Assembly (NCBI GenBank): GCA_003056165.1
Contig: LSNR01000014.1
Span: 6,408-70,407, forward strand
Source of the DNA: Parcubacteria group bacterium M6-OD1-3
Lineage (GTDB): Bacteria > Patescibacteriota > Minisyncoccia > Moranbacterales > UBA9337
DNA length: 64,000 nucleotides
Direction of reading: 5' to 3'
Below the pieces are notes generated by a model. It ran no database searches and was not told the origin of the DNA. It saw only the letters and a list, made by a program, of their open reading frames with translations. The position numbers were made by a program, and so were the translations under genes. Below, piece by piece: positions 1 through 64,000 of this stretch. The stretch's first letter is position 1, and each line of letters opens with the position of its first letter.

Positions 1-236
1 TTTGCCCCAATTTCGTAGGTGTGTATGTAAAGTGTAGTTTAGAAGAATGCAAAAGAAGAGATGTCAAGGGAATGTATGCAAAAGCGGAAAGAGGAGAAAT
101 AGGGGATTTTACTGGAATAAATGATCCATATGAAAAACCGAGCAGAGCAGAGGTTGTAATTGACACAGAAAAAGGAAATATAAAAAACAGTCTGAAAAAA
201 CTAAAAAAGTTATTAGGTCAGTCAATTAAAGATTAA
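1..236 (+). CDS. cysC: adenylylsulfate (APS) kinase, C-terminal fragment (5' end outside window)
   Basis: Translation DVKGMYAKAERGEIGDFTGINDPYEKP matches the conserved C-terminal motif of APS kinases. The ORF is open to the window edge. Confidence 0.65.
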   Translation, partial: CPNFVGVYVKCSLEECKRRDVKGMYAKAERGEIGDFTGINDPYEKPSRAEVVIDTEKGNIKNSLKKLKKLLGQSIKD

Positions 237-970
237 TTATAGTTGTATGTATCGATGATGTTTCTTAAGTGATTCTCTATTAGTGTTATTTGTTCTTTTG
301 TTAAATCTTCTTTATAGCTATCAATAGAGCCCTTTCTGAAGGCTCCTTTTATAACTACTTTTGTTTTATTATTATTTTCCGAGATGGCATTGTCTATTTC
401 TACTTGAGAAGTTGTTACTTTTAAAAACCTTAATATTTTCTCTATTTCTTTTGTTGCGTTTGTATGCAAATCTTCATATTTTATGCAATGGATATTTGGA
501 TGTGACAAAAAAGGATATATCGCATCCATATATTGTTTGTATTTTTTAATTGCGTCATCCAATGAGTTGGCAAAATTAAAAAAAGTTGAATGAATCATTG
601 ATGATATTACAGCCCTTGGATCCCGTTGAATATATATAATTTTAGCGTTTGGAAATAGTTTTAAAATTTTATCAATGTGTAAAATATGTAGGGGTGTTTT
701 TTCTATCAATATTTTGTTGGGGAATTTTTTTTGTTTTTCTTCTATAACTTTTTTTATCGTAGTGTTGTCGTAATTTATAAATGCTCCGGTTTCAGATGTT
801 TTAAATTTGCCATTGTGGCTAATTTTGATTGTGGGTTCAAAATCTTCCTTAAGTAATGGTACTATGTTAGAAAAAGATGTTAACAGTCCCCAAAGCCAAG
901 TTGTTCCACTTCGAGGAGCACCAATTATAAAAACGGGAGATTTGTTTTTTTTAAATATTTTTAAAAACAT
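233..970 (-). CDS. PAPS-dependent sulfotransferase family protein
   Basis: N-terminal FIIGAPRSGTTW is a 5'-PSB-like PAPS-binding motif. The gene is convergent with the APS kinase gene and overlaps its stop by 4 nt. Confidence 0.65.
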   Translation of the reverse strand: MFLKIFKKNKSPVFIIGAPRSGTTWLWGLLTSFSNIVPLLKEDFEPTIKISHNGKFKTSETGAFINYDNTTIKKVIEEKQKKFPNKILIEKTPLHILHIDKILKLFPNAKIIYIQRDPRAVISSMIHSTFFNFANSLDDAIKKYKQYMDAIYPFLSHPNIHCIKYEDLHTNATKEIEKILRFLKVTTSQVEIDNAISENNNKTKVVIKGAFRKGSIDSYKEDLTKEQITLIENHLRNIIDTYNYN

Positions 971-1052
971 AGCTAAACTGATTATGCCTCGTATAGTATT
1001 TTAACTGTATTAAACAAAGTATAACACACTATTTTTTTTTGCAATAGTATGT

Positions 1053-1090
1053 TTCAGGGCTTATTTGCTAGCTAGCAAATAAGCCCTGAA
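1053..1090. terminator. perfect 38-bp palindrome (ttcagggcttatttgctagctagcaaataagccctgaa); hairpin, possibly a terminator or operator
   Basis: The sequence is identical to its own reverse complement. It lies between the sulfotransferase start and the end of the FG-GAP gene. Confidence 0.5.
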
Positions 1091-1256
1091 TGTACAGTAG
1101 ATATTATTATTCATTACTTAAGAACTGCCACTCTTTTTTGTACGATGAAAAAATACAAAGCAGTCCAATGTCCGAATTTTTTTCCGGTTAAACCTATTTT
1201 TCAAAAAAATAGGCAGGTCGCACATTGTGCATACCTGCCTATAAAATAGATTGAGG

Positions 1257-2561
1257 TCAATAAAGATCATAGCTTGTGTTAAGCCAAATCTTCTCTGACT
1301 TAAACGGTGCTGTGTCGCCTGAACCATTTGGTTCATATTTAAATACGACGAAGTTTCCTGTGGAATGTTGGGCATGGATGCCAAACTCTATCTTTTTGTT
1401 ATTGAAAATATCAAAGTCTTTAACCAGGACATAATCAAATGCTCCAGCTGTGAAATACTGGACAACTTCATTCACAAAAGATGTTCCAGTTGATTTGAAA
1501 GCGGAAAATGCTCCACCAGTGAAGTTGAAAAACATTAGATCAACCTTCTTATCCCCATTATAATCAATAGCCTCTGGATAGGCATCAGAACTGCCTCCTT
1601 GACACCACACGCCTCTATTTCTCCATGTGGTGCCGTCCGATTCCCAAACAACTAAGTTTTTTGTACTAGAAGCATATAGTGCCAAATCTTCATATCCATT
1701 CCCTGTGAAATCTCCAGTAAGACTTTTCTGGAAAATATTGTTTCCAGAAAATGTTCCAAATCCTCCATTAGGAATTGATGTAGAATTAAAACTACTTCCA
1801 TTATTGAGAAAAACCTTAATAATGCCGTTCGTATAGTCGATAACGGCGATGTCGTCTTTCGCTCTGTCGCCTCCGGTTTCGTCCGCCTTATTAAAGTTTA
1901 AAGCAATAATATCGTCGATATTTTGCATATCGACTGATACTAGCCACTCTTGTTTCGGCAGAAATGATCCGACAAAGGTTGAACTATCTTGAGGTATTAC
2001 CCAAACTTTCCCAGTTGTTTTACCGATAACTACAAACTCCTCATATGAAGAGCTGAACCTTCCTGATGCAAATATTACTGGCTCATCAAAGATATAGTCT
2101 TTGTTTGCAACAATATTTTCCAAGTAATTTGTATCGGTAATGCTCAGGTTTCGAGCACTCTTGAGAGACAGCGTTGTCTCACTTGTTTGCGTTTCAATCA
2201 GAGCTGGCACAAGAGTTATCTCATTTGAAGAACCAGATTCTTCACCATTTGTATTGTAGCTTTTTATGACGCAGTAACAATTTTTTTCCGTTGCTGTGTC
2301 TAATGTGACGGAAATAGTGTACTCGATATTGGACATATCGGTTATATTTCCTGTCGGAATATCTAAGGGATTACCCCCCGTGATGTCTATTCCTGTATAT
2401 GGTCCACCACGAGTTTTTCCACAGTACACTTTGAAACCTTCAACTCCTGTGGTACTGCTTATGTCCCATTGGAACGATACATCGATTGTTTTTAGTTCTG
2501 CAAATGAATTTGTTGCAGAAAGAAAAAGAATGAATGTTGCGATGATGATCAGTGTTCTCAT
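1257..2561 (-). CDS. secreted protein with FG-GAP/VCBS-like repeats (signal peptide MRTLIIIATFILFLSATNSFA)
   Basis: N-terminal signal peptide. Repeated DxxGDGxxD-like motifs (DFTGNGYEDLAL, DYNGDKKVDLMFFN). Confidence 0.45.
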   Translation of the reverse strand: MRTLIIIATFILFLSATNSFAELKTIDVSFQWDISSTTGVEGFKVYCGKTRGGPYTGIDITGGNPLDIPTGNITDMSNIEYTISVTLDTATEKNCYCVIKSYNTNGEESGSSNEITLVPALIETQTSETTLSLKSARNLSITDTNYLENIVANKDYIFDEPVIFASGRFSSSYEEFVVIGKTTGKVWVIPQDSSTFVGSFLPKQEWLVSVDMQNIDDIIALNFNKADETGGDRAKDDIAVIDYTNGIIKVFLNNGSSFNSTSIPNGGFGTFSGNNIFQKSLTGDFTGNGYEDLALYASSTKNLVVWESDGTTWRNRGVWCQGGSSDAYPEAIDYNGDKKVDLMFFNFTGGAFSAFKSTGTSFVNEVVQYFTAGAFDYVLVKDFDIFNNKKIEFGIHAQHSTGNFVVFKYEPNGSGDTAPFKSEKIWLNTSYDLY

Positions 2562-2691
2562 TTTGTCCTCCTAGTATTATTTTTTGTCAAGATGCTGGTT
2601 GTTGTAAATATAACAAAGAATGTTTTATTTTACAATACCTTGCTTATTTAGTATAATTAAATCATTGAAAAATATAGCATAAATAACTCAT

Positions 2692-3984
2692 ATGAATATA
2701 TTAATAACAAATCATCATTTGCACGATTTTGCTGGTTCGGAATTATTTACTTTCAATTTGGCTATAGAATTAAGGAAAAGAGGTCATCATATTTTTTGTT
2801 TTTCTCCATTGCTGGGTAATATTGCTGATAAAATTAAAGAAAATGGAATAACTGTAATAGATAATATTCGTGATATTGAAAATAAAAAAATAGACATCAT
2901 TCATGCTCAACATAATACGACAGCAATTCTCGCCAGATCAATTTTCCCCAATGTTCCGATTGTTTTTACAGTGCATGGTATTCTACCAGAGTTGGAACAG
3001 CCACCATCTATTGATTTAGATATTGCCAAATTTGCGGTTATTAGTGAGGAAATTAAAGATTATTTGATAAATAATTATTCCATAAAAAAAGAAAAAATCA
3101 GATTGATAAGAAATTTTGTTGACTTCAATCGTTTTAAGCCGACGAAAATTATAAACAAATCCCCAAAAAATCTTCTTGTTTTAAGTAACCACTACATAGA
3201 CAAGACAAAAAACATCATAGAGAATGCCTGTAATGAGTTTAATATAAAATTTGAACATATCGGTTTACCGGAAAATTCGGTTGAAAATGTTGAGGATTAT
3301 ATAAACAATGTGGATATCGTAGTTACTCTGGGGCGAGGAGCTATTGAGGCTATGGCTTGTGAGAGGAATGTGATTGTATATGACATGCATGGAGGAGATG
3401 GTTATATTGATGAAGATAATTTTTTTGAAATTAGAAAAAATAATTTTTCCGGCAGAAGATTTAAAAAAGAATATTCGGTGGAGGATTTTAAAAAAGAAAT
3501 TTTAAAATATAATCCATTAACTGCCAAAAAATTAAGGGAAATTGTGTTAAAAGAGAATTCGGTAAAAAATATTGTTGATAATCTAGAATCAATTTATAAG
3601 GAAGTTTTGAAAACTGGAAAACAAATAAATTCTCAAATAAAACGGGGGGAACTTTTTTTGGAGATTCATTTTTTGGAGCAACTTTTCGCTAGAAACAATA
3701 AAGAGAAAATAAAACAGATGAATGAATCCAATCGATTAATTGAAGTGAGGGATAATGAGATAAATAAATTAAATCAAATAATCCAGCAGAAAAATTTGGA
3801 AATTCAAAAAAATGGTCAAATAGCCGATTTAGACCAAATAATTAAACAATTAAATGAAGAAAATAAAAAATTGAATTATGTGATTCAGCAAAAAGAACAA
3901 GAAATTGAAAATATGAAAAAGTCTAAATTTTGGAAATTGAGAAATAAATATTTGAAATTGAAAAAATATGCAAAAAGAAAATAG
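2692..3984 (+). CDS. glycosyltransferase family 4 (GT1/GT4 fold) with C-terminal coiled coil
   Basis: N-terminal GT4-like Rossmann region. The C-terminal 100 aa are heptad-rich (IQQKNLEIQKNGQIADLDQIIKQLNEENKKL). Confidence 0.65.
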   Translation: MNILITNHHLHDFAGSELFTFNLAIELRKRGHHIFCFSPLLGNIADKIKENGITVIDNIRDIENKKIDIIHAQHNTTAILARSIFPNVPIVFTVHGILPELEQPPSIDLDIAKFAVISEEIKDYLINNYSIKKEKIRLIRNFVDFNRFKPTKIINKSPKNLLVLSNHYIDKTKNIIENACNEFNIKFEHIGLPENSVENVEDYINNVDIVVTLGRGAIEAMACERNVIVYDMHGGDGYIDEDNFFEIRKNNFSGRRFKKEYSVEDFKKEILKYNPLTAKKLREIVLKENSVKNIVDNLESIYKEVLKTGKQINSQIKRGELFLEIHFLEQLFARNNKEKIKQMNESNRLIEVRDNEINKLNQIIQQKNLEIQKNGQIADLDQIIKQLNEENKKLNYVIQQKEQEIENMKKSKFWKLRNKYLKLKKYAKRK

Positions 3985-4002
3985 AAAATACATATTGGTT
4001 TT

Positions 4003-6348
4003 TTGACTGAAAGAATGTTACGTGGTTTTGGTGTTGATGTTGTAGTTGATAAAACCGCTAGAGAGTTAGTGAAAAATGGTTTCAGAGTAACGGTTTTTTG
4101 TATTAATGCAGATGGAAACTTTAATAATGATGAATATCAAATTGTGCAAGTTAAGTCATCACTGCATCATAATCCGTTTAAAACTGAACGAAGTGCGAAA
4201 AAGGCCTTGGAAAGATTAAATATTGAGGAAGATATTGATATTTGGATTGCAGAAACATATCCATTTTTTATGGCAACACAAATAATGGATAGGCCGGTTA
4301 TTGTAATTGATCATGGAGTAGCACAAACAAAAGGATTTAATATTATTAGACGAATTATTTTTGCTTATATAAAATTTGCTCATAATTATATCTACTTTAA
4401 AAAAGCAGATAGGTTAGTACATATATCAAAGTTTATTCGCTCTCTCACGCCAACTTTTTTAAGAAAAAAACAGTTGGTAGTTTATAATGGAGCTGATAAT
4501 TATAAGCACCCTACAAAAGACGAGATTTTAAGATTTAAAATGAAAAATAACATCAAAAATGATGATAAGATATTACTTTATGTAGGGAGAATAAATTCTA
4601 ATGATCAACCCTATAAAGGAACTGAGGAATTAGTCGGTGTTTTCAAAAAATTAAGAAAGAAATATCCAAGTTTAAAATTAATTATGGCTGGTTTCGGCAA
4701 TAAGAAAGATGGTATGTGGTTGAAAAGTGCAGGCATAATTCCGTTTTTAAATGCTGACGATAAGGACATTGCATTATTGTATTCAATAACTGATTGTTAT
4801 GTAACAGCATCAAAGTGGGAGGGATTTAATTTGCCATTAGTGGAGGCTGGACACTTTAGTGTCCCTTATGTTGCATATAACATTGGTGCCCATAAGGAGG
4901 TTGTAAATGATAAGTCTGGTTTTTTGGTTAATACTAAGAAAGATTTTATTTCTAGTATAGAAAAAATTATTTCAAATGAGAATTTAAGAAATAATATGTC
5001 TGAAAATGCCAGAAAAAATGCTGAAAGATTTATGTGGAAAAAAACGGGTTTGCGTTATAGTAATCTTATAAAAGAAGTTGTTGGTAAAAATAAGAAAAAA
5101 TATTCACAATATGATAAAGGAATGGTTGATATTATCACGCTTAATTATAATGGAAAAAAACACTTGAAACCATTATTTAATTCTTTGAAGGAACAAACAT
5201 ACGAGAATATACGAGTTACTATGGTTGATAATGGATCGAGCGATGGTTCATGTGAGTATGTTAAAAAAGAATTTCCATGGGTGAATTTAATAAGATCAGA
5301 TACAAATCTTTTTTTTAGTAGAGGAAATAATCTTGCTGTTAATAAAACTAAGGGGGAATATATATTCTTTGTGAATAATGATATTGTTGTTGAACCGGAT
5401 GCTATTCAAAATCTAGTTAATACGATTAATAAAAAAGGGAAATATAATATTGCTTCAGTGGCGGCAAAAATGCTTTTATTTAATAATAGGCGAGTTTTTG
5501 ATTCAACTGGTGTGGTTATCTTAAGTAATGGCGCGCCGTTTAATCGTGGAATTGGACAGATAGATATAGGTCAATATGACAAAGTAGAAGAAATATTTGG
5601 AGCTTGTTTTGGAGCGGTTTTAATAAGGAGAAATGTTTATGAAAAGTCAGTCGGACCATTAGATAACTCGTATTTTGGATATTTTGAAGATGTCGATTGG
5701 AATTACCGTGCTAGAATTTTTGGTTATAAATCTTATTTCTGTCCAAAAGCTGTTGTTTATCATGACCATTCAGCGACAAGTAAGAAAATGGGCTATGAGT
5801 GGAAATACTACTTAATTCATAGAAATTTTTTAAAAACTATTATAAAAAACTTTCAATTTAAGCGAATGATTTTGAAGGGTGGATATAAAACACTTGAGCT
5901 AATAAATCATTTGCGAAAAACCAAAGATAGGGAAAGAAAATTATCAATATTGAAAATATTACTTCATGTAACATATTCAATGCCACTTCTAATTTTTAAA
6001 CGATTTAGAATACAAAGAAAGCGCTGTGCTCCTGATATTGAATGTGTAAAGTTTAGTCAAGGTGAGCAATCTTTTTTTGATGCTGTTAATTATAGTCCAA
6101 TATTAACATTGGATACATTGCAAGCTATGTTTGCCAGATTAGATATGATTAAAAAATTTAACAATTTTGAAATATCAGATATCGTCTCACAAATAGCTTA
6201 TTTGAATGAAAGAAAAATGATGATGAATGAAAAAAATTGGGATACTCAAACAGAAAAGCTTATAAAATCTTTAGAAAGATATATTGGAAAAAGATATGTG
6301 GATAAGTTCATAAAAGCGGTTGTAATAGATAAAATTTGGAAAAAATAG
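4003..6348 (+). CDS. bifunctional glycosyltransferase: N-terminal GT4-like domain fused to a GT2 (family 2) domain
   Basis: GT4-like block (YVGRINSNDQ...EGFNLPLVEAGHFSVPYVA) followed by GT2 hallmarks (DIITLNYNGKKHL...MVDNGSSDGS...FVNNDIVVE). Confidence 0.7.
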   Translation: MTERMLRGFGVDVVVDKTARELVKNGFRVTVFCINADGNFNNDEYQIVQVKSSLHHNPFKTERSAKKALERLNIEEDIDIWIAETYPFFMATQIMDRPVIVIDHGVAQTKGFNIIRRIIFAYIKFAHNYIYFKKADRLVHISKFIRSLTPTFLRKKQLVVYNGADNYKHPTKDEILRFKMKNNIKNDDKILLYVGRINSNDQPYKGTEELVGVFKKLRKKYPSLKLIMAGFGNKKDGMWLKSAGIIPFLNADDKDIALLYSITDCYVTASKWEGFNLPLVEAGHFSVPYVAYNIGAHKEVVNDKSGFLVNTKKDFISSIEKIISNENLRNNMSENARKNAERFMWKKTGLRYSNLIKEVVGKNKKKYSQYDKGMVDIITLNYNGKKHLKPLFNSLKEQTYENIRVTMVDNGSSDGSCEYVKKEFPWVNLIRSDTNLFFSRGNNLAVNKTKGEYIFFVNNDIVVEPDAIQNLVNTINKKGKYNIASVAAKMLLFNNRRVFDSTGVVILSNGAPFNRGIGQIDIGQYDKVEEIFGACFGAVLIRRNVYEKSVGPLDNSYFGYFEDVDWNYRARIFGYKSYFCPKAVVYHDHSATSKKMGYEWKYYLIHRNFLKTIIKNFQFKRMILKGGYKTLELINHLRKTKDRERKLSILKILLHVTYSMPLLIFKRFRIQRKRCAPDIECVKFSQGEQSFFDAVNYSPILTLDTLQAMFARLDMIKKFNNFEISDIVSQIAYLNERKMMMNEKNWDTQTEKLIKSLERYIGKRYVDKFIKAVVIDKIWKK

Positions 6349-6387
6349 AATCTCTTAAGAAAACTTTTATTAGTTTCTATTCTTCTA

Positions 6388-7347
6388 TTAGCTTGGGACG
6401 TAATAGGCAATTCCTTCATAATCCCATGTGCCCGAAAGATTATTAATAATATTATCTCTTTCTGTTGTGCTGGTTGTATAAAAATGATTACCCTGAATTT
6501 TATTAAAAAATCTGTAGACAGCTGTAGAGTTACTTTGACTACTGGAAAATATATAGTAAGCAATTCCTTCATAATTCCAAGTAGGAAGATTGTTAATTAT
6601 ATTATCTTTTTCTGTGGAACTTGCGGTGTAAAAATGAAAACCGGTGTTGGTATTAAAAAAGCGATAAAGTGGTGTTGTATTATAAGCTTGATTCTGGTAA
6701 GCGTTGTAGGTAATTCCTTCATAATTCCATGTATTTGAAAGATTATTTATAATAGTATCTCTTTCTGTAGAGCTCATGGTGTAAAAATGGTTTCCTTGAA
6801 TTTTATTAAAAAATCTGTAGATAGAAACTTCGTGTGCATAAGTAACAGTTGCTCCAGTTATTGTTCCGGGAGTAAGAGCTACTGATAATTCATCCAAAAG
6901 TTCATTGACTCTTAGGGATAAATTTGTTGTTCCAGAGGTAAATCCGGAAGTTGTTTTGGCGTGAATTGTGGCTATATGGACATCGTTTCCGTTGATACCT
7001 GTTGCATTTGCACCAGTAAACCACAAATGGCCATTAGTTATATCAGTGCTGTTAACCGTCAATGGGTCGAAAATTGAAGCATCATCCCCGACACTGACAC
7101 CTTCAGTTCCTTGAGTAGTATCAACTGTTACATAGGAAGCAGTAAAATCAAAATACATATTAAATCCGCCCAAATTTTTTCCTCCAGTATCTACATGGAC
7201 TTCAATATCGAAATTGGTGCTTGCGTCAACGTTTTGATTTGTTGGTGTAATCCAAACATCTCCCTCAGATGCTTGGGTAATACTAAAAATTCCAAGCGTT
7301 GATATTATTGATATTACAACAATTGCAATAGTGTATATCCTTTTCAT
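6388..7347 (-). CDS. secreted protein: cohesin-like N-terminal domain plus three copies of a roughly 50-aa YRFFN...HFYT...ER repeat (DUF5648-like)
   Basis: Signal peptide MKRIYTIAIVVISIISTLGIFSITQA. Three near-identical repeats YRFFNKIQGNHFYT[MT]S[ST]TERD.IINNLS.TW.YEGI. Confidence 0.45.
   Translation of the reverse strand: MKRIYTIAIVVISIISTLGIFSITQASEGDVWITPTNQNVDASTNFDIEVHVDTGGKNLGGFNMYFDFTASYVTVDTTQGTEGVSVGDDASIFDPLTVNSTDITNGHLWFTGANATGINGNDVHIATIHAKTTSGFTSGTTNLSLRVNELLDELSVALTPGTITGATVTYAHEVSIYRFFNKIQGNHFYTMSSTERDTIINNLSNTWNYEGITYNAYQNQAYNTTPLYRFFNTNTGFHFYTASSTEKDNIINNLPTWNYEGIAYYIFSSSQSNSTAVYRFFNKIQGNHFYTTSTTERDNIINNLSGTWDYEGIAYYVPS
6400..6840. repeat. three tandem 150-bp DNA repeats inside the CDS (the repeat units above)
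   Basis: Near-identical stretches such as cc[ct]tgaattttattaaaaaatctgtaga recur at about 6494 and 6793. Confidence 0.7.
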
Positions 7348-7597
7348 ATTTTTTGTATGTTATTTTTTTTATTGACATTTAATATTTCTATATTGTCCTT
7401 CTTGCAACATAATAACACATTAATATTATAGCATAGTTTAAATTATCTACAATTTTTTAAATACTTACAAAAATGTCATATCTTAAATTTAAAAAATTTA
7501 AGTTCAAAAAGCTTGAAATTTTAAATTAATAATGGTATGGTTATAGTTAATATTGAAAAAATGTAGTTCTTATAAAATAAATTTAGGAGGATGTATA

Positions 7598-9133
7598 ATG
7601 GAATTTAGTCAGTTGATGAAAGAAGTTGGAGCAGTCGGTATTCATTTTGAAAAAATGATGCCGGAGATAGAAATAAAGGCAATGACCGGTTTCCCTATTT
7701 TGATAGTTGGCGAAACCGGAACAGGAAAGGAACTTGTCGCAAAACTCATTCATAGGATGAGTAAAAGAAGCGATAAGCCTTTACAATTTGTAAATGTTCC
7801 CGCTATTAATAATGGTGTATTTGAAAGCGAACTATTTGGTCACGAAAAAGGTGCTTTCACGGATGCATCTAAAGCACGAAAGGGTGTTATTAGAGAAATT
7901 CACGGTGGAACTATCGTCTTGGATGAAATTGGCGATATGTCGCTAGAAACTCAAGCCAAAATTCTTCGCTGGCTGGAAAGTGGAGAGATTAAACCAGTTG
8001 GTTCTGATAGAGTGTTATTTGTAGATGTCAGAGTTATTGCCTCCACAAATAAAAAATTGGAGAATCTAATTGAGTCTGGTTTATTTAGACAAGACTTATA
8101 TTATAGACTAAGTTCATTGTCTATAGAAGTATCGCCTCTTAGAAAAAGTCAGGAGGCAATACTTGATCTAACAAAGTATTTTGTGGATAAAAATAAGAAA
8201 CATTTCGTTGATTTTCGTGGGAATTCCCTAGATGATCCGAGCGGAAGTGAACTCGCTAAGTTATTTAGCGAGTTGATTGAAGCAAATGCTCATTGTTCTA
8301 ATTTCTTATCTGGTAATGCCAGGGAATTGGAAAGTGTGGTGAAAGAATGGCTATTCAAGAGAGCTCTTAACTATAATAAAGAGAAAAATGCAGAAAGTCT
8401 TTTATCTACATATTATCTTGATAATAATAGTAGGTCTTCATCGAAACCAGAGTCGTCAAATGATGATAATACTAAAGTCTGTTGTGCAGATGAAGAGTCT
8501 GCTCTTGTAACTAATATTCGCAAAGCACTTATTTTATGTAAATGGAATACGAAAAATGCAGCTATATTACTGGAGTGTTCTGAAGAAGAGTTGCAAAAAA
8601 TAATCGAGGATAATAACATTTTTGTTGAGGAGGGAGATAATTATTCCATTAGCAGAGAGGATGTGAAACCAATCAAATCTTTCTCAACAGATAATCAACA
8701 TCAAATAGATGTCTTTCAAAATGCTAGCTGGCTGAAAAAAATCAACTGCAATTTTGCTGCACCCTCCAATAATGAATTGAAGGAGATCCATGATATTTTA
8801 GAGCGGAAAATTGCAGAGGTGGAGAAAGAAGTCTTTCAGATGGCAATTAACCATTTTAATGGTAATCTAAGAAAGGCTACAAGAAGCTTGGGAATAGGAG
8901 ATAAAAGGTTGAAGGCAGGACTGGAAAAATATAACATTTCTGCGGTTTCAGGTGTTCAATTGGAGGCTAATCCTGGTCCGCTAAACGAAATTCTTCTTAC
9001 TGAGGAGAACAAGTTGATTAAATTTCTTTTGATAAAAAATATGACAGCCAAAAATATTGCAAAAATTCTTGGTTATCACATTAATGCGGTTTATTGTAGG
9101 ATAAAGAGATATAATCTTAAGGAGGAAGAGTAG
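7598..9133 (+). CDS. sigma-54 interaction-domain (bEBP-like) AAA+ transcriptional regulator without a receiver domain
   Basis: Walker A GETGTGKE, then ESELFGHEKGAFTDAS (a variant of the GAFTGA loop), an arginine finger region, and a C-terminal Fis-type HTH plus a second HTH-like segment. RBS AGGAGG sits 8 nt upstream of the ATG at 7598; the ORF track start at 7553 lacks an RBS. Confidence 0.7.
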   Translation: MEFSQLMKEVGAVGIHFEKMMPEIEIKAMTGFPILIVGETGTGKELVAKLIHRMSKRSDKPLQFVNVPAINNGVFESELFGHEKGAFTDASKARKGVIREIHGGTIVLDEIGDMSLETQAKILRWLESGEIKPVGSDRVLFVDVRVIASTNKKLENLIESGLFRQDLYYRLSSLSIEVSPLRKSQEAILDLTKYFVDKNKKHFVDFRGNSLDDPSGSELAKLFSELIEANAHCSNFLSGNARELESVVKEWLFKRALNYNKEKNAESLLSTYYLDNNSRSSSKPESSNDDNTKVCCADEESALVTNIRKALILCKWNTKNAAILLECSEEELQKIIEDNNIFVEEGDNYSISREDVKPIKSFSTDNQHQIDVFQNASWLKKINCNFAAPSNNELKEIHDILERKIAEVEKEVFQMAINHFNGNLRKATRSLGIGDKRLKAGLEKYNISAVSGVQLEANPGPLNEILLTEENKLIKFLLIKNMTAKNIAKILGYHINAVYCRIKRYNLKEEE

Positions 9134-9254
9134 TATTCTCTTGCTGAGTATAATAAAAACAAAAGGGTTAAACTGTTAAGTCAGTTTAGTCCTTTTTTAA
9201 TTTCAAAATATAAAATGATGCAAAGGATAATACTAGATAATAGTTGGCAAAAAT

Positions 9255-9280
9255 AAAACCGCTATAAATAGCGGTTTTTT
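9255..9280. terminator. bidirectional rho-independent terminator (aaaaccgctataaatagcggtttttt)
   Basis: GC-rich stem flanked by an A-run and a T-run. It lies between convergent genes (the regulator and rpmE). Confidence 0.7.
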
Positions 9281-9332
9281 GCAAATATTTTAACAACAAC
9301 TGTAAACATTTTGATAGTGTGGTTGTGCGAAA

Positions 9333-9644
9333 TTATTTTGCAGTTTTTTTAATTGAGCTAAGATTTTTTTTAGCGGAAGATTTGAGTACTTTAGTTTTTT
9401 TGACCGGTTTAGCTGATTTTTTTAAAGCTTTCCTTACTTTGTCCGATTTTTCAGTAATTTTTTGGAAGCGTTCCATTCGTCCAGCTGTGTCAATTACTTT
9501 TTTATCTCCAGTGAAGTACGGGTGACACATTGAGCAAATTTCTGTCTCAATTTTTTCTTGTGTAGATCCAGTTTCAAGAACTGCTCCGCAAGCACATTTA
9601 ATTTTTGCTTTTGGATAATAATTCGGATGAGTATCTTTTTTCAT
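9333..9644 (-). CDS. rpmE: 50S ribosomal protein L31 with K-rich C-terminal extension
   Basis: MKKDTHPNYYPKAKIKCACGAVLETGS...CSMCHPYFTG. Confidence 0.85.
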   Translation of the reverse strand: MKKDTHPNYYPKAKIKCACGAVLETGSTQEKIETEICSMCHPYFTGDKKVIDTAGRMERFQKITEKSDKVRKALKKSAKPVKKTKVLKSSAKKNLSSIKKTAK

Positions 9645-9719
9645 AGTATTTTTGAATTACAATTTTTTATAATATATATTCCTTAATCAATGGAGAAATA
9701 CTAGCACATAAAAAAATAA

Positions 9720-9747
9720 TTGACAAGTGTTGCAGTTCTGATATACT
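9720..9747 (+). promoter_or_regulatory. sigma-70-like promoter TTGACA-16-TATACT, about 400 nt upstream of rpsB (long leader)
   Basis: Match to the -35/-10 consensus seen directly in the sequence. Confidence 0.45.
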
Positions 9748-10143
9748 GTTTTATGTAGTTCATATTGCTTTTGGCATATGGATTGCTCAGACCCTATCCA
9801 AAAACTCACCACACTTATTAAAAATTAAGTTTGCCAATTAAACATCGAAATTTCTGTAAAAAATTATTCAAAACTCGTCAGAATATATTAATATTCTTTC
9901 TCATTTTTTACAATTTTTTCCTAGAAATTTTTTCGTTTTAACCAGGCATGAATTTTCGGATAGGTTCTTAAAAAATAAACATGTTTTTCTAGACTCATTC
10001 CTGTCCGAATCTTGTTTAGGTCGGATTATGAGTTTTGGCTTTGATAAAATATATTAATATTATTATTAAAGATTGAAAAACAGGTGTTAATAATAGATTT
10101 TATTATGGAAGGAATTCCTAGAAATCTTTAATAAGGAAAAAAT

Positions 10144-10911
10144 ATGATTAAAGAAAAAAAGACGTCTCCTGCGGGAGAAAAGAAAGGTTTGAAAAAAAAA
10201 CCTAAAAAAGATAAAGGAGCTGTTAATGTGGACTTAACAAAAACAGAGATAGACATTCGAGAAATGTTAAAATGCGGTGTTCACTTTGGACACAGTAAAT
10301 CACGCAAAGATCCTCGAATGGATAAATACATATTTGGATTAAAGCAAGGAATAAATATTATTGATTTGCAAAAAACCGAAGAGAAATTAAAATCAGCTAT
10401 CGATTTTATTGAAAAACTTAAAAAAAATCAAAAGCAAATTCTTTTTGTGGGAACAAAAAAGCAAGCAAAACTTTTAGTTAGGGCTGTTGCTAAAGAGGCT
10501 GAAATGCCCTACATTGAAGAGCGTTGGTTGGGCGGAACATTTACAAATTTTTCAGTTATTAGAAGAAGGGCGCAATACTTGAAAGATTCTCAAGAAAAAA
10601 TGAAAAAAGGAGGATTTAATAAGTATACTAAACTGGAGAAATTAAAAAAGAGCGAAGAATTGGAAAAATTGGAAAAGAGAATGGGGGGAATCAAGGCTAT
10701 GCGAGAATTGCCTGGGGCGGTTTTTATTGTAGACATTAAAGCTGATGAAATAGCTTTAAAAGAGGCTATCAGTGCTAATATTCCAGTTGTTGCATTAGTA
10801 GATACAAATGTAAATCCAGAAAGGGTTGATTATCCAATTCCGGCAAATGATGATGCTACTTCCTCAGTAAAATTAATGTTGGAATACATTGGAGCGACAA
10901 TTGTTAAGTAA
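10144..10911 (+). CDS. rpsB: 30S ribosomal protein S2
   Basis: CGVHFGHSKSRKDPRMDKYIFG...IIDLQKT and the rest of the S2 core. Confidence 0.9.
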   Translation: MIKEKKTSPAGEKKGLKKKPKKDKGAVNVDLTKTEIDIREMLKCGVHFGHSKSRKDPRMDKYIFGLKQGINIIDLQKTEEKLKSAIDFIEKLKKNQKQILFVGTKKQAKLLVRAVAKEAEMPYIEERWLGGTFTNFSVIRRRAQYLKDSQEKMKKGGFNKYTKLEKLKKSEELEKLEKRMGGIKAMRELPGAVFIVDIKADEIALKEAISANIPVVALVDTNVNPERVDYPIPANDDATSSVKLMLEYIGATIVK

Positions 10912-10970
10912 ACAAAAAATAATCAATAGCAAGAGTTCTTAAAAAAGAAACCCCCTATTATTTATTGTAA

Positions 10971-11564
10971 TTGTTAATTAAAAATATGTTAGAATTAATT
11001 AAAAAAATAAGACAACAAACAGGTGCTGGGATGGTTGATATTAAGAAAGCCTTAGAAGAAGCTGGTAATGATGAGAAAAAAGCGATTGAAATTCTTCGTA
11101 AAAAGGGTCAAAGCAAGGCTGTTAAAAAAGCTGAACGAGAAGCTAGTGAAGGAGTAATCGGTTCGTATATTCACTCCAACGGAAAAATTGGAGCGATGGT
11201 AAAAGTTTATTGTGAGACTGATTTTGTCGCACGTAATGAAGAATTTCAAAAATTAGCAAAAGATATGGCAATGCATATCAGTGCGATGAATCCACAAGTT
11301 TTAGATCCGAAAGATGTATCGGACAAATTGGTTGACAAAGAACGAGAAATTTGGGTAGAACAATTGAAAAATGAAGGAAAACCAAAAGAAATTATGCAAA
11401 AAATTATGGAAGGAAAAGAAAAGAAATTTAGAGAGGAAATTTCTTTAATGACACAACCTTTTGTTAAAAATCCGGAAATGACAATCCAAGATTTGGTTAC
11501 TGAGGAAATTGGAAAAATTGGAGAAAATATTAAAGTTGGAGATTTTTCCAGATTTGAATTGTAA
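10971..11564 (+). CDS. tsf: elongation factor Ts
   Basis: LIKKIRQQTGAGMVDIKKALEEAGNDEKKAIEILRKKG (UBA-like N-terminus) plus the EF-Ts core. Sits in the conserved rpsB-tsf arrangement. Confidence 0.9.
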   Translation: MLIKNMLELIKKIRQQTGAGMVDIKKALEEAGNDEKKAIEILRKKGQSKAVKKAEREASEGVIGSYIHSNGKIGAMVKVYCETDFVARNEEFQKLAKDMAMHISAMNPQVLDPKDVSDKLVDKEREIWVEQLKNEGKPKEIMQKIMEGKEKKFREEISLMTQPFVKNPEMTIQDLVTEEIGKIGENIKVGDFSRFEL

Positions 11565-11615
11565 AATATTATTGGCAGGAGACGGTAAAATGAAAATAGC
11601 TTAAATCAAACAAAT

Positions 11616-12422
11616 ATGTTTAAATATTTAGTTAATTTATATGGTTGGGGAGATGCCAGCATTTGTTCTAGTCGAGCGGAATATAAAAAAGGTAACCAAA
11701 TAATAGCAGAAGATGAAGGTGGAAAAATGTTAGGAAAAATTAGCAAAGAAATAAGTTCAGATGTTGAACAAAAAAGATATCAACTATATGATAAGGGTGA
11801 ACGATTGACAGTTGTTAGATTAGCAACAGAGAAAGATTTAGAAAAATTTGAAAAAAATTCTAAAAAGAGAAATAGCATTTTAAAGCGTTGCCGGAAAGAA
11901 GCAAAGAGAATGAATTTAGAAATGAAATTTGTAGATACTTGTATTACTTTGGGAAAGGGTGTGGTGATTATTTCGTTTATTGCTGATGGGCGAGTTGATT
12001 TTAGGCAGTTGGTTAAAAATTTATCCAGAGTATTTCATTGTTCCATTAAAATGCATCAAATTGGTTCCAGAGATGAAGCGAGAAAATTGGGTGGGTGTGG
12101 TGTTTGTGGAAAGGAATTGTGTTGTTCAAGTTTTTTGGGAGAAATTCCAAGTATTTCCACTGAAATGGCAAAAATTCAGCAGGTGTCGCAAAGAGGATCG
12201 GATAGAATATCAGGAGTTTGTGGTCGGTTGCTTTGTTGTTTGTCTTATGAAGTGGGTCAATATCGGGAAATGATGAAAGGAATGCCAGAAATTGGTAGTA
12301 AAATTAAAACGGAAAAAGGTGAAGGAAAAGTTGTAGAAATTAATCCATTAAAGCAAGAGATTAGGATTAGATTGGAAGATGTGAATGAATATGTGACTAT
12401 TAAAAAAGAAGATTTTAAATAA
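11616..12422 (+). CDS. PSP1 C-terminal domain protein (RicT/YaaT-like)
   Basis: Cys-rich conserved block GGCGVCGKELCCSSFLG...GVCGRLLCCLSYE. Confidence 0.65.
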   Translation: MFKYLVNLYGWGDASICSSRAEYKKGNQIIAEDEGGKMLGKISKEISSDVEQKRYQLYDKGERLTVVRLATEKDLEKFEKNSKKRNSILKRCRKEAKRMNLEMKFVDTCITLGKGVVIISFIADGRVDFRQLVKNLSRVFHCSIKMHQIGSRDEARKLGGCGVCGKELCCSSFLGEIPSISTEMAKIQQVSQRGSDRISGVCGRLLCCLSYEVGQYREMMKGMPEIGSKIKTEKGEGKVVEINPLKQEIRIRLEDVNEYVTIKKEDFK

Positions 12423-12443
12423 TAGTAGATTAGATTTGAAAGA

Positions 12444-13181
12444 ATGTTTTATTTATATTTTGTTTTACCGCCAGTTATAATTGTTGTTAGCTTAGCACTG
12501 ATAATATTTTTGGTGTCTAGAAAATCACTGGAAATCGAAAGAAAAATAACAGAAGATAAAGCCAATGCAATAAATAATGAAAGTCAACTAAGTATGGAAG
12601 TTAAAAGCAGAGGGTTATATTTTTTGGAAAAACTGGCTCATTGGTTTAAAATATTCTCATTAAAAATGCACAATTGGCTTGAGGAAAAATTAAAATTTAT
12701 AAAACAGAGAAAAGTTAAGATTGATTCAGATAAAAAAAGAAATGGTCAGGAGCATATTGATGACAAACAAAATATACAGAGAGAAGAAATTGAAAAAGAA
12801 AATGTTCGTCCAGAAGTTAAAAAGAAAAAACTGATTGAAAAGATATTTCAAAACATTAATGAAAAAAGAAAATTAAAAAAGGATGCGAAAAGAGCCAATG
12901 AAGCTGATGCTGAAAAGAAGGAAAGAATAGAAATTTTTAAACAGAAGGCGATGATTAGCAAAGAGGTTACCTACCCAGAAGAAAAAAAAGAAGAATTGGA
13001 AAATATTTTAATAGAAAGAATCGCTATTGATCCTCGTGATATAGAGGCTTATGAAAGACTGGGAGATTATTATATTAGTCAAAAAAATTATAAGGATGCG
13101 AAAGAATGCTATCGTCAGGTTTTGAAATTAAATCCCCGAAGTGTGACTATAAAGAAAAAGTTGGAAAATCTTATTAGATAA
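12444..13181 (+). CDS. membrane-anchored K/E-rich protein with C-terminal TPR-like repeat
   Basis: N-terminal TM helix, charged low-complexity middle, C-terminal YERLGDYYISQKNYKDAKECYRQVLKLNP. Confidence 0.35.
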   Translation: MFYLYFVLPPVIIVVSLALIIFLVSRKSLEIERKITEDKANAINNESQLSMEVKSRGLYFLEKLAHWFKIFSLKMHNWLEEKLKFIKQRKVKIDSDKKRNGQEHIDDKQNIQREEIEKENVRPEVKKKKLIEKIFQNINEKRKLKKDAKRANEADAEKKERIEIFKQKAMISKEVTYPEEKKEELENILIERIAIDPRDIEAYERLGDYYISQKNYKDAKECYRQVLKLNPRSVTIKKKLENLIR

Positions 13182-13254
13182 GCCGAAATAGCTCAATTGG
13201 TAGAGCAATTGTTTTGTAAACAATAGGTTACCGGTTCAAGTCCGGTTTTCGGCT
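13182..13254 (+). tRNA. tRNA-Thr (anticodon TGT)
   Basis: Manual cloverleaf: acceptor gccgaaa/tttcggc, anticodon loop tttgtaa, T-loop ttcaagt. Confidence 0.8.
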
Positions 13255-13264
13255 CAAGAAAGAT

Positions 13265-13292
13265 TGATAAAAAGTTGAAAGTGAGTATAATT
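13265..13292 (+). promoter_or_regulatory. promoter TTGATA-16-TATAAT driving the tRNA-Tyr/Thr block
   Basis: Consensus-like -35/-10 about 18 nt upstream of the partial tRNA copy. Confidence 0.5.
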
Positions 13293-13309
13293 AAAATATT
13301 GGGTCGGTG

Positions 13310-13325
13310 GCAGAGTTCATCCAAA
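13310..13325 (+). other. 16-nt duplicate of the tRNA-Tyr 5' end (gggtcggtggcagagt) followed by unrelated sequence; partial pseudo-tRNA
   Basis: Exact match to the first 16 nt of the full tRNA-Tyr 81 nt downstream. No T-arm follows. Confidence 0.6.
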
Positions 13326-13390
13326 GGCTGATATAGGTCATGCCCAGAAAGATTATCTTAAAATTAAGATTGGTTAGGTTAATTGAATAT

Positions 13391-13474
13391 GGGTCGGTGG
13401 CAGAGTGGTCAAATGCATCAGACTGTAAATCTGACGACTTCGGTCTACGGCGGTTCAAATCCGTCCCGGCCCAC
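13391..13474 (+). tRNA. tRNA-Tyr (anticodon GTA), long variable arm
   Basis: Anticodon stem-loop tcaga-ctgtaaa-tctga, long variable arm, T-arm ggcggttcaaatccgtc. Confidence 0.85.
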
Positions 13475-13482
13475 ATAAACCC

Positions 13483-13555
13483 GCCCGGGTAGCTCAGCTG
13501 GTAGAGCATTTCCATGGTAAGGAAAAGGTCACCGGTCCAAGTCCGGTCTCGGGCT
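13483..13555 (+). tRNA. tRNA-Thr (anticodon GGT)
   Basis: Acceptor gcccggg/ctcgggc, anticodon loop atggtaa. Confidence 0.85.
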
Positions 13556-13616
13556 CAGTAAATATTAAAAAGGTAGCTTATGGATAGTATAACTGTTCAA
13601 ATGTTACGACAATAAA

Positions 13617-13775
13617 ATGGCAAATGAAAAATTAGTTAGAATGAAATGTACAGAATGCAATAATATCAATTATTATACGAATCGAAACAAGAAAAAACTT
13701 AAAGAAAAATTGGAGTTAAAAAAATATTGTAAATTTTGCAGAAAACATACCGTTCATAAAGAATTGAAAAAATAA
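13617..13775 (+). CDS. rpmG: 50S ribosomal protein L33 (52 aa; below the ORF-track size cutoff)
   Basis: Translation [52 protein letters not shown] has the L33 zinc-ribbon CxxC...CxxC pattern. Confidence 0.85.
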
Positions 13776-13798
13776 ATTTTGCAAGAAGGCTGTTTTGC

Positions 13799-13906
13799 AG
13801 TGGAAAGTTAGAGTCAAGGCGGACCTGTCAAACTTTCTGTTAGTTTAATTGTAAGTTAGTGAAAAGTTAGATACAGGCGGGCTTGTCCGACGAAGCGAAG
13901 CGTAGG
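13799..13906 (+). repeat. conserved pre-tRNA element, copy 1 (gtggaaagttaga...caaggcggacctgtcaaactttctgttagtttaat...taagttagtgaaaagttaga)
   Basis: About 80% identical to the element at 47016..47100. Both immediately precede tRNAs that share an identical 19-nt 5' end. Confidence 0.6.
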
Positions 13907-13976
13907 CGGGTGTCGTATAGTGGTAGTACAGGAGTCTCCAAAACTTCTAGCGGGAGTTCGATTCTCTCCACCCGTG
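13907..13976 (+). tRNA. tRNA-Trp (anticodon CCA)
   Basis: Anticodon stem-loop ggagt-ctccaaa-acttc, T-arm gggagttcgattctctc. G1-U72 wobble in the acceptor stem. Confidence 0.7.
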
Positions 13977-13984
13977 CGGATTAA

Positions 13985-14011
13985 AAAAATCGCTTGATTG
14001 AGCGATTTTTT
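13985..14011 (+). terminator. rho-independent terminator (aaaaatcgcttgattgagcgatttttt)
   Basis: Hairpin followed by a T-run directly after tRNA-Trp. Confidence 0.7.
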
Positions 14012-14084
14012 GGTAGGCAATTTAATAAGACTGAGTGGAGATTAGAACTTTTTAGCATATTTTTGCAGGTATGACATTTCTAAA

Positions 14085-15140
14085 TGTAATTGACAGTAAG
14101 AATTTTTGTTTTAGGCACATACATTTGTCGGTTCTTGTATTTCATTTAAACTATAATCTTTTAAAAATTTATTAGGACTTTTTCCATTTAAACTACAATG
14201 TCTTAAATTATTGTAATACATATTCCATAACCTAACACGATATTTCAATTCTTCCACATTAGCAAATTTCTCTCGAGAGTATAATCTTCTTTGATCACTA
14301 CCATGACTTCTTTCAACTGTTCCATTTTGAGTTGGACTACCTTTATCAATTAAGTAATGCATAATATTAAGTTTAGCACAAAATACATCCAATTGATGCA
14401 ATTTAGGATTCATTGGATCAGAACTTTTTAAATAGCCAGTATATCTATTAGTAAAAATAGCATGATTATCTGTTTTGATAGCCTTAATTTTAAAAGGAGC
14501 TTTCTTGAGTATTTTTTTTAAAAATATAATTGAATAATGATTAGATTGTCCATCATATATTTCTAAATGTCTCCATCTGCTAGATAAATCTATAGCTGTA
14601 AACTGATAATATCGCTTACCAGCAATCTTTCCTGGTACATATTTAACATCTATTTTTATCATTTCTCCGGGATTCAGTTTACTTCTAATATATTTGTATC
14701 TAATCCTTTTTCTTCTATATTTCTTAACTAAACTTTCCGCTTTTAATATTTTACCAATTGTTCTTTCATGAATATTAATACCTTCTTCTTCTAAATCCCA
14801 CTTTATCTTTAAAGCACACTCTTTCTTTTCTTTTCTTTTCTAATTTCAATAATTTTTTCTTTGATTCGAATAGAAATTTCCCTGGGATGTGTTTTAGGTC
14901 TAGTCGATTTAGATTCTAAACCTTTTTCTCTATATCTCCTATAGCTACTTAACCACCTTTCCAAACTTCTTTTACTATATGGACATATTTTAGAAACATC
15001 TACCAACTTAACTTCTTTTTTATAGATAGGAAGTATCCATCTTAATCTTTCCTCTTTAATTGTTTTTGACATATTTATACACATACATCAGAATATCTCT
15101 ATTCTGGGAAAACCGCCAGATGTTTGTGCATATTACATTT
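14085..15140 (-). mobile_element. IS481-like insertion sequence (boundaries approximate; only a weak 9-bp inverted match aaatgtaat/attacattt seen at the ends)
   Basis: Contains an HTH plus DDE (rve) transposase. It sits where secE-nusG would be expected after rpmG and tRNA-Trp. Confidence 0.45.
14111..15084 (-). CDS. IS481-family transposase in two frames (orfA 14809..15084 HTH; orfB 14111..14839 DDE integrase core), joined by a -1 frameshift within the GA-rich tract 14812..14839
   Basis: orfA has an HTH (KICPYSKRSLERWL). orfB has rve-like motifs (QFTAIDLSSR..., NGTVERSHGSDQRRLY, LNGKSP). The -1 frame is open across the agaaaagaaaagaaaagaaag tract. Confidence 0.6.
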
Positions 15141-15281
15141 TGTTATTGACTATATCGCTTTTTAATGTTATTATAAATTATCGTAATCTTACGATGAAGG
15201 TAGTTCTATCACAATTGAATAATAAAGATTTTTTGATATTAAAGCTTTTTATTAATAATTGCAAAATGAAGGAGGATAGCT

Positions 15282-15632
15282 ATGTCGAAACAAACTAATA
15301 TTTGCTTAAGGTATGGTTGCAGTGCGTGTTGTAACCCCGTTAAGATACGGAGCTTAGTTATTATTAATACAAAGGATGAGAGATTACCTTTTGTTGATTT
15401 AAGCATGATTTATGCTCCAAAAATGCATCCAGATTCTGTAAAATTGAAAACATATAAGTGCAAGTTTTTTAATGAGGAAACTGGTCTATGTGTTGATTAT
15501 AATGGCAGACCAAATATTTGTAGAAACACACAATGTTCTGCATTCGATACAGACAATGAAGATGAAATCGCTAAGATAATTGAGAATATTAAAAAGGAAG
15601 AGTTTATAAAAATTCCTATAAAGAGAGGTTGA
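15282..15632 (+). CDS. YkgJ/UPF0153-family CxxCxxCC putative Fe-S/zinc-binding protein
   Basis: CLRYGCSACCNP near the N-terminus with further Cys later. RBS GAAGGAGG upstream. Confidence 0.55.
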   Translation: MSKQTNICLRYGCSACCNPVKIRSLVIINTKDERLPFVDLSMIYAPKMHPDSVKLKTYKCKFFNEETGLCVDYNGRPNICRNTQCSAFDTDNEDEIAKIIENIKKEEFIKIPIKRG

Positions 15633-15633
15633 T

Positions 15634-16413
15634 ATGTTGGATAAATTTGTATTACAGTATGCACGCTTTAAAACATTATGGGCATATAAATATGGAGATT
15701 GGAAAAAACTCCTAATAGAAGAGGGCGGGGAATCCTTAATAGAGGTTCCGGTCAACATAACTTTTCCATATTATGCTCAGGAAATGGCATTGATAAACGA
15801 CACTAGAATTTTTTTGCGTCAAACTGTTCTTGAAAAAGTTCTCGTGGCTAGACAATGGCTGAGTCAACAAGACTTAGATTTAAAGGTGTATGATGGATGG
15901 CGATCAATGACATTGCAAGAAAATCTTTTTTGGTATTATATGAAGTTATATACTTCTAAAAAATTTGGGATGCATGAAGAATTTGATAAGTTAGATGCGT
16001 TTCAAGATATCAAGAATTTTTTCGAAAGTTTGTCTCAGTCGTTGAAAATACAGATGGATGCTGCCAATAAAATATTTGTTAGCTGGCCGTCTAGCAATAT
16101 TCTTTGTCCAAGTCCTCATACAACGGGCGGAGCTGTGGACGTTTGGCTTTTCAAGAATGGCAAACCTCTTGGCTTGGGCGTTCCATTCGATTGGATGTAT
16201 GAAAATGCTGGTGCCTTCTATCATCTCAAATTGTTTAGAGAACAATTTTCCAATGATAAGGATGTTTGTAAATATCGTAACATACTTTTGTTGGCAATGC
16301 TAAAAGCAGGCTTTTCATGTTATGGTCCTGAGATTTGGCATTTTAATTATGGAAATCAAATGGACTCTCTTGTGACAAAGAAAATAGCTCAATATTCATA
16401 TATTGAGCCTTAG
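15634..16413 (+). CDS. peptidase M15 family D-Ala-D-Ala dipeptidase/carboxypeptidase (VanX/VanY-like)
   Basis: SPHTTGGAVDV (the SxHxxGxAxD zinc site) and EIWHF motifs. Confidence 0.6.
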   Translation: MLDKFVLQYARFKTLWAYKYGDWKKLLIEEGGESLIEVPVNITFPYYAQEMALINDTRIFLRQTVLEKVLVARQWLSQQDLDLKVYDGWRSMTLQENLFWYYMKLYTSKKFGMHEEFDKLDAFQDIKNFFESLSQSLKIQMDAANKIFVSWPSSNILCPSPHTTGGAVDVWLFKNGKPLGLGVPFDWMYENAGAFYHLKLFREQFSNDKDVCKYRNILLLAMLKAGFSCYGPEIWHFNYGNQMDSLVTKKIAQYSYIEP

Positions 16414-16436
16414 ATTTTCAGTAATAATCTGATATT

Positions 16437-16468
16437 AGACAATCGTAGTAATATGATTGTCTTTTTTC
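16437..16468 (+). terminator. rho-independent terminator (agacaatcgtagtaatatgattgtcttttttc)
   Basis: 8-bp stem plus a T6 run after the M15 peptidase gene. Confidence 0.65.
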
Positions 16469-16497
16469 TTGCAAAAATACTTATTTGAAAGTATTAT
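16469..16497 (+). promoter_or_regulatory. promoter TTGCAA-17-TATTAT upstream of ddl
   Basis: Consensus-like -35/-10 elements. Confidence 0.4.
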
Positions 16498-16559
16498 TAT
16501 ATTGCAAAAAAATAAAAAATGTATGATTATATTTTAATGAGAAATTAATTTAAAATTTT

Positions 16560-17666
16560 ATGACAAAAATTAAAGCTGAGAAAAAAATAAACCTGACTAT
16601 TATTTTTGGAGGGAAGTCAGCTGAGCACGAGATTTCAATTCTCTCAGCTAAAAGTGTTGTGAAAGCGATTGATGAAGATAAATATAATATTTCTCTTGTG
16701 GGCATCAATAAAAAAGGTGGCTGGTCGGTCATTAGTAAAAAAGAATTACTGACAGGAAAGTTATCACTAGGGCAAGTTGAAATAAATAAAAATACTTCAA
16801 TTAAGAAATTTGCGTGCAGGGAAAATACTGACCTTTTGCAGGGAGTAAAATTCAATAAGAATAAAGTTGATGTAGTTTTTCCAATTTTACATGGTCCTTT
16901 TGGTGAAGATGGAACTATTCAGGGGCTTTTAAAGATGTTGGATGTAGCATTTGTGGGACCGAGCGTTTTAGGTTCGGCAATTAATATGGATAAAGATGTT
17001 TCCAAGAGATTATTAAAAGAGGCTGGTTTACCAATTCCTAAATTTTTAGTTTATCAAAATAACAAGAAAGAGGAAATTTCTTTTGTAAAAATTAAGGAAG
17101 AGTTGAGAATGCCATTTTTTGTGAAGCCAGCCAATTTAGGTTCGTCGGTTGGAATCAGTAAAGTGGAAAAAGAGGCTGATTTTAAAAAGGCTATGGAAGA
17201 AGCTTCTCTGTTTGATAATAAAATTGTTATCGAAGAAGCTATTGAGGGAAAAGAGATTGAGTGTTCTGTTTTGGGAAATGAAAATCCAATTGCCTCTGTG
17301 CCAGGGGAAATAATTCCGACACATGACTTTTATTCTTATAAGGCAAAATACTTTGATGAGAATGGTGCAAAAATGGCTATACCGGCAAATATCTCAAAAG
17401 ATGTTGCTGGGAAAATCCAAGAAATGGCCGTGAATGCTTTTAGAATTCTTTGTTGTGAAGGTATGGGTAGAGTTGATTTTTTCTTAACGAAAGATAATGA
17501 AATATTTGTAAATGAAATTAATACTATTCCGGGGTTTACGCCAATTAGTATGTATCCAAAGTTATGGAAGGAAAGCGGTATGGGTTATCCTGAATTAATA
17601 GATAGATTAATTAAGTTGGCGATGGATAAGCAGCGAAGAGAAAGAAAATTGAAAACCTCGGTGTAA
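16560..17666 (+). CDS. ddl: D-alanine--D-alanine ligase family (ATP-grasp)
   Basis: N-terminal IFGGKSAEHEISILSA plus the ATP-grasp core (GEDGTIQGLL, RVDFFLT...NEINTIPGFT). Confidence 0.85.
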   Translation: MTKIKAEKKINLTIIFGGKSAEHEISILSAKSVVKAIDEDKYNISLVGINKKGGWSVISKKELLTGKLSLGQVEINKNTSIKKFACRENTDLLQGVKFNKNKVDVVFPILHGPFGEDGTIQGLLKMLDVAFVGPSVLGSAINMDKDVSKRLLKEAGLPIPKFLVYQNNKKEEISFVKIKEELRMPFFVKPANLGSSVGISKVEKEADFKKAMEEASLFDNKIVIEEAIEGKEIECSVLGNENPIASVPGEIIPTHDFYSYKAKYFDENGAKMAIPANISKDVAGKIQEMAVNAFRILCCEGMGRVDFFLTKDNEIFVNEINTIPGFTPISMYPKLWKESGMGYPELIDRLIKLAMDKQRRERKLKTSV

Positions 17667-17756
17667 TTTAAGAAGATATTTTTAAAACATAACCTTTAAG
17701 ATACTCACCAAACAGGTTTTAATGCGGTCTATTACATCGTGCATCATATAGATACA

Positions 17757-19046
17757 TTATCTTCCAATGCCCTTGTAAATGACATTGAATTTTTTGATGT
17801 TGTTTTTATTTAGGCAATTTTTTCCATCAATAATCACTTTTACGCCGTTTTCTTTTAAGAGTTTTCCGTCGATAGTTTTAAATTCTTTATGATCTGTTAC
17901 TAAAATAATAGCATCTGATTTTTCTAGAAGTGTTTTTAATGATTTACAGGTGGATTTGTTTTTTAAATAAGGGTCAAAAGAGATTATTTCAGCTTTGTGT
18001 TTTTTGAGGGCATTAACAATTTCGTAATAAGGTGATTCGCGGTCATCGTCGACATTCGATTTGTAGGCAATGCCGGCAAGTCCGACAACGGTTCCGTTTA
18101 ATGGCATTTTTATTTCATTGAGTTTGTCTTGCAGTAATTCAACTGTATATTCCGGCATAGAATTATTTATTGTTCGAGATGTACGAAGAAATTTATGGTC
18201 AAATCCGGCTTGTTTGGCACGTTCAATTAGATAATAAGGGTCAACCGGAATGCAATGTCCGCCAATCCCACAGGAGGGATAATGTGCCATAAATGAAAAA
18301 GGTTTTGTTGCAGCTCCATCAATAACATCTTTGACATCAATATTCATCGCATCAAATGATTTTGCTAACTCGTTTACAAAAGCAATATTGATATCTCGAA
18401 AAGAATTTTCTACAACTTTACAAGCCTCTGCTTCGCGAATATGTTTCATCGGTTTTATTTTTCCATCAACAATCGACTCATAAAAACTCTGTGCTTTTTG
18501 CAAACCTTTTTTTGTAAACGCACCGACGACACGCGGAATATTTGTGACATTCCATTTTGGATCGCCGGGATTTATTCTTTCCGGGCAATGAGCGATGAAA
18601 ACATCTTGACCGATTTTATGTTTATGTTTTTCAAAAATTGGACGAACGACTTCTTCCGATACGCCTGGATTGACAGTTGATTCCAAGACAACAAGAGCTC
18701 CCTTTTTTAAATTTCCAGCAACCATTTCGCAAGCATTGCGAACTGGAGCAAGATTTGGATTATGAAAAGAATCAACCGGAGTAGGGACACAAATTAAAAC
18801 AATGTCTGCCTTTTTAATCTCTCGTTCATTTGTAGTGGCTTTGATTGGGAAAAGAGGAATTTTTTCTTTTAAAAAAGCATCTTCAATCGGTGATATTTTT
18901 TTATTAATTAATTCAACTTTATTCTTATCTAATTCAAGACCAATAACATCGTAACCTTGTTCTTTAGCTCGAATCGCTAACGGTAATCCTACATAGCCTA
19001 AACCGATGATACAAACAGTTTCTTTCTTTGAGTTTTTAGTTGACAT
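17757..19046 (-). CDS. nucleotide-sugar dehydrogenase (UDP-glucose/GDP-mannose dehydrogenase family; WecC/TviB-like)
   Basis: N-terminal NAD-binding CIIGLGYVGLPLA and the catalytic Cys region (FDAMNIDVKDVIDGAATKPFSFMAHYPSCGIGGHCIPVDP). Confidence 0.8.
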   Translation of the reverse strand: MSTKNSKKETVCIIGLGYVGLPLAIRAKEQGYDVIGLELDKNKVELINKKISPIEDAFLKEKIPLFPIKATTNEREIKKADIVLICVPTPVDSFHNPNLAPVRNACEMVAGNLKKGALVVLESTVNPGVSEEVVRPIFEKHKHKIGQDVFIAHCPERINPGDPKWNVTNIPRVVGAFTKKGLQKAQSFYESIVDGKIKPMKHIREAEACKVVENSFRDINIAFVNELAKSFDAMNIDVKDVIDGAATKPFSFMAHYPSCGIGGHCIPVDPYYLIERAKQAGFDHKFLRTSRTINNSMPEYTVELLQDKLNEIKMPLNGTVVGLAGIAYKSNVDDDRESPYYEIVNALKKHKAEIISFDPYLKNKSTCKSLKTLLEKSDAIILVTDHKEFKTIDGKLLKENGVKVIIDGKNCLNKNNIKKFNVIYKGIGR

Positions 19047-19319
19047 ATTTTTTTAAATTAAATTCATTATATTTCGATAATAATATACTATATCTTTAAA
19101 ACAAATATTGCAATGAAATAATTGATATTGATAATTTTTTGACAAAATGCTTTTAATTTGACATTGTTAAATAAGCTATTGATTATACGAACTAAGGTTT
19201 TTAGTTATGCAAATTACTTTAAGCAATATTATAGTTATTGACAAAATATTATTATCTTGCTACTCTAAAGTTAAGGTATATTTGAATTTTAGAGTAATTG
19301 AACAAACTAAGTTAAACTT

Positions 19320-20567
19320 ATGTATATTAAGCGAAAAATAGAAGCAGAAATTAAAGAATATTTACATACGGAAGAAATATTGGCTCTTATAGGCCCACGA
19401 CAATCAGGAAAAACAACTGTTCTGAAGAAAGTTTTTAATGAGCTTACCAAAAGTAATAAATTAAAAAACGGCGCTAATTTCATTAGCTTTGAAGATAGAG
19501 AAGCTTTATCGTTATTTAATTCTGATATAAGAAATTTTGCAGAAACCTATATTCAAGGGAATGATTATTTATTCATTGATGAGTTTCAGTATGCAAGAGA
19601 AGGAGGAAAAAACTTGAAATATTTATTTGATTCTTTTGATACTAAAATAGTCATTTCAGGATCTTCAGCCATAGACTTAACGATTGAGGCTTTAAAATTT
19701 TTAGTCGGTAGGGTGTTTATTTTAGAAATGCATCCATTTGACTTTGAAGAATTTTTGCTGTTTAAAGATAAAAATTATCATCGATTATACTTGAAAAATA
19801 AAATTGATTTTTTAAGTACAAAATTTTCTATTAATAACTCGTTTGCTCCAGAACAAGTCAATATTTTCAGAAATTATTTTGAAGAATATGCTATTTGGGG
19901 CGGTTATCCTCGGGTAATTTTGGCAAAGAATAGAAGCGAAAAAGAAGTCGTTTTAAAAAATATTTATAATACTTATTTTTTACGAGAAGTAAAAACTTTA
20001 ATGGATATTGCTAACGATTATCAGCTGGAGAAGATGATAAAAATACTTGGATTGCAAATTAGCAATTTGGTAGAATATGAGAACCTCGGCAATGAAATTG
20101 ATATTTCTTTTGAAACTTTGAAAAAATATATTAATTTTTTAGAGAAAACTTACATTTGTAAATTAATAAGGCCATTTTATAAAAACAAAAGAAAAGAAGT
20201 CGTTAAAATGCCGAAAATATTTTTTTCTGATACAGGGTTGCGAAATATGGTTGTCAATGATTTTAGATTGCTTGATGAAAGGGTTGATGCTGGTGAGCTG
20301 TTAGAGAATGCCGTTTGGATGCAACTAAATAGGCAAGGGATAGATATGCAATATTGGCGTGATAAAAATAAAAATGAAATAGATTTGATTTTAAGTTTGA
20401 AAGAACAAAGAACGCTGGCAATTGAAGTTAAGAAAAATATAAAAAGATGCAAAGAAGCTCCAGTAGCATTCAGTAAATCACATCCAGATGTGGAAACATT
20501 CTGTGCCTATCTAGATAGTAATAAAGGTGTAAAGTTTAAAAAAAGTATTTTAATTCCAACATTATAA
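19320..20567 (+). CDS. AAA+ ATPase with DUF4143-type C-terminal domain
   Basis: Walker A LIGPRQSGKTT, Walker B LFIDEFQ. Confidence 0.65.
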   Translation: MYIKRKIEAEIKEYLHTEEILALIGPRQSGKTTVLKKVFNELTKSNKLKNGANFISFEDREALSLFNSDIRNFAETYIQGNDYLFIDEFQYAREGGKNLKYLFDSFDTKIVISGSSAIDLTIEALKFLVGRVFILEMHPFDFEEFLLFKDKNYHRLYLKNKIDFLSTKFSINNSFAPEQVNIFRNYFEEYAIWGGYPRVILAKNRSEKEVVLKNIYNTYFLREVKTLMDIANDYQLEKMIKILGLQISNLVEYENLGNEIDISFETLKKYINFLEKTYICKLIRPFYKNKRKEVVKMPKIFFSDTGLRNMVVNDFRLLDERVDAGELLENAVWMQLNRQGIDMQYWRDKNKNEIDLILSLKEQRTLAIEVKKNIKRCKEAPVAFSKSHPDVETFCAYLDSNKGVKFKKSILIPTL

Positions 20568-20571
20568 ATTT

Positions 20572-21540
20572 ATGTTAGTTGATGATGTAACAATTGAAGT
20601 TAGTGCTGGAAAAGGTGGCGATGGAATGTCGACTTTTTCAAAAGTGGTAATGACGAATGGTCCAACCGGTGGTGATGGTGGTCGTGGTGGCGATATCATT
20701 GTTAAGGGTGTGGCGGACCTAGGTGCTTTACGACAATTTAAAACTAAAAAAATAGTGCGTGCCAAGAATGGACAAGGTGGTGGACAAAATACAAAAACTG
20801 GAGCAGATGGAAAAAATGGAGTGGTCTTGGTCCCAGTAGGTACTATTGTTCACAATTTGACTACAGATAAAAAATATGAAATTACAAAAATAGGTGAAGA
20901 AATTATGATCGCTAAAGGAGGAAATGGCGGTTTTGGCAATTATCATTATCGTTCCAGTCGCAATACCTCGCCTGAGCGATCAAATCCGGGTGAACCGGGA
21001 GAAAAGATTTCTGTTCGCTTGGAATTAAAGTTGATTGCTGATGTTGGTTTTATCGGCTATCCGAATGTTGGGAAGTCCAGCCTACTTAATGAACTAACTA
21101 ATGCTTCTAGTCGAGTTGCCAATTATCAATTTACAACCTTGGAACCGCATTTGGGAGTCTATTATGAGCTTATTTTGGCTGATATTCCCGGAATTATTGA
21201 AGGAGCATCAAGCGGTAAGGGCTTAGGACATAAATTTCTGCGACACATTGAACGAACTAAAGTTTTATTTCATTTTGTGTCGGCAGACAGCGAAAATCCT
21301 CTTGAAGATTACAAAATAATTCGCGCGGAGTTAGGAGAATTTAATTTGAAACTTCTAAAAAAACCAGAATGGATAATTGTCAGCAAATCCGATGAACGAA
21401 CTCCGAAAGAAATTGAAAAAATAGTGAATATTTTAAAAAAGGAAAATAAGCAAATAGAAGCACTTTCTTTATTAGATGATGATAGTATTGTTAGAATAAA
21501 GAAACTTTTGAATAAAATTAAGGATAATAAGAGTGAATAG
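20572..21540 (+). CDS. obg: GTPase Obg (short form)
   Basis: Glycine-rich Obg fold GKGGDGMSTF...GGDGGRGGDI, G-domain GYPNVGKSSLL, DIPGIIEGA. Confidence 0.85.
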   Translation: MLVDDVTIEVSAGKGGDGMSTFSKVVMTNGPTGGDGGRGGDIIVKGVADLGALRQFKTKKIVRAKNGQGGGQNTKTGADGKNGVVLVPVGTIVHNLTTDKKYEITKIGEEIMIAKGGNGGFGNYHYRSSRNTSPERSNPGEPGEKISVRLELKLIADVGFIGYPNVGKSSLLNELTNASSRVANYQFTTLEPHLGVYYELILADIPGIIEGASSGKGLGHKFLRHIERTKVLFHFVSADSENPLEDYKIIRAELGEFNLKLLKKPEWIIVSKSDERTPKEIEKIVNILKKENKQIEALSLLDDDSIVRIKKLLNKIKDNKSE

Positions 21541-21546
21541 AAATGT

Positions 21547-21957
21547 ATGGCAAAAAAGAAAGTAATGGTCTTTGGTACATTTGATATTTTTCATCCGGGT
21601 CATAAGAATTTTTTAAAACAGGCAAAATCTTTCGGAGATTTTTTAATTGTGGTGATTGCTAGAGATGAAACTGTCTTAAAAGTTAAAAAACGAAAATCGT
21701 TAAATAATGAAAAAGAGAGGTTGTTTGCTATTAAAAATAGTGGTCTGGCGGATGAGGTGGCTTTAGGTGGTTTAAAAAATAAATATGCGATTATTGAAAA
21801 ATATAAACCGGAGGTCATTTGTCTAGGCTACGATCAGAAATTTTTCATTGATGAATTGAAAGATAAATTGATGGAAATGGGATTGGATGGAATTAAAATA
21901 AGAAGATTGAAATCTTATCATCCGGAAATTTATAAATCCTCTAAACTAATAATGTAA
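21547..21957 (+). CDS. cytidylyltransferase-like (HxGH) nucleotidyltransferase, TagD/RibL-like
   Basis: VFGTFDIFHPGHKNFLKQAK (HIGH-type motif) and the fold of small nucleotidyltransferases. Confidence 0.55.
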   Translation: MAKKKVMVFGTFDIFHPGHKNFLKQAKSFGDFLIVVIARDETVLKVKKRKSLNNEKERLFAIKNSGLADEVALGGLKNKYAIIEKYKPEVICLGYDQKFFIDELKDKLMEMGLDGIKIRRLKSYHPEIYKSSKLIM

Positions 21958-21962
21958 ACTTA

Positions 21963-21988
21963 AAACCCCGGTCGTTGCCGGGGTTTTT
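21963..21988 (+). terminator. rho-independent terminator (aaccccggtcgttgccggggttttt)
   Basis: 8-bp GC stem plus a T-run. Confidence 0.8.
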
Positions 21989-22027
21989 ATATAGAAAGTG
22001 CTTTATTTTGAATTTTGTATTGACTAC

Positions 22028-22771
22028 TTAAAATTGAACATTAACTGCATATTTATGTAGATTATTCAATTGAGTATTATTCAAATTCTTTGAAGCGTCA
22101 ATAGCATTTTTTATGAGACTTTTAGAAAATTCAACTGATGTTCCAACATAAACTCTTCCATTGAAATTTGCATTTTTTCGCAAATAATCTTCAATGTAAA
22201 TTTTATGTTCAGGTGTAAGTGTAGAATCAGGATTTTTTTCTAAATAGTGCGCCAATGCTTTTCTTGCCAACTTAGTAAGACTATCTCCTTGGGAAGCACT
22301 TTCAATGAAAGAACTTTCGGTTTCTTGAGAAGGAGTTTTCTCGACTGTTTGTTCCGGAGATTGTTTTTGTTCAGAAACGGTATCCGCTTTCGGTTCCTCT
22401 GATGCACTGGCATCAGTTTCTTTGGTAGCTTCATCAGTTTCATCGGCTGGCGAATTATCATTAGACTTTTCCTCGGCAGATTTATCCGTTGTTTCTGCAG
22501 TATCAGAAACTGTCGCATCAGTTTCATCAGCTTTTTTATCTTTATCGGAAGATAAATCGCTTAAAATTTTCTCAACATCATTATTCTTATCGACGGTGGC
22601 AGTTTGTTGGTCACCTCTTTTAGAATAAGAATATATTGAGGATGCAATTAGAAAAACTATCAGAACACTTACGATAATTCGGAGATTTTCCTGAGTCCAA
22701 TTTCTAATTTTTTGTAGAGTAGTCTCATCTTGTTCATCATTCATTTCATCATTTTTAAATTCATCATTCAT
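22028..22771 (-). CDS. membrane-anchored acidic low-complexity protein (hypothetical)
   Basis: A single TM helix after an acidic N-terminus. D/E/S/T-rich linker. Conserved C-terminal 90 aa. Confidence 0.35.
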   Translation of the reverse strand: MNDEFKNDEMNDEQDETTLQKIRNWTQENLRIIVSVLIVFLIASSIYSYSKRGDQQTATVDKNNDVEKILSDLSSDKDKKADETDATVSDTAETTDKSAEEKSNDNSPADETDEATKETDASASEEPKADTVSEQKQSPEQTVEKTPSQETESSFIESASQGDSLTKLARKALAHYLEKNPDSTLTPEHKIYIEDYLRKNANFNGRVYVGTSVEFSKSLIKNAIDASKNLNNTQLNNLHKYAVNVQF

Positions 22772-22940
22772 AAGTTTTCACCTCTCTTTCTAGTTATATC
22801 ATCATCTGAGATGATGTTACTGTTAATTGTTAAGGAACAACTTACATTGAAGTTGAAAACAACTCGACCAATTTCGTATTTGTTTTTATATTGTAAATGA
22901 GCACACTTTTTTCGTCAACTAGACAAAAATCAATTTTATT

Positions 22941-23849
22941 TTATAATGTTATTTTACACATTCGCCACTTGCCAGATAAATCTTTTTTGAAATAAGTATT
23001 AGCTTGTGAAAAATATTTTTTAATTAGTTTTTCAATTGGTATTTTTTGCTCGGGAGAGATTTCGAAATAGCAAGCAGTGTGGGATAAATAATATTTAGGG
23101 AGGAGTGTTTTTAATTGTTGAAGTAATTTTTCGTAATGAGCTAGTCCAGCATTAGTACTGTATAAAGCGGATTTCGGTTCAAAGTTTTTAACATTTTTCG
23201 CGCAAGAGTTATAAATTTCGTCGGAGAGGTAAGGGAGGTTTGCAACAACTACCAGCTTTTCAATTTGTAGCTCCGTTAGTTTTTTAGGTTCTTTAAATTT
23301 GAAATTATTCAATAAGTCGCTTTGTAAAAAGGTTATTTTGTTAGTAAGATTATGTTTTTTAGCGTTTTGCTTAGCGATTTTTAAGGCAGAAGGAGAAATG
23401 TCGGTAGCGAATAGTTGGCAATTGTTAGATTGTATAGTTTTAATATTTTTGGCAATTGAAATTGCTATATTTCCGGAACCGGTACCGATATCTAATATGG
23501 TGGTGCTTTGTGCCTTGTGCCTTGTATTTTGTATTTCTCTTAAAACCTCATCAACTATTAGCTCAGTTTCTGGGCGAGGGATGAGCGTATGTTTGTTTAC
23601 TATAAAATCTAGGCCATAAAATTCTTTGTGTCTAGTAAGATAGGCAATTGGCTCGTTTTGCTGGCGTCTTTGAATTTGAGATTTAAGTTTTAAAATCTGA
23701 GTTTTAGTCAGTTTATATTCAGGATGTGCCAAAACAAACTCTCTGGACTTTCCAATCGTATCTGCCATCAAAATTTCTAAATCAGATTGATTAGTGCTAT
23801 ATTGATATTTCTGCAAAATTCTATTGATTGTATTGCTAATAATTCCCAT
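22941..23849 (-). CDS. prmC: release-factor glutamine N5-methyltransferase (HemK/PrmC) with C-terminal extension
   Basis: TLIPRPETE, SAM-binding LDIGTGSGNIAI, and an NPPY-type motif VVANLPY. Confidence 0.75.
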   Translation of the reverse strand: MGIISNTINRILQKYQYSTNQSDLEILMADTIGKSREFVLAHPEYKLTKTQILKLKSQIQRRQQNEPIAYLTRHKEFYGLDFIVNKHTLIPRPETELIVDEVLREIQNTRHKAQSTTILDIGTGSGNIAISIAKNIKTIQSNNCQLFATDISPSALKIAKQNAKKHNLTNKITFLQSDLLNNFKFKEPKKLTELQIEKLVVVANLPYLSDEIYNSCAKNVKNFEPKSALYSTNAGLAHYEKLLQQLKTLLPKYYLSHTACYFEISPEQKIPIEKLIKKYFSQANTYFKKDLSGKWRMCKITL

Positions 23850-24079
23850 AAGATAATATTTGTTAAAGAAGTTTAGTTTGTTAACAAGTTATATAGATAG
23901 TTAAACATATAAAGGACTAAATAAGCAAATTATAGATTATATTAAGTAGTTGTTTAAATTTGTTATAAGGATTATTTTTTTGTTTGACAAATTATTGTAA
24001 CACTATATAATTAAATTGAAACGATGAGGTTTAAAAAATAAGCATCGTTTTGGTTAATTAGTAAGAAAAGAATAAAAGT

Positions 24080-24448
24080 ATGACAGAAGCAACAAAAACA
24101 GATGCGGAATTCATCGAGCAAATTGTAAAGGTGCTTGTTGATAACCCAGATGCTGTAAAAGTAGAAAGAAAAGTTGATGAAATGGGAGTTCTTGTTAGCT
24201 TGGATGTTGATCCGAGTGATATGGGGATTGTCATTGGACGAGAAGGTCAAACAGCCAAAGCGCTTAGGACTCTTTTGAGAGTTATTGGAGCAAAAAATAA
24301 TGCTCGTGTAAATTTGAAAATCAATGAACCAGAAGGTTCTGAAAGAGCTCCAAGAAGTGAAGCTCCAGCTACAGAAGCTCCTACTGCAGAAGCTCCAGCT
24401 GAAAAGAAAAGTATTGATGAAGTTGTAGAAGATATTGAAAAAATGTAA
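24080..24448 (+). CDS. KH-domain RNA-binding protein (KhpA-like) with EAPA-repeat tail
   Basis: GIVIGREGQTAKALRTLLRVIG (GxxG KH motif). C-terminal APATEAPTAEAPAEKK repeats. Locally higher GC. Confidence 0.65.
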   Translation: MTEATKTDAEFIEQIVKVLVDNPDAVKVERKVDEMGVLVSLDVDPSDMGIVIGREGQTAKALRTLLRVIGAKNNARVNLKINEPEGSERAPRSEAPATEAPTAEAPAEKKSIDEVVEDIEKM

Positions 24449-24469
24449 GCTACTCTTTATTTTAAATTT

Positions 24470-24500
24470 AAACCGCCCGCTAAACGGGCGGTTTTTTTTA
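24470..24500 (+). terminator. rho-independent terminator (aaaccgcccgctaaacgggcggtttttttt)
   Basis: Perfect 7-bp GC stem plus a T8 run. Confidence 0.85.
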
Positions 24501-24586
24501 TTTTGTCAGGGGATGGTTTGTTTTTGGTTTTTTGAAATAAAAATAGCGACTTGGTCGATAGTTTATATCTGAAAGTGGTAACGTAC

Positions 24587-24614
24587 CAAGTAACGTACCA
24601 TGGTACGTTACTTG
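24587..24614. promoter_or_regulatory. perfect 28-bp palindrome caagtaacgtaccatggtacgttacttg (candidate operator), preceded by direct repeat gtaacgtacca
   Basis: Identical to its own reverse complement. Located 50 nt upstream of CIRCE. Confidence 0.4.
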
Positions 24615-24665
24615 AAAGCGAATTGAATATTTTAAAAGTAAGTTTCAAGATAGTTATTTATTTTT

Positions 24666-24692
24666 TAGCACTCGGACTTGACGAGTGCCAAG
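24666..24692 (+). promoter_or_regulatory. CIRCE operator (TTAGCACTC-N9-GAGTGCCAA), HrcA binding site
   Basis: Matches the CIRCE consensus TTAGCACTC-N9-GAGTGCTAA with one mismatch. Immediately upstream of hrcA. Confidence 0.85.
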
Positions 24693-24711
24693 AGTATGAT
24701 ATAATGCAAAT

Positions 24712-25452
24712 ATGAATACAAGACAAGAAAAAATTTTGGGAAGTATTATTGAGGAATATACGCTAAACGCCGTTCCTGTTGGTTCTAAAGTTTTGGTTGG
24801 GAAATACAAAATTGATGCCAGTTCGGCAACTATTAGAAATGAAATGGCAGAATTGGAAAAGGAAAAATATTTGTATCAACCGCACATTAGTGCCGGCAGA
24901 ATTCCTACTGATAAGGGTTATAGGTATTTCGTGGAAGAATTGATGAAAAATAAAGAATTGACAAGACGGGAGCAAAACAAAATGCAAGAAGAGCTATTAA
25001 AGTTGAAAGCTAAAAATACAAGAATGGCAAAGACAACGGCAAAGTTATTGTCGGGATTGAGTGGAAATTTGGCGGTTAGTGGGAATTTGGATAATAATGA
25101 ATTTGTTGATTTTGGGATGAAAGAACTTTTCGAGGAGCCGGAATTTCAAGGATTAGACGAAGTTTGTCGTTTGGCAGAAACACTAGATTATGTTGATGAA
25201 ATGTTTGATAAAATTATCGGAGAGATTGAAAACGGAGAAACGAAAATTTTCATCGGTGAAGAAAATCCAGTTAAAAAGTTTTCAAATTGTTCGATGATTG
25301 TGTCTCCGTATAAATTAAAATCAGGAGAAAAAGGAATATTGGCATTGATTGGTCCAAAGAGAATGAAATATGCAAGAAATAAATCGTTATTGGAATATGT
25401 TAGAAAGATATTGGGTGGAGCAGGAATGATTTTATTGGTTGTTATGGTGTAA
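24712..25452 (+). CDS. hrcA: heat-inducible transcription repressor HrcA (short, 246 aa)
   Basis: N-terminal winged-helix region ILGSIIEEYTLNAVPVGSKVL. Sits in the hrcA-grpE-dnaK context behind CIRCE. Confidence 0.75.
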   Translation: MNTRQEKILGSIIEEYTLNAVPVGSKVLVGKYKIDASSATIRNEMAELEKEKYLYQPHISAGRIPTDKGYRYFVEELMKNKELTRREQNKMQEELLKLKAKNTRMAKTTAKLLSGLSGNLAVSGNLDNNEFVDFGMKELFEEPEFQGLDEVCRLAETLDYVDEMFDKIIGEIENGETKIFIGEENPVKKFSNCSMIVSPYKLKSGEKGILALIGPKRMKYARNKSLLEYVRKILGGAGMILLVVMV

Positions 25453-25498
25453 ATATGAATTAGAATATTTAATTTAAAATTTAAAGTTAATATAATTT

Positions 25499-26407
25499 AT
25501 GAATAAAGAAAATAATAAAAAATATAAAAAGCCAAAGGCTTGGTTGATGTTGCTCACTGCTAAAGCTGTAATAGTCAATAAAAATAATGATGTTCTATTA
25601 TTAAAAAGAGCAAGTAAAGAGCGAATGCATGCTGGAAAATATGACTTGCCAGGAGGAACAATGGAGCAGGGAGAGACTGTTGAACAAGCTTTAATAAGAG
25701 AGGTTAGGGAGGAAACTGGATTAGAAATAGCTAATGCGGAATTAATAAAGATTAGTGAATATCCCGAAGGACACGAGAGATCAGATGAGTTAAAGGCATT
25801 AAGGTTTGTTGTTAAATATAATGGTGATGATTTCAAGGATGTAGTATTAAATGAAGCAGAACATACTAAATTTGAATGGTTATCGATTGATAAAGCAATT
25901 GAGAAATTATCCGATGAAGGATTTGAAAAAGAAAAAAAAGAAACTCTGATTGAAGCAAAAAAATATTTGGAAATGAAAAATAGTTTGGAGAACTGGAAGC
26001 GATGTTTAGCAGAGTTTGATAATTATAAGAAGCAACAAGAAGAAGCAAGAAAGGATACTGTGAAATATGCGACGGAAAATATTGTAATGCAGGTTCTACC
26101 AGTGATTGATAATTTTACTAGTTCAGTAGCGCATATTCCAGAAGATGAAAAAGACGGAGCTTGGGTGCAGGGAATAATGTTTATTAAAAAACAGCTAGAG
26201 GATGTTTTACGAGAGAATGGTGTAGAGGAAATTAAAGTAAAAATTGGTGATAGGTTTGATACTCAACTTTGTGAGGCGGTAGAAGACAATAGCTGTAGTG
26301 ATTGTAAGACAAAAAAGAAATTTAAGAATAAAATCAAAAAAGTTGTTTTGCAGGGATATAAAATTGGAGATAAAGTTGTGAGACCGGCGAGAGTGATAGT
26401 TGAGTAG
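25499..26407 (+). CDS. grpE: NUDIX hydrolase domain fused to nucleotide exchange factor GrpE
   Basis: N-terminal Nudix box with every GX5EX7REUXEEXGU position matched (GTMEQGETVEQALIREVREETGL). C-terminal GrpE (VLPVIDNF...GVEEIKVKIGDRFDTQLCEA...GYKIGDKVVRPARV). Confidence 0.8.
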   Translation: MNKENNKKYKKPKAWLMLLTAKAVIVNKNNDVLLLKRASKERMHAGKYDLPGGTMEQGETVEQALIREVREETGLEIANAELIKISEYPEGHERSDELKALRFVVKYNGDDFKDVVLNEAEHTKFEWLSIDKAIEKLSDEGFEKEKKETLIEAKKYLEMKNSLENWKRCLAEFDNYKKQQEEARKDTVKYATENIVMQVLPVIDNFTSSVAHIPEDEKDGAWVQGIMFIKKQLEDVLRENGVEEIKVKIGDRFDTQLCEAVEDNSCSDCKTKKKFKNKIKKVVLQGYKIGDKVVRPARVIVE

Positions 26408-26799
26408 TTCACAGTTTACGATATATATCGTCTCGGAAGACTGAATTTTACCAAGAGCAAAGCGATTGGATAAAATTCTTCTATCTCTGTCTATTAGTAG
26501 GTAGGTGTAATTTCGAAAAGGTTTAGAATAAACTTTTATTAAAGAATTTTTAAAATTTACTGAGATCACGGATAGATTATTTTTCTAATATTCGCTACTA
26601 GCTCATATTGAAAAATATATCTTCCGAGATGACAGGCGTTAACCGAGATGATAGGCATTGATTGAGATCACACGCTAGGACCGACAGACAGATGCTGGGA
26701 ACGAAGAAAAATGGAGATTTAAAATTTAAATAAATTAATAAATAATTTAAAATAATCATTGTCTAGTGATTACTAATCATTATTCAATGATAAAAAAAT

Positions 26800-28779
26800 A
26801 TGTCAAAAATATTAGGAATTGACCTTGGAACAACAAACAGCGCGATGGCTGTCGTTCAAGGAGGTAAACCGGAAATTATTGAAAATAAAGAGGGTAATAG
26901 AACAACCCCTTCAATGGTGGCGGTTAATAAAAATGGTGAAAGATTAGTTGGTCTTTTGGCAAAAAGACAAGCAGTGGCTAATCCGGAGAACACTTTGTTT
27001 TCTGTAAAAAGATTAATTGGAAGAAATTTTGATGATGCAGAAGTACAGGAAGACATTAAATTGATGCCATACAAGATTGTCAAAGGTGGAAAAGGTGAAA
27101 CAAAAGTGAAAATGGGAGACAAGGAATATACTCCGCGAGAAATTTCCGCAATGATTTTGCAAAAACTAAAAGCGGATGCTGAAGATAAATTGGGAGAAAA
27201 AATTGAAGAAGCGGTAATTACTGTGCCGGCATATTTTGATGATTCTCAAAGAAAAGCGACTAAGGAGGCTGGAGAAATTGCCGGGTTAAAGGTGAAAAGA
27301 ATTATTAATGAACCGACTGCCGCTGCCTTAGCGTACGGTTTTGATAAAAAGAAAAACGAAAAAATTGCCGTTTATGATTTAGGTGGTGGAACATTTGATA
27401 TCTCCATCTTAGAAGTTGGTGATGATACGGTTGAAGTAATATCAACAAATGGAGATACTCATTTGGGTGGAGATGATTTTGATCAAGTTCTTATTAATTG
27501 GATTATTGATGAATTTAAAAAGCAGGAAGGAATTGATTTGAGTAACGATAACTTAGCTTTACAAAGAATTAAAGAGTCTGCGGAAAAAGCGAAAATTGAG
27601 CTTTCTACCGCACAAGAAACTGAGATTAATCAACCATTTATTACTACTGATGACTCCGGTCCAAAACATTTAGTAATGACATTAAGTAGAGCTAAACTGC
27701 AAGAATTAGTCAGTGATCTATCTGCAAAAACAATGGAGCCGGTTAAAAAAGCTTTGGCGGATGCGAAACTGGAAACTAAGGATATTAATGAAGTGATTAT
27801 GGTTGGTGGAATGACAAGAATGCCTTTAATTCAAGAAGAAGTTGAAAAATTCTTTGGTAAAAAACCAAATGCAACGATGAATCCTGACGAGGTAGTGGCG
27901 ATGGGAGCAGCTATTCAAGGTGGAGTTTTGACTGGTGATGTAAAAGATGTATTATTGCTTGATGTAACACCATTGACTTTAGGATTGGAAACAATGGGCG
28001 GAATTTCTACTCCATTGATTGAACGAAACACAACTATTCCAACGAAGAAATCGCAAATTTTCTCAACAGCAGTTGAAAATCAGCCAAGTGTGGAAATTCA
28101 TGTTTTACAAGGTGAGCGAGAAATGGCGGAAGGAAATAAAAGTTTAGGAAGATTTATTCTTGATGGAATTGCCCCGGCTCCGCGTGGAGTGCCACAAGTT
28201 GAAGTAACATTTGACATTGATGCTAATGGAATTTTAAATGTTTCTGCTAAGGATAAAGCAACTGGAAAAGAGCAGTCTATACGAATTGAAGCTTCCAGTG
28301 GAGTAAGTGAAGAAGAGATTGAAAAGATGAAAAAAGACGCCGAGACTCATGCCGAAGAAGATAAAAAGAAAAAGGAAGCGGTTGAAACTAGAAATGTGGC
28401 GGAAAGTTTAATTAGCACTACCGAAAAAGCAATTAAAGAGGCTGGTGATAAAATTTCTGCGGACAAGAAAAAACCGGTTGAAGAAAAAATGGAAGCTTTA
28501 AAGAAAACTCTTAAAGATGAAAAAGCTGATACTGAGGCAATTAAAAAAGCGACGGAAGAATTTTCAACCGAAGCCCAAAAGATTGGCGAAGAGCTTTATA
28601 AAGCAACTGCTCCAGAAGGTGGAGATCCTGCTAGCCAAGCCGAAGCTTCAGCGAAGGCTGGGAGTGAAGGTCAAGCCGGAACTAAAGAAGCTCCAAAGGA
28701 TGCTGAGACAGAGCCGGCTAAAGAGGAAGAAAAGAAAAAAGACGATAGTGGAGATAAAAAAGACGAAGAGAAGAAATAG
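26800..28779 (+). CDS. dnaK: molecular chaperone DnaK (Hsp70)
   Basis: [28 protein letters not shown]-like motifs over the full-length protein. Confidence 0.95.
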
Positions 28780-28805
28780 ATAGAGGAAATAAATAGAAAA
28801 TAATC

Positions 28806-28832
28806 AAGCGGGGCTTACGCCCCGCTTTATTA
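28806..28832 (+). terminator. rho-independent terminator (aagcggggcttacgccccgcttt)
   Basis: Stem gcggggc/gccccgc plus a T-run. Confidence 0.8.
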
Positions 28833-28869
28833 TGATAGAAATGCACGCTATTATGTGATGTAGACAGAA

Positions 28870-29301
28870 ATTTCTAACTATTACGCACAACTTTCCCAGA
28901 CCACGCTTTTGTGATTTCATCAATCAAAATGGCAAATTCCAAACCTTCTTTTACCCCTCTTTCTTGCCATTCATCCGTAAGGCTTAAAAGGTTCAGCTTT
29001 TGGCGATGGAATTGATTGAATTATACGCAATAAATTTTGAGTTGAAAAACAATCGGTAGAGTATTTCTTTTTTCTATCAGAAGAAATTAATTTCAGTTGT
29101 ACGATTTTTTCGTATACCTCGCTTCCTTCTTTTCTTAATTTATTTTTTAAATTACTCCAATATCTTTTTGGGATAGTGGAATCAGTTAAAATTCCAATAA
29201 CATCAATGATTGAAAAATACCAAAGCTCATTTTCTTCAGCCTAAATACGATGAACTTGTTTTTCGTGAAATAACACGATTGAATTATCTTTTTTTAGTCA
29301 T
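28870..29301 (-). pseudogene. decayed Bro-N/DinD-like (phage antirepressor-type) gene with an A7-run frameshift, a TGG-to-TAG nonsense and a second frameshift
   Basis: Stitched frames read MTKKDNSIVLFHEKQVHRI*AEENELWYFSIIDVIGILTDS...SIPSPKAEPFKPYG, a recognisable Bro-N-like family. No intact ORF appears in the track. Confidence 0.45.
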
Positions 29302-29598
29302 ATTTTTTAATCTTTTTGGAAAATTTTTTTATCTTTAATATATTAATTTCTATTAAATTTTCAATTTCCTTTTCTCCTCATTAAAATTAGAAAAAATAAA
29401 AATTTCATTCCTTATTTAAATTCTTCAATAAAATTTCTTAATTGAGAAAGATTATTGAAAAATATGTCGCACAATGTTTGTGTATATCTGAATTTTTTTA
29501 TTTCTCTTCCTTATTATATCTTAAACAAGAGAGAAATAAAAATTTGGGTGAAGTGAAAGAGAAAAATTAAATAATTTATCCTATATTAAAGTTTTTTT

Positions 29599-30462
29599 TT
29601 ATTTTTTTGCTAACGGGTAGCTTACTATTAAAAGCATCTTGCCACAATTTGGGCAAGAAACATCGAATAGGTCATCATAATATTCGATATTATTCTCTGG
29701 CTTTCCTTTCCATTTGCAGGCAGAGCACTCTAAGATAAGATTTTTATTATAATCCTTGTATTTAATAATTTTCACTGGTACTTCAGGTATAAATTTTGTT
29801 TCTACCATTTGTGCAAATTTTGTTGATATAACTTGTAGATCTTGTGTTAGCGGACTTTCTGGATATTTATTAATTAAGATAGTTATTGTTTCAAGATAGT
29901 TTTTTAGTAATTTTACTTTTGAAGCGTTAAACCTTACAAAAATTTGATCCCCGTCTTTTTTGTAATCTTCAATAATTTCATTTGTGTTTGCAAGGATGTC
30001 CGCTGATTTTACGAGAATAGCTTCATTAGAAAATTCTTTTATGTGTTCCTTCGCTAGCATTTTTCGTTCTTCCCATGACAATGATTTATCTGTTTCTGTT
30101 ACAGCAAGTACTAAATTTGCGACATCTTCGCCAAACCGCTCTTTTAACATTTCAAGACTGACTTTTTTCCTCTCGATGCTATCTTCTATTGTGTCATGAA
30201 GAATCCCCGCACAAATAACATCATCTTTTGCATTTGCATGAGCCAAAATTAATCCTACTGTTAGAGGGTGAGTTATATAGGGAATGTCTTTACCTTTACG
30301 CTTTTGTTTTTGATAAATTTCATGGGTCTTGGTGGCAAATTTAATTGCTTTTTGAATTTTGAAGAGGTGTTTCATATTATTATGGTAACAATAAAATAAA
30401 GAAATTTGAAATTTTTTTAAGACAACCGGGTGATATCTCGTAGAAGAAAAGAGATAACTCAA
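29599..30462 (-). CDS. HD-domain (RelA/SpoT-type) hydrolase with C-terminal zinc ribbon
   Basis: HD motif ITHPLTVGLILA...ILHDTIEDS. C-terminal CSACKWKG...CPNCGK. Confidence 0.6.
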   Translation of the reverse strand: MSYLFSSTRYHPVVLKKFQISLFYCYHNNMKHLFKIQKAIKFATKTHEIYQKQKRKGKDIPYITHPLTVGLILAHANAKDDVICAGILHDTIEDSIERKKVSLEMLKERFGEDVANLVLAVTETDKSLSWEERKMLAKEHIKEFSNEAILVKSADILANTNEIIEDYKKDGDQIFVRFNASKVKLLKNYLETITILINKYPESPLTQDLQVISTKFAQMVETKFIPEVPVKIIKYKDYNKNLILECSACKWKGKPENNIEYYDDLFDVSCPNCGKMLLIVSYPLAKK

Positions 30463-30498
30463 CTAACAATGTTGGGTATATTTGTTTTTTCTCTTTAA

Positions 30499-30750
30499 TT
30501 ATTTTAGTACTTTATTATCATGGTTTTTAAAATAATCAAATAACATTCCCAATAATTCTGTGCTAAATCCAAGTAAAGTCGATATTGTTGCCACTTTAAT
30601 AACGGCATACCAATCAATTTCGCCAAAAATTTTCCATAGCACGCCTACGATAATCCCCAACATTAAACCACCCCAAACTGCATTTCTACTATTCCAATAT
30701 ATTGCCAGCAAAATTAGAGCTATAATAGATAAAAATATCCAAATATGCAT
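30499..30750 (-). CDS. small membrane protein (3 TM), hypothetical
   Basis: Hydrophobic 83-aa ORF. Confidence 0.3.
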   Translation of the reverse strand: MHIWIFLSIIALILLAIYWNSRNAVWGGLMLGIIVGVLWKIFGEIDWYAVIKVATISTLLGFSTELLGMLFDYFKNHDNKVLK

Positions 30751-31212
30751 AGTTTATTATTTATTATCTTTGTTAAAATGTTCTGGTAATAAATGTTTAT
30801 TTTTTATCGGAGACAACTTTAATTTTTGGCGAAATAATAATGCATATTATTATCGTTAAGGGGACCATTACTAATTCTCAAATATTAACTCTGCTCAAAA
30901 TTCATTTCACAATAAAAACGACATTTTATAAATACCCTTTCTTATTAAAATAATATCACGCAAAGTTAGTGAAAGCAAATTAAATTATTGCACCAACTTT
31001 TTAACTTTTGCTTCTGACTATAATGATCCCATAAATCTATACATCAAATTATTATTAAAAAATAAATTAGAATTAAATATCCATTTAAATGGATATTTCT
31101 TTTAATGATAAAAAGATTGTTTCAATGCCATTATTAATAAATATTTTTCAAAAATAAAACCGACTATCCAATTAGCGAAAAGGTGCCGGTTTTTTTGATA
31201 AGTTATTATAAG

Positions 31213-31791
31213 TTAATTCTCTGTATTCTCTGCATTGACGGCGTTACGAAAGCCAAAGAATGAAATAAATATTAACATAATGCCAAGCAGTGATATAACA
31301 GCGAAGAATATACCCGGTATATTGCTGGGTTGAAAATTAAAGACAATTTTTCCAGTGGCAGTATCTATGTCAGACACTGAAGTTATCAATGTAATTATAT
31401 CTGGAGTAATTGGTTTGCTGGAGTTGTAGACTATTATCTTAAAGAGGTATTGTTGCTGACCAAGAAAGTTGATTTCATTGTTTCTCCAAAAATAATAAAC
31501 TTTTAGGAGCGGAGGTAGCCCGCTGGATGATTGATAATAATAGATGCCAATAGGATATTCAGATTTCAGCATTGCATTGAAATCTTCGTCTGTAGCTTCT
31601 TTAAGGATGATTGTATCTTTAAGGACTCGGTATACCTCGCTGTTAATCACCTCATATTTCTTTGGTAGCTTAACCTGCACCACCTGATCTGGCACAGGTT
31701 TAAAAGTGAACCATATATATAAAGGTTTGACGCTAAGAAACAGCGCCAACCCAATGACAAATACTGCTAAATAAAAAAACTTTTTCATCAT
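31213..31791 (-). CDS. membrane protein (N- and C-terminal TM), hypothetical
   Basis: Its ORF overlaps the upstream gene by 4 nt, suggesting an operon. Confidence 0.35.
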   Translation of the reverse strand: MMKKFFYLAVFVIGLALFLSVKPLYIWFTFKPVPDQVVQVKLPKKYEVINSEVYRVLKDTIILKEATDEDFNAMLKSEYPIGIYYYQSSSGLPPLLKVYYFWRNNEINFLGQQQYLFKIIVYNSSKPITPDIITLITSVSDIDTATGKIVFNFQPSNIPGIFFAVISLLGIMLIFISFFGFRNAVNAENTEN

Positions 31792-32054
31792 TCTTCCTCC
31801 AGTTCTTGGTTATTTGACGCAGTCCAATCAACTTCATCGCAGTGTTCATAGAATGCGATGATTTGTTTGGCTTCGGATAGTTTTTGCCTGAGTTCAATGA
31901 TTTCATTTTGGAGGGATTGAACCCTTTTTTGTAAAATGGCAACATTGGTGAACTGTGATGCTTTTATCCGATCATCTATCGAATATGTTGGGTGCTTAAT
32001 TTCTTTCATTTCCTCCCTCCAAAGTTTCAAGTTCAGTGAGTAAGTTGCCGACAT
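31788..32054 (-). CDS. small coiled-coil protein, hypothetical
   Basis: Heptad-rich 88-aa ORF. Confidence 0.3.
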   Translation of the reverse strand: MSATYSLNLKLWREEMKEIKHPTYSIDDRIKASQFTNVAILQKRVQSLQNEIIELRQKLSEAKQIIAFYEHCDEVDWTASNNQELEEE

Positions 32055-32376
32055 AGCAACATTGCTTGTGAACTTTATTTAAAAGAAAAAATTCTTCCTC
32101 AGTTAATTTGAATTTGTCTTCAAGCTCCGAAGAAGACATTTTGTAAATATAATCAATGATTTCTTCGATATACATATTAAACCAGAAAGATGTCATATCT
32201 ATTATAAGCTGTTTATTATCAGCAGTTTCAAGAGTAAGAATCATTGCGTTGTCTTCACTTGAGTTAAGAATATCGAGTAAGCTTCTTAACTCTGCGCTAT
32301 CTAATAACATTTGAAGTAGAATATTTTGTTGATTTTCAAGAATATGTTCCAAATTCCCAAATTGCAATAGTTTCAT
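31996..32376 (-). CDS. acidic helical protein, hypothetical
   Basis: 126-aa ORF overlapping the next gene by 59 nt. Confidence 0.3.
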   Translation of the reverse strand: MKLLQFGNLEHILENQQNILLQMLLDSAELRSLLDILNSSEDNAMILTLETADNKQLIIDMTSFWFNMYIEEIIDYIYKMSSSELEDKFKLTEEEFFLLNKVHKQCCYVGNLLTELETLEGGNERN

Positions 32377-32538
32377 TAAAGTAATCCTCCTGAAAAATAT
32401 TTATTTCACAAAAAATTTTTGTGAAAGATTATGTCAAAGTACTTTGGATTATATTAGGTTGAAAAATGTTAAAAGTCAAGGAAAATTCCCGTTTACAGAG
32501 TTCCCTCTAGGGGCGGATAAAAATCTCGTAGTTTTATT

Positions 32539-32567
32539 TTGACATAAATGTCTAAATTGAGTAGTAT
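32539..32567 (+). promoter_or_regulatory. sigma-70-like promoter TTGACA-17-TAGTAT for the mreB operon
   Basis: Perfect -35 hexamer and a good -10, about 80 nt upstream of mreB. Confidence 0.55.
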
Positions 32568-32646
32568 ATACAACAAGCAAGGAAATAAAACAAAAATACT
32601 TATTTTTTAAAGAGTCTCTAAAATTGATTAGAGGAATATTGTTTTT

Positions 32647-33735
32647 ATGTTTAAAAAAATTAAAAATATCTATCGGAAATTAACGGGGAAAATTTTTGGA
32701 AATATTTCCAAGGACATTGGAATTGATTTAGGGACAGCAAATACTTTGGTTTATGTTAGTGGAAAGGGAATTGTTATTAATGAACCCTCTGTGGTGGCGA
32801 TAAATAAAAAAACCGGACAAATTTTGGCAATTGGCAAAAAGGCCAAAGAAATGGTCGGGAAGACTCCTAGTCATATTGTGGCAACCCGTCCGTTGTTAGA
32901 CGGGGTGGTTAACGACTTCGAAGTGACAGAACAAATGTTACGATATTTTATAGATAAAATTCACCAAGATTCATTTTCTATTTTACCACGTCCGCGAGTT
33001 TTAGTTGGAATTCCTTCTGAAGTAACAGAGGTTGAAAAACGAGCGGTAATTGATGCGACAATTAATGCTGGAGCTCGAGAAGCATACATTATCGACGAGC
33101 CGATGGCGGCGGCAATTGGGGCACACTTACCGGTAACAACGGCGGCGGGAAGTATGATTGTTGATATTGGTGGAGGAACTTCAGAAATTGCAGTTATTTC
33201 TTTGGGAGGAGTTGTTTCTTCGCGAAGTCTACGAGTTGCTGGTGATGAAATGAATGAAGATATTGTTCGATATTGTCGAGACGAATTTAATTTATTGATT
33301 GGAGAAAGAACAGCTGAGGAAATTAAAATTGCTATAGGTAGTGCCTATCCACAAAAAAAGAGATTATTTATGATGATGCGGGGACGAGATTTGGTAAGCG
33401 GTTTACCTAAAGAAGTTAAGGTTAATGATGAGCAAATTCGAGAAGCAATTTCTCGCTCAATAAGAATAATTGTTAATAATATCAAAACGATAATTGAGGA
33501 TACACCACCAGAATTGGTTTCAGATATTATGCAGAAAGGAATTATTTTAGCAGGGGGCGGTAGTTTAATCCGTGGCTTAGATAAACTTATTGCTAATCAA
33601 TCTGGGATATCTGTGCGAACGATGGAAGATCCGCTGACAGCTGTTGCGCGTGGAACTGGTATTGTTTTGGAAGATTTGGAAAATCTAAAAGAAATTTTAG
33701 TGGCAAATCAATATGATGAAAGCCCCTTAAAATAA
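32647..33735 (+). CDS. mreB: rod shape-determining protein MreB
   Basis: DLGTANTLVYV, actin-fold motifs, IVLAGGGSL. Confidence 0.9.
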   Translation: MFKKIKNIYRKLTGKIFGNISKDIGIDLGTANTLVYVSGKGIVINEPSVVAINKKTGQILAIGKKAKEMVGKTPSHIVATRPLLDGVVNDFEVTEQMLRYFIDKIHQDSFSILPRPRVLVGIPSEVTEVEKRAVIDATINAGAREAYIIDEPMAAAIGAHLPVTTAAGSMIVDIGGGTSEIAVISLGGVVSSRSLRVAGDEMNEDIVRYCRDEFNLLIGERTAEEIKIAIGSAYPQKKRLFMMMRGRDLVSGLPKEVKVNDEQIREAISRSIRIIVNNIKTIIEDTPPELVSDIMQKGIILAGGGSLIRGLDKLIANQSGISVRTMEDPLTAVARGTGIVLEDLENLKEILVANQYDESPLK

Positions 33736-33899
33736 AAAAATATAAGACTTCTCATAAAACAGTTCTTCTATTTCGGCTTCTGAATTTTGAATATAAGTTA
33801 TAAAATTGAAACAATGAGTTTCTATAAATTTTTATAAATTGTATCTAAAATTTAAAAATATCGTAACGAATCTCATTTTACAAAAAATCTAAAAATTTT

Positions 33900-34706
33900 A
33901 TGTTTAAAAAAAATTTTTCTAGTAAAATAATTAAAGTAGGATTTATTTTTGTGATGGTAATTTTAGTTATGGTCTGGAATCCACGGTCTGTTTTTGATGG
34001 TCTGGGAAATGTTTTTTTCACTGCAACTTATCCAATACAAAAAATTTTTTCCAGTTCGGCAAATAAGATTTCTTTCTTCGCTAAAACAATTTCATCTATA
34101 GGAAAACTCAAAAGTGAGAATGAGAAGCTTTTATATGAAAACATTTCTTTAAAATCGGATAATGCTAAACTTAAAGATGTTTCCAAAGAAAATGATATTT
34201 TGAGAAATGAAATAGAACTATTACCGAAAGAAAAATTTGATTTAACAGCTGTTCATATTATTGGGCGTGATTTTTATGAAAACAATGATTGGCTGTTAGT
34301 TGACAAAGGGGAGCGAGATGGTTTGAGAAAAGGTATGCCAGTAATTGTTGGTAAAGGTGTCTTAATAGGAAGAATTTCTCAAGTTTTTCCATATAACGCG
34401 AAAATTGTTACTATCACAAATCCTGAAAGCAATATTAATGCAACGACTGTTGAGACTGGAGCTATGGGAATTGTTAAAAGCAAATACGGACTAGGTGTTA
34501 TCTTGGATATGGTATTACAAACTGATTATTTGAAAGTTGGAGATGATGTTATCACTTCTGAAATTAGCCAAAATATTCCTCGAGGTCTATTGATTGGAAA
34601 AATTAAAGAAATTCATCTATCTGAAGATAAACTTTTTCAAACAGCAATTATATCTATGCCAATTGATTTTTCTAAATTGCGATTTGTTTTTGTAATAAAA
34701 AAATAA
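33900..34706 (+). CDS. mreC: rod shape-determining protein MreC
   Basis: TM helix, coiled coil (LKSENEKLLYENISLKSDNAKLK), then a beta-rich domain. Sits in the mreBCD order. Confidence 0.75.
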   Translation: MFKKNFSSKIIKVGFIFVMVILVMVWNPRSVFDGLGNVFFTATYPIQKIFSSSANKISFFAKTISSIGKLKSENEKLLYENISLKSDNAKLKDVSKENDILRNEIELLPKEKFDLTAVHIIGRDFYENNDWLLVDKGERDGLRKGMPVIVGKGVLIGRISQVFPYNAKIVTITNPESNINATTVETGAMGIVKSKYGLGVILDMVLQTDYLKVGDDVITSEISQNIPRGLLIGKIKEIHLSEDKLFQTAIISMPIDFSKLRFVFVIKK

Positions 34707-35248
34707 TGAAATCTTTTTTAATAAGAAGTTCAATAATAATAGTAATAATCTTGTTGCAAATTAATTTTTTAAATTTAATTTTTCCATCCAGTTATACTTT
34801 AAACGTAATTCCTTTAATGGTCATTGCTTGGGTAACCGTAACAAAGTTTGAAAAAATTTGGATATGGATTTTGTTGTTGGGTGCAATGACTGACATTGCC
34901 GAAATGGAAAAATTTGGAAAAAATATTTTATTTTTTGTTGTATTAGCATATTTAGTGAGTTTTTTGTCAAAAAGATTTTTAATTGAGCGTCGTCTGTATG
35001 GGACAATATTGTTAATTCTTTTTATTATAACTATATCATTCATTACAAATTTTAACGGGATTTTAAATTTTGGTAATTTTAGTTTAGATATAATCGTAGA
35101 TAATATTGTAAATAATCTGTTTGCTTGGAAAAGACTGTTGACGGAGTTAGTTTTTGGAATAAGTGTTTTTTATTTAATGTACAATATCCTTAATAAAATA
35201 GAGATGTATTTATCAAAATATGATGATAAATTATTAGGCAATCTTTGA
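34706..35248 (+). CDS. mreD: MreD-like polytopic membrane protein
   Basis: Hydrophobic 180-aa ORF overlapping the mreC stop (TAATG), in the position of mreD. Confidence 0.5.
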   Translation: MKSFLIRSSIIIVIILLQINFLNLIFPSSYTLNVIPLMVIAWVTVTKFEKIWIWILLLGAMTDIAEMEKFGKNILFFVVLAYLVSFLSKRFLIERRLYGTILLILFIITISFITNFNGILNFGNFSLDIIVDNIVNNLFAWKRLLTELVFGISVFYLMYNILNKIEMYLSKYDDKLLGNL

Positions 35249-35269
35249 TGTTGATTTTTTTTAATTCAT

Positions 35270-37138
35270 ATGAGCTACAATAAAAAATACAAGATAAAAG
35301 GTCGTGCAGGCATTGAGGAGATTAGCGATTCAGTAATAATGTCCGGAGATGCTGTCGCTAAAATAGAAACACCTTTTAATAAAAAATTTTTAAATATATT
35401 TTGGTTTTTTATTGTGGGTATGATAGTAGTCTTATTCAGCAGAGTCCTATACCTGACTATTTTTAAGGGAAACTATTACAATACTATTTCTGAGAAAAAT
35501 AGGACCAGAACATTGATTGTAAAAGCCCCTCGCGGGAAAATTTATGACCGCTTTGGCGAAATATTAGTATATAATATTCCTAGTCTAGATTTAATAATGA
35601 TTGCTGACAGCTCAATGAGGCAAAATATCAATAGAAATAAATTGTTACAAAAATTAAAAAAATTGTTTCCAGAAAAATATAATGAGATGGTTGAAAATTT
35701 TAACAATATTTCTGAGACAGATAGTTTTGTTGTTTTATTGAGAGATATGACGCAACGAGAAGCTTTGCTATTTTTAGAGAATAAGGTTGATTTGCCTGGA
35801 TTACAGGTTAGAAAAACTGCTAGGCGTGATTATACTGATGGATTAATCTTTTCCCATATTTTAGGTTATGAGGGCAAGATAAAGAAAAAAGAGCTTGAGA
35901 ATAATGAAGATTATTCATTGACAGATTCTATTGGGAAGCAGGGTTTAGAAAAATATTATGAAAAATATTTACGAGGTATTCCAGGGAAAATAAATTTGGA
36001 AGTGAATTCACGAGGGAAGGTTATCAGGGAGATGGAAATTATCAGTCCAAAACAAGGTAGTGATTTGGTTTTAAATATTGATGCGCAGTTGCAGAAGAAA
36101 ATATTTGATAGTTTATCTGAAACTCTTGAAAAAGAAAATTTAAAGGCTGGAGTAGCAGTGGCAATAAATCCAAAAAACGGGGAGGTGTTGGCGCTGGTAA
36201 GTCTGCCAAGTTATGATAATAATTTATTTTCTAGAGGAATTTCCAGAGAAGATTATGCTCATTTAATTTCTGATCCAAATAAACCAATGTTTGATAGGGC
36301 AATTGCCGGAGAATATCCACCGGGCTCAACATTTAAACCGCTAATGGCTGTTGGTGCTCTTACTGAAGGTGTTATAACTGAGCACACACAGATAGAAAGT
36401 CGTGGTGGAATAAGTGTTGGTAGTTGGTATTTTGGAGATTGGAAAGCTCATGGTTTTACTGATGTCCGAAAAGCAATTGCTGTTTCCAGTGATGTATTTT
36501 TCTATTCAGTTGGAGGAGGCTATGGTGGTATTCGGGGAATTGGAATGAAAAAAATCAAAGAGTATAGCAGTGAATTTGGATTAGGTTCTCCAACAGGAAT
36601 TGATTTGCCTGGAGAGGCGAGTGGGTTTATTCCAACATCGGAATGGAAAAAGAAAAAATTAAATGAAAGATGGTATATTGGCAATACTTATCATGCTTCA
36701 ATTGGGCAAGGTTATGTAACAGCTACCCCCTTGCAATTGGCAGATTATATTGCTACTATCGCCAACGGGGGAACATTATATCAGCCACGAATAGTTTCGC
36801 AAATTAAAAAAGATGGGGAGACTATTTATAACAAAGCAAAAGTAATTAGAAGTGTTTTTGCCAATTCAAAAATAATTAAAATTGTTCAAGAGGGAATGCG
36901 AATGACAGTAACGGATGGAACGGCAAAGATGTTGAATGATTTGCCTGTAGCTGTAGCTGGGAAAACGGGAACGGCACAATATGGAAGAGATGATAAAACT
37001 TTTGGTTGGTTTGTTTCTTATGCCCCTTATGACAATCCAGAGATTGTTTTAGTTATTTTGGTTGAGGGACAAGAAGGTCACGGGTATTATGCTGTGCCAA
37101 TTACGAAAGATATTTATGAATATTATTTTTCTAGGTAG
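35270..37138 (+). CDS. mrdA: penicillin-binding protein 2 (peptidoglycan D,D-transpeptidase)
   Basis: Dimerization domain followed by a transpeptidase with STFKP, SSD, KTGTA motifs. Confidence 0.85.
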   Translation: MSYNKKYKIKGRAGIEEISDSVIMSGDAVAKIETPFNKKFLNIFWFFIVGMIVVLFSRVLYLTIFKGNYYNTISEKNRTRTLIVKAPRGKIYDRFGEILVYNIPSLDLIMIADSSMRQNINRNKLLQKLKKLFPEKYNEMVENFNNISETDSFVVLLRDMTQREALLFLENKVDLPGLQVRKTARRDYTDGLIFSHILGYEGKIKKKELENNEDYSLTDSIGKQGLEKYYEKYLRGIPGKINLEVNSRGKVIREMEIISPKQGSDLVLNIDAQLQKKIFDSLSETLEKENLKAGVAVAINPKNGEVLALVSLPSYDNNLFSRGISREDYAHLISDPNKPMFDRAIAGEYPPGSTFKPLMAVGALTEGVITEHTQIESRGGISVGSWYFGDWKAHGFTDVRKAIAVSSDVFFYSVGGGYGGIRGIGMKKIKEYSSEFGLGSPTGIDLPGEASGFIPTSEWKKKKLNERWYIGNTYHASIGQGYVTATPLQLADYIATIANGGTLYQPRIVSQIKKDGETIYNKAKVIRSVFANSKIIKIVQEGMRMTVTDGTAKMLNDLPVAVAGKTGTAQYGRDDKTFGWFVSYAPYDNPEIVLVILVEGQEGHGYYAVPITKDIYEYYFSR

Positions 37139-37202
37139 AAATTATTTATAATAGAATTTAGGTTTTGTGCAATTATAATCAATCTGTAATTTTATATAAT
37201 TT

Positions 37203-38270
37203 ATGAATATTAAACAAGAGCTAAAAAATTTTAAAAAAGAATTTGACCCGATATTAGTGGATTTTTTTAATAATGCAATTTATGAAGCTGAGGAAAGCGA
37301 TAAACTTATGGCTGGAGCCTTGAAGCATATTAAAAAAATAACTATGTCTGGAGGAAAAAGATTGCGACCAGCGTTGATGTATTATAGCTATATTGGTGTT
37401 GGCGGTAAAAGAAAAAAAGAACTTTTGAGGGCGTCAATAAGTGTGGAATTAATTCATACTTTTCTTTTAATTCATGATGACATTATTGATCGTGATGACA
37501 AAAGGCATGGTGTTATGACAACACATTTGAAGTACAAAGAAATGCATGAAAAGTTTTTTTGGCAGGATAATTCGACACACTTTGGTACATCAATGGCAAT
37601 AATAATTGGTGATATGGTGGCAGCATTAGGAAATCAAGCTTTGTATAGTTCTAAATTTAAAGCAGAAATTTTAATCAAGGCATTATATAAACTACAAAAA
37701 GTAGTAGCAAACACTGTCATCGGTGAAGCTAAAGATGTTTTAATAAGTTTCAAGGGCAGAGCAACAGAAGCGGAAATTTTAGATGTTTGTGAGTTAAAGA
37801 CGGCGAAATATACGATTGAAAGTCCTTTGCACTTAGGTGCAATTTTAGGTGAGGCGGATGATAATATTTTGGAAAAATTAACCAAGTTGGCAATACCGAT
37901 TGGAATTGCTTTTCAAATTCAGGATGACATTTTGGGAGTTTTTGGTTCGGAAGAAAAAATCGGCAAGCCAGTTGGCTCAGACATTGCCGAAGGCAAACAA
38001 ACTATTTTAGTTTCAGAGGCAAGGAAAAAAGCTAATGTCAAACAAACAGCAGTTTTAAAAAGTGTTTTAGGAAAAGAGGACCTAACACAAAAAGAAATTG
38101 AAAAATTTAGAGAGATAATTGTCGAAACTGGAGCGCTTGATTATGCTAAAAAATTGGCACAAAATTATATTGTCGAAGCTAAAAAAGAAATTATTAAAAT
38201 TAAATTAAAAAAAGAAGCCGAAGATTTTTTGATGAGTATTGCGGATTATATGTTGGAAAGAGAAGTTTAA
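37203..38270 (+). CDS. polyprenyl diphosphate synthase (IspA/GGPPS family)
   Basis: First aspartate-rich motif LLIHDDIIDRDD, second FQIQDDILG. Confidence 0.85.
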   Translation: MNIKQELKNFKKEFDPILVDFFNNAIYEAEESDKLMAGALKHIKKITMSGGKRLRPALMYYSYIGVGGKRKKELLRASISVELIHTFLLIHDDIIDRDDKRHGVMTTHLKYKEMHEKFFWQDNSTHFGTSMAIIIGDMVAALGNQALYSSKFKAEILIKALYKLQKVVANTVIGEAKDVLISFKGRATEAEILDVCELKTAKYTIESPLHLGAILGEADDNILEKLTKLAIPIGIAFQIQDDILGVFGSEEKIGKPVGSDIAEGKQTILVSEARKKANVKQTAVLKSVLGKEDLTQKEIEKFREIIVETGALDYAKKLAQNYIVEAKKEIIKIKLKKEAEDFLMSIADYMLEREV

Positions 38271-38388
38271 CTTTTTGGATTTTAGAAATTTTCAAAAATA
38301 TTTATTCTATGAAATAAATGTTAAAAGAGTCAATAACATTATACTAGATCAACTTATCAATAGAATGAATATATGATGTGATTAAAAT

Positions 38389-40242
38389 ATGAAAAAAAGT
38401 AAAACTAAAAAAATTTTGAATTTAATTGATGAACCAAAAGATTTGAAGAAACTTTCTGATAAAGAATTGGTTCAATTGTGTGATGAACTTCGTGATTTTG
38501 TTATTGAAAGTGTCTCGGAAACAGGTGGTCATTTTGGATCAAATTTGGGAGTAGTTGAACTTACTGTGGCTATTCATTATGTTTTTGATACACCGAAAGA
38601 TTTATTAGTTTGGGATGTTGGGCACCAATCTTATCCTCATAAAATTATTACCGGTCGAAAAAATAAAATGCGAACGATTAGGAAAAAAGGAGGATTAGCA
38701 CCTTTTCCTAAAAGAAGTGAAAGCGAATATGATGCATTTGGGGTTGGTCACTCGGCTACCTCCATTAGTGCGACGGTGGGAATGGCAGTCGCTAATAAAA
38801 ATAAAAATAAAAAAGTTGTGGCGGTAATTGGCGATGGAGCATTGACTGGGGGAATGGCATTTGAAGCACTCAACCATGCTGGCGACATCGAGGCTGATAT
38901 GCTGGTCATTCTCAATGACAATGAAATGTCAATTTCTCCCAATGTCGGAGGAATGAGCGAATATCTTACACGGTTAATATCGTCACCCGGCTACGTTCGC
39001 TTGCGTAAAAAGGGTAGAGAAATACTTGATAAAGTTCCGCCTGTCGGGAAATTTGCTCGTCGTGTGGAAACACATACCAAGGGAATGATTACGCCCGGGA
39101 CACTTTTTGAAGAACTCGGATTTGAATATTATGGTCCAGTTGATGGGCATGATGTCAATGCTTTGATTAAAATTTTAAATAATCTAAAGCAAGTTCGTGG
39201 ACCGAAATTTTTACATATAATAACCAAAAAAGGAAAGGGCTACAAACCGGCGGAAAAAGATAATTTTTCTTTACACGCCGTTAAACCATTCGATCCAGTT
39301 ACTGGAAAAGGAAATGGTAACAAAAAGAAAGTTATAACTTATACGAAAGTTTTTTCAGATTGGGTTTGCGATAAGGCGGAAAAAGATAAAAAATTGCAGG
39401 CGATTACTCCGGCGATGTGTGAAGGGTCTGGATTGGGAGAATTCAGTCACAGATTTGCCAGTCGTTATTATGATGTTGGAATTGCCGAACAACATGCTGT
39501 CACTTTTGCAGCGGGATTAGCTTGCGAAAATAAAAAGCCGGTGGTGGCAATTTATTCTTCGTTTTTACAGAGAGCTTACGATCAATTTATTCACGATGTG
39601 GCTTTACAAAAGTTAGATGTGTTATTTGCCGTTGACCGAGCGGGAATTGTTGGACCGGATGGGGCGACACATGCTGGAAGTTTTGATTTATCATTTGCCC
39701 GAGCTATTCCCAATGTTATGATTATGTCTCCGTCAAATGAAAATGAATGTTATGCAATGTTAGAAGTGGGGTACAATTATAAAGGACCGGCAATAGTTAG
39801 ATATCCTCGCGGAGGTGGAATTGGAAAGTATAATAAAGAAAAACATAATCCGTTAAAAATTGGTCAAGCAAAGGTTTTAAGAGAAGGAAGCAGTATCTCA
39901 ATATTGGCGTTTGGAGCGATGACTGCTGTCTGTGAAAAAGTTGCTGAAAACTTAAATGCAACATTAGTAGATATGCGTTTTGTGAAACCGTTAGATGAAA
40001 AATTACTTTTGGAATTATCCAGGAAACATAAGTATTTTATTACAGTGGAAGACAATGTAATTATTGGTGGTGCTGGTAGTAGTGTGAATGAATTTGTTTT
40101 AAATGAAAAATTAAATATACAAGTAAAAAATTTGGGATTGCCGGATAAATTTTTGCAACACGGTTTGCGTGAAGAAATCTTAATGGAAGCGGGATTAAGT
40201 GGAGAAAGAATTGAAGAATCAATTAATGTTTTTATCAGATAG
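38389..40242 (+). CDS. dxs: 1-deoxy-D-xylulose-5-phosphate synthase
   Basis: GGHFGSNLGVVELTVAIHYVFDTPKD..WDVGHQSYPHKIITGR plus transketolase-like TPP and pyrimidine domains. Confidence 0.9.
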   Translation: MKKSKTKKILNLIDEPKDLKKLSDKELVQLCDELRDFVIESVSETGGHFGSNLGVVELTVAIHYVFDTPKDLLVWDVGHQSYPHKIITGRKNKMRTIRKKGGLAPFPKRSESEYDAFGVGHSATSISATVGMAVANKNKNKKVVAVIGDGALTGGMAFEALNHAGDIEADMLVILNDNEMSISPNVGGMSEYLTRLISSPGYVRLRKKGREILDKVPPVGKFARRVETHTKGMITPGTLFEELGFEYYGPVDGHDVNALIKILNNLKQVRGPKFLHIITKKGKGYKPAEKDNFSLHAVKPFDPVTGKGNGNKKKVITYTKVFSDWVCDKAEKDKKLQAITPAMCEGSGLGEFSHRFASRYYDVGIAEQHAVTFAAGLACENKKPVVAIYSSFLQRAYDQFIHDVALQKLDVLFAVDRAGIVGPDGATHAGSFDLSFARAIPNVMIMSPSNENECYAMLEVGYNYKGPAIVRYPRGGGIGKYNKEKHNPLKIGQAKVLREGSSISILAFGAMTAVCEKVAENLNATLVDMRFVKPLDEKLLLELSRKHKYFITVEDNVIIGGAGSSVNEFVLNEKLNIQVKNLGLPDKFLQHGLREEILMEAGLSGERIEESINVFIR

Positions 40243-40257
40243 ATTTTATTTAAAAAT

Positions 40258-40986
40258 ATGCAAATTCCAAATTGGAAAACTGAAGAGAAATTATTAAAAG
40301 AAAAATGGGATTTTATTATTGGCGTGGATGAGGCGGGAAGAGGTCCGTTGGCAGGACCGGTAGTGGCGAGTGCTGTAATGTTGAAGAAGAATTTTCAATT
40401 TCCTTCTAATCATCAGATGGAAATTTCTAATGATGATACTTTGAATAAAAAAGAAAAAAAAGAGAATAGTAATTTATGGGATTTGGTAAGAGATTCAAAA
40501 ACTTTAAGTGAAAAACAACGAGAACAATCTTACAAATTTGTGGAAGAAAATTTTTATGTAGGCGTTGGAGTTTGTAATGAAAAAACTATTGATAGAATAA
40601 ATATTTTGGAAGCGAGTTTTTTGGCGATGAAGTCGGCTATAAACGATTTGCAAACCAAAAATCGTAATTTGAAATTTGGAAAGTGTAAAGTACTGGTTGA
40701 TGGAAATAAGCAAATTCCAAATTTTTCCGGAGAACAAGAGGCGATTGTACAGGGAGATAAAAAAGTGAAATCAATTGCGGCGGCATCGATTATTGCCAAG
40801 GTGACACGAGACAAAATTATGAAAGAATACGATATAAAATATCCCAGCTATGGTTTCGCTAAACACAAAGGGTATGGAACAAAAATTCATATGGAGGCTT
40901 TGCAAAAATTCGGTCCTTGTAAAATTCATCGTCAAAGTTTTAAGCCGGTTAAAAGATTATTGGAAATTAAAATTGGTAAAAAATGA
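40258..40986 (+). CDS. rnhB: ribonuclease HII
   Basis: IIGVDEAGRGPLAGPVVASAV catalytic motif. Confidence 0.85.
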   Translation: MQIPNWKTEEKLLKEKWDFIIGVDEAGRGPLAGPVVASAVMLKKNFQFPSNHQMEISNDDTLNKKEKKENSNLWDLVRDSKTLSEKQREQSYKFVEENFYVGVGVCNEKTIDRINILEASFLAMKSAINDLQTKNRNLKFGKCKVLVDGNKQIPNFSGEQEAIVQGDKKVKSIAAASIIAKVTRDKIMKEYDIKYPSYGFAKHKGYGTKIHMEALQKFGPCKIHRQSFKPVKRLLEIKIGKK

Positions 40987-41121
40987 AAAAGGCTTGCCAA
41001 AAAGTAAAAGTAGTGATAAATTAAAAAGTGTAAAGGATAATATTTTATTGTAAGTGATAGTTTTTCTAATTAAGTTATTGATTTACTGATTACGGAATAC
41101 TGTTTACTGATTATTAAAAAA

Positions 41122-41319
41122 ATGGCAGTTCCAAAACAACGGCAGAATAAAGCTCGTAAGGGTAGAAGAAGAGCCGGGCAATTAAATAAAAATAATATCG
41201 CTAATGTGCAAACGGTAAAATGTTCCAATTGCGGAGAGACTATTTTACCGCATAGAGTTTGTCCAAAATGTGGCTTCTATAAAGGCAAAGAAGTTATCAA
41301 AAATAAAGTTGTAAAATAA
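41122..41319 (+). CDS. rpmF: 50S ribosomal protein L32
   Basis: MAVPKQRQNKARKGRRRAG...CSNCGE...CPKCG. Confidence 0.85.
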   Translation: MAVPKQRQNKARKGRRRAGQLNKNNIANVQTVKCSNCGETILPHRVCPKCGFYKGKEVIKNKVVK

Positions 41320-41383
41320 CTGATATTAAATTGAACAAATCTTTGTATATTTTCAGTTTAAAGTTTTTAGATTATAAACAAAA

Positions 41384-41848
41384 ATGGCAAATAGACATCT
41401 TCAAAGATCAATAGCTATGCAATCCTTGTTTGAGTGGGATTTTAATGATGGAAATAAAGATGCTATTTTAGCAATAGTTGATAAAAATATCAGAGATTTA
41501 GCTGTGGGAATAGATGAAACTGATTTGATTTTAACTTTGGTTGAAGGTGTTATTAAAAATCAAAAGGATATTGATGAGTTAATAAAACAATGCGCACCGG
41601 ATTGGCCGTTAGATCAGATTACTGCAGTAGATAGAAATATTTTGCGAGTAGGAATTTTCGAACTTCTTTTTGGTGATTATGAAAAAGTTCCTCCAAAAGT
41701 CGCTATCAATGAAGCTATTGAGTTGGCTAAAACTTTTGGGGGTCCAAATTCCGCTAAATTTATTAATGGTGTATTAGGAACAATTTATCGAGAATTAGGA
41801 GAGCCGTTAAAAAATGATGGAAAGAAAAAAATAAAGGAAAAAAAATAA
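41384..41848 (+). CDS. nusB: transcription antitermination factor NusB
   Basis: [13 protein letters not shown]...[21 protein letters not shown]. Confidence 0.8.
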
Positions 41849-41958
41849 TTTTAGCACTCTCTAGGAAATGTGAATAATATAAATGTATAATTCTAATAAT
41901 TGTTTTGTTAGTTATATATTTGTAAAAATTTGTAATTCTTAGAGATTGTCATAATATA

Positions 41959-42642
41959 ATGATTGCAAAATTTGCTAAAAAGATTGGGATTAAGTTTAAA
42001 AATTTAGATTTATTGAAAGAGGCTTTAACTCATCGTTCTTATCTAAATGAAAATAAAAAAACAGGACAAAGGCACAACGAGCGGTTGGAATTTTTAGGTG
42101 ATGCTGTATTGGAACTAATAGTGACGGATTTTTTATTTAACAATTATAAAAATTCTGAAGGAGATTTGACTAGCTGGAGAGCAGCGTTAGTCAACGGCAT
42201 GACTCTAGCTGAAGTTTCTGGCGAGATGGGTGTAGGAGAATATTTACTAATGAGTAAAGGTGAAGCGAAGGATACTGGGCGAGCGCGTCAATATCTTTTG
42301 GCAAATGCAATGGAAGCGATTATTGGAGCAATTTATCTTGATCAGGGATATGATATTGCTAAGGATTTTATTTTAAAAAATATAGTTATCAAGATTGATG
42401 AAATCTTGGAAAAGAAACTTTATCTTGATCCGAAAAGTTATTTTCAAGAAAAAGCTCAACGACATGAGAAAATTACACCGTCATATAAAGTTATAAAAGA
42501 ATCTGGGCCGGACCACGATAGAGTTTTTACAGTTGGTGTATATTTGGAAAATGATTTGATTGCTAAAGGTGATGGTCCATCTAAACAGTCTGCGCAGAGA
42601 AATGCTGCTCAAGCTGGCTTGGATGCTAAAGGTTGGAAATAA
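41959..42642 (+). CDS. rnc: ribonuclease III
   Basis: ALTHRSY...NERLEFLGDAVLELIV signature plus a C-terminal dsRBD. Confidence 0.9.
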   Translation: MIAKFAKKIGIKFKNLDLLKEALTHRSYLNENKKTGQRHNERLEFLGDAVLELIVTDFLFNNYKNSEGDLTSWRAALVNGMTLAEVSGEMGVGEYLLMSKGEAKDTGRARQYLLANAMEAIIGAIYLDQGYDIAKDFILKNIVIKIDEILEKKLYLDPKSYFQEKAQRHEKITPSYKVIKESGPDHDRVFTVGVYLENDLIAKGDGPSKQSAQRNAAQAGLDAKGWK

Positions 42643-42971
42643 CTTTTAGAACTAAAGATTAAAGATATAAATAGTTAGTAAGTTCTCTTGAAATATATAT
42701 AATTAATATTTTTTCAAGAGAAAGGGTCGTTAACAATAAAAGATAAATAAGCATATTTATCAAAAACAATGGAGGTGTTATGAGAAGAACTAAGAGAAGT
42801 GCTCGTTTGTATAATGGGCACATTTTCTACATTGAGAGAAAGGCAAGGATTCGTCGAGTGGTAAATTATCTTGCAAATTTTTTTAAAATCTTTCTTGTGA
42901 TTTAAGGAGGTGATCCATGTATCGAACCGGTGCGTTTTTCTGCGGACCGTCAAAAATGTAAAGCATTTTTG

Positions 42972-43008
42972 TAAGGAGGGATGTTGTAAATACCCTCCTT
43001 TTTATTTC
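42972..43008 (+). terminator. hairpin aaggaggg-N12-ccctcctt followed by a T-run
   Basis: 8-bp stem. Contains an SD-like sequence in its 5' arm. Confidence 0.55.
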
Positions 43009-43077
43009 GTTAATTATTTTACTGAAAAAGAAAAATGAATTATACTAGAATAGTAATAAAGGAGGGCTGAGATTTTT

Positions 43078-45444
43078 ATGTATTTAAAAAAAATAGAAAT
43101 AGCAGGTTTTAAATCTTTTGCTAATAAAACTGTCGTAGATTTTATGCCACTCGACTCAAAAAATATCGAAAAAGGTGGTTTTGACAGTGGAGAAAAAAAA
43201 CAAAAACAAACAGGAATTACGGCGATTGTTGGCCCAAATGGTTCGGGAAAATCAAATATTGCCGACGCCATTCGTTGGGCAATGGGAGAACAGTCAATGA
43301 AAAATTTGCGAGGCAAAAAAATGGAAGATATTATTTTCGCTGGTTCCGGGAAAAAAGGTAAATTAAATTATGCGACAGTTTCTCTGCACTTTGATAATTC
43401 AGATAAACAAATTCCTTTAGATTTTTCCGAAGTAATAATTAGAAGAAAACTTTTTAGAAATGGTGATTCAGAATATGTTATTAACGGTTCTAAGGTTAGA
43501 TTGATAGATGTTGCTGATTTATTGGCAAAAGCTGGGGTTGGTAAAGATAGCTATAGTGTTCTTAATCAAGGAATGTCTGATGCGATGCTTAATGCTTCTC
43601 CTGCTGAAAGGCGAACAATTTTAGAGGATGCTGCTGGTGTAAAACAATATCAAATTAAAAAAAACAGAGCTTTGAAAAAGATGGAAACTACTCGCAAAAA
43701 TCTTGAACAAGTTGATGGATTGCTTAATGAAATTAGTCCACATCTACGAAGTTTGAAGCGTCAAGCTAGTAAAGCTCAGAAAGGCAAGGAATTGAAAATA
43801 GAATTAAGAAAATTGCAAGAAAAATATTATTCCTATCTTTGGAATGAATTTCAACAAGACCAGAAAAAATCTTCTGAACAAAAAGAAATTTTGGGAAATA
43901 AAATGATGCGATTACAAAAAGAAGTCGATAAATTAAATGACTTTGTTTTGACAGAATCGAAAAAGATGCGACAAAGTAAAAAACCGGATGAACTTAGAGC
44001 AAAAAGAGATAAAATCTATCAAGATATAAATAAGTTAGAAAGAGAACGAATGGTTACTGATGGAAAGTTAGAAATAACTTTAGAAAAAATAAAACAGCAA
44101 AATGTTATTCAAAGTATTCCGGTTGATAAAAAATATATTCAGACTGAATTAGCGCAACTCCATAATGAACAAAAAAAATTGATTGAAAAAATAAAAAATG
44201 TGGAAAAATTGGAAGAACTTCAAGATGTTAGAGAATTTGCTCAAGTTATTAAACAAAAAACATTTGAGCTGAGGGGTGATATTGAAAAAGGAAAAGTGGA
44301 AGGGCGAAAAACTACGGAACAAATTGCGGAAGAGAAAAAACTTGAGAAATTTATTTCTGAATTAGAGAAACAGCGAGATGTTATTATGCAAAAAATAACA
44401 ACTTTAAAACAAGAAATTTTAAAAATTACTAAAGAAATTGAAATAGAGATTGAAGAAGATGAAAAAGCAAGAGAAGATTTTTTTCGAATGGAAGATGAAT
44501 TGCGAGAAAAACAAAGAAAATTAAATTTTTTGAAAGATAAATTCAATGAGGCTAAAATTGCTTTGGCGAGAATTGAAGTTCGAGAAGAAGACCTAATTGA
44601 AGATATAAAAAATGATTTGGGAATAGAAGTTAAAAAACTGAAATATGTTGAGCAAGAAATTAATGTGCCTAATACGGAACAAAAAATATTTAGGATGAAA
44701 AACCAGCTAGAGCAAATAGGTGGAATTGATCCATTGATAATGGATGAATATCAAGAAACAAATCAACGATATGAAACTTTACAACAAGAATCTGCTGATT
44801 TGGAAAAAGCAATAGTTTCTTTAAAAGAAATTGCTAAAGAAATGGATAAAAAAATAGATAAGGTTTTCACAACAGCTTTTTTTAAAATTAATAAAGAATT
44901 TTCAAAATATTTTCGAATAATTTTCGGCGGAGGAAAGGCAACCCTTATTAAAACAAAAAATTTGAAGAAGAAAGTGCGAAATATTGCGGATAGAAATGAA
45001 ATTTCTAGTGAAGAACAATCCAAAATAGAAGAAAAAGATGATGTAGAAATTGTTGATAATGAAAATGAGAAGGATAATGTTGTCGGAAAAATGATAGCTG
45101 AGATTGGTGTTGATGTTTCAGCCTGCCCTCCAGGAAAAAAGATTTCTAATTTAACGATGCTTTCTGGTGGAGAGCGTTCATTAACATCACTGGCATTATT
45201 ATTTGCAATTATTTCTTATAATCCACCGCCATTCGCAGTTTTAGATGAAGTGGAGGCAGCATTAGATGAGGCAAATTCTCTCCGTTTTGGAAAAATTTTA
45301 CAAGAACTTTCTAATAACACGCAATTTATTGCCATCACACATAATAGGGAGACAATGCGTCAGGCTGCTTATCTTTACGGAGCAACAATGGGTGATGATG
45401 GAGTCACTAAATTATTATCGGTCAAACTTGATAAACATAAATAG
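43078..45444 (+). CDS. smc: SMC-family chromosome segregation ATPase, short (788 aa) with no evident hinge domain
   Basis: Walker A GPNGSGKSNIADAIRWAMGEQ, C-terminal ABC signature LSGGERSLTSLALLFAI and D-loop AVLDEVEAALD. The central region is continuous coiled coil. Confidence 0.75.
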   Translation: MYLKKIEIAGFKSFANKTVVDFMPLDSKNIEKGGFDSGEKKQKQTGITAIVGPNGSGKSNIADAIRWAMGEQSMKNLRGKKMEDIIFAGSGKKGKLNYATVSLHFDNSDKQIPLDFSEVIIRRKLFRNGDSEYVINGSKVRLIDVADLLAKAGVGKDSYSVLNQGMSDAMLNASPAERRTILEDAAGVKQYQIKKNRALKKMETTRKNLEQVDGLLNEISPHLRSLKRQASKAQKGKELKIELRKLQEKYYSYLWNEFQQDQKKSSEQKEILGNKMMRLQKEVDKLNDFVLTESKKMRQSKKPDELRAKRDKIYQDINKLERERMVTDGKLEITLEKIKQQNVIQSIPVDKKYIQTELAQLHNEQKKLIEKIKNVEKLEELQDVREFAQVIKQKTFELRGDIEKGKVEGRKTTEQIAEEKKLEKFISELEKQRDVIMQKITTLKQEILKITKEIEIEIEEDEKAREDFFRMEDELREKQRKLNFLKDKFNEAKIALARIEVREEDLIEDIKNDLGIEVKKLKYVEQEINVPNTEQKIFRMKNQLEQIGGIDPLIMDEYQETNQRYETLQQESADLEKAIVSLKEIAKEMDKKIDKVFTTAFFKINKEFSKYFRIIFGGGKATLIKTKNLKKKVRNIADRNEISSEEQSKIEEKDDVEIVDNENEKDNVVGKMIAEIGVDVSACPPGKKISNLTMLSGGERSLTSLALLFAIISYNPPPFAVLDEVEAALDEANSLRFGKILQELSNNTQFIAITHNRETMRQAAYLYGATMGDDGVTKLLSVKLDKHK

Positions 45445-45578
45445 TTCTATATACAGATGTTGACTAAATTAAAATAACAGTGTATTCTCTTAGGAGTAGA
45501 AGGTTAAATAATATTTAAATACGGATAATTAATATTCCGGGATAATTCCTCCGGTTTTTGATTTGCTGTTACAAAGAA

Positions 45579-46100
45579 ATGAATAATAAATTGATAAAAT
45601 TTAATTTAAGTCAACGAAAATCAGACAATATTCCAGAGATAAAGTCGGGAGATATCGTTAGGGTCCATAGAAAAATTAAGGAAGGTAGTAAGGAAAGAAT
45701 ACAAGTGTTTGAGGGTATAATAATCGCTATTAAAGGAAAACAAAGTAGTTCGCCAATGATTACTGTAAGAAAAGTTTCCAATGGTGTCGGTGTTGAGTTA
45801 GTTATACCAATATATTCTTCAGATGTAGATAAGATTGAGCTTGTGAAAAGAGCTGGTGTTAGACGATCAAAGCTTTATTATCTTAGAGATAAATCAGCGA
45901 AATCTATGCGATTAAAATATAAAGATATGGCTGATTTCGCTAAAGTTACTGAAGAGAAAAAAGAGAATATTATCGAGGAAAAGGCTGAGACTGAAACAAA
46001 GAAAGAGTCCTCTGCTGAGAAGGAGAATAAAAAAGAAGACAGAAAAGATAAAACTGGAAAAGACAACGGTGAAAAAGATGATAAAAAGAAGGAGAAATAA
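45579..46100 (+). CDS. rplS: 50S ribosomal protein L19 with K/E-rich C-terminal extension
   Basis: KSGDIVRVHRKIKEGSKERIQVFEGIIIA...ITVRKVSNGVGVE. The start is taken at the ATG for MNNKLIK rather than the upstream track start. Confidence 0.85.
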   Translation: MNNKLIKFNLSQRKSDNIPEIKSGDIVRVHRKIKEGSKERIQVFEGIIIAIKGKQSSSPMITVRKVSNGVGVELVIPIYSSDVDKIELVKRAGVRRSKLYYLRDKSAKSMRLKYKDMADFAKVTEEKKENIIEEKAETETKKESSAEKENKKEDRKDKTGKDNGEKDDKKKEK

Positions 46101-46157
46101 TTATTTTAGGTTGAGTTGTTTGCAGTATTTGAAAAAAATTATTTGTACGGTATAATA

Positions 46158-46251
46158 GCCGTGGTGCTGGAACTGGTAGACAGGCTAGCTTGAGGGGCTA
46201 GTGCTTGTAAAAGCGTGCGAGTTCAAATCTCGCTCACGGCACTTTATGGGT
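46158..46251 (+). tRNA. tRNA-Leu (anticodon GAG), class II
   Basis: Anticodon loop ttgaggg, long variable arm, T-arm gcgagttcaaatctcgc. Confidence 0.75.
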
Positions 46252-46348
46252 TTCTGGGTACAATATTTTATATTTTTTTAACTAAATAATGTAGAATATG
46301 TCAGACGATAATTTTTTAGATTTAAGCATTGTATCTATATACTAATAT

Positions 46349-46400
46349 GGACGATTAGCTCAGCTCCCGCCAAAAGAGGAGGCGGACAGGAGTTAGAGCG
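46349..46400 (+). other. partial or disrupted copy of the tRNA-Val 5' end (17 nt identical, then a 26-nt GC-rich insertion cccgccaaaagaggaggcggacagga, then tagagcg, then divergence)
   Basis: ggacgattagctcagct matches the full tRNA-Val at 46452. No anticodon or T arms follow. Confidence 0.55.
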
Positions 46401-46451
46401 GTCCGCAGTTGAAAAGATAATTGATTAAATTAAATTAGTGTTGTAAGTTAA

Positions 46452-46525
46452 GGACGATTAGCTCAGCTGGTTAGAGCGCTTCCCTTACAAGGAAGAAGTC
46501 ACTGGTTCGAATCCAGTATCGTCCA
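46452..46525 (+). tRNA. tRNA-Val (anticodon TAC)
   Basis: Anticodon stem-loop cttcc-cttacaa-ggaag, T-arm actggttcgaatccagt. Confidence 0.85.
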
Positions 46526-46760
46526 CTAAATATAAAGAAGCGACAAAGAAGTAATGAATTAAGGTAATTAGTCACAGCTAGCAAAGAGTCAAAAACTTTG
46601 TGTAGAGAGTTTATTCCCGATATAAACTTGCAGGGTATTGAGATACCCTATCGATACTGTGAGTCATTGCGGATTATATTTAGGATAACATTTGTCAGTT
46701 GGCTGATAGGCGGTTTGTTTAGCCATTAAGATTGAATGAAGTTTGAATAACTGTGATATA

Positions 46761-46832
46761 GGGACTATAGCTCAGTGGTAGAGCGCACGGCTCATAACCG
46801 TTTGGTCGTAGGTTCGAATCCTGCTAGTCCCA
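46761..46832 (+). tRNA. tRNA with CAT anticodon (elongator Met or Ile2/lysidine). G1-C72 paired, so not an initiator.
   Basis: Anticodon loop ctcataa, T-arm gtaggttcgaatcctgc. Confidence 0.7.
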
Positions 46833-46849
46833 CTAAATTGAAAGTTAAG

Positions 46850-46923
46850 AGGGCGTATAGCTCAGTTGGTTAGAGCGCAACACTGATAATGTTGAGGTCC
46901 CAGGTTCAAATCCTGGTACGCCC
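46850..46923 (+). tRNA. tRNA-Ile (anticodon GAT)
   Basis: Anticodon stem-loop caaca-ctgataa-tgttg, T-arm ccaggttcaaatcctgg. Confidence 0.85.
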
Positions 46924-47015
46924 ACAAGTAGTCGGCGAACTTGCCAAACTTTCTATTGAAGTATAAAATTTATATATTAATCGAAACGATATAAATATTT
47001 AGTGAGTTTAATAAT

Positions 47016-47100
47016 TATAAGTTAGTGGAAAGTTATGATCAAGGCAGGCCTGCCAAATTTTCTGTTAGTTTAATCTATAAGTTAATGGAAAGTTAGACAG
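47016..47100 (+). repeat. conserved pre-tRNA element, copy 2 (taagttagtggaaagtta...caaggcaggcctgccaaattttctgttagtttaat...taagttaatggaaagttagac)
   Basis: Homologous to 13799..13906. Contains internal direct repeats taagtta.tg.aaagtta and the palindrome gcaggcctgc. Confidence 0.6.
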
Positions 47101-47172
47101 GCGGGTGTCGTATAGTGGTTATTACACGTCCTTGCCAAGGATGAGACGGCGGTTCGATTCCGCTCACTCGCT
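47101..47172 (+). tRNA. tRNA-Gly (anticodon GCC)
   Basis: Anticodon stem-loop cgtcc-ttgccaa-ggatg, T-arm ggcggttcgattccgct. Its first 19 nt are identical to tRNA-Trp at 13907. Confidence 0.8.
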
Positions 47173-47252
47173 CAATTAAGAAAAATAAGGTAGAATATAT
47201 TAATAAAAGTCAATTTTTTTAAGTATTGACAAACTATCTAAAAAATTATAGT

Positions 47253-47465
47253 ATGAAGATTATTGTTATATCACAAATTATCGTATCAATTCTTTTAATA
47301 GTATCCATTTTAATGCAAAATCGTGGTTCGGGGTTGAGTGCTGCTCTTGGAGGAGGTATGGGAGGTTATCATACTAAAAGAGGTTTTGAAAAGTTTTTGA
47401 ATAATTCTGCAGTTGTTTTATCAGTAATGTTTATTTTGTTAGCGATAATAAGTGTCTTTCGTTAA
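47253..47465 (+). CDS. secG: preprotein translocase subunit SecG-like small membrane protein
   Basis: TM1, then LMQNRGSGLSAALGGGMGG (the SecG glycine-rich loop), then TM2. Confidence 0.55.
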   Translation: MKIIVISQIIVSILLIVSILMQNRGSGLSAALGGGMGGYHTKRGFEKFLNNSAVVLSVMFILLAIISVFR

Positions 47466-47503
47466 GATTTATAAATTTTAAAATTTAAAGTCGTATTAGT
47501 AAA

Positions 47504-49192
47504 TTGAGTATATTTGCAAAAAGAAATTGGCGTTATGTTTCGAGAGTATTAAACTTTAAAGAAAAAGTTATAATTTTTTCTTTAATATTTTTAGTGTTAG
47601 GCTCTTCTTTCTTTTGGATTGGAAAAATATATTTATCTATGACTAAAGAGGTTCCAAGTCTTGGAGGCACCTATGTCGAAGGAACGGTTGGACAACCAAT
47701 GTATATTAATCCACTTCTATCACAGACCAATGATGTTGATGGAGGTTTAACTCGCCTGATTTATAGTAGTTTGTTGAAATATGATAATGATGGAGAGTTA
47801 GTTGATGATTTGGCAGAAAGATATGATGTTTCGGAAGACGGCAAGGAATATATTTTTTATATTAAAAAAAATATTAAATGGCATGATGGAGAAACATTAA
47901 CGGCGAATGACATTGTGTTTACAATCAATACACTTAGAGATCCATTATTTAAAAGCCCTCTTCGTCAAAATTGGCAGGGAGTTACAATCGAAAAAGTTGA
48001 CGATTATACAGTTAAGTTTATTTTGGAAAAGCCATATTTTGGATTTTTGGAAAATTTAACGGTTGGAATATTGCCAGAACATATTTGGAATAATGTTAAT
48101 TCAGAAAAATTTCCTTTAGCAAAATATAATTTGGAGCCAATTGGAACTGGTCCATATAAGTTTGTTAATTTTCATAAAGATGCTGATGGAAATATTTTAG
48201 ATTATGAGTTAGTATCGTTCGCTGATTATTTTTTTGGAGAACCATATATTTCTAAACTGGCATTTAATTTCTATACGGATAAACAATCAGAGCGAGAAGC
48301 TTATAATAGAAAAGAAATTAATGGAATTAGTAATTTATCTCCAGATAAAAGTAATACCAATGATTTTAGAAAAAATACAAGTATCTATAAATTAGATATC
48401 CCATGGTCATTTACGGTATTTTTTAATAAAACAAAGAATATCGCCTTGGCAAATAAAGAAGTAAGGCTGGCACTTACCTTAGCTACTAATAAAAAAGAGA
48501 TAATTGGGAAGGTTTTGCATAACGAGGCAACAGTAATAAATTCCCCATTTTTTCCTGGAACAAAAGAATATGCTAATAATATCGAACGACCAAAATTTGA
48601 TATTGAAAAGGCGAAGAAATTACTGGAAGATAACGGTTGGAAAGTTGGAGAAAATAATGTACGAGAAAAAGATGAAGTAAAACTTCAATTTACTATATTT
48701 ACCATAAATTCGGCTGATTTAATAAAAACTGTCGATTTGCTGAAAGAGCAATGGAAAAAAATTGGGGCAGATGTTCGTGTAGAGGCCCTGTCATTTTCTG
48801 ATATTCAACAAAATCATATTAGACCAAGAGAATATGATGCTTTACTAGTTGGACAAGATGCTAGTTTTAATGTAGACCCATATTCATTTTGGCATTCTAG
48901 CCAAAAAAGGGATCCTGGATTGAATTGGTCATTATTTGATAATAGTGAAGCAGATAAAATGATTGAAGAAGCTAGGGAAGAAAAGGATAGAAATAAAAGG
49001 ATCGAAAAATATCACAAATTCCAAGAAATTATTGCTCAAGAAGTTCCAGCAATATTCTTATTTTCTCCAAAATATTTATATTTAGTAGAAAGTAATGTTA
49101 AAGGGATAGACATTAAGAAAATCAATTCTCCTCAATGGCGATTTGCTAATGTGGCTAAATGGTATATTGAAACAAAGAGAATTCGAAAATAA
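47504..49192 (+). CDS. ABC transporter substrate-binding protein, family 5 (peptide/nickel, OppA/DppA-like)
   Basis: N-terminal TM/signal anchor. Conserved family-5 SBP blocks (LLKYDNDGELV..LAE, WHDGE.LTA.D). Confidence 0.75.
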   Translation: MSIFAKRNWRYVSRVLNFKEKVIIFSLIFLVLGSSFFWIGKIYLSMTKEVPSLGGTYVEGTVGQPMYINPLLSQTNDVDGGLTRLIYSSLLKYDNDGELVDDLAERYDVSEDGKEYIFYIKKNIKWHDGETLTANDIVFTINTLRDPLFKSPLRQNWQGVTIEKVDDYTVKFILEKPYFGFLENLTVGILPEHIWNNVNSEKFPLAKYNLEPIGTGPYKFVNFHKDADGNILDYELVSFADYFFGEPYISKLAFNFYTDKQSEREAYNRKEINGISNLSPDKSNTNDFRKNTSIYKLDIPWSFTVFFNKTKNIALANKEVRLALTLATNKKEIIGKVLHNEATVINSPFFPGTKEYANNIERPKFDIEKAKKLLEDNGWKVGENNVREKDEVKLQFTIFTINSADLIKTVDLLKEQWKKIGADVRVEALSFSDIQQNHIRPREYDALLVGQDASFNVDPYSFWHSSQKRDPGLNWSLFDNSEADKMIEEAREEKDRNKRIEKYHKFQEIIAQEVPAIFLFSPKYLYLVESNVKGIDIKKINSPQWRFANVAKWYIETKRIRK

Positions 49193-49223
49193 GAGCTTGT
49201 AATAAAAAATAAAAAACAAAATT

Positions 49224-50252
49224 ATGAATGAACTTGATAAGTTTAATCTGAGGAAAGTTATTTTAGATGAGTATTTGCAAATTGAAGAGGGATTAAAATT
49301 GGGACAAGAAATTAAAATCGACGGTGATTTCAAGTCGATTACGGTTTCTGGAATGGGCGGATCGGCTTTACCTGCGGATGTTTTAAAAATTTTAATTGCT
49401 GACAATTTGCAAAGTGATGAAAAAAATGTTTCAAAAAAATATTTTCAAATATATCAAAACAGAAGTTATGGATTACCAATGGAGGCATATGATAATTCGT
49501 TGAATATAATTTGTTCTTACTCTGGAAATACAGAGGAAACAATTGCATCTTTTCAGGAGGCATTAAAAAATGATTTATTATGCGTGGGGATTTCTAACGG
49601 AGGAAAAATCGAAGAAATGTGCAAAGAAAATGGCGTTCCTCATATAAAAATTCCATATCCTTTTGAAAATTTTCAACCAAGAATGGCGACGGGATATTTT
49701 GTTTTTGCCATTTTCAAAATACTGGAAAATTTAGGTGTCGTTAAAAACAATGATGATAATTTTATAAAAGACGCTGATAAATTGAAGGAGAGAACTCTTG
49801 CAATGGAAGAAGATGGAAAAAAACTAGCTAAAAAACTAGTTGGAAAAACGCCGATTATTTATTCAACGGAGCAATTGAAGGCGTTAGCGATGATTTGGAA
49901 AATTAAATTTAATGAAAATTCCAAGACGCCAGCTTTTTGGAATTATTTTCCAGAAGTTAATCATAATGAAATGGTTGGATTTACCAATCCTCAAGCAGAC
50001 TTCTTTTTCATAATGCTTCGCGACAGAGATATTCATCCGCAGATGCTAAAGCGCTTTGAAACTATGTCGAAATTGATGAGTGAAAAGGGGCTGGAAACTG
50101 CGATTGTAAATATAGAAGGAAAGAATGTTTTAGAAAAAATATTCTCGACTCTTTATCTCGGTGATTGGACTTCATATTATTTGGCTTTAGAATACAATAT
50201 TGATCCAACGCCAGTTGAAATGGTTGAAAAATTTAAAAAATTAATTGCTTAA
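49224..50252 (+). CDS. bifunctional phosphoglucose/phosphomannose isomerase (SIS-domain PGI/PMI family)
   Basis: SIS motifs VSGMGGSALPADV and YSGNTEETIASF. Confidence 0.75.
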   Translation: MNELDKFNLRKVILDEYLQIEEGLKLGQEIKIDGDFKSITVSGMGGSALPADVLKILIADNLQSDEKNVSKKYFQIYQNRSYGLPMEAYDNSLNIICSYSGNTEETIASFQEALKNDLLCVGISNGGKIEEMCKENGVPHIKIPYPFENFQPRMATGYFVFAIFKILENLGVVKNNDDNFIKDADKLKERTLAMEEDGKKLAKKLVGKTPIIYSTEQLKALAMIWKIKFNENSKTPAFWNYFPEVNHNEMVGFTNPQADFFFIMLRDRDIHPQMLKRFETMSKLMSEKGLETAIVNIEGKNVLEKIFSTLYLGDWTSYYLALEYNIDPTPVEMVEKFKKLIA

Positions 50253-50361
50253 AACATAAACAATGTTCTGGAATCTAACATGATACGATTAACGTATTAT
50301 ATATGTGTTAGTCGAGTGCGTTTTTATTAATATAATAAAATCTTTAAAAAATTAAAAAACT

Positions 50362-52236
50362 ATGATAACAAAAGAAGAAAAAAAAGCTTTAGCGATAAAG
50401 CTTTTACAAAAAAATATGAATTATAAAAAAAATGAAGAAAGTAAGAATGGAAGAAACAGGAATAATGAAAACAAAAAGCGTAATTATGATTATAAAAACG
50501 CTAAAAATAATCAGCAACGAAATAATAATTTTCGAAATGAGTCTGGTGTAATTAAAACAAAAATTAAAGGATTGCGAATTATTCCTTTAGGCGGTCAAGA
50601 AGAAGTCGGTCGAAATATGACGGTTTTTGAATATAAGAATGACATTGTAATCTTGGATATGGGTTTACAATTTCCAGAAGAGGATATGTTGGGAGTTGAT
50701 TATATTGTACCTGATATTTCATATCTTAAAGGGAAAGAGAAAAATATTCGTGGAGTGATTTTTAGTCATGGACACTTAGATCACATCGGTGCGGCACCAA
50801 TTTTATTGCAACAGTTAAATTACCCGACAGTTGTTGGGCGAGATTTCACTTTGGCGTTGGTTAAACATAAAATGGAAGATCACGAAAAAGATTCAGCAAA
50901 ACGATTGAAAATTATTAATATCAAATCAATCGATCAGAAGATTAGATTGGGAGATTTTAAAATAAGTTTTTTCAAAATAGAACATTCTGTAATGGATGCA
51001 GTTGGTGTCATCTTTGAAACTTCAGAAGGAACGATAATTCATCCTGGGGATTGGACGGTTGGTCGGGACGAAAAAGGAGCTCGGACGATTTCTTATGAAA
51101 ATCTTTCCAAATTACCTCGTCCGACAATTTTAATGTTGGAAAGTCTCGGAGCAACGGATCACACTGAACCGCCATCGGAAAAAAAGATGTATGAAAATCT
51201 AACAGATATTATTGGCTCTGCCAAAGGTAAAACTATTATTGCAACATTTGCCTCACAAGTAGAAAGAATTGGGAAAATATTTGATATTTGTCAACGAGCT
51301 GGAAAGAAAGTTGCACTAGATGGATATAGTATGAAAATGAATGTAGAAATTGCCAGAAAACTGGGATACATTAAGCCAGCAAAAGAAATATTGATTGATA
51401 TTAGGGATATTCATAAATATTCGGATGACAAAGTTGTGGTTATTTGTACAGGGGCACAAGGTGAAGGTAATGCTGTTCTTTCTAGAATGGTGGCTGATAG
51501 CCATCGTTATGTAAGAATTAGTAAGAAAGATACAATAGTATTTTCTTCTTCCGTTATCCCAGGAAATGAGAGAACTATTCAAAGATTGAAAGATAACTTA
51601 TATCGCAAATGTGATAATGTTATTCATACTAATATGATGGATGTTCATATTAGCGGACATTGTAATGCTTCGGATATTCAAGAAATGATAAAACAAGTTA
51701 AACCTGATTACTATATCCCGGTTTATGCTAACCATTATTTCCTTAAAGAAGCTCAAAAACTTGCGATAAAAATTGGATTTAACCCAAAAAATATTTTCAT
51801 TTTGGATAATGGTAGTGTTTTTCAATTGCACAATAAAAAAGCTACATTGACAAAAGAAAGAATAAAAACGGATTACGTTTTTATTGATGGACTCGGTGTC
51901 GGTGATGTCGGACAGGTGGTTTTGAGGGATAGACAAATGTTGGCCGAAGATGGAATGTTTGTAATTACGGTTATTATTGATAGCAAAACTAAAAAAGTTA
52001 TTGGTAATATGCAGATAACTTCTCGAGGATTTATTTATGTAAAAGAAAATTTTGATCTGGTAAATGCCACTAAGGAAGTTGTCAAAAAAGTTGTAAACAA
52101 AAATACCTCTAAGGATAGAAAAGCCAAAATAAATTGGGTCTTAATAAACAATCAAGTTAGAGAAGAAGTTGGAAAATTTTTATTTAAAAAAACTCAGCGA
52201 CGCCCAATGGTCTTGCCGGTAATTGTAGAGGTCTAA
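50362..52236 (+). CDS. rnj: ribonuclease J (metallo-beta-lactamase/beta-CASP) with N/K/R-rich N-terminal extension
   Basis: IIPLGGQEEVGRNMTVFEY, HxHxDH motif VIFSHGHLDHIGAAP, beta-CASP and C-terminal domains. Confidence 0.85.
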   Translation: MITKEEKKALAIKLLQKNMNYKKNEESKNGRNRNNENKKRNYDYKNAKNNQQRNNNFRNESGVIKTKIKGLRIIPLGGQEEVGRNMTVFEYKNDIVILDMGLQFPEEDMLGVDYIVPDISYLKGKEKNIRGVIFSHGHLDHIGAAPILLQQLNYPTVVGRDFTLALVKHKMEDHEKDSAKRLKIINIKSIDQKIRLGDFKISFFKIEHSVMDAVGVIFETSEGTIIHPGDWTVGRDEKGARTISYENLSKLPRPTILMLESLGATDHTEPPSEKKMYENLTDIIGSAKGKTIIATFASQVERIGKIFDICQRAGKKVALDGYSMKMNVEIARKLGYIKPAKEILIDIRDIHKYSDDKVVVICTGAQGEGNAVLSRMVADSHRYVRISKKDTIVFSSSVIPGNERTIQRLKDNLYRKCDNVIHTNMMDVHISGHCNASDIQEMIKQVKPDYYIPVYANHYFLKEAQKLAIKIGFNPKNIFILDNGSVFQLHNKKATLTKERIKTDYVFIDGLGVGDVGQVVLRDRQMLAEDGMFVITVIIDSKTKKVIGNMQITSRGFIYVKENFDLVNATKEVVKKVVNKNTSKDRKAKINWVLINNQVREEVGKFLFKKTQRRPMVLPVIVEV

Positions 52237-52337
52237 TATGTCTGAAAAATTATTTGGTGTTTTTTAAATTCTATTGTAAAATGTTTACAGAGTTTTAAAA
52301 ATAAATATATTTTAAATAAGTATTTTGAAACAACCAA

Positions 52338-52901
52338 ATGAAAAATAAAGACAAACCTTTTGTTCAAGTTGAAAATAATTTTGTTGATCCAACAAAAATA
52401 GTAAAAACACTTGGAATAAAAACGGGGGATAAAATTGCTGACTTTGGCTGTGGTCCAGGATATTTTTCTATTCCAATTGCTAGAGTTGTTGGAGAGGATG
52501 GTGAAGTTTACGCCTTCGATGTGTTGCCTTCCGCATTAGAAGCTTTAGAAAGTCAAGCAAAAATACAAGGAATTGATAATATTGTAATTAAAAGAGTCAA
52601 TCTGGAAAAGTATCAAAGTTCTGAATTAACAGATGAAAGTGTTGATTGGGTTATCCTTAAAAATATTTTATTTCAAAACAATAAAAAGAAAAATATTATA
52701 AAAGAAGCTTATCGTGTATTAAAAAAGGGTGGAAAAGTTCTTATTATGGAGTGGGATAAAAATTTAGCTATGGGCCCAATTCAAAAAAAACGAATAGCCC
52801 CACAAGATTTAATAGAAATAATTGATGAAGAGGGTTTGATTTTTGAGAAACAGATGACTGCCGGTAATTATCACTATATTATAATTGCTGTAAAGCTATA
52901 A
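52338..52901 (+). CDS. class I SAM-dependent methyltransferase
   Basis: Motif I IADFGCGPGYFS, motif II VYAFDV. Confidence 0.7.
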   Translation: MKNKDKPFVQVENNFVDPTKIVKTLGIKTGDKIADFGCGPGYFSIPIARVVGEDGEVYAFDVLPSALEALESQAKIQGIDNIVIKRVNLEKYQSSELTDESVDWVILKNILFQNNKKKNIIKEAYRVLKKGGKVLIMEWDKNLAMGPIQKKRIAPQDLIEIIDEEGLIFEKQMTAGNYHYIIIAVKL

Positions 52902-52941
52902 TGTTTTTAAATTTCATAGAAAAATAAAAATAAAAATAAGT

Positions 52942-54327
52942 ATGCGCAAAATGAAAAAGAAATTTGTAAAAACAATCGTTATATTATTGATGTTTGTTTT
53001 GATAGTACCATTGTTTTCTGGTTGTTCTGAGAAATCATCTAATAAATATAAAATTGATCTTGAAATTTGGGGGGTATTTGATGATAATACCGATTTTGCG
53101 GAAGCTATAAGTGAATATAGAAATATTAATCCTTTTATAGATAAAATAACTTATAAAAAATTTCCAGTTGATGGATATAAAGATGAGATTATTAATGCTT
53201 TGGCTTCAGGAAACGGTCCGGATATTTTCTTGATTAATAACGCTTGGATGCCATCTTATGAAGATAAAGTTGCTTTAGCGCCAAAATATATTTTAAATGA
53301 GCAAGCTTTTCGAGAAAATTTTATTGATATAGTAGCTGATGATTTTATAGGTAAATCTGGTGAAATTTATGGAGCTCCGCTAAGTGTTGATTCTTTGGCC
53401 CTTTACTATAATAAAGATTTACTAAATGCCTCTGGTATAACAGCTCCGCCAGCGACTTGGAGTGAATTAATTGAAGATACTAGAAAAATAACTAAAGTAG
53501 ATGAATTTGGAACTATTTCACAGTCCGGTGTAGCGTTGGGGACAGCTTATAATATCAATAGATCAACGGACATTCTTGATTTATTAATGTTCCAGCAAGG
53601 AGCACAGATGCCCAATAAAAACAACATATCGTTTAAACCAGACTATAATATTGGTGAAAAGGTTATATCTTTCTATACTCAATTTGCTCGGTCTAGCTCG
53701 CCAGCATATTCGTGGAATAAGCAAATGCATTATTCCATAGATGCTTTTTATGAAGGAGATTTGGCAATGATGTTAAATTATTCTTGGCATATAAATACTA
53801 TCAAAAATAAAAATGCTAAATTAAACTTTGCGATTGCTCCAGTTCCACAAATATCAAAGGAGAATCCTGTTGATTATGCAAACTACTGGTCATTTGTGGT
53901 AAATAAAAACAAAAAAATCAAGCAATTGGATGAAAAAAGACCCATCACTGATGAGATTAGAATAGGTGAATCTTGGCAGTTTTTGAAGTTTCTAACTTTT
54001 AAAAATGATGGAAAGTTTCTTTTAATGAATATGAAATCTAAAAAAGTTAAAGAATATCCTGTAATGTTGGATCCAGCCGGAGTTTATTTAAAGGAAACTG
54101 GTAAATTAGCAGCTCGGCGTGATTTAATTGAAAAACAAAAAACAGATCCAGTATTAGGAGCTTTTGCTTATGGGAATTTAATAGCAAAAACTTGGTACAA
54201 AAAAGATTCTAGTCTCATAGAAACTATCTGGGCGAAAGTTATTGATGATGTAAATAATGGAGATATAACTCCTGGACAAGCATTTCAGTTAGTTGTTTCT
54301 AGGATAAGTCAGGTGAATAGAAAATAA
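52942..54327 (+). CDS. extracellular solute-binding lipoprotein (SBP family 1-like)
   Basis: Lipobox LFSGCS after a signal peptide. Periplasmic binding protein-like fold motifs. Confidence 0.55.
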   Translation: MRKMKKKFVKTIVILLMFVLIVPLFSGCSEKSSNKYKIDLEIWGVFDDNTDFAEAISEYRNINPFIDKITYKKFPVDGYKDEIINALASGNGPDIFLINNAWMPSYEDKVALAPKYILNEQAFRENFIDIVADDFIGKSGEIYGAPLSVDSLALYYNKDLLNASGITAPPATWSELIEDTRKITKVDEFGTISQSGVALGTAYNINRSTDILDLLMFQQGAQMPNKNNISFKPDYNIGEKVISFYTQFARSSSPAYSWNKQMHYSIDAFYEGDLAMMLNYSWHINTIKNKNAKLNFAIAPVPQISKENPVDYANYWSFVVNKNKKIKQLDEKRPITDEIRIGESWQFLKFLTFKNDGKFLLMNMKSKKVKEYPVMLDPAGVYLKETGKLAARRDLIEKQKTDPVLGAFAYGNLIAKTWYKKDSSLIETIWAKVIDDVNNGDITPGQAFQLVVSRISQVNRK

Positions 54328-54385
54328 TTATTTACTTATAATATTTAAAAATTTGAAATTTTTTATAGGATAAAAAAACAATAAA

Positions 54386-54889
54386 ATGAATAATAAAACG
54401 AAATTGTTAAATATAATAAAGAAAAGCAAATTGACAAATAAAGAACAGAATGATTTTGGTAAATATTTGAATAGTTTAAGGTTTGATAATTTAGAGCGAA
54501 TGATAAAAATGTTTGGAAATAAATCGAATGAATTAGCTGATTTTTGGTTGAGCTTGAGGACAAGAATTTTTTTACTCCAAGAAATAGATACAAGTAATAA
54601 AATTATAGAAGTAGAAAAAGAAAAAATCAAAAAAAGTATTATAGATATGAATGATGAGGAATTTTATGCTTGTGTCTATACGATGAAGATTGAGGCTAAT
54701 ACGACGAAAGTTGATTTAGATAGGAAAATCAAAAATTTATTAAAAGCAGAAAAAGAAAATCATCAGAAATTTGTAGAAATATCAAATAATTTATTAAGGG
54801 GTATTTTTAAAAAACAAGCAAAAAAAGTGAAGAAGAATGATGAACAAAGATATGAGAATGTACTTAATAAAATTAAAGGATTGAACTAG
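54386..54889 (+). CDS. hypothetical soluble helical protein
   Basis: ORF with no recognised motifs. First gene of a five-gene unknown block. Confidence 0.35.
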   Translation: MNNKTKLLNIIKKSKLTNKEQNDFGKYLNSLRFDNLERMIKMFGNKSNELADFWLSLRTRIFLLQEIDTSNKIIEVEKEKIKKSIIDMNDEEFYACVYTMKIEANTTKVDLDRKIKNLLKAEKENHQKFVEISNNLLRGIFKKQAKKVKKNDEQRYENVLNKIKGLN

Positions 54890-54893
54890 AAAT

Positions 54894-55820
54894 ATGAGAG
54901 ATGAAATAAAAGTTAATAATGATAGTGGCAGAAAATCTTTGGAGCAATTAAATTTTAGCTACCACAAAGAAGTCATCTTCAATCAGAAAATATCTTTAAT
55001 GGATAACAGAAGAATAGAGGAATATGGTATAATTAAAGAATTAAATCAGGAAGTGGAAAACAGTGGGAAAAGAAAAGGTATTATGCGTAGACTTGAAGAG
55101 GTTGCTGGTAAGAATAAACTTTTAAGAGGAGCTATCGTTGCTGGAATACTATTGACAACGGATTCAGCGATTGGTCGAACGGTTATAAATAATAAGGAAG
55201 TCAATAATGCAATGACAAATTTTATACAAGGAATTCGTGTTGAGAAAAAAACTAGTAATGAAGAAATTGATACTCAAAGAAGATTTGTGGAAGGAATAAA
55301 TAATCCAAATAAAGAGAATTTTACTGAAAAAACTGAAAAACAAGAGGAAATAAAGGAAAAATTTGTAGAACCAAAAAAGGGGACATCAGAATATTATCTT
55401 TGGAAGTTAATGCCAGGTACAAAAGAAGAAAAAGAGAAAATAATTAAAGAGCGTCGACGAGAGCAAGTGGAAAAACAATCAGCTAAAGCTTCAGACGAAG
55501 AACAATTAGGAAAAAAAATTAATATAAAAAACGGTAGATTTAATTTACGACCAAGCCAATCTATTCGTCGCATAGTTTCTCCCGAAACAACTTTATATAC
55601 AATTGAGATTCAAAAACAACAGCAAGATTTACGGCAAAAGTTATTAGATAGTAATAACTATAATTTTCCAAAATCTAATATCCACATCAATCCAGATGCT
55701 AGTGTCGGTAATGTAGACGCAAATTCTAGTGCCAGAGTAAGAATTGGTCCGAATGTTCAGGTGGGAAATATAGAAGCGGAAGATAATGCGGACATACAAA
55801 TTGGCACTGCAAGATATTAA
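54894..55820 (+). CDS. hypothetical protein with one TM-like segment and C-terminal V/G/N repeat (NVDANSSARVRIGPNVQVGNIEAEDNADIQIG)
   Basis: The ORF abuts the previous gene's stop, suggesting translational coupling. Confidence 0.35.
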   Translation: MRDEIKVNNDSGRKSLEQLNFSYHKEVIFNQKISLMDNRRIEEYGIIKELNQEVENSGKRKGIMRRLEEVAGKNKLLRGAIVAGILLTTDSAIGRTVINNKEVNNAMTNFIQGIRVEKKTSNEEIDTQRRFVEGINNPNKENFTEKTEKQEEIKEKFVEPKKGTSEYYLWKLMPGTKEEKEKIIKERRREQVEKQSAKASDEEQLGKKINIKNGRFNLRPSQSIRRIVSPETTLYTIEIQKQQQDLRQKLLDSNNYNFPKSNIHINPDASVGNVDANSSARVRIGPNVQVGNIEAEDNADIQIGTARY

Positions 55821-55825
55821 TCACT

Positions 55826-57346
55826 ATGAGTAATAAAAAAGAAAATTCGTTAGCTGAAGGAGATAATAAAGAAAAAGCATCAAAAAATAATTTGGTTGAT
55901 AAATTAAAAGAGATAGATGTAATTGGGAAAGAGGAGGAAAGTATATTGAAATTATTACAAGATGAATTAAACGATTTTAAAAGTGAAGAGTTAGATACGA
56001 AGAAAAAAGAAGGTGGTGTTTTGAGCAATTTGGCGGAAATATACAGGAATAATAAACTGTTAAAGGCTACAATAGTTGGATTAAATATATCAATAATTAT
56101 ACCTGAAGTAGCGATTGCAAAAAATTTAGTAGGAGCTAATGGTTCAATGTTGGAGCTTAAAAGTAGCGACAGTTTAAATTCTGCGACTAAATTGCTCTTG
56201 GAACAATTAAAAATTGGAAAAGTCGACAAGAATTTATTAAATGCCCAAATATCAAGTGTAGATGTTGATAATGTGGAAGCTAATAAGATAGAGGAAAAAC
56301 AAGGATATAAATCTGATGAAGAGGGAGCAAATACTCAAGAAATGCGTGCAGTTATTGATGCAGTTCTTCAACATAAAAAATATCAAGAAAAATTAGTTGA
56401 AAGATATGGTGAAGATGGGGCTAGAGAGTATATCAATAAAATAAAAGAGCAAGAGGATCGAATAATTGGACCAAATGGTGAAGATTGGTATAATGAAGAA
56501 GATGTAAAAAAAGGTGTAATTGTCAATGAACAAAGGAATAGTTCTGATTTTAGATTGGATAAAAGTAAAAAATATACAGTAGAACATACGAGAAAAGAAG
56601 TTATGCAACATATTGGTAGTGAAGATTATCTAAATAAACTAACAAAAGAATTCAATGGTGACGAGAATAGAGCCAGAAAAGAACAGAAAAAAAGAGTAAA
56701 TCGTGTCAAAAATGCCGAAGTGAATATTAAAGCTGAAAGGACTTCAGGAGAGATTTATAATATGCTGAGAAGACAAGCGAATGGAAATATCCCTAAAAAT
56801 ATAGTGGGAAAAGAAAGGAGAAAAATACTAACAAATATAGTTGAATATTATAAAAAATATTTTGCACGGAGAGAATTATACGGTTTTAGTATATTTGATA
56901 ATAGTGAAAAAATTTATATTTTTAAAGATACTCCTAAAGGAGAGAAGTTCGATAATAGTATTAGGCATGAGTTTTTGCATAGTAGCACCCGTGGTGATAA
57001 AAATATTTCAGAAAAGGTGAAAAATATTCTTAGCGAGACATTTCGGTCTAGTAATAGAAGGAAAGAGCGTGTAATGAATGATTATTTATTAGGTAGTTCG
57101 GAGAGACTTGTTAGGAAACAACAGTTAGATTATCAATTAGAAGAGTATGGAATTAAAAAATATGGAGAAAAATTTACTAGAAAGCACTATGATGCTATAA
57201 TGCAAATGTATAATATAGGTGCATTTAGTGAAGATGTAGAACAATTTATAAGAACAACAAAACCTGATTATAAAACATTTAAAGAGATTTTTGACGAAAT
57301 AGCAAAAAATGAAGATGAGAAAAAGCAACAGGAAGGGACAGTATAG
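55826..57346 (+). CDS. hypothetical protein with HExxH (HEFLH) motif; possible zincin-like metallopeptidase
   Basis: IRHEFLHSSTRGD at about aa 380. The N-terminal region is weakly similar to the preceding ORF (NKLL..IV.G segment). Confidence 0.35.
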   Translation: MSNKKENSLAEGDNKEKASKNNLVDKLKEIDVIGKEEESILKLLQDELNDFKSEELDTKKKEGGVLSNLAEIYRNNKLLKATIVGLNISIIIPEVAIAKNLVGANGSMLELKSSDSLNSATKLLLEQLKIGKVDKNLLNAQISSVDVDNVEANKIEEKQGYKSDEEGANTQEMRAVIDAVLQHKKYQEKLVERYGEDGAREYINKIKEQEDRIIGPNGEDWYNEEDVKKGVIVNEQRNSSDFRLDKSKKYTVEHTRKEVMQHIGSEDYLNKLTKEFNGDENRARKEQKKRVNRVKNAEVNIKAERTSGEIYNMLRRQANGNIPKNIVGKERRKILTNIVEYYKKYFARRELYGFSIFDNSEKIYIFKDTPKGEKFDNSIRHEFLHSSTRGDKNISEKVKNILSETFRSSNRRKERVMNDYLLGSSERLVRKQQLDYQLEEYGIKKYGEKFTRKHYDAIMQMYNIGAFSEDVEQFIRTTKPDYKTFKEIFDEIAKNEDEKKQQEGTV

Positions 57347-57400
57347 GATAAACGCAATACTATAAATAATAATTTTAAAAATTAAACAAAAATAAATACT

Positions 57401-58282
57401 ATGGAGAAAAACAATAAAGTCCCAATGGGGATAGTCGTTACATTAATAGTGTTAGTAATAGTACTTATCGGAGTTATGATCGCCTTAATGATAAAGATGA
57501 AAAGCGAAGTAAATAATAATAATATAAATTTTGGTAATGGAACAAGTAGTCTACCTAGAAATACTAAAAATGTTTACAATAATGATGATATGCCAATGAA
57601 CAAAAAAATTATTTTTAATAATTTTTTCAAAATTAAATCTGAAAAGCAAAATAATGCTATAACTAATGTGGCTGGTGAAGAGATATTTACAGGTCCTGAT
57701 CAGGAATATAACCAACCATCAAGTATAGTTTATAATTTTACAGATCCCAATAATCAAGAGAAATATCTTTTTATTGATTTAAATTTATATGATCTACAAT
57801 CTATCGAGAAGTATGAAAATAAAAAATGGGAATATTTTAATGTTCTAGAAGAAGTGAGGGATGTGTTGGGGGGAGAGTCAACACTAAATGAAGATAGTTT
57901 TCAGTCGTCAAATGATTTAATATTTCCATCTATTCCAGCTAGTTGTTCAACACCAACTCATAGTAAATTTATTAAAACAAATTTTTTATCTGGATTTAGA
58001 TTTACAACAAATTGTACTCAAGAATATGCACCTATTAAGACAGTTACATATTTTTTCGATGGATTGAGTAATAATGGTAAGTACCATATTACTTTTGAAT
58101 ATTCAGATCTGAAAGTAAAATCCATAGAACAATATTTTTCAGAAAATCCAGATGAAGAATCGAGTAATGAAGTTAATGTTATAGAAAAAACAACTAATTT
58201 ATTTGAAAATGAAAATGATAATAATTTTACGCCGTCATTACTTAAAATTGATAAATTTATAAAATCTATTCAGTATAAATAA
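57401..58282 (+). CDS. N-terminally membrane-anchored extracytoplasmic protein, hypothetical
   Basis: TM helix IVVTLIVLVIVLIGVMIALMI followed by an N-rich ectodomain. Confidence 0.35.
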   Translation: MEKNNKVPMGIVVTLIVLVIVLIGVMIALMIKMKSEVNNNNINFGNGTSSLPRNTKNVYNNDDMPMNKKIIFNNFFKIKSEKQNNAITNVAGEEIFTGPDQEYNQPSSIVYNFTDPNNQEKYLFIDLNLYDLQSIEKYENKKWEYFNVLEEVRDVLGGESTLNEDSFQSSNDLIFPSIPASCSTPTHSKFIKTNFLSGFRFTTNCTQEYAPIKTVTYFFDGLSNNGKYHITFEYSDLKVKSIEQYFSENPDEESSNEVNVIEKTTNLFENENDNNFTPSLLKIDKFIKSIQYK

Positions 58283-58310
58283 TAATCTTAAAAATTAAAC
58301 AAAAAATATT

Positions 58311-58775
58311 ATGGAAAAAGAAATGGTTATTAGTGATAAATCTGTTGAGAGTAGAATAAAACATTATGGAAAGCAACCGTCAGAGAAAATATTGACGCCT
58401 GAAAAGCAAAAAATTATGCAAGAAAACTTAATTAATGAGTTTAAGAAATTAGGAGAAAAAGATGATATTATGAAAATTGCAGAACAAGTCTTAAAGCCAA
58501 AGCCAATTTTAGAAGTTGAAGTTTTGGAAGATGAAGTTCTCCATATTATTTATGGAGAAGAAAAAGAAGGGGATGGAAAAGAAGATATAATAGTATCAAA
58601 AAATCAGGATGATAATTTCGTTGTAAAATCATTTTATTTTGATTACATTGCAAGATCAGATTATCCTAGTTTTTCTGAACTTTTGGAAAATCCTATTTCT
58701 AGAGAGGATGAACGAAATAGGACGGGAGGAAAACGAGGAAGTTTAGATTATCATGATAATAAAGATTATAAATAA
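58311..58775 (+). CDS. hypothetical acidic soluble protein
   Basis: ORF with no recognised motifs. Confidence 0.3.
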   Translation: MEKEMVISDKSVESRIKHYGKQPSEKILTPEKQKIMQENLINEFKKLGEKDDIMKIAEQVLKPKPILEVEVLEDEVLHIIYGEEKEGDGKEDIIVSKNQDDNFVVKSFYFDYIARSDYPSFSELLENPISREDERNRTGGKRGSLDYHDNKDYK

Positions 58776-58786
58776 AAATAAACAGT

Positions 58787-60283
58787 ATGAAGTTTGCAAA
58801 ATTGTTTTTTTTAGGTAGTTTTTTTTTAATTTTGTTTTTTCAGATTGAAATTGCTCAAGCATATATTTCAAGAGATGAAGCGAAAGATCTTTTAGGAACA
58901 CAATTTATTGAAGCATCAGATCAGAATGTTGATGCATATAGACAAAGTATCAATGTTGGGATGAGTAATGAACAAGCTGTAGATAATGTAAACCAAGCAA
59001 GTGCGCTAAGAAATAGCGATGGTTTGCCAACTTCTGATACTGTTTCTACTAATGAAGGAAGCTGGGCTTATAATGGTGATACTTTACTTTTTACGCCAAA
59101 TCAAAGCTATAGTCCATCAGTAAATGAATCTAAAAGAAACTTTGATTACACACAGCGAAGAGCAAAAGGAATTGAGGAGGTTGTAGATGAAGATAAACTT
59201 GGTGGTGAAGATTATAATGATGCTTTTTATGACTTTAAAAGTGAATTAAATAGATCAAATCTTGCAAATACAAATGTAGGTAATTTAATGTTGCAGGAAT
59301 ATAGAGAGACAGCAGATCCAGATGAATTTATGGGTCATGCAAAAAATAAAGCAGAAGCAGATGCAATGAATAATGCAGTAGCTTATGGATTATTTGACAA
59401 GGTGGAACAAACTGCAAAAGAAAACGATATTGATCTTAATGATATTGTTGGATATAGTACGCATTTACAAATTCCGGGTGGTTATGATGTAAAAATACAA
59501 ACTAAAGATGGAGAAATATATCCGCCACCACTAAATGATAATGGAGATAGCTCTGATAACTCTGCAAGTGGTGATGACGGTGGTGCTTCAAACGGAGGAA
59601 ATCAATCAGATGGTAGTGGAAATGGCACTTCTGTTGTTACTGGAGATACTGGTGGTCTCGTCCCTTGCGGACATGGGTCAGATCCCGCCAATCGTTGTAC
59701 TCTTTGTGATTTATTTGTGGGAGTTCAGAGAATTATCCAGTGGGGAAAGAATATTTTAGTAGCAGTAGCTTTAACAGCTATGGTTGTTGGTGGAATAATG
59801 TATATTGTTTCTGCTGGAAATCAACAAATGATGGAGTCGGCAAAAAATGTTATTAAACAAGCGTTAGTCGGGGTAATAATTGTATTGGGAGCATGGTTGA
59901 TTATTAATACGGTGATGTGGTTAATAGTCGTTAAAAATGATATGGGTGTTGGAGCAGGTGGAAGTTGGTACAATTTTAGTTGTGGAGGGGGTGGGACAGT
60001 AAATACCGATGTTTTAAATAACAGTGTCAACAATGCTTTTGATAATATGTTAAATGGTTCTATAAATAATACAAATAATACTTCAAGCGGGCAAAACTCT
60101 GGTCTTCCTAGCTCAGTTTCTACATCAACATCACAACCTGCATCAACTCAAAACACGCCTCCATCAAATACAAACCCATCAAGCACACCTCCATCAACTC
60201 AAGATAGTTGTCCAGTTGGCCAGCATAGTGTTAATATAATTGATATACAAGGAAATTTGACACCAACTTGTGTTTCTGATTAA
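58787..60283 (+). CDS. secreted protein whose C-terminal domain carries the pilin-like CxxC plus two-helix motif, with S/T/N/P-rich tails
   Basis: Signal peptide MKFAKLFFLGSFFLILFFQIEIAQA. C-terminus CGHGSDPANRCTLCDLF...VVGGIMYIVSAGNQQMMESAKNVIKQALVGVIIVLGAWLI matches the downstream paralogs. Confidence 0.5.
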   Translation: MKFAKLFFLGSFFLILFFQIEIAQAYISRDEAKDLLGTQFIEASDQNVDAYRQSINVGMSNEQAVDNVNQASALRNSDGLPTSDTVSTNEGSWAYNGDTLLFTPNQSYSPSVNESKRNFDYTQRRAKGIEEVVDEDKLGGEDYNDAFYDFKSELNRSNLANTNVGNLMLQEYRETADPDEFMGHAKNKAEADAMNNAVAYGLFDKVEQTAKENDIDLNDIVGYSTHLQIPGGYDVKIQTKDGEIYPPPLNDNGDSSDNSASGDDGGASNGGNQSDGSGNGTSVVTGDTGGLVPCGHGSDPANRCTLCDLFVGVQRIIQWGKNILVAVALTAMVVGGIMYIVSAGNQQMMESAKNVIKQALVGVIIVLGAWLIINTVMWLIVVKNDMGVGAGGSWYNFSCGGGGTVNTDVLNNSVNNAFDNMLNGSINNTNNTSSGQNSGLPSSVSTSTSQPASTQNTPPSNTNPSSTPPSTQDSCPVGQHSVNIIDIQGNLTPTCVSD

Positions 60284-60332
60284 ATAAAGGCTGGATAAAC
60301 TTAATAGGTTCTTATTTTTTAACTTATATTAT

Positions 60333-60605
60333 ATGAAAGTAATAGAAACAGCTTATGCACAAACAATTGCCAATGCACCGACATTTGCTAGTATTTTTGG
60401 TTCAACATTAAATTTTTTGTTGCGAGCATTTACAATTATTGCTATAATTGGGTTAGTGGTTTCCGGAATGATTTATTTAACTGCGGGAGGAAATGAAGAA
60501 AGAATTTCTTTGGCGAAAAAAGCGTTTATGTATTCAATAGTTGGTATTTTGGTAGTTTTGGGAGCTAATATAATTATAAAACAAATTGGTAATTTATTAT
60601 TTTAA
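60333..60605 (+). CDS. pilin-like two-helix membrane protein (T4SS/VirB2-type pilin-like family), paralog 1
   Basis: IIGLVVSGMIYLTAGGNEERISLAKKAFMYSIVGILVVLGANII. Confidence 0.5.
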   Translation: MKVIETAYAQTIANAPTFASIFGSTLNFLLRAFTIIAIIGLVVSGMIYLTAGGNEERISLAKKAFMYSIVGILVVLGANIIIKQIGNLLF

Positions 60606-60635
60606 ATTGTGAATAAAAAGGAAGGAGGTGGAAAT

Positions 60636-60983
60636 ATGAAAATGAAAAAAATATTATATTCAGTATTGTCGATGGGGCTGATTGCTCCGGTTTCAATTTT
60701 TGCTTATAATCCACCAGCGAATACAACTCTTCCAGCGGGTTCGGTAACGGGAATTATTGGTAATATTATGACTTGGATGTTGGGATTGGTTGGTTTTCTG
60801 GGCGTTATTGGTTTTGCAATTTCTGGAATATTGTACCTTACTGCGGCTGGTGATGAAGATAGAATTACTACAGCAAAGAGAGCAATGACTTGGTCAATTG
60901 TCGGAGTGATTGTGGCGCTTCTTGGTGTAGTAATTATTAAAGCAGCTAACTCTATGCTTGGTGGACAAAATAGTGATTTTTAA
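60636..60983 (+). CDS. pilin-like two-helix protein, paralog 2 (signal peptide)
   Basis: RBS AAGGAGGTGG upstream of the ATG at 60636. Motif VIGFAISGILYLTAAGDEDRITTAKRAMTWSIVGVIVALLG. Confidence 0.55.
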   Translation: MKMKKILYSVLSMGLIAPVSIFAYNPPANTTLPAGSVTGIIGNIMTWMLGLVGFLGVIGFAISGILYLTAAGDEDRITTAKRAMTWSIVGVIVALLGVVIIKAANSMLGGQNSDF

Positions 60984-61125
60984 GTTTTATTCTGGAAAGG
61001 AGAATATCTTTTTAAGGATATTATCTCCTTTCCAACCAAGTGTTATTAACTAATATAAACTTTAAAAACAAAAATATTTCGAAAAATTAACCTAATGAAA
61101 TAGTTTGTTGTATAAAATTAGAATA

Positions 61126-61488
61126 ATGAAAAATAAAAAATATTTGTACAGTTTTTTGGCAATTATTTTCTCAACATTGCCAACAGTTGCTTTAGCTCAA
61201 TGGAATATGTCTAATGTCGCTACTCAGTCTAATCTACCAACTGGTACAATTTATCAAATAATCACAAATATAATGTTGTGGTTATTAGGAATTGTTGGCG
61301 TGATTGGAGTAATTGGTTTTGTTATTGCTGGTATTCTATACTTAACGGCTGCTGGTGATGAAGGAAAAATGGAATTGGGCAAGAATGCAATGACTTGGTC
61401 AATCATTGGTGTAATTGTTGCATTAATGGGTTATGTAATTATTCAGGCCGTAAATAGTATGTTAGGTGGAACAAATACCATTTTTTAG
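61126..61488 (+). CDS. pilin-like two-helix protein, paralog 3 (signal peptide)
   Basis: VIGFVIAGILYLTAAGDEGKMELGKNAMTWSIIGVIVALMG. Start is either 61105 or 61126. Confidence 0.55.
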   Translation: MKNKKYLYSFLAIIFSTLPTVALAQWNMSNVATQSNLPTGTIYQIITNIMLWLLGIVGVIGVIGFVIAGILYLTAAGDEGKMELGKNAMTWSIIGVIVALMGYVIIQAVNSMLGGTNTIF

Positions 61489-61520
61489 GTTTGCTGTCTT
61501 GAATATAATAAATAAAAATT

Positions 61521-62162
61521 GTGAAAAAAATGCTTAATAAAAAAATAATTCTGGTAATTGTGATTAGTTTTGTTTTTACAATTGGTTTTAATTTTAATAC
61601 TTTGGCAGTTACTTGTCCGGATACTGTTAACTGGGATAATTCTACTGGAGTTTGTATTCCGATTAATACTGGACTTCCCCAAGGAGCAACAACTGACCCA
61701 ATAATTGCTGTAGCGGAAGCAGTAATGCTATGGTTATTGAGAATTGTTGGAATAATAGCGGTAATAGCTTTCGTTGTTTCTGGAATTCAATATTTAACTT
61801 CTGCTGGTAGCGAGAGTCAAATTGAAACTGCTAAACGAAATATGAAATGGTCAATTGTTGGTGTTATCGTAGCATTGATGGGATTAATAATTTTAAATTT
61901 TGTTGATGATATGCTAAATGGTAATCTTTCTGGAAGAGGAATAGGGAGTGGCGGAGGCGGGGGCGGGGGAAATTCTGTGACCACCCCTGGAACAAATCCG
62001 TCAGGGACATGGATAAATCCTGATACAGGTTTACCATACAATAATAATAATACTACATCTGCCAGTAGAGGAGAAAATATTGTTAATTCGGCGATTAATA
62101 ATAGTGCTACTACAGTGCCAAATTCACCAGTGAATAATACCGATTTACCAATAGTGAATTAA
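61521..62162 (+). CDS. pilin-like two-helix protein, paralog 4, with Cys pair and G/N/S/T-rich C-terminal tail
   Basis: VTCPDTVNWDNSTGVCIP...VIAFVVSGIQYLTSAGSESQIETAKRNMKWSIVGVIVALMG, then GSGGGGGGGN. Confidence 0.55.
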   Translation: MKKMLNKKIILVIVISFVFTIGFNFNTLAVTCPDTVNWDNSTGVCIPINTGLPQGATTDPIIAVAEAVMLWLLRIVGIIAVIAFVVSGIQYLTSAGSESQIETAKRNMKWSIVGVIVALMGLIILNFVDDMLNGNLSGRGIGSGGGGGGGNSVTTPGTNPSGTWINPDTGLPYNNNNTTSASRGENIVNSAINNSATTVPNSPVNNTDLPIVN

Positions 62163-62190
62163 GAATTGTAAAAAATTTTTTTATAAAAAT

Positions 62191-62823
62191 ATGACAAAAA
62201 AATTTAAAATTATATTAATAGGAGGAATATTTAGTTTTTTAATGCTAATGAATTTTGTTCCGAATAATATTGTTTCAGCACAGTGTCCTTCTGGGGTTGG
62301 TGGTGGAGGTGATATATGTTTTAATAATCCATTGGGTTATAATACAGTGGATGCACTTTTACCAGCACTACTTAATAGACTACAAGGTGTAATTGTAGTA
62401 TTGGCGTTAGTATTTATTGTTATTGGAGCCTTGTTATACATAACTTCTGCTGGAAATGAGAGTAGGATGACTATGGCAAAAAGTGCTATTGTCGCATCGG
62501 TGATTGGTTTAGCAGTTGGAATTGCCGCACCGTCATTCTTGCGAGAAATATATGGTGCGTTAGGAGCTAATATTCCTGGTGAAGTGGCTCAATCTTTGAC
62601 AATTTCACAAATAGCTTTAAATGTCCTTAATTTTTTGCTGGGAATAGTTGGGACAATTTCAATTATTATGTTGGTGGTGGCGGGAATTATGTATTTAACT
62701 TCTGCTGGTAGCGAAAGTCAAATTGAAACTGCTAAAGCAATGACTAAATGGTCTATTGTAGGAATTATTATTGCTTTGGCGGCAATTATTATTGTTAGGC
62801 AAGTTGCTGGATTATTAACATAA
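62191..62823 (+). CDS. pilin-like protein, paralog 5, with Cys pair and two tandem copies of the two-helix domain
   Basis: AQCPSGVGGGGDIC...LLYITSAGNESRMTMAKSAIVASVIG, then a second copy MYLTSAGSESQIETAKAMTKWSIVGIIIAL. Confidence 0.55.
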   Translation: MTKKFKIILIGGIFSFLMLMNFVPNNIVSAQCPSGVGGGGDICFNNPLGYNTVDALLPALLNRLQGVIVVLALVFIVIGALLYITSAGNESRMTMAKSAIVASVIGLAVGIAAPSFLREIYGALGANIPGEVAQSLTISQIALNVLNFLLGIVGTISIIMLVVAGIMYLTSAGSESQIETAKAMTKWSIVGIIIALAAIIIVRQVAGLLT

Positions 62824-62906
62824 TCTGACATTGTTATTTAATAAATTACTTAACATTCTAAAATTGAAATTCTTTTATACTTAGAAATTTTTTTAAAAAA
62901 GTATTT

Positions 62907-62944
62907 AAAAACAGGTGGCTTGACAAGGCAAGCACACCTGTTTT
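62907..62944 (+). terminator. rho-independent terminator (aaaacaggtg...cacctgtttt, with nested gcttg/caagc)
   Basis: 10-bp stem plus a T-run after the pilin array. Also lies just 3' of the convergent minus-strand gene. Confidence 0.65.
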
Positions 62945-62946
62945 GT

Positions 62947-64000
62947 TTACTCATTCAATATCCTCCTTCTCTCAATTTTTATTGAGAGATTTTTGTTTTT
63001 GAGCTTAAAGCCAAGCTCCGGTGTATGATATTCGCCAAGCTCGCGATTAATGTTGAGCTCGGCAAATATCTTTTCTGCCGTTTTTACTCGGCAGAAAATG
63101 TTAGCGTTTTTTGTCGGAAAGACATTTGCCTTCCCTATTCGGAGCACAAGTGCTCCATAGGGTAGATTAAATGGTTTACGGACATTCTGTCCAGCGACAG
63201 AATTATCGCCTTGCCATCCGATTGTTTCCCAGGGGAGGTGCCAGAATAATTTCTGATACTCTCCGGAAAATGTTATCCGATATTCCCATCCTGGGAGGAG
63301 AATATACGGAATCCAAATTTCTCCGGTTCCCGCCTTCTCTCCATTTTCTCCTGGAACGAGATTCAGTGTTCGTTCTGAAAGCGGAACGGGGAATGTTTCA
63401 ACATCTCCCCATTTCCCGAATTTTTTCTCCACCGCCTTTTTCGGTTTGGGCGGAGGAGGGGACTCCTTCTCTCGCAGGAGTTCCACTCTGATTTCCGCCA
63501 AAGTTTTCTGAGAGCCGTTTTGAGAACTCTCCAAAAATCTGGCGTAATCTTTCGGACAAGGAGTGTTAGGATGTTCCAATACCCAAATTCTAACTTCCTC
63601 CAAATCGCTTTTGATTTGCGTCACTCTTTGTTGCTGACGCAACTTGGAGATGGCGTTGATTGAATCGGCAAGTTCATTCGGCAAAACTCTATTTAAAAGT
63701 CCGCTGAGATGAAGTTGGGTATCAATCTGCGGAAAGGTAGCGCTTAGCACAGTTGCAATTACGAAAAGCAACATTGTGATGCTGACTACTCGCAGAATTG
63801 TTCGCCCAAGTGTGCCGAATAAAATCCCAACGAGAATAAACAATGTTGGCCAAGCGATTGCCAGCCACCATTCTCGTTGGAGTGGTAGATGTGGAACAAG
63901 CAGACAAAAGCCAGCTATAAAAATGAAAAGCTGGACTGCTATGTCCCAATATAAAGCGATAAGTTTGTTGGCAGTTATTCCTTCTTCAGTCGGAATAACG
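62947..64000 (-). CDS. polytopic membrane protein with GC-rich C-terminal soluble domain; the ORF continues past the window edge (the track's TTG start at 63843 is internal)
   Basis: The same reading frame stays open from 63843 to 64000 (…VIPTEEGITANKLIALYWDIAVQLFIFIAGFCLLVPHLPLQREWWLAIAWPTL-FILVGILFG…). Several TM helices. The C-terminal 200 aa are about 47% GC against a 30% background. Confidence 0.5.
   Translation of the reverse strand, partial: VIPTEEGITANKLIALYWDIAVQLFIFIAGFCLLVPHLPLQREWWLAIAWPTLFILVGILFGTLGRTILRVVSITMLLFVIATVLSATFPQIDTQLHLSGLLNRVLPNELADSINAISKLRQQQRVTQIKSDLEEVRIWVLEHPNTPCPKDYARFLESSQNGSQKTLAEIRVELLREKESPPPPKPKKAVEKKFGKWGDVETFPVPLSERTLNLVPGENGEKAGTGEIWIPYILLPGWEYRITFSGEYQKLFWHLPWETIGWQGDNSVAGQNVRKPFNLPYGALVLRIGKANVFPTKNANIFCRVKTAEKIFAELNINRELGEYHTPELGFKLKNKNLSIKIERRRILNE

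Follow-up and report, generated by a model that had tools for sequence, protein, structure and literature searches.

Results

Gene content and genomic setting

The window, i.e. the whole 64-kb stretch of DNA that was analysed, opens inside a gene for APS kinase, followed by genes for a sulfotransferase, a secreted repeat protein, two glycosyltransferases (GTs) and a second secreted repeat protein (Table 1). All six open reading frames reported in an initial annotation, made from the sequence alone, were recovered at the same coordinates. DnaK was 90% identical to Moranbacteria proteins and the best named matches were all from Moranbacteria or Parcubacteria. A Moranbacteria organism, with a related complete genome of 1.29 Mb, fits the small AT-rich genome supposed at that stage.

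Table 1. Features of the cluster, with positions in the window.
Feature	Position	Strand	Evidence
cysC, APS kinase, 3' end (78 codons)	1..236	+	PF01583, 4e-19, profile positions 101-152 of 152
PAPS-dependent sulfotransferase, 245 aa	233..970	-	PF13469 (Sulfotransfer_3), 9e-31; PF00685 (Sulfotransfer_1), 5e-22
Signals between the FG-GAP and sulfotransferase genes	1053..1240	-	Direct sequence reading
Secreted FG-GAP/VCBS-type repeat protein, 434 aa, N-terminal beta domain	1257..2561	-	FG-GAP_3, 30.1 bits (cutoff 26.9)
Sigma-70-like promoter match, TTTACA-17-TATAAT, 11/12	2629..2657	+	Consensus match only
GT4 with coiled-coil stalk and basic amphipathic C-terminal helix	2692..3984	+	PF13439 (Glyco_transf_4)
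Two-module GT (GT4 then GT2, 130-aa tail), 781 aa	4003..6348	+	PF13439, PF00534, PF00535
Secreted protein, 319 aa, C-terminal DUF5648 (3 repeats)	6388..7347	-	PF18885, 3e-41
NDP-sugar dehydrogenase (UDP-ManNAc/UDP-Glc dehydrogenase type)	17757..19046	-	TIGR03026, 409 bits

All the cluster genes were syntenic in L086, another metagenome-assembled genome, with amino-acid identities of 41-84%: 84% for the dehydrogenase, 64% for the DUF5648 protein, 74% for the GT4-GT2 fusion (801 aa in L086), 56% for the GT4, 56% for the FG-GAP protein (in the same position), 51% for the sulfotransferase, 71% for CysC and 41% for the C-terminus of Wzt. With the whole gene set syntenic there, these genes have not come together by chance. 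The dehydrogenase gene is separated from the rest of the cluster in the window by about 10 kb of housekeeping genes, tRNAs and an IS fragment, and its L086 counterpart directly adjoins the DUF5648 gene. It is probably a displaced cluster member and would supply uronic acid.

cysC, PAPS supply and the transporter genes

The cysC gene is incomplete in the window because the window starts inside it, and not by decay. Contig L001, 99.76% identical to the window at the DNA level, carries a complete cysC whose 177-aa product contains the P-loop GLPCSGKTT and scores 195.9 bits against TIGR00455 (cutoff 138.7). The APS kinase is therefore genuine and no pseudogene remnant; the word 'fragment', used in the initial annotation, describes the cut at the window edge and not the state of the gene. 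Extension upstream, which had been advised, thus yielded the full cysC, while sat was not found in the visible sequence. Directly upstream of cysC in L001 lies the 3' end of a gene whose 93-aa C-terminal product matches Wzt_C (PF14524; 31.3 bits, cutoff 30.4); this is the part aligned above with the C-terminus of the L086 protein, which combines ABC_tran and Wzt_C. From synteny we infer that this genome also encodes Wzm and the ATPase part of Wzt. The order Wzm-Wzt(Wzt_C)-CysC is repeated in L007, L006, L084 and L086, and L005 has the same Wzt-CysC order, with the contig end falling inside wzt. L085 contains orthologues of the sulfotransferase and of the coiled-coil GT4, and a Wzt without Wzt_C. 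At least six related loci of CPR type have the sulfation module next to Wzm/Wzt, and the capability initially called uncommon is so only in a relative sense.

Neither sat/cysDN nor cysQ was detected in the window or in L001, either by a scan of open reading frames for sat motifs or by tblastn with sat and cysQ, so PAPS synthesis is not demonstrably complete in this genome. Among the relatives, sat adjoins cysC in L006 and L085, and cysQ is present in L004-L007, L084 and L085. This distribution would fit a vestigial sulfation module in a cell that cannot make APS and whose glycan is unsulfated. Such decay is highly improbable: the genome should measure roughly 1 Mb or more, of which about 64.6 kb is visible, adjacent sat is also missing in L007, L084 and L086, the cysC and sulfotransferase open reading frames are intact with all their catalytic motifs, and the sulfotransferase protein sequence was identical across three independent assemblies or runs.

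Sulfotransferase

The sulfotransferase gene converges on cysC and the stop codons of the two genes overlap by 4 bp (233-236), an arrangement noticed at the outset and read here directly from the sequence. The encoded protein was compared with 45 homologues. Its 5'-PSB loop (P19-R20-S21-G22-T23-T24-W25) aligns with that of TPST, and G22, T23, T24 and W25 are invariant. The motif E90-K91-T92-P93-x-H95 is invariant or near-invariant. In the 3'-PB motif (R116-D117-x-R119...S124), R116 and S124 are invariant and D117 and R119 occur in at least 90% of the homologues; conservation of this motif bears out the original assignment as a sulfotransferase. The AlphaFold model (pLDDT 93.9, pTM 0.90) matched PAP/PAPS-bound sulfotransferases in the PDB, and Foldseek gave a probability of 1.00 to CurM ST, TPST1/2, SULT2A1 and Stf9, with TM scores of about 0.6. 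No signal peptide was found. From its sequence and model, the protein is confidently predicted to be a cytoplasmic PAPS-dependent enzyme. Curated NCBIfam sulfotransferase models gave no significant full-length match, a weak NoeE match being the only one seen. Homologues at 48% identity or less occur in mobile or unrelated contexts.

Signals between the FG-GAP and sulfotransferase genes were read directly; none of them was listed by a consensus scan. They comprise a hairpin with a T-run at about 1200-1240, a perfect 17+17 palindrome at 1053-1090, which also appears as a blastn self-match, and a TGnTATACT-type -10 element upstream of the sulfotransferase start. This combination suggests that the sulfotransferase gene may form its own transcription unit. 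The GT4/GT4-GT2 operon is preceded by a divergent gap of 130 bp that contains the best promoter match of the region.

Glycosyltransferases and coupling of the GT4 to the sulfotransferase

In the AlphaFold model of the GT4 (pLDDT 95.4), a GT-B fold (residues 1-308) is followed by a single helix of 89 residues (322-410) and a further helix at 412-429 (KFWKLRNKYLKLKKYAKR, net charge +9). The coiled-coil tail predicted initially is thus seen as one continuous helix in the model, the heptad signal of the stalk being moderate only. The spacer ranges from 40 to 121 residues in homologues, with conserved ends. Pfam Glycos_transf_1 was undetected in the 430-aa protein; Foldseek retrieved retaining GT4 enzymes (7mi0, MshA, HepE, BshA, PimA and WaaG), and residues G214, R215, G216 and E219 are conserved. 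The SSKFWKLR tail of the GT4 recurs at the end of other enzymes, among them a methyltransferase, in related CPR glycan loci. Model and analogy make the GT4 a candidate 'molecular-ruler' terminator or scaffold protein.

The GT4-GT2 gene starts 18 nt past the GT4 stop codon. As annotated at first, its product is a fusion, with Glyco_transf_4, Glycos_transf_1 and Glycos_transf_2 domains in one protein. Its sequence matches in the PDB included BshA and further GT4 enzymes, as well as the GT2 domain of heparosan synthase. This architecture makes it a candidate polymerase for a disaccharide repeat.

Four loci, namely the window, L084, L085 and L086, have the GT4 gene next to the sulfotransferase gene. 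In other organisms, fusions of a GT4 homologue with a Sulfotransfer_3 domain occur in either order, i.e. GT4-coiled coil-sulfotransferase (P0287, P0290 and P0298) and sulfotransferase-GT4 (P0309, P0317 and P0342). The fused sulfotransferase domains are 29-30% identical to the window enzyme and have the ETGxF and FRKG signatures in common with it. At the level of gene organization, conserved adjacency and fusion show that the GT4 and the sulfotransferase are coupled. P0309 adjoins multi-module GTs, TPR-GT2 proteins and two flagellin genes with FliS and FliD, an apparent flagellin-glycosylation island judging from its gene content, and the P0298 and P0287 fusions have unrelated neighbours.

These fusions bear on a reading in which the enzyme is a tyrosine sulfotransferase of the TPST/RaxST type, acting on a peptide or on the neighbouring Tyr-rich repeat proteins. 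Human TPST1 and TPST2 are its top PDB sequence matches (E about 1e-7) and the DUF5648 repeats are rich in Tyr. This activity is very improbable for the window enzyme: the likeness lies in the generic PAPS-binding core, CurM ST, cytosolic SULTs and TPSTs are placed on a par by Foldseek, and the enzyme is cytoplasmic whereas its candidate targets have Sec leaders. Moreover, its family is fused to GT4 glycosyltransferases and the transporter encoded nearby is an ABC-2 system of the glycan type, equipped with a carbohydrate-binding module (CBM).

Secreted repeat proteins

The FG-GAP protein starts with the leader MRTLIIIATFILFLSATNSFA. By inspection, this leader and that of the DUF5648 protein are of the basic-hydrophobic-AxA type. 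The match to FG-GAP_3 upholds the initial description of a secreted FG-GAP-like protein; its gene does not flank the cluster, as had been written, but lies inside it, between the sulfotransferase and GT4 genes. Only two full-length-type relatives were found at E<=1e-30 among 1.84 billion representatives. L084 and L085 lack the gene and have the GT4 and sulfotransferase genes right next to each other. The protein is restricted to its lineage and is tentatively assigned to the pathway by position only.

The 319-aa protein consists of a signal peptide (by inspection), an N-terminal domain of about 150 aa and DUF5648. The match to DUF5648, a family of three beta3-alpha repeats, covers the full profile with 141-144 bits (cutoff 25) and corresponds to the three YRFFN..HFYT copies initially described. 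For residues 27-175, no Pfam family was found at E<=1 and no sequence match in the PDB; the 'cohesin-like' label given to this domain was dropped, having no Pfam support even at that threshold. Secreted proteins bearing DUF5648 also adjoin the cluster in L086, L084 and L007. The payloads are unrelated: in L084 the domain is joined to an S8 peptidase, in L007 it belongs to a protein of 1342 aa. DUF5648 has been proposed to recognize O-antigen or cell-wall glycans (PMC12853789; bioRxiv 10.64898/2026.04.26.720912), as a glycan-binding propeller. Together with the recurrent position of the gene, this literature suggests by analogy that the 319-aa protein is probably a glycan-binding surface protein.

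The secreted proteins would be substrates instead of binders if the glycan served protein glycosylation, being attached after export to an S-layer protein, a pilin, the FG-GAP protein or the DUF5648 protein, or being built on a cytoplasmic protein. The apparent flagellin-glycosylation island around the P0309 fusion and the secreted protein genes within or adjoining the cluster point this way. So does one Moranbacteria GT4 homologue named WsbH by its depositor, a name that presumably comes from an S-layer glycan locus. We regard this function as unlikely, given that the window holds no oligosaccharyltransferase or O-OTase gene, that the FG-GAP gene is missing from L084 and L085, and that a glycan-recognition module carried by unrelated payloads fits binding better.

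Discussion

Proposed pathway

The cluster is real and coherent, and most likely builds, sulfates and exports a surface polysaccharide by the known ABC-transporter route. The sulfated surface glycan put forward in the initial annotation gains support from the Wzt_C domain upstream, the conserved cluster and the cysQ or sat genes beside cysC in some relatives, as well as from the adjacency (in four loci) and fusions of GT4 and sulfotransferase. The glycoprotein and the role in host-cell attachment that were also suggested there are speculative. On balance, nucleotides 1-7347 are probably the right-hand part of a Wzm/Wzt-type surface-glycan assembly locus of Moranbacteria that works as follows. 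CysC, an APS kinase by all its features, would convert APS to PAPS. A glycan would be assembled on a lipid carrier on the cytoplasmic side, with the GT4-GT2 fusion as the polymerase, as its architecture suggests. The 89-residue helical stalk and the basic amphipathic helix, seated on the membrane, would hold the GT4 off the membrane. There the GT4 and the small cytoplasmic sulfotransferase, coupled through their genes, would add a sugar and then a sulfate. Wzm/Wzt would export the finished polymer, the Wzt_C domain perhaps reading some feature of the glycan. Outside the cell, the secreted DUF5648 protein would probably bind the same or a similar glycan. No gene for a polyprenyl-phosphate initiating glycosyltransferase (WecA/WbaP type), an LCP ligase or an O-antigen-ligase-like protein was found among the annotated open reading frames of the window; initiating polyprenyl-phosphate transferase genes are often encoded elsewhere in the genome.

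The GT4 and the sulfotransferase are most likely a chain-capping (terminator) module, sulfation of internal residues being nearly as likely; the position of the sulfate on the glycan is in either case presumed. Elimination favours capping: the cluster of the window and that of L086 each contain a single coiled-coil protein, the GT4, and a single modifying enzyme other than a GT, the sulfotransferase. With sulfate on internal repeat residues, the same pathway would make a polyanionic polymer; the GT4 would be an adaptor, a side-branch enzyme or a scaffold, and the CBM would read something else or the backbone only. This version is a serious possibility, if not the one we expect. L085 retains the sulfotransferase and the coiled-coil GT4 with a Wzt that has no CBM, the dedicated cysC and the cysQ and sat genes of relatives suggest a substantial demand for PAPS, and an NDP-sugar dehydrogenase encoded nearby or in syntenic position points to an acidic polymer. 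Some GT4-sulfotransferase fusions are found outside ABC-transporter loci, so the pair may be a general 'sugar + sulfate' unit and not a dedicated terminator. Against internal sulfation, the Wzt CBM is paired with a coiled-coil terminator in the published capped systems (PMC11231755), and neither the window nor the L086 cluster contains another terminator candidate.

A more specific form of the capping model would make sulfate a new chain-terminating chemistry: the capping sugar added by the GT4 would be sulfated, the sulfated end would be read by the Wzt CBM as 'finished', and the exported, phosphate-free polyanionic wall polymer would be the docking ligand of DUF5648-tagged proteins. We put this forward as a doubtful extension. 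The Wzt of L085, without Wzt_C, weakens the idea that the CBM reads sulfate. If true, the sulfate cap and DUF5648 docking would be the equivalent, in CPR episymbionts, of a teichoic acid plus its anchor.

Significance

The CPR/Patescibacteria are abundant, mostly uncultured episymbionts and, to our knowledge, their cell-surface chemistry is almost unknown. Full-text literature searches yielded no account of sulfated glycans or of sulfotransferases in CPR. Judging from this locus and its relatives, Moranbacteria devote scarce coding capacity to PAPS supply and to an ABC-transporter-type glycan machine. A sulfated surface polymer in Moranbacteria is thus a concrete, testable prediction. Further hypotheses are that the pair of GT4 and sulfotransferase, fused in other phyla, is a general 'sugar + sulfate' module, that sulfate may be the glycan cap, and that DUF5648 may anchor or bind such a polymer.

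Comparison with known systems

Sulfated bacterial polysaccharides include the rhizobial LPS, K-antigen and Nod-factor products (LpsS, KpsS, NodH and NoeE) and the cyanobacterial sulfated EPS synechan. As in these systems, sulfation of the window glycan is predicted to be a cytoplasmic, PAPS-dependent carbohydrate modification, tied to polysaccharide genes and to cysC, sat and cysQ. Unlike them, the window locus has an enzyme of another subfamily (Sulfotransfer_3 with ETGxF and EKTPxH signatures), an ABC transporter with a CBM and a coiled-coil GT partner, in another lineage. Cell-wall polymers anchor proteins through SLH domains, with pyruvylated SCWP, and through choline-binding repeats, with teichoic acid. 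DUF5648 resembles these modules in being a repeat module that ends diverse secreted proteins encoded beside a polymer locus, an association seen here in the genes of four related loci.

In the ABC-2 O-antigen locus of Aeromonas salmonicida, a hypothetical gene with a sulfotransferase domain lies between wzt and wbbB (PMC4483657). The likeness is one of gene order: a sulfotransferase-domain gene near wzt and a WbbB-type multi-domain coiled-coil polymerase/terminator. The O antigen of A. salmonicida has no known sulfate. In ABC-transporter systems with capped glycans, a coiled coil with a membrane-associated amphipathic helix serves as the ruler and carries the terminator at its far end; the cap is read by the CBM on Wzt (PMC11231755). 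The reference O-antigen systems are E. coli O9a/K. pneumoniae O3 (WbdA, WbdD and Wzm/Wzt-CBM) and K. pneumoniae O12 (WbbB), O4 and O7. The Moranbacteria locus is like them in the C-terminal carbohydrate-binding domain of Wzt, the multi-module polymerase GT and the catalytic module on a long predicted helical stalk of variable length with a basic amphipathic end. Known terminators are methyltransferase/kinase pairs or Kdo transferases, whereas the distal module here is a GT4 with a separate PAPS-dependent sulfotransferase, which would place a putative cap; the locus further differs in its dedicated cysC and in its CPR host without LPS. It extends an assembly paradigm that is already well understood, does not amount to a new kind of system and is only moderately unusual.

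Gene content of the cluster

The six open reading frames (ORFs) described in the initial annotation were all recovered in place and are listed with the other features below. The convergent cysC (APS kinase) and sulfotransferase genes do overlap by 4 bp at their stop codons, as had been proposed. The guess of a small AT-rich genome was right: the GC content of the window is about 31%, the organism belongs to Moranbacteria, and a related complete Moraniibacteriota genome measures 1.29 Mb. DnaK shared 90% identity with proteins assigned by name to Candidatus Moranbacteria, and the best named matches were all from Moranbacteria or Parcubacteria.

Features of the window and of related loci
Sequence	Coordinates	Strand	Feature	Detail
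Window	3-236	+	APS_kinase (Pfam)	78-codon fragment
Window	233-970	-	Sulfotransfer_3 + Sulfotransfer_1 (Pfam)
Window	1053-1090		Palindrome TTCAGGGCTTATTTGCTAGCTAGCAAATAAGCCCTGAA	perfect, 17+17 nt
Window	1257-2561	-	FG-GAP_3 (Pfam)	score barely over cutoff
Window	2692-3984	+	Glyco_transf_4 (Pfam)	GT4
Window	3931-3951		S-S-K-F-W-K-[LI]-R motif	GT4 residues 414-420
Window	4003-6348	+	Glyco_transf_4 + Glycos_transf_1 + Glycos_transf_2 (Pfam)	one 781-aa protein, GT4-GT2
Window	6388-7347	-	DUF5648 (PF18885, 3e-41)	three YRFFN..HFYT repeats
Window	7553-9133		Sigma-54 interaction-domain activator	526 aa; HTH_8 and second C-terminal HTH
Window	7553-17700		Insert relative to L086	~10 kb
Window	14111-14662		rve integrase fragment	within the insert
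Window	17757-19046		NDP-sugar dehydrogenase
Window	25499-26407		GrpE with N-terminal NUDIX fusion	PF00293 residues 21-137; GrpE 143-301
Window	43078-45444		SMC-like ORF	788 aa only
L086	9665-13495		Four genes between sulfotransferase and cysC	absent from window
L007	12984-13865, 13872-14648		S-S-K-F-W-K-[LI]-R motif
L005	8152-9258, 2665-3135		S-S-K-F-W-K-[LI]-R motif
L092	10001-22070		P0309 (ST-GT4) neighbourhood	JGI 3300042268 contig

Outside the cluster, the window encodes ordinary housekeeping functions (S2, DnaK/GrpE/HrcA, PBP2, Dxs, SMC, RNase J, Ddl, Obg, L19 and nine tRNAs). About 40 further ORFs analysed with Pfam and NCBIfam were housekeeping only, and no initiating transferase, ligase or LCP gene was found among the annotated ORFs of the window. 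The SMC-like ORF, which matched the 1181-position SMC model as two separate stretches, could be an SMC that is shortened or split.

Conservation in related loci

L086, a locus from a separate assembly, preserves both the gene set and its order: NDP-sugar dehydrogenase (84% identity to the protein of the window genome, as for the values that follow), DUF5648 protein (64%), an 801-aa GT4-GT2 protein (74%), GT4 (56%), FG-GAP-like protein (56%), sulfotransferase (51%), four inserted genes, CysC (71%), Wzt with ABC_tran and Wzt_C domains (41% at the C-terminus) and Wzm. The inserted genes encode ExbB/MotA-like, ExbD-like, weakly transglutaminase-like and bacterial TSP3-repeat proteins. Four other low-GC loci share the cluster core. 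From this synteny, the cluster forms the right-hand portion of a larger locus, the remainder of which lies beyond the left window edge.

Gene order in low-GC loci sharing the cluster core
Locus	Genes
L084	GT4 / ST / CysQ / CysC / Wzt_C-Wzt / Wzm / S8 peptidase-DUF5648
L007 (complete Moraniibacteriota genome)	1342-aa DUF5648 protein / Wzm / Wzt / CysC / CysQ / ST-like / methyltransferase / GTs
L006	Wzm / Wzt / CysC / CysQ / sat
L085	sat / CysQ / CysC + second sulfotransferase + GTs + GT4 and ST orthologues + Wzm/Wzt

The insert relative to L086 separates the DUF5648 gene from the NDP-sugar dehydrogenase gene and holds a sigma-54-type activator without receiver domain, L31, S2, four tRNAs, the rve fragment, an M15 peptidase and Ddl. 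This suggests a rearrangement, possibly IS-mediated, and the dehydrogenase is probably a displaced cluster member. Because L086 lacks it, the activator was excluded from the cluster. The window showed no rpoN gene; sigma-54 regulons are seldom discussed in CPR bacteria.

APS kinase and PAPS supply

The initial annotation had considered that the APS kinase fragment might be a pseudogene remnant, and it is not. Exact-protein look-up of the sulfotransferase yielded contig L001, 4.7 kb long, which shares 99.76% identity with window 1-4085 and reaches 600 bp beyond the left window edge. There, cysC is a full 177-aa ORF with a P-loop, scoring 195.9 bits against a TIGR00455 cutoff of 138.7. The gene just upstream has a C-terminal Wzt_C domain (PF14524, 31.3 bits, cutoff 30.4), the carbohydrate-binding module (CBM) on the ATPase of ABC-2 glycan exporters; from synteny, a Wzm would be expected in this genome. 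Exact-protein look-ups gave contigs of at most 4.7 kb. For sequence further upstream of the window, an exact 43-mer scan of JGI metagenomes returned no match and a protein-anchored scan a single distant GT2 match.

Motif and tblastn searches of the window found no sat, cysDN (sulfate adenylyltransferase) or cysQ (PAP phosphatase), and neither sat nor cysQ was found in the visible sequence of this genome. The best genome-collection match to CysC (72% identity; the GTDB collection has no representative of the species) came from L004, a contig of a MAG labelled 'uncultured Bdellovibrionales'. The L004 locus encodes CysQ, CysC, a Sulfotransfer_2 protein and methyltransferases, with a Wzx-type flippase replacing Wzm/Wzt; horizontal transfer of a sulfation module or a mis-binned contig could account for it.

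Sulfotransferase and its coupling to GT4

Across 45 aligned homologues, little or no variation was seen in the 5'-PSB loop (PRSGTTW), in the EKTPxH segment or at the 3'-PB positions R116 and S124, which removes the earlier reservation that a conserved 3'-PB motif might be lacking. The AlphaFold model (pLDDT 93.9) resembles PAP- or PAPS-bound sulfotransferases. By its motifs and predicted fold, the protein is a bona fide PAPS enzyme. PDB sequence and fold searches did not single out an acceptor, with TPSTs, cytosolic SULTs, CurM ST and Stf9 scoring alike, and the subfamily search in NCBIfam yielded just a sub-threshold NoeE fragment. Homologues at 48% identity or less lay in mobile or unrelated gene contexts, so the association in gene context is limited to CPR-type orthologues at 50% identity or more.

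The sulfated surface glycan put forward initially is favoured by the intact cysC, the PAPS sulfotransferase, the Wzt_C domain and the synteny, and is weakened by the lack of a visible sat. We conclude, with moderate confidence, that the locus makes and exports such a glycan by an ABC-transporter-dependent route; confidence is held at this level because the genome shows no route to APS.

The GT4 and sulfotransferase genes are neighbours in four loci, being directly divergent in L084 and L085 and separated by the FG-GAP gene in the window and L086. Some GT4 homologues are fusions with sulfotransferase (ST) domains that belong to the subfamily of the window enzyme, arranged either as GT4-coiled coil-ST (P0287, P0290 and P0298) or as ST-GT4 (P0309, P0317 and P0342). 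The fused domains are 29-30% identical to the window sulfotransferase and have its ETGxF and FRKG signatures. By this Rosetta-stone evidence, the acceptor would by far most likely be a carbohydrate made by the neighbouring GT4. Further GT4 homologues carry radical-SAM/SPASM or TPR modules as fusions. P0309 is encoded in a group with TPR-GT2 proteins and a 1235-aa multi-GT protein; directly downstream of this group come two flagellin genes, fliS and fliD, an arrangement that hints at flagellin glycans being sulfated in its source organism.

GT4 architecture and possible chain-end capping

The AlphaFold model of GT4 (pLDDT 95.4) comprises a GT-B domain (residues 1-308), an unbroken 89-residue helix (322-410) and a terminal helix KFWKLRNKYLKLKKYAKR of net charge +9. 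Foldseek matched it to retaining GT4 enzymes. Polymerase-terminator systems place their terminating module at the distal tip of a coiled-coil ruler that bears a membrane-associated amphipathic helix at its opposite tip, and the cap is read by the CBM on Wzt (PMC11231755). The stalk and basic C-terminal helix predicted for GT4 match this published hallmark (PMC11231755). The GT4-GT2 gene starts 18 nt after the GT4 stop, and its product would fit a two-module polymerase.

Homologues differ in how far the SSKFWKLR motif is spaced from the GT domain, with 40 to 121 intervening residues (108 in the window, 82 in L086). The same coiled coil and SSKFWK[LI]R ending occur on a TylF-like methyltransferase, a TOD1/MUCI70-like GT and other enzymes of related CPR glycan loci; the ending looks like a shared element by which coiled-coil proteins of glycan assembly dock to the membrane or to a partner. 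Distant GT4 homologues have the variant S-x-S-W-R-x-T-A-P-x-R.

GT4 and the sulfotransferase may form a module that caps the chain end, or they may decorate internal residues. A CBM-bearing Wzt implies that a cap exists, and in the window and L086 the sulfotransferase is the only non-GT modifying enzyme and GT4 the only coiled-coil protein, which favours the cap. Internal decoration is favoured by L085, where both orthologues are kept yet Wzt has no CBM, and by the GT4-ST fusions in other settings. Wzm/Wzt genes, expected near these fusions, were found beside none: one fusion lies beside flagellin genes in an apparent glycosylation island, one in a multi-GT cluster and two among unrelated neighbours, which lowers the standing of the cap.

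Secreted proteins and intergenic elements

DUF5648 has been described as a three-bladed (beta3-alpha)3 propeller. Glycan binding by it has been proposed for Bacteroidales pore-forming toxins targeting O antigen, for GH70 enzymes and for endolysins, where it is a putative wall-binding domain. In the window, L086, L084 and L007, the cluster is adjoined by secreted proteins that share a terminal DUF5648 but differ in payload, and this recurrence makes a role as binder or anchor more likely than one as substrate. The N-terminal 150-aa domain of the window protein had been called cohesin-like, but it matched nothing in Pfam or among PDB sequences, and the label is unsupported.

The FG-GAP protein is essentially confined to this lineage, is missing from L084 and L085, and gave no relative of solved structure; its position would place it in the glycan pathway. 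The gap between its gene and that of the sulfotransferase holds a hairpin plus T-run as well as a separate promoter-like element. The palindrome in this gap, kept in contigs L001-L003, could be a terminator or operator.

Comparison with known systems

Full-text literature searches found no account of sulfation in CPR bacteria. Sulfated bacterial polysaccharides and the polymerase-terminator paradigm are already known. Mann, Kimber and Whitfield (2019) reportedly made a bioinformatic census of predicted terminator chemistries, in which sulfotransferase terminators may already have been predicted. The difference here lies in the pairing of a sulfotransferase with a coiled-coil GT in a system whose Wzt bears a CBM and whose locus includes cysC, and in the recurrence of this combination in CPR bacteria.

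Follow-up and report, generated by a model that had tools for sequence, protein, structure and literature searches.

The gene at 7598-9133 (+ strand, stop codon included) of the window, that is, the whole 64-kb stretch of DNA that was analysed, encodes a bEBP-like protein of 511 aa in a member of Candidatus Moranbacteria (CPR/Patescibacteria). By its sequence, the protein is an intact clade-6 AAA+ ATPase that retains all catalytic motifs. It is best read as a PspF-like, sensor-less sigma-54 activator in one of the rare CPR clades that bear sigma-54, and we consider the chance that this reading is right to be about even. The GAFTDA form of its L1 loop is, from alignments and from published variants, a common natural form that is compatible with sigma-54, and is not evidence of sigma-54 independence.

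Gene, family and neighbourhood

The ORF is intact in the ORF list, and its longest frame, 7553-9133, opens with TTG. We take ATG 7598 to be the true start, because AGGAGG is located at 7585-7590 and all orthologues open with M-[DE]-F at this position. The -35/-10 pair also precedes the orthologues of L005, L007 and L009, giving four lineages in which it is conserved. With its own sigma-70-type promoter, RBS and terminator (Table 1), the gene is a stand-alone unit. The preliminary description had named the integrity of the ORF as a check on its account. Four independent assemblies (GCA_003056105.1, SRR6439372, SRR14803398 and SRR6439370) carry the identical, undisrupted ORF, and disruption by sequencing is therefore excluded. 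The G+C of the gene is that of its surroundings, and the rpmE-rpsB-tsf synteny is kept in three lineages. Together with the identical sequence in the four assemblies, this shows that the gene is native and maintained.

Table 1. Features of the bEBP-like gene and of the protein that it encodes.
Feature	Position in the window	Strand	Basis
Sigma-70-type promoter TTGAAA-N17-TATGGT, extended -10 (TG before -10)	7513..7541	+	Consensus scan
Ribosome-binding site AGGAGG, 7 nt before ATG	7585..7590	+	Read from sequence; conserved in upstream alignments
Coding sequence, 511-aa bEBP-like protein	7598..9133	+	ORF list; 100% identical to P0001
AAA+ sigma-54-interaction domain (aa 17-180) and divergent helical lid (aa 181-260)	7646..8377	+	PF00158
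Walker A GETGTGKE (aa 38-45)	7709..7732	+	Translation; columns invariant in family alignment A1
L1 loop region ESELFGHEKGAFTDAS (aa 76-91)	7823..7870	+	Translation and alignment
Walker B TIVLDE (aa 105-110)	7910..7927	+	D109 and E110 invariant
FRQDLYYRL (aa 163-171), predicted arginine fingers R164 and R170	8084..8110	+	Columns invariant
Sensor II GNARELES (aa 239-246)	8312..8335	+	G239, N240, R242, E243 and L244 invariant
Linker of low conservation (aa 267-299), with predicted disorder	8396..8494	+	pLDDT <50; 0-16% identity within the family
Module 1 (aa 302-338), three-helix Fis-like unit at the canonical bEBP HTH position	8501..8611	+	AlphaFold, hhalign
Module 2 (aa 391-444), long helix followed by Fis-type HTH	8768..8929	+	Pfam HTH_8
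Module 3 (aa 462-504), second long-helix-plus-HTH unit	8981..9109	+	HTH matches, hhalign
Intrinsic-terminator-like hairpin, 15 pairs then TTTT	9161..9196	+	Terminator scan; ends the monocistronic unit

The family is small, with seven clusters at 90% identity and three at 50%; when the C-terminal 322 aa served as the query, only three clusters were recovered among 1.84 billion representatives. One orthologue is annotated as 'hypothetical protein' by PGAP. Identity within the family is 68-89% in the L1 region, 59-81% in the AAA+ core and 38-60% over whole proteins, and falls to 0-16% in the linkers. The pattern ESELFGH.KG[AS]FT[DG]A is retained in all seven family clusters; the most distant member, P0007, reads GSFTGA, with the canonical G at position 5. 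The L1 loop of the family is thus under selection.

Conserved neighbours are limited to downstream housekeeping genes (rpmE, rpsB, tsf, PSP1 and TPR). The glycan neighbours in the window comprise a GT4-GT2 fusion, a methyltransferase, a sulfotransferase and DUF5648. A surface-glycan cluster had been described as adjoining the gene, which holds here and in L005 but not in L007 or L009. Since the upstream glycan/DUF5648 genes vary (an unrelated neighbour in L009, uvrA in L007), the prediction of targets from synteny was rejected. An Rfam scan of the window returned tRNAs only.

AAA+ motor and C-terminal modules

Pfam Sigma54_activat (PF00158) matched aa 17-176 of the protein, corresponding to model positions 8-167 of 168, with an E-value of 3e-58 and a score of 196.6 bits, well above the cut-off of 20.2. 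This match and the invariance of the motifs bear out the earlier claim of an intact bEBP-type AAA+ domain including GETGTGKE. In the PDB comparison, ZraR and NtrC1 shared about 50% identity with the domain, and Foldseek ranked NtrC1, FlrC, ZraR, FleQ and PspF highest for the AAA+ region, in alignments of about 240 columns. R164 and R170 are presumably the arginine fingers, by homology to PspF R162 and R168. The loop reads GAFTDA at nt 7850-7867, as the preliminary description had it, with D89 in place of the second glycine of GAFTGA. Around it, columns E76-H82, K84, G85, T88 and A90 are invariant, and F87 is invariant within the family. The L2 (pre-sensor I) insertion is present but family-specific, EIKPVGSD versus the canonical F-ERVGG, and its P also occurs in Marinimicrobia relatives. 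A precomputed AAA_lid_14 match is absent from the family members and present in all other matches.

Only 16 residues lie ahead of the AAA+ domain; therefore, the protein has no N-terminal regulatory domain. The absence of a sensor or receiver had been noted before. It characterises a recognised bEBP class, group 4 (PspF and HrpR/S), in which AAA+ plus HTH are laid out without a regulatory domain. Like PspF and HrpR/HrpS, the protein has its AAA+ domain almost at the N-terminus, no regulatory domain in cis and a C-terminal HTH, and PspF aligns with it over aa 18-196 (PDB) or aa 19-326 (NCBIfam). Unlike PspF, to which its identity is about 30%, it carries GAFTDA in the loop, versus GAFTGA in PspF and HrpR/S. 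It further differs from these proteins in that the canonical HTH position is degenerate, that about 170 extra residues hold two further HTH modules, and that the host belongs to the CPR. Group 4 proteins are controlled in trans by partners (PspA, HrpV) whose genes are usually close by; no PspA- or HrpV-like gene was found beside the gene or elsewhere in the window.

Taking into account the sequence profiles and the structure models, two C-terminal HTH modules (modules 2 and 3) are supported, and the third (module 1) is degenerate. The claim of more than one C-terminal HTH is thereby confirmed, by HTH_8 (aa 405-434) and module 3 (aa 462-504). In the AlphaFold model, the helices of module 1 span aa 302-313, 318-325 and 329-338, and the third one is acidic (SEEELQKIIEDNN). 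Module 1 aligned in register with module 2 in hhalign (E 2.8e-4), and the alignments of the full-length PspF, RtcR and NorR models extend to about aa 340, with their C-terminal HTH falling on module 1. It has no Pfam match of its own, and is missing from P0006 and P0007.

Module 2 was modelled with a pLDDT of 85-95. Its HTH_8 match (nt 8810-8899) scored 28.2 bits, above the cut-off of 22, and its structural look-alikes were Fis and the NtrC4 DNA-binding domain, with probabilities of 0.7-0.9, TM values of about 0.6-0.7 and E-values that were not significant. Module 3 (pLDDT about 90) aligned with module 2 at an E-value of 1.3e-3 in hhalign, and its third helix is basic (HINAVYCRIKRYN). The HTH_23 score of module 3 in this protein was 17.9-21.5 bits, under the cut-off. 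The module exceeded the cut-offs in the orthologues P0002 and P0003, with HTH_7 at 26.0, HTH_23 at 26.1 and HTH_Tnp_ISL3 at 28.3.

The GAFTDA loop and the search for sigma-54

We compared the loop with those of the top matches outside the family, and found D at position 5 (GAFTDA or GAYTDA) in 44 of 113. Many of the D-variant matches carry receiver, GAF or FHA domains, for example those from sigma-54-rich Desulfobacterales. The exact GAFTDA loop also occurs in the engineered E. coli variant NorR G266D, which still contacts sigma-54 (PMC2941729). Both G266D and G266N hydrolyse ATP, bind the enhancer and form ATP-dependent open complexes with the sigma-54 holoenzyme, with ATPase and open-complex yields below wild type (PMC2941729). 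NorR, unlike our protein, senses NO through a GAF domain, and escape from GAF repression is the known effect of the substitution. The preliminary description had taken GAFTDA as a pointer to sigma-54 independence, which the natural frequency of D and the open complexes of NorR G266D contradict. The G-to-D change in GAFTGA is a tempting but wrong marker of such independence. As GAFTDA is common and sigma-54-competent, sigma-54 independence would therefore hinge only on the rpoN of the genome.

Relatives that work without sigma-54 are known, namely R. capsulatus NtrC, Caulobacter NtrC, NtrX, VpsR and TyrR, which have a homologous AAA+ plus HTH and regulate sigma-70 promoters. They would offer a model of action if rpoN is absent; however, their L1/GAFTGA loop is deleted or replaced, whereas here it is full-length and conserved. 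Rhodobacter NtrC had been cited as a precedent for a GAFTGA variant and does not fit that role, its L1 loop being deleted rather than point-substituted.

Outside the family, the AAA+ cores that come closest, with 55% identity over aa 17-200, belong to NtrX/AtoC-type response-regulator bEBPs of Desulfobacterota (for example P0051, P0059 and P0090). One of them, P0059, also has GAFTDA, and they differ from our protein by an N-terminal receiver, a standard lid and one HTH_8. Sensor-less bEBPs of 398-400 aa from Marinimicrobia (P0009, P0013, P0052 and others) resemble it in having Walker A near residue 39, no receiver, D at position 5 (GAYTDA), the L2 'PVG' and a long linker before HTH_8. They differ in that their 47-53% identity is confined to the AAA+ domain, their AAA_lid_14 is canonical and they have only one HTH. 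As a further difference, the Marinimicrobia phylum yielded RpoN-box loci (L067 and L132).

Neither the 64-kb window nor the related loci (about 45 kb) yielded an rpoN when searched with a regex for the RpoN box in six frames, with an HMM made from 105 RpoN proteins and with Pfam scans. GTDB genomes were also scanned with an AT-rich RpoN-box DNA pattern, and no named CPR genome was among the matches listed (at least 120 loci), which is weak evidence. The matches listed came from Flavobacteria, Clostridia and similar groups, and four were labelled 'uncultured bacterium'. Two of these four (L101 and L102) have lptB/hpf/hslUV-type neighbours, and the short sequences of the other two (L037 and L112) do not allow placement.

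In the literature on sigma-54 or rpoN in CPR, Patescibacteria and Parcubacteria, usable counts came only from Meheust et al. 2019 (PMC6744442, Suppl. Data 1), where the sigma-54 family occurs in 5 of 2177 CPR genomes and the bEBP-type family in 30. For this group, these counts agree with the earlier statement that reduced genomes often lack rpoN. Because of the difference between them, most CPR bEBP-like genes would be expected, on priors alone, to have no partner sigma factor.

No convincing -24/-12 promoter was found in about 110 kb (window plus related loci), the related loci giving zero. With up to two mismatches, TGGCAC-N5-TTGC occurs 42 times in the window against 27 +/- 5.5 expected, and nearly all matches are intragenic. 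The sole intergenic match, TGGCAT-N5-TTGC at 9772-9787, was rejected as a sigma-54 promoter. A strong, conserved sigma-70 promoter (9720-9747) ends about 25 nt before it, and the match corresponds to the 3' arm of the leader hairpin that starts the transcript from this promoter (-13 kcal/mol, z -3.45). It is also not conserved, as both the GG and the TTGC are lacking in L009 and L005.

Possible roles of the motor

If the protein is a sigma-54 activator, modules 2 and/or 3 would bind DNA and the protein would assemble as a hexamer. ATP hydrolysis and the L1 loop would then remodel the closed complex that sigma-54 RNA polymerase forms at one -24/-12 promoter, or at a few of them, in other parts of the genome. 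Because there is no regulatory domain in cis, activity may be set by the expression of the protein itself or by a trans-acting partner protein, perhaps a novel one. This reading requires the Moranbacteria clade to be among the rare CPR lineages that carry rpoN. Points for it are the intact motor, the loop under selection, the compatibility of GAFTDA, the precedents and the native, maintained gene. Points against it are the scarcity of sigma-54 in CPR, and that neither rpoN nor -24/-12 elements were found in the roughly 110 kb; the KPVGSD change in L2 and the atypical lid and C-terminal half also count against it.

The main rival to sigma-54 activation, to which we give a sizeable minority of our belief, is an orphan bEBP in a sigma-54-free genome, gained by horizontal transfer and retained as a regulator of the DNA-binding AAA+ kind. 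Its target would be the sigma-70 holoenzyme, as for TyrR and for the NtrC proteins of R. capsulatus and Caulobacter, or its conserved pore loop would remodel another protein. The ratio of CPR genomes with sigma-54 to those with the bEBP-type family (5 versus 30, of 2177) speaks for it, as does the clade sequence examined, with neither rpoN nor a -24/-12 promoter found in about 110 kb. The DNA-binding end has been rebuilt: the ancestral HTH position is either acidic or missing, and two HTH modules have been gained. The lid and the L2 region are divergent, and a tiny family within one subclade fits a single-gene transfer. However, the known sigma-54-independent relatives lost the GAFTGA loop, whereas here the loop and the ATPase motifs are the best-conserved parts across deep divergence, and GAFTDA itself is sigma-54-competent in NorR G266D. 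One form of the idea would accommodate this conservation: a sigma-54-less clade may keep the loop and the ATPase motifs under selection with the motor retargeted, to the sigma-70 holoenzyme or another DNA-bound protein, and with a rebuilt three-module HTH tail. We consider this retargeting less likely than not, though far from negligible; if true, it would make the protein the first loop-retaining, sigma-54-independent bEBP.

Two further explanations seem very improbable to us. That the gene is the remnant of a bEBP gene gained by horizontal transfer, now decaying or without function, would fit the rarity of the family, the 'hypothetical protein' label on one orthologue and the fact that no target or partner was found. 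Such decay is hard to reconcile with an ORF that stays undisrupted across all lineages and four independent assemblies, with invariant catalytic motifs, with 59-81% identity in the AAA+ core against 0-16% in the linkers, and with a conserved promoter, RBS and terminator of its own. A stress or defence regulator of RtcR or PspF type, serving a named system such as RNA repair (rtcBA) or phage shock, is likewise scarcely credible. Among the PADLOC models, RtcR_PspF2 scored best (E 5e-79), and the models of NCBIfam for RtcR, PspF and NorR match the protein over aa 17-340. The NCBIfam scores nevertheless lie far below the equivalog cut-offs (NorR 239/476, RtcR 210/650, PspF 195/444), the protein has no CARF domain, and no rtcA/rtcB, pspA or norVW gene was found nearby or elsewhere in the window. 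The matches span generic AAA+ and HTH parts only. We rejected the defence-system reading on the same ground, as the PADLOC matches are confined to the generic AAA+/HTH part of the RtcR/PspF models.

To our knowledge, transcriptional regulation in CPR bacteria is almost unstudied. If the clade is without rpoN, the conserved GAFTDA would mean that a bEBP motor has been selected for a role other than sigma-54, and we know of no example of such a motor with a conserved loop selected for anything but sigma-54 remodelling. If the clade has rpoN, it would hold a minimal sigma-54 system with a single activator, in a phylum-level group that almost lacks sigma-54, and would offer a tractable case of an ultra-small genome gaining enhancer-dependent transcription horizontally.

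Gene structure and genomic setting of the activator

The activator, a bacterial enhancer-binding protein (bEBP)-like AAA+ protein, is encoded in DNA of low G+C content (about 31%) that is full of housekeeping genes. Its longest mechanical ORF opens at TTG 7553; the true start is ATG 7598, which AGGAGG precedes and at which all orthologues begin M-[D/E]-F. Since a promoter and a terminator hairpin lie on either side, the gene forms a monocistronic unit, and this sigma-70-type promoter is conserved upstream of the orthologues. A short conserved 5' UTR element (GTTCTTATAAAATAAAT / TTTTGAAAAATAAATC) is also found at equivalent positions in three related loci with orthologues (L005, L007 and L009). 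The preliminary description had considered that the ORF might be disrupted. Four independent assemblies encode the identical protein, which rules out a sequencing artefact.

Features of the activator region and of other loci in the window
Feature	Position	Strand	Remark
GT4 + GT2 fusion and DUF5648 protein	4003-7347		opposite strands
Sigma-70-type promoter of activator, TTGAAA-N17-TATGGT	7513-7541	+	sequence scan
5' UTR element	7560-7580		between promoter and RBS
AGGAGG ahead of activator ATG	7585-7590	+	read from sequence
Activator coding sequence	7598-9133	+	encodes 511 aa
Terminator hairpin after activator	9161-9196	+	sequence scan
rpmE-rpsB intergenic region	9645-10143
Strong sigma-70 promoter, TTGACA-N16-TATACT	9720-9747		rpmE-rpsB intergenic; conserved in L005 and L009
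5' hairpin after that promoter	9755-9786		rpmE-rpsB intergenic
-24/-12-like match TGGCATATGGATTGCT	9772-9787		intergenic
Insertion in putative rpsB-tsf leader	9787-9975		about 190 nt
Conserved hairpin + U-run	about 9990-10040		about 250 nt further on, just before rpsB
tRNA cluster and integrase ORF	13182-14662		integrase on opposite strand
hrcA - (NUDIX-GrpE) - dnaK	24712-28779
NUDIX-GrpE fusion	25499-26407
RNase J	50362-52236
Co-directional cluster	54386-62823
T4SS_pilin (PF18895) proteins of that cluster	58787-60283, 60609-60983, 61105-61488, 61521-62162

The best named relatives of the window's RNase J belong to Candidatus Moranbacteria / Moraniibacteriota (73-88% identity) and one activator orthologue is labelled Candidatus Moranbacteria; therefore, the host is a CPR (Patescibacteria) bacterium. 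Among 5.8 billion protein clusters, the activator family comprises seven including itself, with identities to the window's protein of 54-60% (P0002-P0005), 52% (P0006) and 38% (P0007). Queried against 1.84 billion 50%-identity representatives, its C-terminal 322 residues matched only three clusters. RNase J, for comparison, yields well over a hundred Moranbacteria-type clusters, so the activator is restricted to a subclade. Beyond the family, identity of the AAA+ core does not exceed 55%, the value reached with ordinary receiver-domain activators of Desulfobacterota; an old horizontal acquisition would fit this. The gene is native to its genome: its G+C equals that of the surroundings, and three lineages retain the order activator - rpmE - rpsB - tsf - PSP1 - TPR. 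No target can be named; the syntenic neighbours are housekeeping genes only and the glycan/DUF5648 neighbours are not conserved.

Those neighbours include a 781-aa GT4 + GT2 glycosyltransferase fusion and an adjoining secreted 319-aa protein with three DUF5648 repeats (YRFFN...GNHFYT); L005 too has a DUF5648 gene upstream of its orthologue. The best database match is 100% identical for the activator and only 93% for RNase J, so the window's source assembly is incompletely represented in the protein collection; this region is probably missing from NCBI MAG GCA_003056105.1. Elsewhere in the window, five ORFs without Pfam match (167, 308, 506, 293 and 154 aa) precede four T4SS_pilin proteins; the cluster may encode a surface filament of CPR bacteria or be a type IV secretion-like locus. 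Between hrcA and dnaK, GrpE carries a fused N-terminal NUDIX hydrolase domain, and a Thr, Tyr, Thr, Trp tRNA cluster is followed by a 183-aa rve-integrase ORF that may be the remnant of an integrated element.

An AAA+ motor with a rebuilt C-terminal tail

The bEBP-type AAA+ domain reported from the sequence was confirmed by Pfam (Sigma54_activat, aa 17-176, model positions 8-167 of 168, E 3e-58), with GETGTGKE and ESELFGHEKGAFTDAS both present. Only 16 residues precede it, in agreement with the described absence of an N-terminal regulatory domain. In the family alignment the Walker A, Walker B, arginine-finger and sensor II residues are invariant, and the core shares about 50% identity with ZraR and NtrC1. 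The AlphaFold model (pLDDT 74.8) matches NtrC1, FlrC, ZraR, FleQ and PspF over about 240 columns. The lid is divergent: an AAA_lid_14 match is absent from all family members and present in every other homologue.

After a disordered, unconserved linker (aa 267-299), the model contains three units in which a long helix leads into a helix-turn-helix (aa 302-338, 391-444 and 462-504). The two C-terminal HTH regions noted earlier are thus borne out, with a probable third: module 2 holds Pfam HTH_8 (aa 405-434), and module 3 has HTH_7, HTH_23 and HTH_Tnp_ISL3 above Pfam cut-offs in orthologues. Module 1, the probable third HTH, has no Pfam match and aligns with module 2 in register (hhalign E 2.8e-4). 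It occupies the C-terminal HTH position of the full-length PspF, RtcR and NorR models, its third helix is acidic, and P0006 and P0007 lack it; the DNA-binding site of the ancestor thus looks degenerate, and modules 2 and 3 are an extension. Structurally, the tail most resembles Fis and the NtrC4 DNA-binding domain, with E-values that are not significant.

The GAFTDA loop and the search for sigma-54

From the change of GAFTGA to GAFTDA in the sigma-54-contacting L1 loop, the preliminary description had inferred possible sigma-54 independence. This does not hold. A fifth-position D (GAFTDA or GAYTDA) occurs in 44 of the top 113 non-family matches, a sample biased to sequences sharing words with the query that still shows the variant to be ordinary, and many of these proteins, from groups rich in sigma-54, have receiver, GAF or FHA domains. 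The same substitution in E. coli NorR, G266D, like G266N, retains enhancer binding, ATP hydrolysis and ATP-dependent open complexes with the sigma-54 holoenzyme (PMC2941729). In the sigma-54-independent R. capsulatus NtrC, Caulobacter NtrC, NtrX and VpsR, the loop is deleted, not point-mutated, whereas the activator keeps it with D; Rhodobacter NtrC, cited as a precedent, is thus not a GAFTGA point variant. Few segments of the family proteins are as conserved as the L1 region (68-89% identity, vs 0-16% in the linker and 23-50% in module 2), with F and T invariant and the canonical G in P0007.

No RpoN was found in the window or the related loci with a regex, with Pfam or with an HMM of 105 RpoN sequences. 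An AT-rich RpoN-box pattern scanned across a genome collection gave at least 120 loci, with no named CPR genome among the matches listed. No -24/-12 promoter candidates were found in the related loci. The one intergenic match in the window, TGGCATATGGATTGCT, was rejected: it follows closely after a strong sigma-70 promoter that is conserved, makes up the 3' arm of the hairpin at the transcript start, and lacks conservation in L009 and L005. Together, the intergenic elements there resemble a leader or attenuator of rpsB-tsf, or else a small RNA, with no Rfam match. The leader insertion, absent from the orthologous L005 and L009 regions, has imperfect inverted ends (GACCCTATCC ... GGATAGGTTC) and no second copy in the window; it may represent a MITE-like element or just an indel.

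Published counts matter most on the presence of sigma-54: its family occurs in 5 of 2177 CPR genomes and the bEBP-type family in 30 of 2177, compared with 792 and 891 non-CPR genomes, respectively (PMC6744442, Suppl. Data 1). On these priors a CPR bEBP-like gene usually has no sigma-54 partner. Against this weighs how strongly the loop that contacts sigma-54 is conserved.

Candidate roles of the activator

We consider the chances about even that the activator is a PspF-like sigma-54 activator in a rare sigma-54-bearing Moranbacteria clade. Conservation of loop and motor, together with the loss of the loop in all sigma-54-independent relatives known, is given slightly more weight here than the CPR-wide prior. 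The protein would contact DNA via modules 2 and/or 3, and its control would come from its own sigma-70 promoter or from a trans partner; bEBPs that, like it, have no sensor domain are a known layout (group 4: PspF, HrpR/S), controlled in trans. An orphan activator, working on the sigma-70 holoenzyme or another substrate, is what the CPR counts (PMC6744442) favour, but the same loop and motor conservation speaks against it, and we hold it possible though somewhat doubtful.

Intact ORFs, invariant motifs and conserved expression signals make a functionless remnant very improbable. A specific RtcR-, PspF- or NorR-type system is just as hard to credit, since scores fall far below the equivalog cut-offs and the partner genes are absent. 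As a clear bEBP homologue, the activator does not represent a new kind of system; it stands out by its rebuilt multi-HTH tail, divergent lid, extreme family rarity and CPR host. If rpoN proved absent from the whole genome, the interest of the activator would rise considerably.

Follow-up and report, generated by a model that had tools for sequence, protein, structure and literature searches.

A Nudix domain fused to GrpE in the heat-shock operon of a Parcubacteria group bacterium

Genes and control elements of the hrcA-fusion-dnaK locus

The stretch of DNA analysed here (64,000 nucleotides, referred to as the window) carries on its plus strand hrcA (24712..25452), a gene in the grpE position (25499..26407) and dnaK (26800..28779). 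The hrcA gene encodes the short form of HrcA (246 aa; 220.8 bits against a cutoff of 197.2 for TIGR00331, with a Pfam HrcA match), and the dnaK product has 659 aa (PF00012, E 7e-259). The initial annotation had described the grpE-slot gene of this operon as one reading frame of 302 aa with a Nudix and a GrpE domain, and gene order, open reading frame and Pfam domains all bore this out. The frame (302 aa plus stop) is unbroken in the ORF scan, its ATG being the first codon past an in-frame stop. PF00293 (NUDIX) matched residues 21-137 (E 1.2e-20; 74.3 bits, cutoff 21.1) and, in the same frame, PF01025 (GrpE) matched residues 143-301 (E 2.9e-34; 118.6 bits, cutoff 25.8), spanning profile positions 12-163 of 165. 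Homologues and an AlphaFold2 model (mean pLDDT 89) have the same architecture, and the identical protein was recorded by NCBI and Logan, on 3 contigs. The gene is a genuine single-polypeptide Nudix-GrpE fusion, and it holds the single GrpE match of the 64-kb window. Upstream of the conserved M159, an internal start from which would give a stand-alone GrpE, no convincing ribosome-binding site was seen by eye.

A CIRCE operator, the predicted HrcA binding site, lies at 24665..24691 on the plus strand (TTAGCACTCGGACTTGACGAGTGCCAA), with 1 mismatch to TTAGCACTC-N9-GAGTGCTAA; none of 100 shuffles gave such a match. The segment is 82% identical over 49 nt to that of a related fused locus (L001). Perfect CIRCE copies stand upstream of hrcA in five of the six fused loci compared (L001, L003, L006, L007 and L081); the sixth, L082, keeps the hrcA-fusion-dnaK order, and a perfect copy was not found there. 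The predicted sigma-70-type operon promoter (24678..24705, plus strand), a consensus match only, agrees at 11 of 12 positions, with its -35 element (TTGACG) within the CIRCE spacer and its -10 element (TATAAT) preceded by a TG. Since CIRCE overlaps the operon promoter, the fusion gene is under predicted heat-shock (HrcA/CIRCE) control. A palindrome upstream of CIRCE was ruled out as a conserved operator, as it is missing in 83 of 83 related loci, and an Rfam scan of the operon region gave upstream terminator matches only, all sub-threshold.

The fusion gene is separated from dnaK by a non-coding spacer of 392 nt (26408..26799, plus strand). In two related fused loci (L081 and L082), hsp20 lies between the two genes; no hsp20 remnant was detected in the spacer of the window, which is unlike the L001 spacer and shows no conservation with it. 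Behind the dnaK stop, a GC-rich hairpin (28806..28827, no strand assigned) with a 9-pair stem containing 7 GC pairs is a likely operon end; it is a consensus match only, and its score in the scan was on the minus strand.

The two halves of the protein and their junction

The Nudix domain comprises residues 18-137 (25550..25909, plus strand) and follows a Lys-rich N-terminal tail (residues 1-17; 25499..25549, plus strand) of low conservation (1.4-1.8 bits of information per column in the family alignment) and low model confidence (mean pLDDT ~60 for residues 1-10). The model has an alpha/beta Nudix fold at residues 18-136 (pLDDT 89-97). Foldseek of this part against the PDB gave 606 matches at E <= 0.001, among which the 50 listed were all Nudix proteins, including 3grn (E 2.9e-11; TM-score on target 0.73-0.75); by sequence, the best PDB matches of the Nudix half were 3grn (E 2.9e-12) and 1mut (E 8.4e-11). 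The canonical Nudix box reported for the N-terminal part is indeed present at residues 53-75 (25655..25723, plus strand), where GTMEQGETVEQALIREVREETGL fits the consensus GX5EX7REUXEEXGU exactly. Within it, G53, E59, R67 and E68 are invariant (104/104 sequences), and E71, E72 and G74 are found in 101, 103 and 95 of the 104. Conservation of the box among orthologues, on which the initial annotation had made its proposal depend, was likewise observed: of 172 scorable fused sequences, 159 have an intact REx2EE core and 5 more a conservatively changed one, 164 together. The core is degenerate in the remaining eight (P0113, P0139, P0141, P0145, P0146, P0147, P0150 and P0183), of which P0145 comes from a closed 1.19-Mb Moraniibacteriota genome. 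Judged by its residues, the Nudix half of the window protein is probably an active enzyme. In another family member, P0261, the Nudix domain appears fully dead.

The canonical box and alpha/beta/alpha fold are shared with MutT-type Nudix proteins (E. coli MutT, 1MUT; Methanosarcina mazei 3GRN). The latter, a 'MutT-related protein', also has both R-x8-G-K-[WY]-D-L-P-G-G upstream and E-H-x4-W downstream as in the fusion, where the downstream motif (E121-H122 ... W127) is conserved in the family. In contrast to these proteins, only the fusion has a C-terminal helix that continues into a GrpE stalk.

Assignment to a Nudix subfamily was attempted with NCBIfam equivalogs, all of which scored far under their cutoffs, the MutT-like models highest; the scores single out none of the substrates suggested in the initial annotation (ADP-ribose, Ap4A or an alarmone). 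Membership of the MutT/8-oxo-dGTP diphosphatases was rejected (TIGR00586, 60.7 bits against 97.9; NF008044, 57.1 against 148), and by these scores the fusion Nudix is not demonstrable as a MutT orthologue. CoA pyrophosphatase is marked by the NuCoA motif LLTxR[SA]x3Rx3Gx3FPGG, of which LLLKRASKERMHAGKYDLPGG matches 9 of 11 fixed positions; across the 182 fused sequences, the strict motif occurs in none and a relaxed form in 22. CoA pyrophosphatase was dismissed because this look-alike is not kept in the family and NF007980 reached 26.3 bits against 134. Dunn et al. are said to have described, in 1999, downstream Pro-16, Tyr-17 and SQPWPFPxS as markers of ADP-ribose, ApnA and NADH pyrophosphatases. 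The residues conserved past the box here are E/D87, F/Y88 and P89, 12-14 residues beyond L75; there is no marker at position 16 or 17, SQPWPFPxS is missing, and the NAD(+) diphosphatase model NF001299 gave 38 bits against 158. The 50 PDB matches listed by Foldseek were generic Nudix proteins with similar scores, among them MutT, NudC, RppH, NUDT15 and Ap4A hydrolase.

By profile match and model, residues 141-302 are a complete GrpE. The AlphaFold2 model (pLDDT 79-91) has helices at residues 141-211 and 221-239 and strands within residues 242-301; the second of these helices belongs to the bundle and, with the C-terminal beta-domain formed by the strands (together 26159..26404, plus strand), is also supported by Pfam and PDB matches. 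The best PDB sequence matches of this half were 4ani (E 1.5e-14), 3a6m (E 2.3e-10) and 1dkg (E 1.1e-4), and 9blt matched as well. The GrpE motifs quoted in the initial annotation, VLPVIDNF included, were all found in the ORF, and the A-E-F-D-N-Y-K-K and L-P-V-I-D-N-F motifs are invariant or almost so in the family. Invariance extends to A171, N175, P201, N205, F206, G225 and G286, and conservation is 90% or more at F173, Y176, K177, K178 and R295. The DnaK-contact positions F86, G122 and R183 of E. coli GrpE align with Y190, G225 and K292 of the fusion, in an alignment that begins at fusion residue 168 and uses an E. coli sequence agreeing in length with 1dkg_A. The fusion did not reach the cutoffs of the NCBIfam species-level GrpE equivalogs (best 86.3 bits against 137), as we would expect of a divergent candidate-phyla-radiation lineage. 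With canonical GrpE (E. coli 1DKG, Geobacillus kaustophilus 4ANI, Thermus thermophilus 3A6M) it has in common the stalk, bundle helices and beta-domain, the AxFxNYxK and LPVxDNF motifs, the kind of residue at the F86/G122/R183 positions and the hrcA-grpE-dnaK placement under CIRCE. From these features the GrpE half looks functional.

The beta-domain contains a variable Cys- and Lys-rich loop (residues 258-282; 26270..26344, plus strand; pLDDT 68-75) with C258, C265, C268 and KTKKKFKNKIKK; the loop of canonical GrpE is shorter. It corresponds to what had been noted as a K-rich, Cys-containing insertion in the GrpE tail. The loop is real, but it is only ~5-8 residues longer than in solved GrpEs and varies from 17 to 57 residues across the family. 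Of 104 sequences, 58 have H at position 258, 27 have C and 18 have M, and the Moranbacteria subclade has CxxC, CCx4C and CCHx3Cx4C variants. The CxxC is not a fusion feature, because an unfused Parcubacteria GrpE (L004) has one as well. A Cys-based mechanism operates in mitochondrial GRPEL2. This GrpE-family protein is reported to be redox-regulated (PMC6089081), a parallel of interest for C258, C265 and C268; the GRPEL2 Cys sites have no sequence relationship to those of the fusion loop, and unfused relatives also have the CxxC.

The two domains had been thought to be connected by a coiled-coil linker. Instead, the connecting segment is GrpE's own stalk helix (residues 141-211; 25919..26131, plus strand), which includes AEFDNYKK and LPVIDNF and is modelled as a single helix continuous with the Nudix C-terminal helix. 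The motif of the latter, GFEKEKKET, passes unbroken into the GrpE paired helix and then into the four-helix bundle's first helix. In 102 of 104 sequences, W127 and N175 stand 48-49 residues apart; junction residues 141-160 carry 3.0-3.1 bits per column in the family alignment, equal to the Nudix core. Since the junction is one continuous modelled helix, the Nudix domain would take the place of the disordered N-terminal tail of canonical GrpE: where the latter has ~35 disordered residues, the fusion has a folded 120-aa Nudix domain behind its short Lys-rich tail. In E. coli, the GrpE tail binds the substrate-binding groove of DnaK through 17-IIM-19 (PMC12915176). The stand-alone Nudix relatives P0188 and P0198 also terminate in a helix with a DGFExEK motif; P0188 was ruled out as a split fusion, as the next gene downstream encodes a membrane protein.

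Distribution and variants of the fused family

Co-occurrence of the two domains in databases was confirmed, with both Pfam domains in 120 of the 120 best homologues. Altogether, 182 fused homologues were gathered, with identity down to about 30%, and the named sources are Moranbacteria, Parcubacteria or Pacebacteria in every case. When sequences are clustered at 50% identity, 64 of the 150 best cluster representatives are fused. The order hrcA-fusion-(hsp20)-dnaK recurs in the six loci compared for CIRCE, and fused loci have a GC content of 0.36-0.54, that of the window being about 0.33. As judged from sequence comparison, the Nudix-GrpE fusion is under selection, because it persists in 182 sequences to ~30% identity and in 64 of 150 representatives, over this range of GC content and with kept gene order. 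Some fused loci are labelled Micavibrio, Bdellovibrionales or Fimivivens. Identity to the window proteins is 55-60% for the short-form HrcA of these loci and 73-76% for their DnaK, compared with 40% and 70% for a Saccharibacteria locus; since their HrcA identity exceeds that of the latter, we treated these labels as unreliable and not as proof of the fusion outside the candidate phyla radiation. No description of a Nudix-GrpE fusion was found in the full-text literature, including a 2025 GrpE review, whereas hundreds of copies are deposited in databases with the label 'nucleotide exchange factor GrpE' only. The initial annotation's view that the architecture is undescribed thus stands for the searchable literature and not for the databases.

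The association takes several forms. Proteins of ~450 aa with a Nudix-Nudix-GrpE arrangement exist, both boxes being intact in 4 of 5, and at least two sequence types of Nudix domain occur beside GrpE, with box spacings x7 and x8, which separate only loosely in a Nudix-domain tree. Other N-terminal additions on related candidate-phyla-radiation GrpEs are Cys-rich tails and DUF3850. In one locus (L085), hrcA is followed by a stand-alone Nudix gene of the window's type and then by a Nudix-GrpE gene, which indicates that the Nudix/GrpE association can work without physical fusion; it is the only separate-gene case among the loci listed. A Nudix of the family type within ~5 kb of grpE was found in none of the 74 unfused loci listed from the genome collection. 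Three unfused GrpE loci (L004, L008 and L009) have an HrcA ~60% identical to that of the window. Neighbour joining of 155 GrpE domains, on 138 columns only, gave a tree with interleaved fused and unfused forms (27 Fitch changes), and many of the 'unfused' metagenomic proteins in it may be N-terminally truncated fragments.

Additional domains on GrpE and Nudix proteins are known from other systems. Anabaena All4144 is a GrpE with a helix-turn-helix domain that, as described (bioRxiv 10.1101/2025.04.14.648684), keeps the nucleotide-exchange and thermosensor functions; the domain added to All4144 binds DNA, whereas that of the fusion is an enzyme domain standing where the tail would be. Another bifunctional protein, NadM-Nudix (NMN adenylyltransferase joined to ADP-ribose pyrophosphatase; 2QJT, 2QJO), is a weaker sequence match and links its Nudix domain to a partner that acts in related nucleotide handling. 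Its partner is a metabolic enzyme of the same pathway, whereas the partner in the fusion is a chaperone cofactor without a known metabolic link.

Proposed function and alternative readings

The reading towards which we lean, with some reserve, is a bifunctional heat-shock protein in which a regular GrpE is combined with a MutT-like Nudix that clears a stress nucleotide, the two activities being independent. The fusion would be co-transcribed with hrcA and dnaK, the promoter being repressed by HrcA through CIRCE. Its GrpE half (residues 141-302) would serve as the organism's regular nucleotide-exchange factor, opening the nucleotide cleft of DnaK, and a MutT-like Nudix pyrophosphohydrolase (residues 18-137), catalytically competent in looks, would substitute for the disordered tail. 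GrpE is a parallel dimer in other GrpE structures. By analogy, the fusion would form a parallel dimer with two Nudix domains next to each other at the distal end of the stalk, and this pair would lie beside the DnaK substrate-binding domain, roughly 75-100 A from the nucleotide cleft. There the Nudix domain may remove a stress metabolite of nucleotide type, for example a damaged (d)NTP, an Ap4A-like dinucleoside polyphosphate or a nucleotide cap; it would act when and where the DnaK machine is induced, and DnaK's own ADP/ATP would not be its target. Architecture, catalytic-motif conservation, the rigid and conserved junction, operon and operator are shown here; we infer the dimer geometry, the enzymatic activity, the substrate class and the independence of both activities. 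Ap4A builds up during stress, and in E. coli it becomes cross-linked to DnaK, GroEL and ClpB (PMC10148737).

Alternatively, the Nudix domain may be a regulatory module, that is, a ligand-binding or ligand-consuming switch on GrpE that, on binding or cleaving a stress nucleotide, alters stalk pairing or the contact to the substrate-binding domain of DnaK. We consider this possible without thinking it probable, and hold the same of its outcome, the tuning of nucleotide exchange and client release by the state of the nucleotide pool. The junction, fixed in length, conserved like the catalytic core and modelled as one unbroken helix (pLDDT 95-97), suggests more than a tether between independent activities, and the survival of the Nudix fold beyond its catalytic residues in at least eight lineages, plus P0261, suggests a role beyond catalysis. 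Canonical GrpE tails fill the DnaK substrate-binding groove transiently, and the fusion has its Nudix domain in their place, at the tip of the thermosensing stalk. E. coli GrpE tails bind the DnaK substrate-binding domain via 17-IIM-19, with modulation by stalk unfolding (PMC12915176), and the Cys-rich tails and DUF3850 of related GrpEs make the N-terminus an apparent recurrent regulatory docking point. However, catalytic residues are kept intact or conservatively changed in 95% of the scorable fused sequences (164/172), which argues that turnover matters and not binding alone. The DGFExEK helix that closes P0188 and P0198 is a Nudix-family trait rather than a junction-specific one, and L085 has the same Nudix type as a separate gene. 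That the Nudix domain is a rigidly mounted, nucleotide-gated control of the Hsp70 cycle at the site of the pseudo-substrate tail, which would sense and use up a stress nucleotide (Ap4A or an oxidised NTP, for instance) and relay its occupancy through the helix to stalk stability or to the contact made by DnaK's substrate-binding domain, strikes us as unlikely.

Quite unlikely, too, is a neutral origin, in which adjoining heat-shock-operon genes were joined in a streamlined genome and a house-cleaning Nudix gained co-expression as the sole consequence. The L085 locus, where a Nudix gene of its own follows hrcA and precedes the GrpE gene, the unfused GrpE of the equally related genomes L004, L008 and L009 and the interleaving of fused and unfused forms in the 138-column GrpE-domain tree would fit such an event; the persistence of the fusion to ~30% identity, its junction being constant in length and highly conserved, the occurrence of x7 and x8 Nudix types and tandem forms beside GrpE, and the retention of dead domains that could have been lost all speak against it. 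The initial annotation had suggested that hydrolysis of a nucleoside-diphosphate derivative may be coupled to Hsp70 cycling. Direct coupling, in which the Nudix domain cleaves the nucleotide expelled from DnaK or a cleft-bound derivative, so that exchange becomes irreversible or the product is channelled, is highly improbable. Nudix enzymes do not typically prefer plain ADP or ATP as substrates, which counts against it. In the model, helix 141-211 has the Nudix domain at its N-terminal end and, at its C-terminal end, the beta-domain that opens the cleft, the sites being roughly 75-100 A apart when reckoned at 1.5 A per helical residue. As the Nudix site and the DnaK cleft would thus lie at opposite stalk ends, a direct hand-over of ADP/ATP is unlikely, and the fusion is kept in lineages with a dead Nudix. 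What favours direct coupling is only that one chain unites a module that releases nucleotides with one that cleaves them, and the Ap4A-DnaK cross-link (PMC10148737). An artefact, in which a frameshift, faulty assembly or wrong gene calling joined a separate Nudix gene to grpE, has next to no probability: the frame is unbroken with its ATG right behind an in-frame stop, two sources hold the identical protein on 3 contigs, and the 182 homologues with the same architecture come from independent assemblies, a closed genome included.

Few parts of the bacterial Hsp70 machine are as invariant in architecture as GrpE, and present work on its mechanism focuses on the thermosensing stalk and on the disordered tail at the N-terminus. 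In a clade of the candidate phyla radiation, this tail has been swapped for a conserved, apparently active nucleotide hydrolase on a rigid helix. The fusion is a natural experiment on the purpose of the GrpE tail and an easily cloned candidate for a physical connection of chaperone control with stress metabolites derived from nucleotides. Should the two halves of the bifunctional protein work independently, the finding flags a heat-shock-regulated Nudix in organisms reliant on nucleotide salvage, and still amends hundreds of database entries that name the GrpE half alone. If the nucleotide-gated reading were true, Hsp70 regulation would have a kind of input not recognised so far: the long-debated stress dinucleotides would gain a direct chaperone target, and client release would track the nucleotide pool.

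Domain architecture and operon context

The gene at 25499-26407 (+) is one open reading frame of 302 aa, whose ATG is the first codon past an in-frame stop, so that a longer N-terminus is impossible. In a single frame, Pfam recognised NUDIX (PF00293; residues 21-137, E 1.2e-20, scoring 74.3 bits with the cutoff at 21.1) and GrpE (PF01025; residues 143-301, E 2.9e-34, scoring 118.6 bits with the cutoff at 25.8). This agrees with the initial annotation, which had described a Nudix-GrpE gene in the grpE position; the canonical Nudix box that it quoted, residues 53-75, fits GX5EX7REUXEEXGU exactly. An AlphaFold2 model built on a 104-sequence alignment (mean pLDDT 89.2, pTM 0.62) begins with a Lys-rich tail that is short and of low confidence (residues 1-17), and continues with the alpha/beta fold of Nudix proteins (18-136), a single unbroken helix (141-211), a second helix (221-239) and a beta-domain (242-301) with a loop of lower confidence at 261-280. 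The modelled helices and beta-domain follow the GrpE plan. By sequence, the C-terminal half matched the solved GrpEs 4ani (E 1.5e-14), 3a6m (E 2.3e-10) and 1dkg (E 1.1e-4), and F86, G122 and R183 of E. coli GrpE aligned with Y190, G225 and K292 of the fusion. Within the fusion family, the GrpE signature motifs vary little or not at all.

The fusion gene is flanked by hrcA upstream (24712-25452; TIGR00331, 220.8 bits, above cutoff) and by dnaK (26800-28779; PF00012, E 7e-259), in a window of ~33% GC. A CIRCE element, TTAGCACTCGGACTTGACGAGTGCCAA, lies at 24665-24691 with one mismatch to the consensus (matched in 0/100 shuffles), and shares bases with the -35 hexamer of a predicted promoter at 24678-24705 that is close to consensus (TTGACG, a 16-nt spacer, and TATAAT preceded by TG) and ends 7 bases before hrcA. 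A predicted hairpin terminator lies on either side of the unit, at 24470-24494 and at 28806-28827. A perfect CIRCE precedes hrcA in five other fused loci, and L001, the closest genome locus, is 82% identical over the stretch that contains CIRCE and promoter. The CIRCE over the promoter, its recurrence and the bracketing terminators identify the predicted transcription unit hrcA-(nudix-grpE)-dnaK as an HrcA-repressed heat-shock operon to which the fusion gene belongs. Searched with the family HMM, the 64-kb window yielded neither another GrpE nor another Nudix of the family type.

The operon has several further features. GTAACGTACC occurs three times at 24578-24611, as two direct copies and one inverted, and the copies together form a perfect 22-bp palindrome, GTAACGTACCATGGTACGTTAC (24590-24611), ~55 nt upstream of the CIRCE and promoter. 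The palindrome is unique within the window, was not found in 83 comparison loci (L001-L083, mostly non-CPR GrpE loci; CPR, candidate phyla radiation), and may be an extra operator of this strain's heat-shock operon. HrcA is a short form (246 aa, matching the 338-position TIGR00331 model in two stretches); this is a lineage trait and no truncation, because HrcA has 238-249 aa in related CPR genomes (L001-L009, L081, L082, L085). The 392-nt spacer between the fusion gene and dnaK (26408-26799) is AT-rich and without an ORF. An hsp20 gene occupies its position in the related loci L081 and L082; neither an hsp20 remnant nor conservation with the L001 spacer was found in it. Just downstream of the operon, on the opposite strand, a 287-aa protein (29599-30462, -) carries a C-terminal CxxC...CxxC pair and an HD_4 domain, which we take to be a SpoT/RelA-type hydrolase domain; the protein is a possible small alarmone hydrolase. 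At 22028-22771 (-) lies a 247-aa protein with an N-terminal hydrophobic segment and a long, acidic, low-complexity middle rich in Ser, Thr, Glu and Lys.

A family of fused proteins

Searched by word index, a set of 5.8 billion proteins gave 2350 matches to the fusion protein. The initial annotation had proposed a database search for co-occurrence of the two domains; PF00293 and PF01025 were both present in 120/120 of the best of these matches (100% down to 38% identity). HMMER was also run exhaustively on 1.84 billion representatives of 50%-identity clusters, and family HMMs found the Nudix-GrpE order in 64 of the best 150, three of them with two Nudix domains. The fused sequences collected number 182 overall. 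The identical protein is recorded in both NCBI and Logan, on three contigs; with a whole fused family in existence as well, an artefact is almost inconceivable. The architecture is abundant in public databases, which name it only 'nucleotide exchange factor GrpE'. The initial annotation knew of no description of it, and none was found in full-text literature searches or in a 2025 review of GrpE-like factors (PMC12987570); a single candidate paper containing both words proved unrelated on inspection.

The named relatives of the fusion belong to Candidatus Moranbacteria, Parcubacteria and Pacebacteria, and the source bacterium is therefore a member of the CPR (Patescibacteria). The order hrcA-fusion-dnaK, at times with hsp20 between, recurs in L001, L003, L006, L007, L081 and L082 (GC 0.36-0.54). 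Three equally related loci (L004, L008, L009; HrcA ~60% identical) encode ordinary unfused GrpEs with acidic or Lys-rich disordered tails; the fusion was therefore gained or lost inside the clade. Some fused loci are labelled Micavibrio, Bdellovibrionales or Fimivivens, all non-CPR. Their short-form HrcA is closer to that of the window than is the HrcA of a Saccharibacteria locus, and on these sequences we regard the labels as unreliable.

Among proteins of ~450 aa with a Nudix-Nudix-GrpE order, both boxes are intact in 4/5 (P0121, encoded at 6001-7353 of L082; P0027; P0100; P0124), and P0054 keeps only the GrpE-adjacent box. In L082, the Nudix-Nudix-GrpE gene and hsp20 are separated by a 23S_rRNA_IVP gene (PF05635; 7451-7792). 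L085 has a tandem arrangement at 2414-3873, in which a stand-alone window-type Nudix gene is placed between hrcA and a Nudix-GrpE gene of the x8 box spacing, so Nudix is tied to the heat-shock operon both by gene order and by protein fusion. Other N-terminal additions to GrpE among related CPR proteins include a DUF3850 domain in P0239 (903-nt JGI contig), a further case from metagenomic bacteria, and long, Cys-rich, metallothionein-like tails in P0217, P0175 and P0151 (e.g. CCGDKQGCCGEKGCCDEQGNECCKDDKKCCGDKGCC).

Junction, Nudix conservation and the Cys-rich loop

The two halves are not joined by a floppy linker. Between W127 on the Nudix side and N175 on the GrpE side, both invariant, 102/104 sequences have a spacing of 48 or 49 residues, and the information content of residues 141-160 is 3.0-3.1 bits per column, the level of the Nudix core. 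The helix-start motif DGFExEKxET also terminates a stand-alone Nudix relative (P0188, L084), with a variant in P0198 (L085). The fixed spacing, conserved helix and shared motif therefore indicate that a Nudix C-terminal helix is welded onto the GrpE stalk helix; the coiled-coil linker of the initial annotation corresponds to the stalk helix of GrpE itself, running on unbroken in the model from this Nudix-family helix.

Alignment to E. coli GrpE starts at E. coli residue 64, ahead of which the fusion has ~27 helical residues. The E. coli helix begins near residue 40, roughly 25 residues before that point; given this similar length, the Nudix domain stands in for the disordered GrpE N-terminal tail. 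GrpE dimerizes with parallel stalks (1DKG, 4ANI), which would bring two Nudix domains together at the stalk tip, ~75-100 Å (at 1.5 Å per helical residue) from the beta-domain that opens the DnaK nucleotide cleft. On the current view, the canonical tail uses 17-IIM-19 to engage the substrate-binding groove of DnaK, which helps to release the client (PMC12915176); according to the 2025 review, such binding has not been seen structurally (PMC12987570).

Within the Nudix box, G53, E59, R67 and E68 are invariant in the 104-sequence alignment, and E71, E72 and G74 are kept in 101, 103 and 95 sequences. REx2EE is intact in 159/172 fused sequences with a scorable box and conservatively changed in five more, which upholds, for 164/172, the conservation in orthologues on which the initial annotation had staked its reading. 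The x8 subgroup has one additional box residue and keeps all acidic residues. This is the pattern expected of an active hydrolase. Between one and four of the catalytic residues are gone in eight fused lineages that retain the domain, among them P0145 (QQS61352.1), whose gene has the corresponding place in the operon of a closed 1.19-Mb Moraniibacteriota genome. P0261 aligns full-length to the family profile with no recognisable box. The closest Nudix matches in sequence and fold were 3grn (Methanosarcina 'MutT-related', function unknown) and E. coli MutT. All NCBIfam equivalogs scored far under cutoff for the Nudix half (MutT, 60.7 bits against 97.9), and the fusion has none of the classical markers for ADP-ribose, ApnA or NADH. 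A CoA pyrophosphatase look-alike motif in the fusion is not conserved in the family. These comparisons of equivalogs, motifs, markers and fold point to no particular substrate.

The Lys-rich, Cys-containing insertion noted initially is a real loop of the beta-domain, but it varies from 17 to 57 residues across the family. Loops of the Moranbacteria subclade carry CxxC, CCx4C or CCHx3Cx4C, and position 258, normally the conserved His of an 'HEA' motif, is Cys in 27/104 sequences. The same CxxC occurs in the unfused Parcubacteria GrpE of L004, and the loop is therefore independent of the fusion. It is a possible metal or redox site, and together with the Cys-rich tails of related GrpEs it suggests that GrpE in these lineages may repeatedly have become linked to metals or redox state. 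Redox regulation is described for one GrpE-family member, mitochondrial GRPEL2, in PMC6089081.

Role of the added domain

We lean towards a bifunctional heat-shock protein, in which a regular GrpE is combined with a putatively active MutT-like Nudix domain. The Nudix domain would remove a stress-generated nucleotide species, and would be co-expressed and co-located with the DnaK machine. The main rival, in our view rather unlikely, is a ligand-gated regulator acting on the stalk or on how it contacts the substrate-binding domain of DnaK; a junction that is both rigid and conserved speaks for it, as do dead Nudix domains that have been retained, whereas the 95% conservation of the catalytic residues and the occurrence of Nudix as a separate gene speak against it. 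Neutral fusion of adjacent genes is less likely and appears improbable. The direct coupling of Nudix to DnaK's nucleotide put forward by the initial annotation is highly improbable, the geometry being unfavourable.

The suggestion of Ap4A finds a point of contact in the literature: in E. coli it rises under stress and cross-links to DnaK, GroEL and ClpB (PMC10148737). The sequence itself offers no feature that favours Ap4A in particular. The fusion is a clean, conserved and easily testable change to a very conservative chaperone cofactor, with a predicted role for the added domain.
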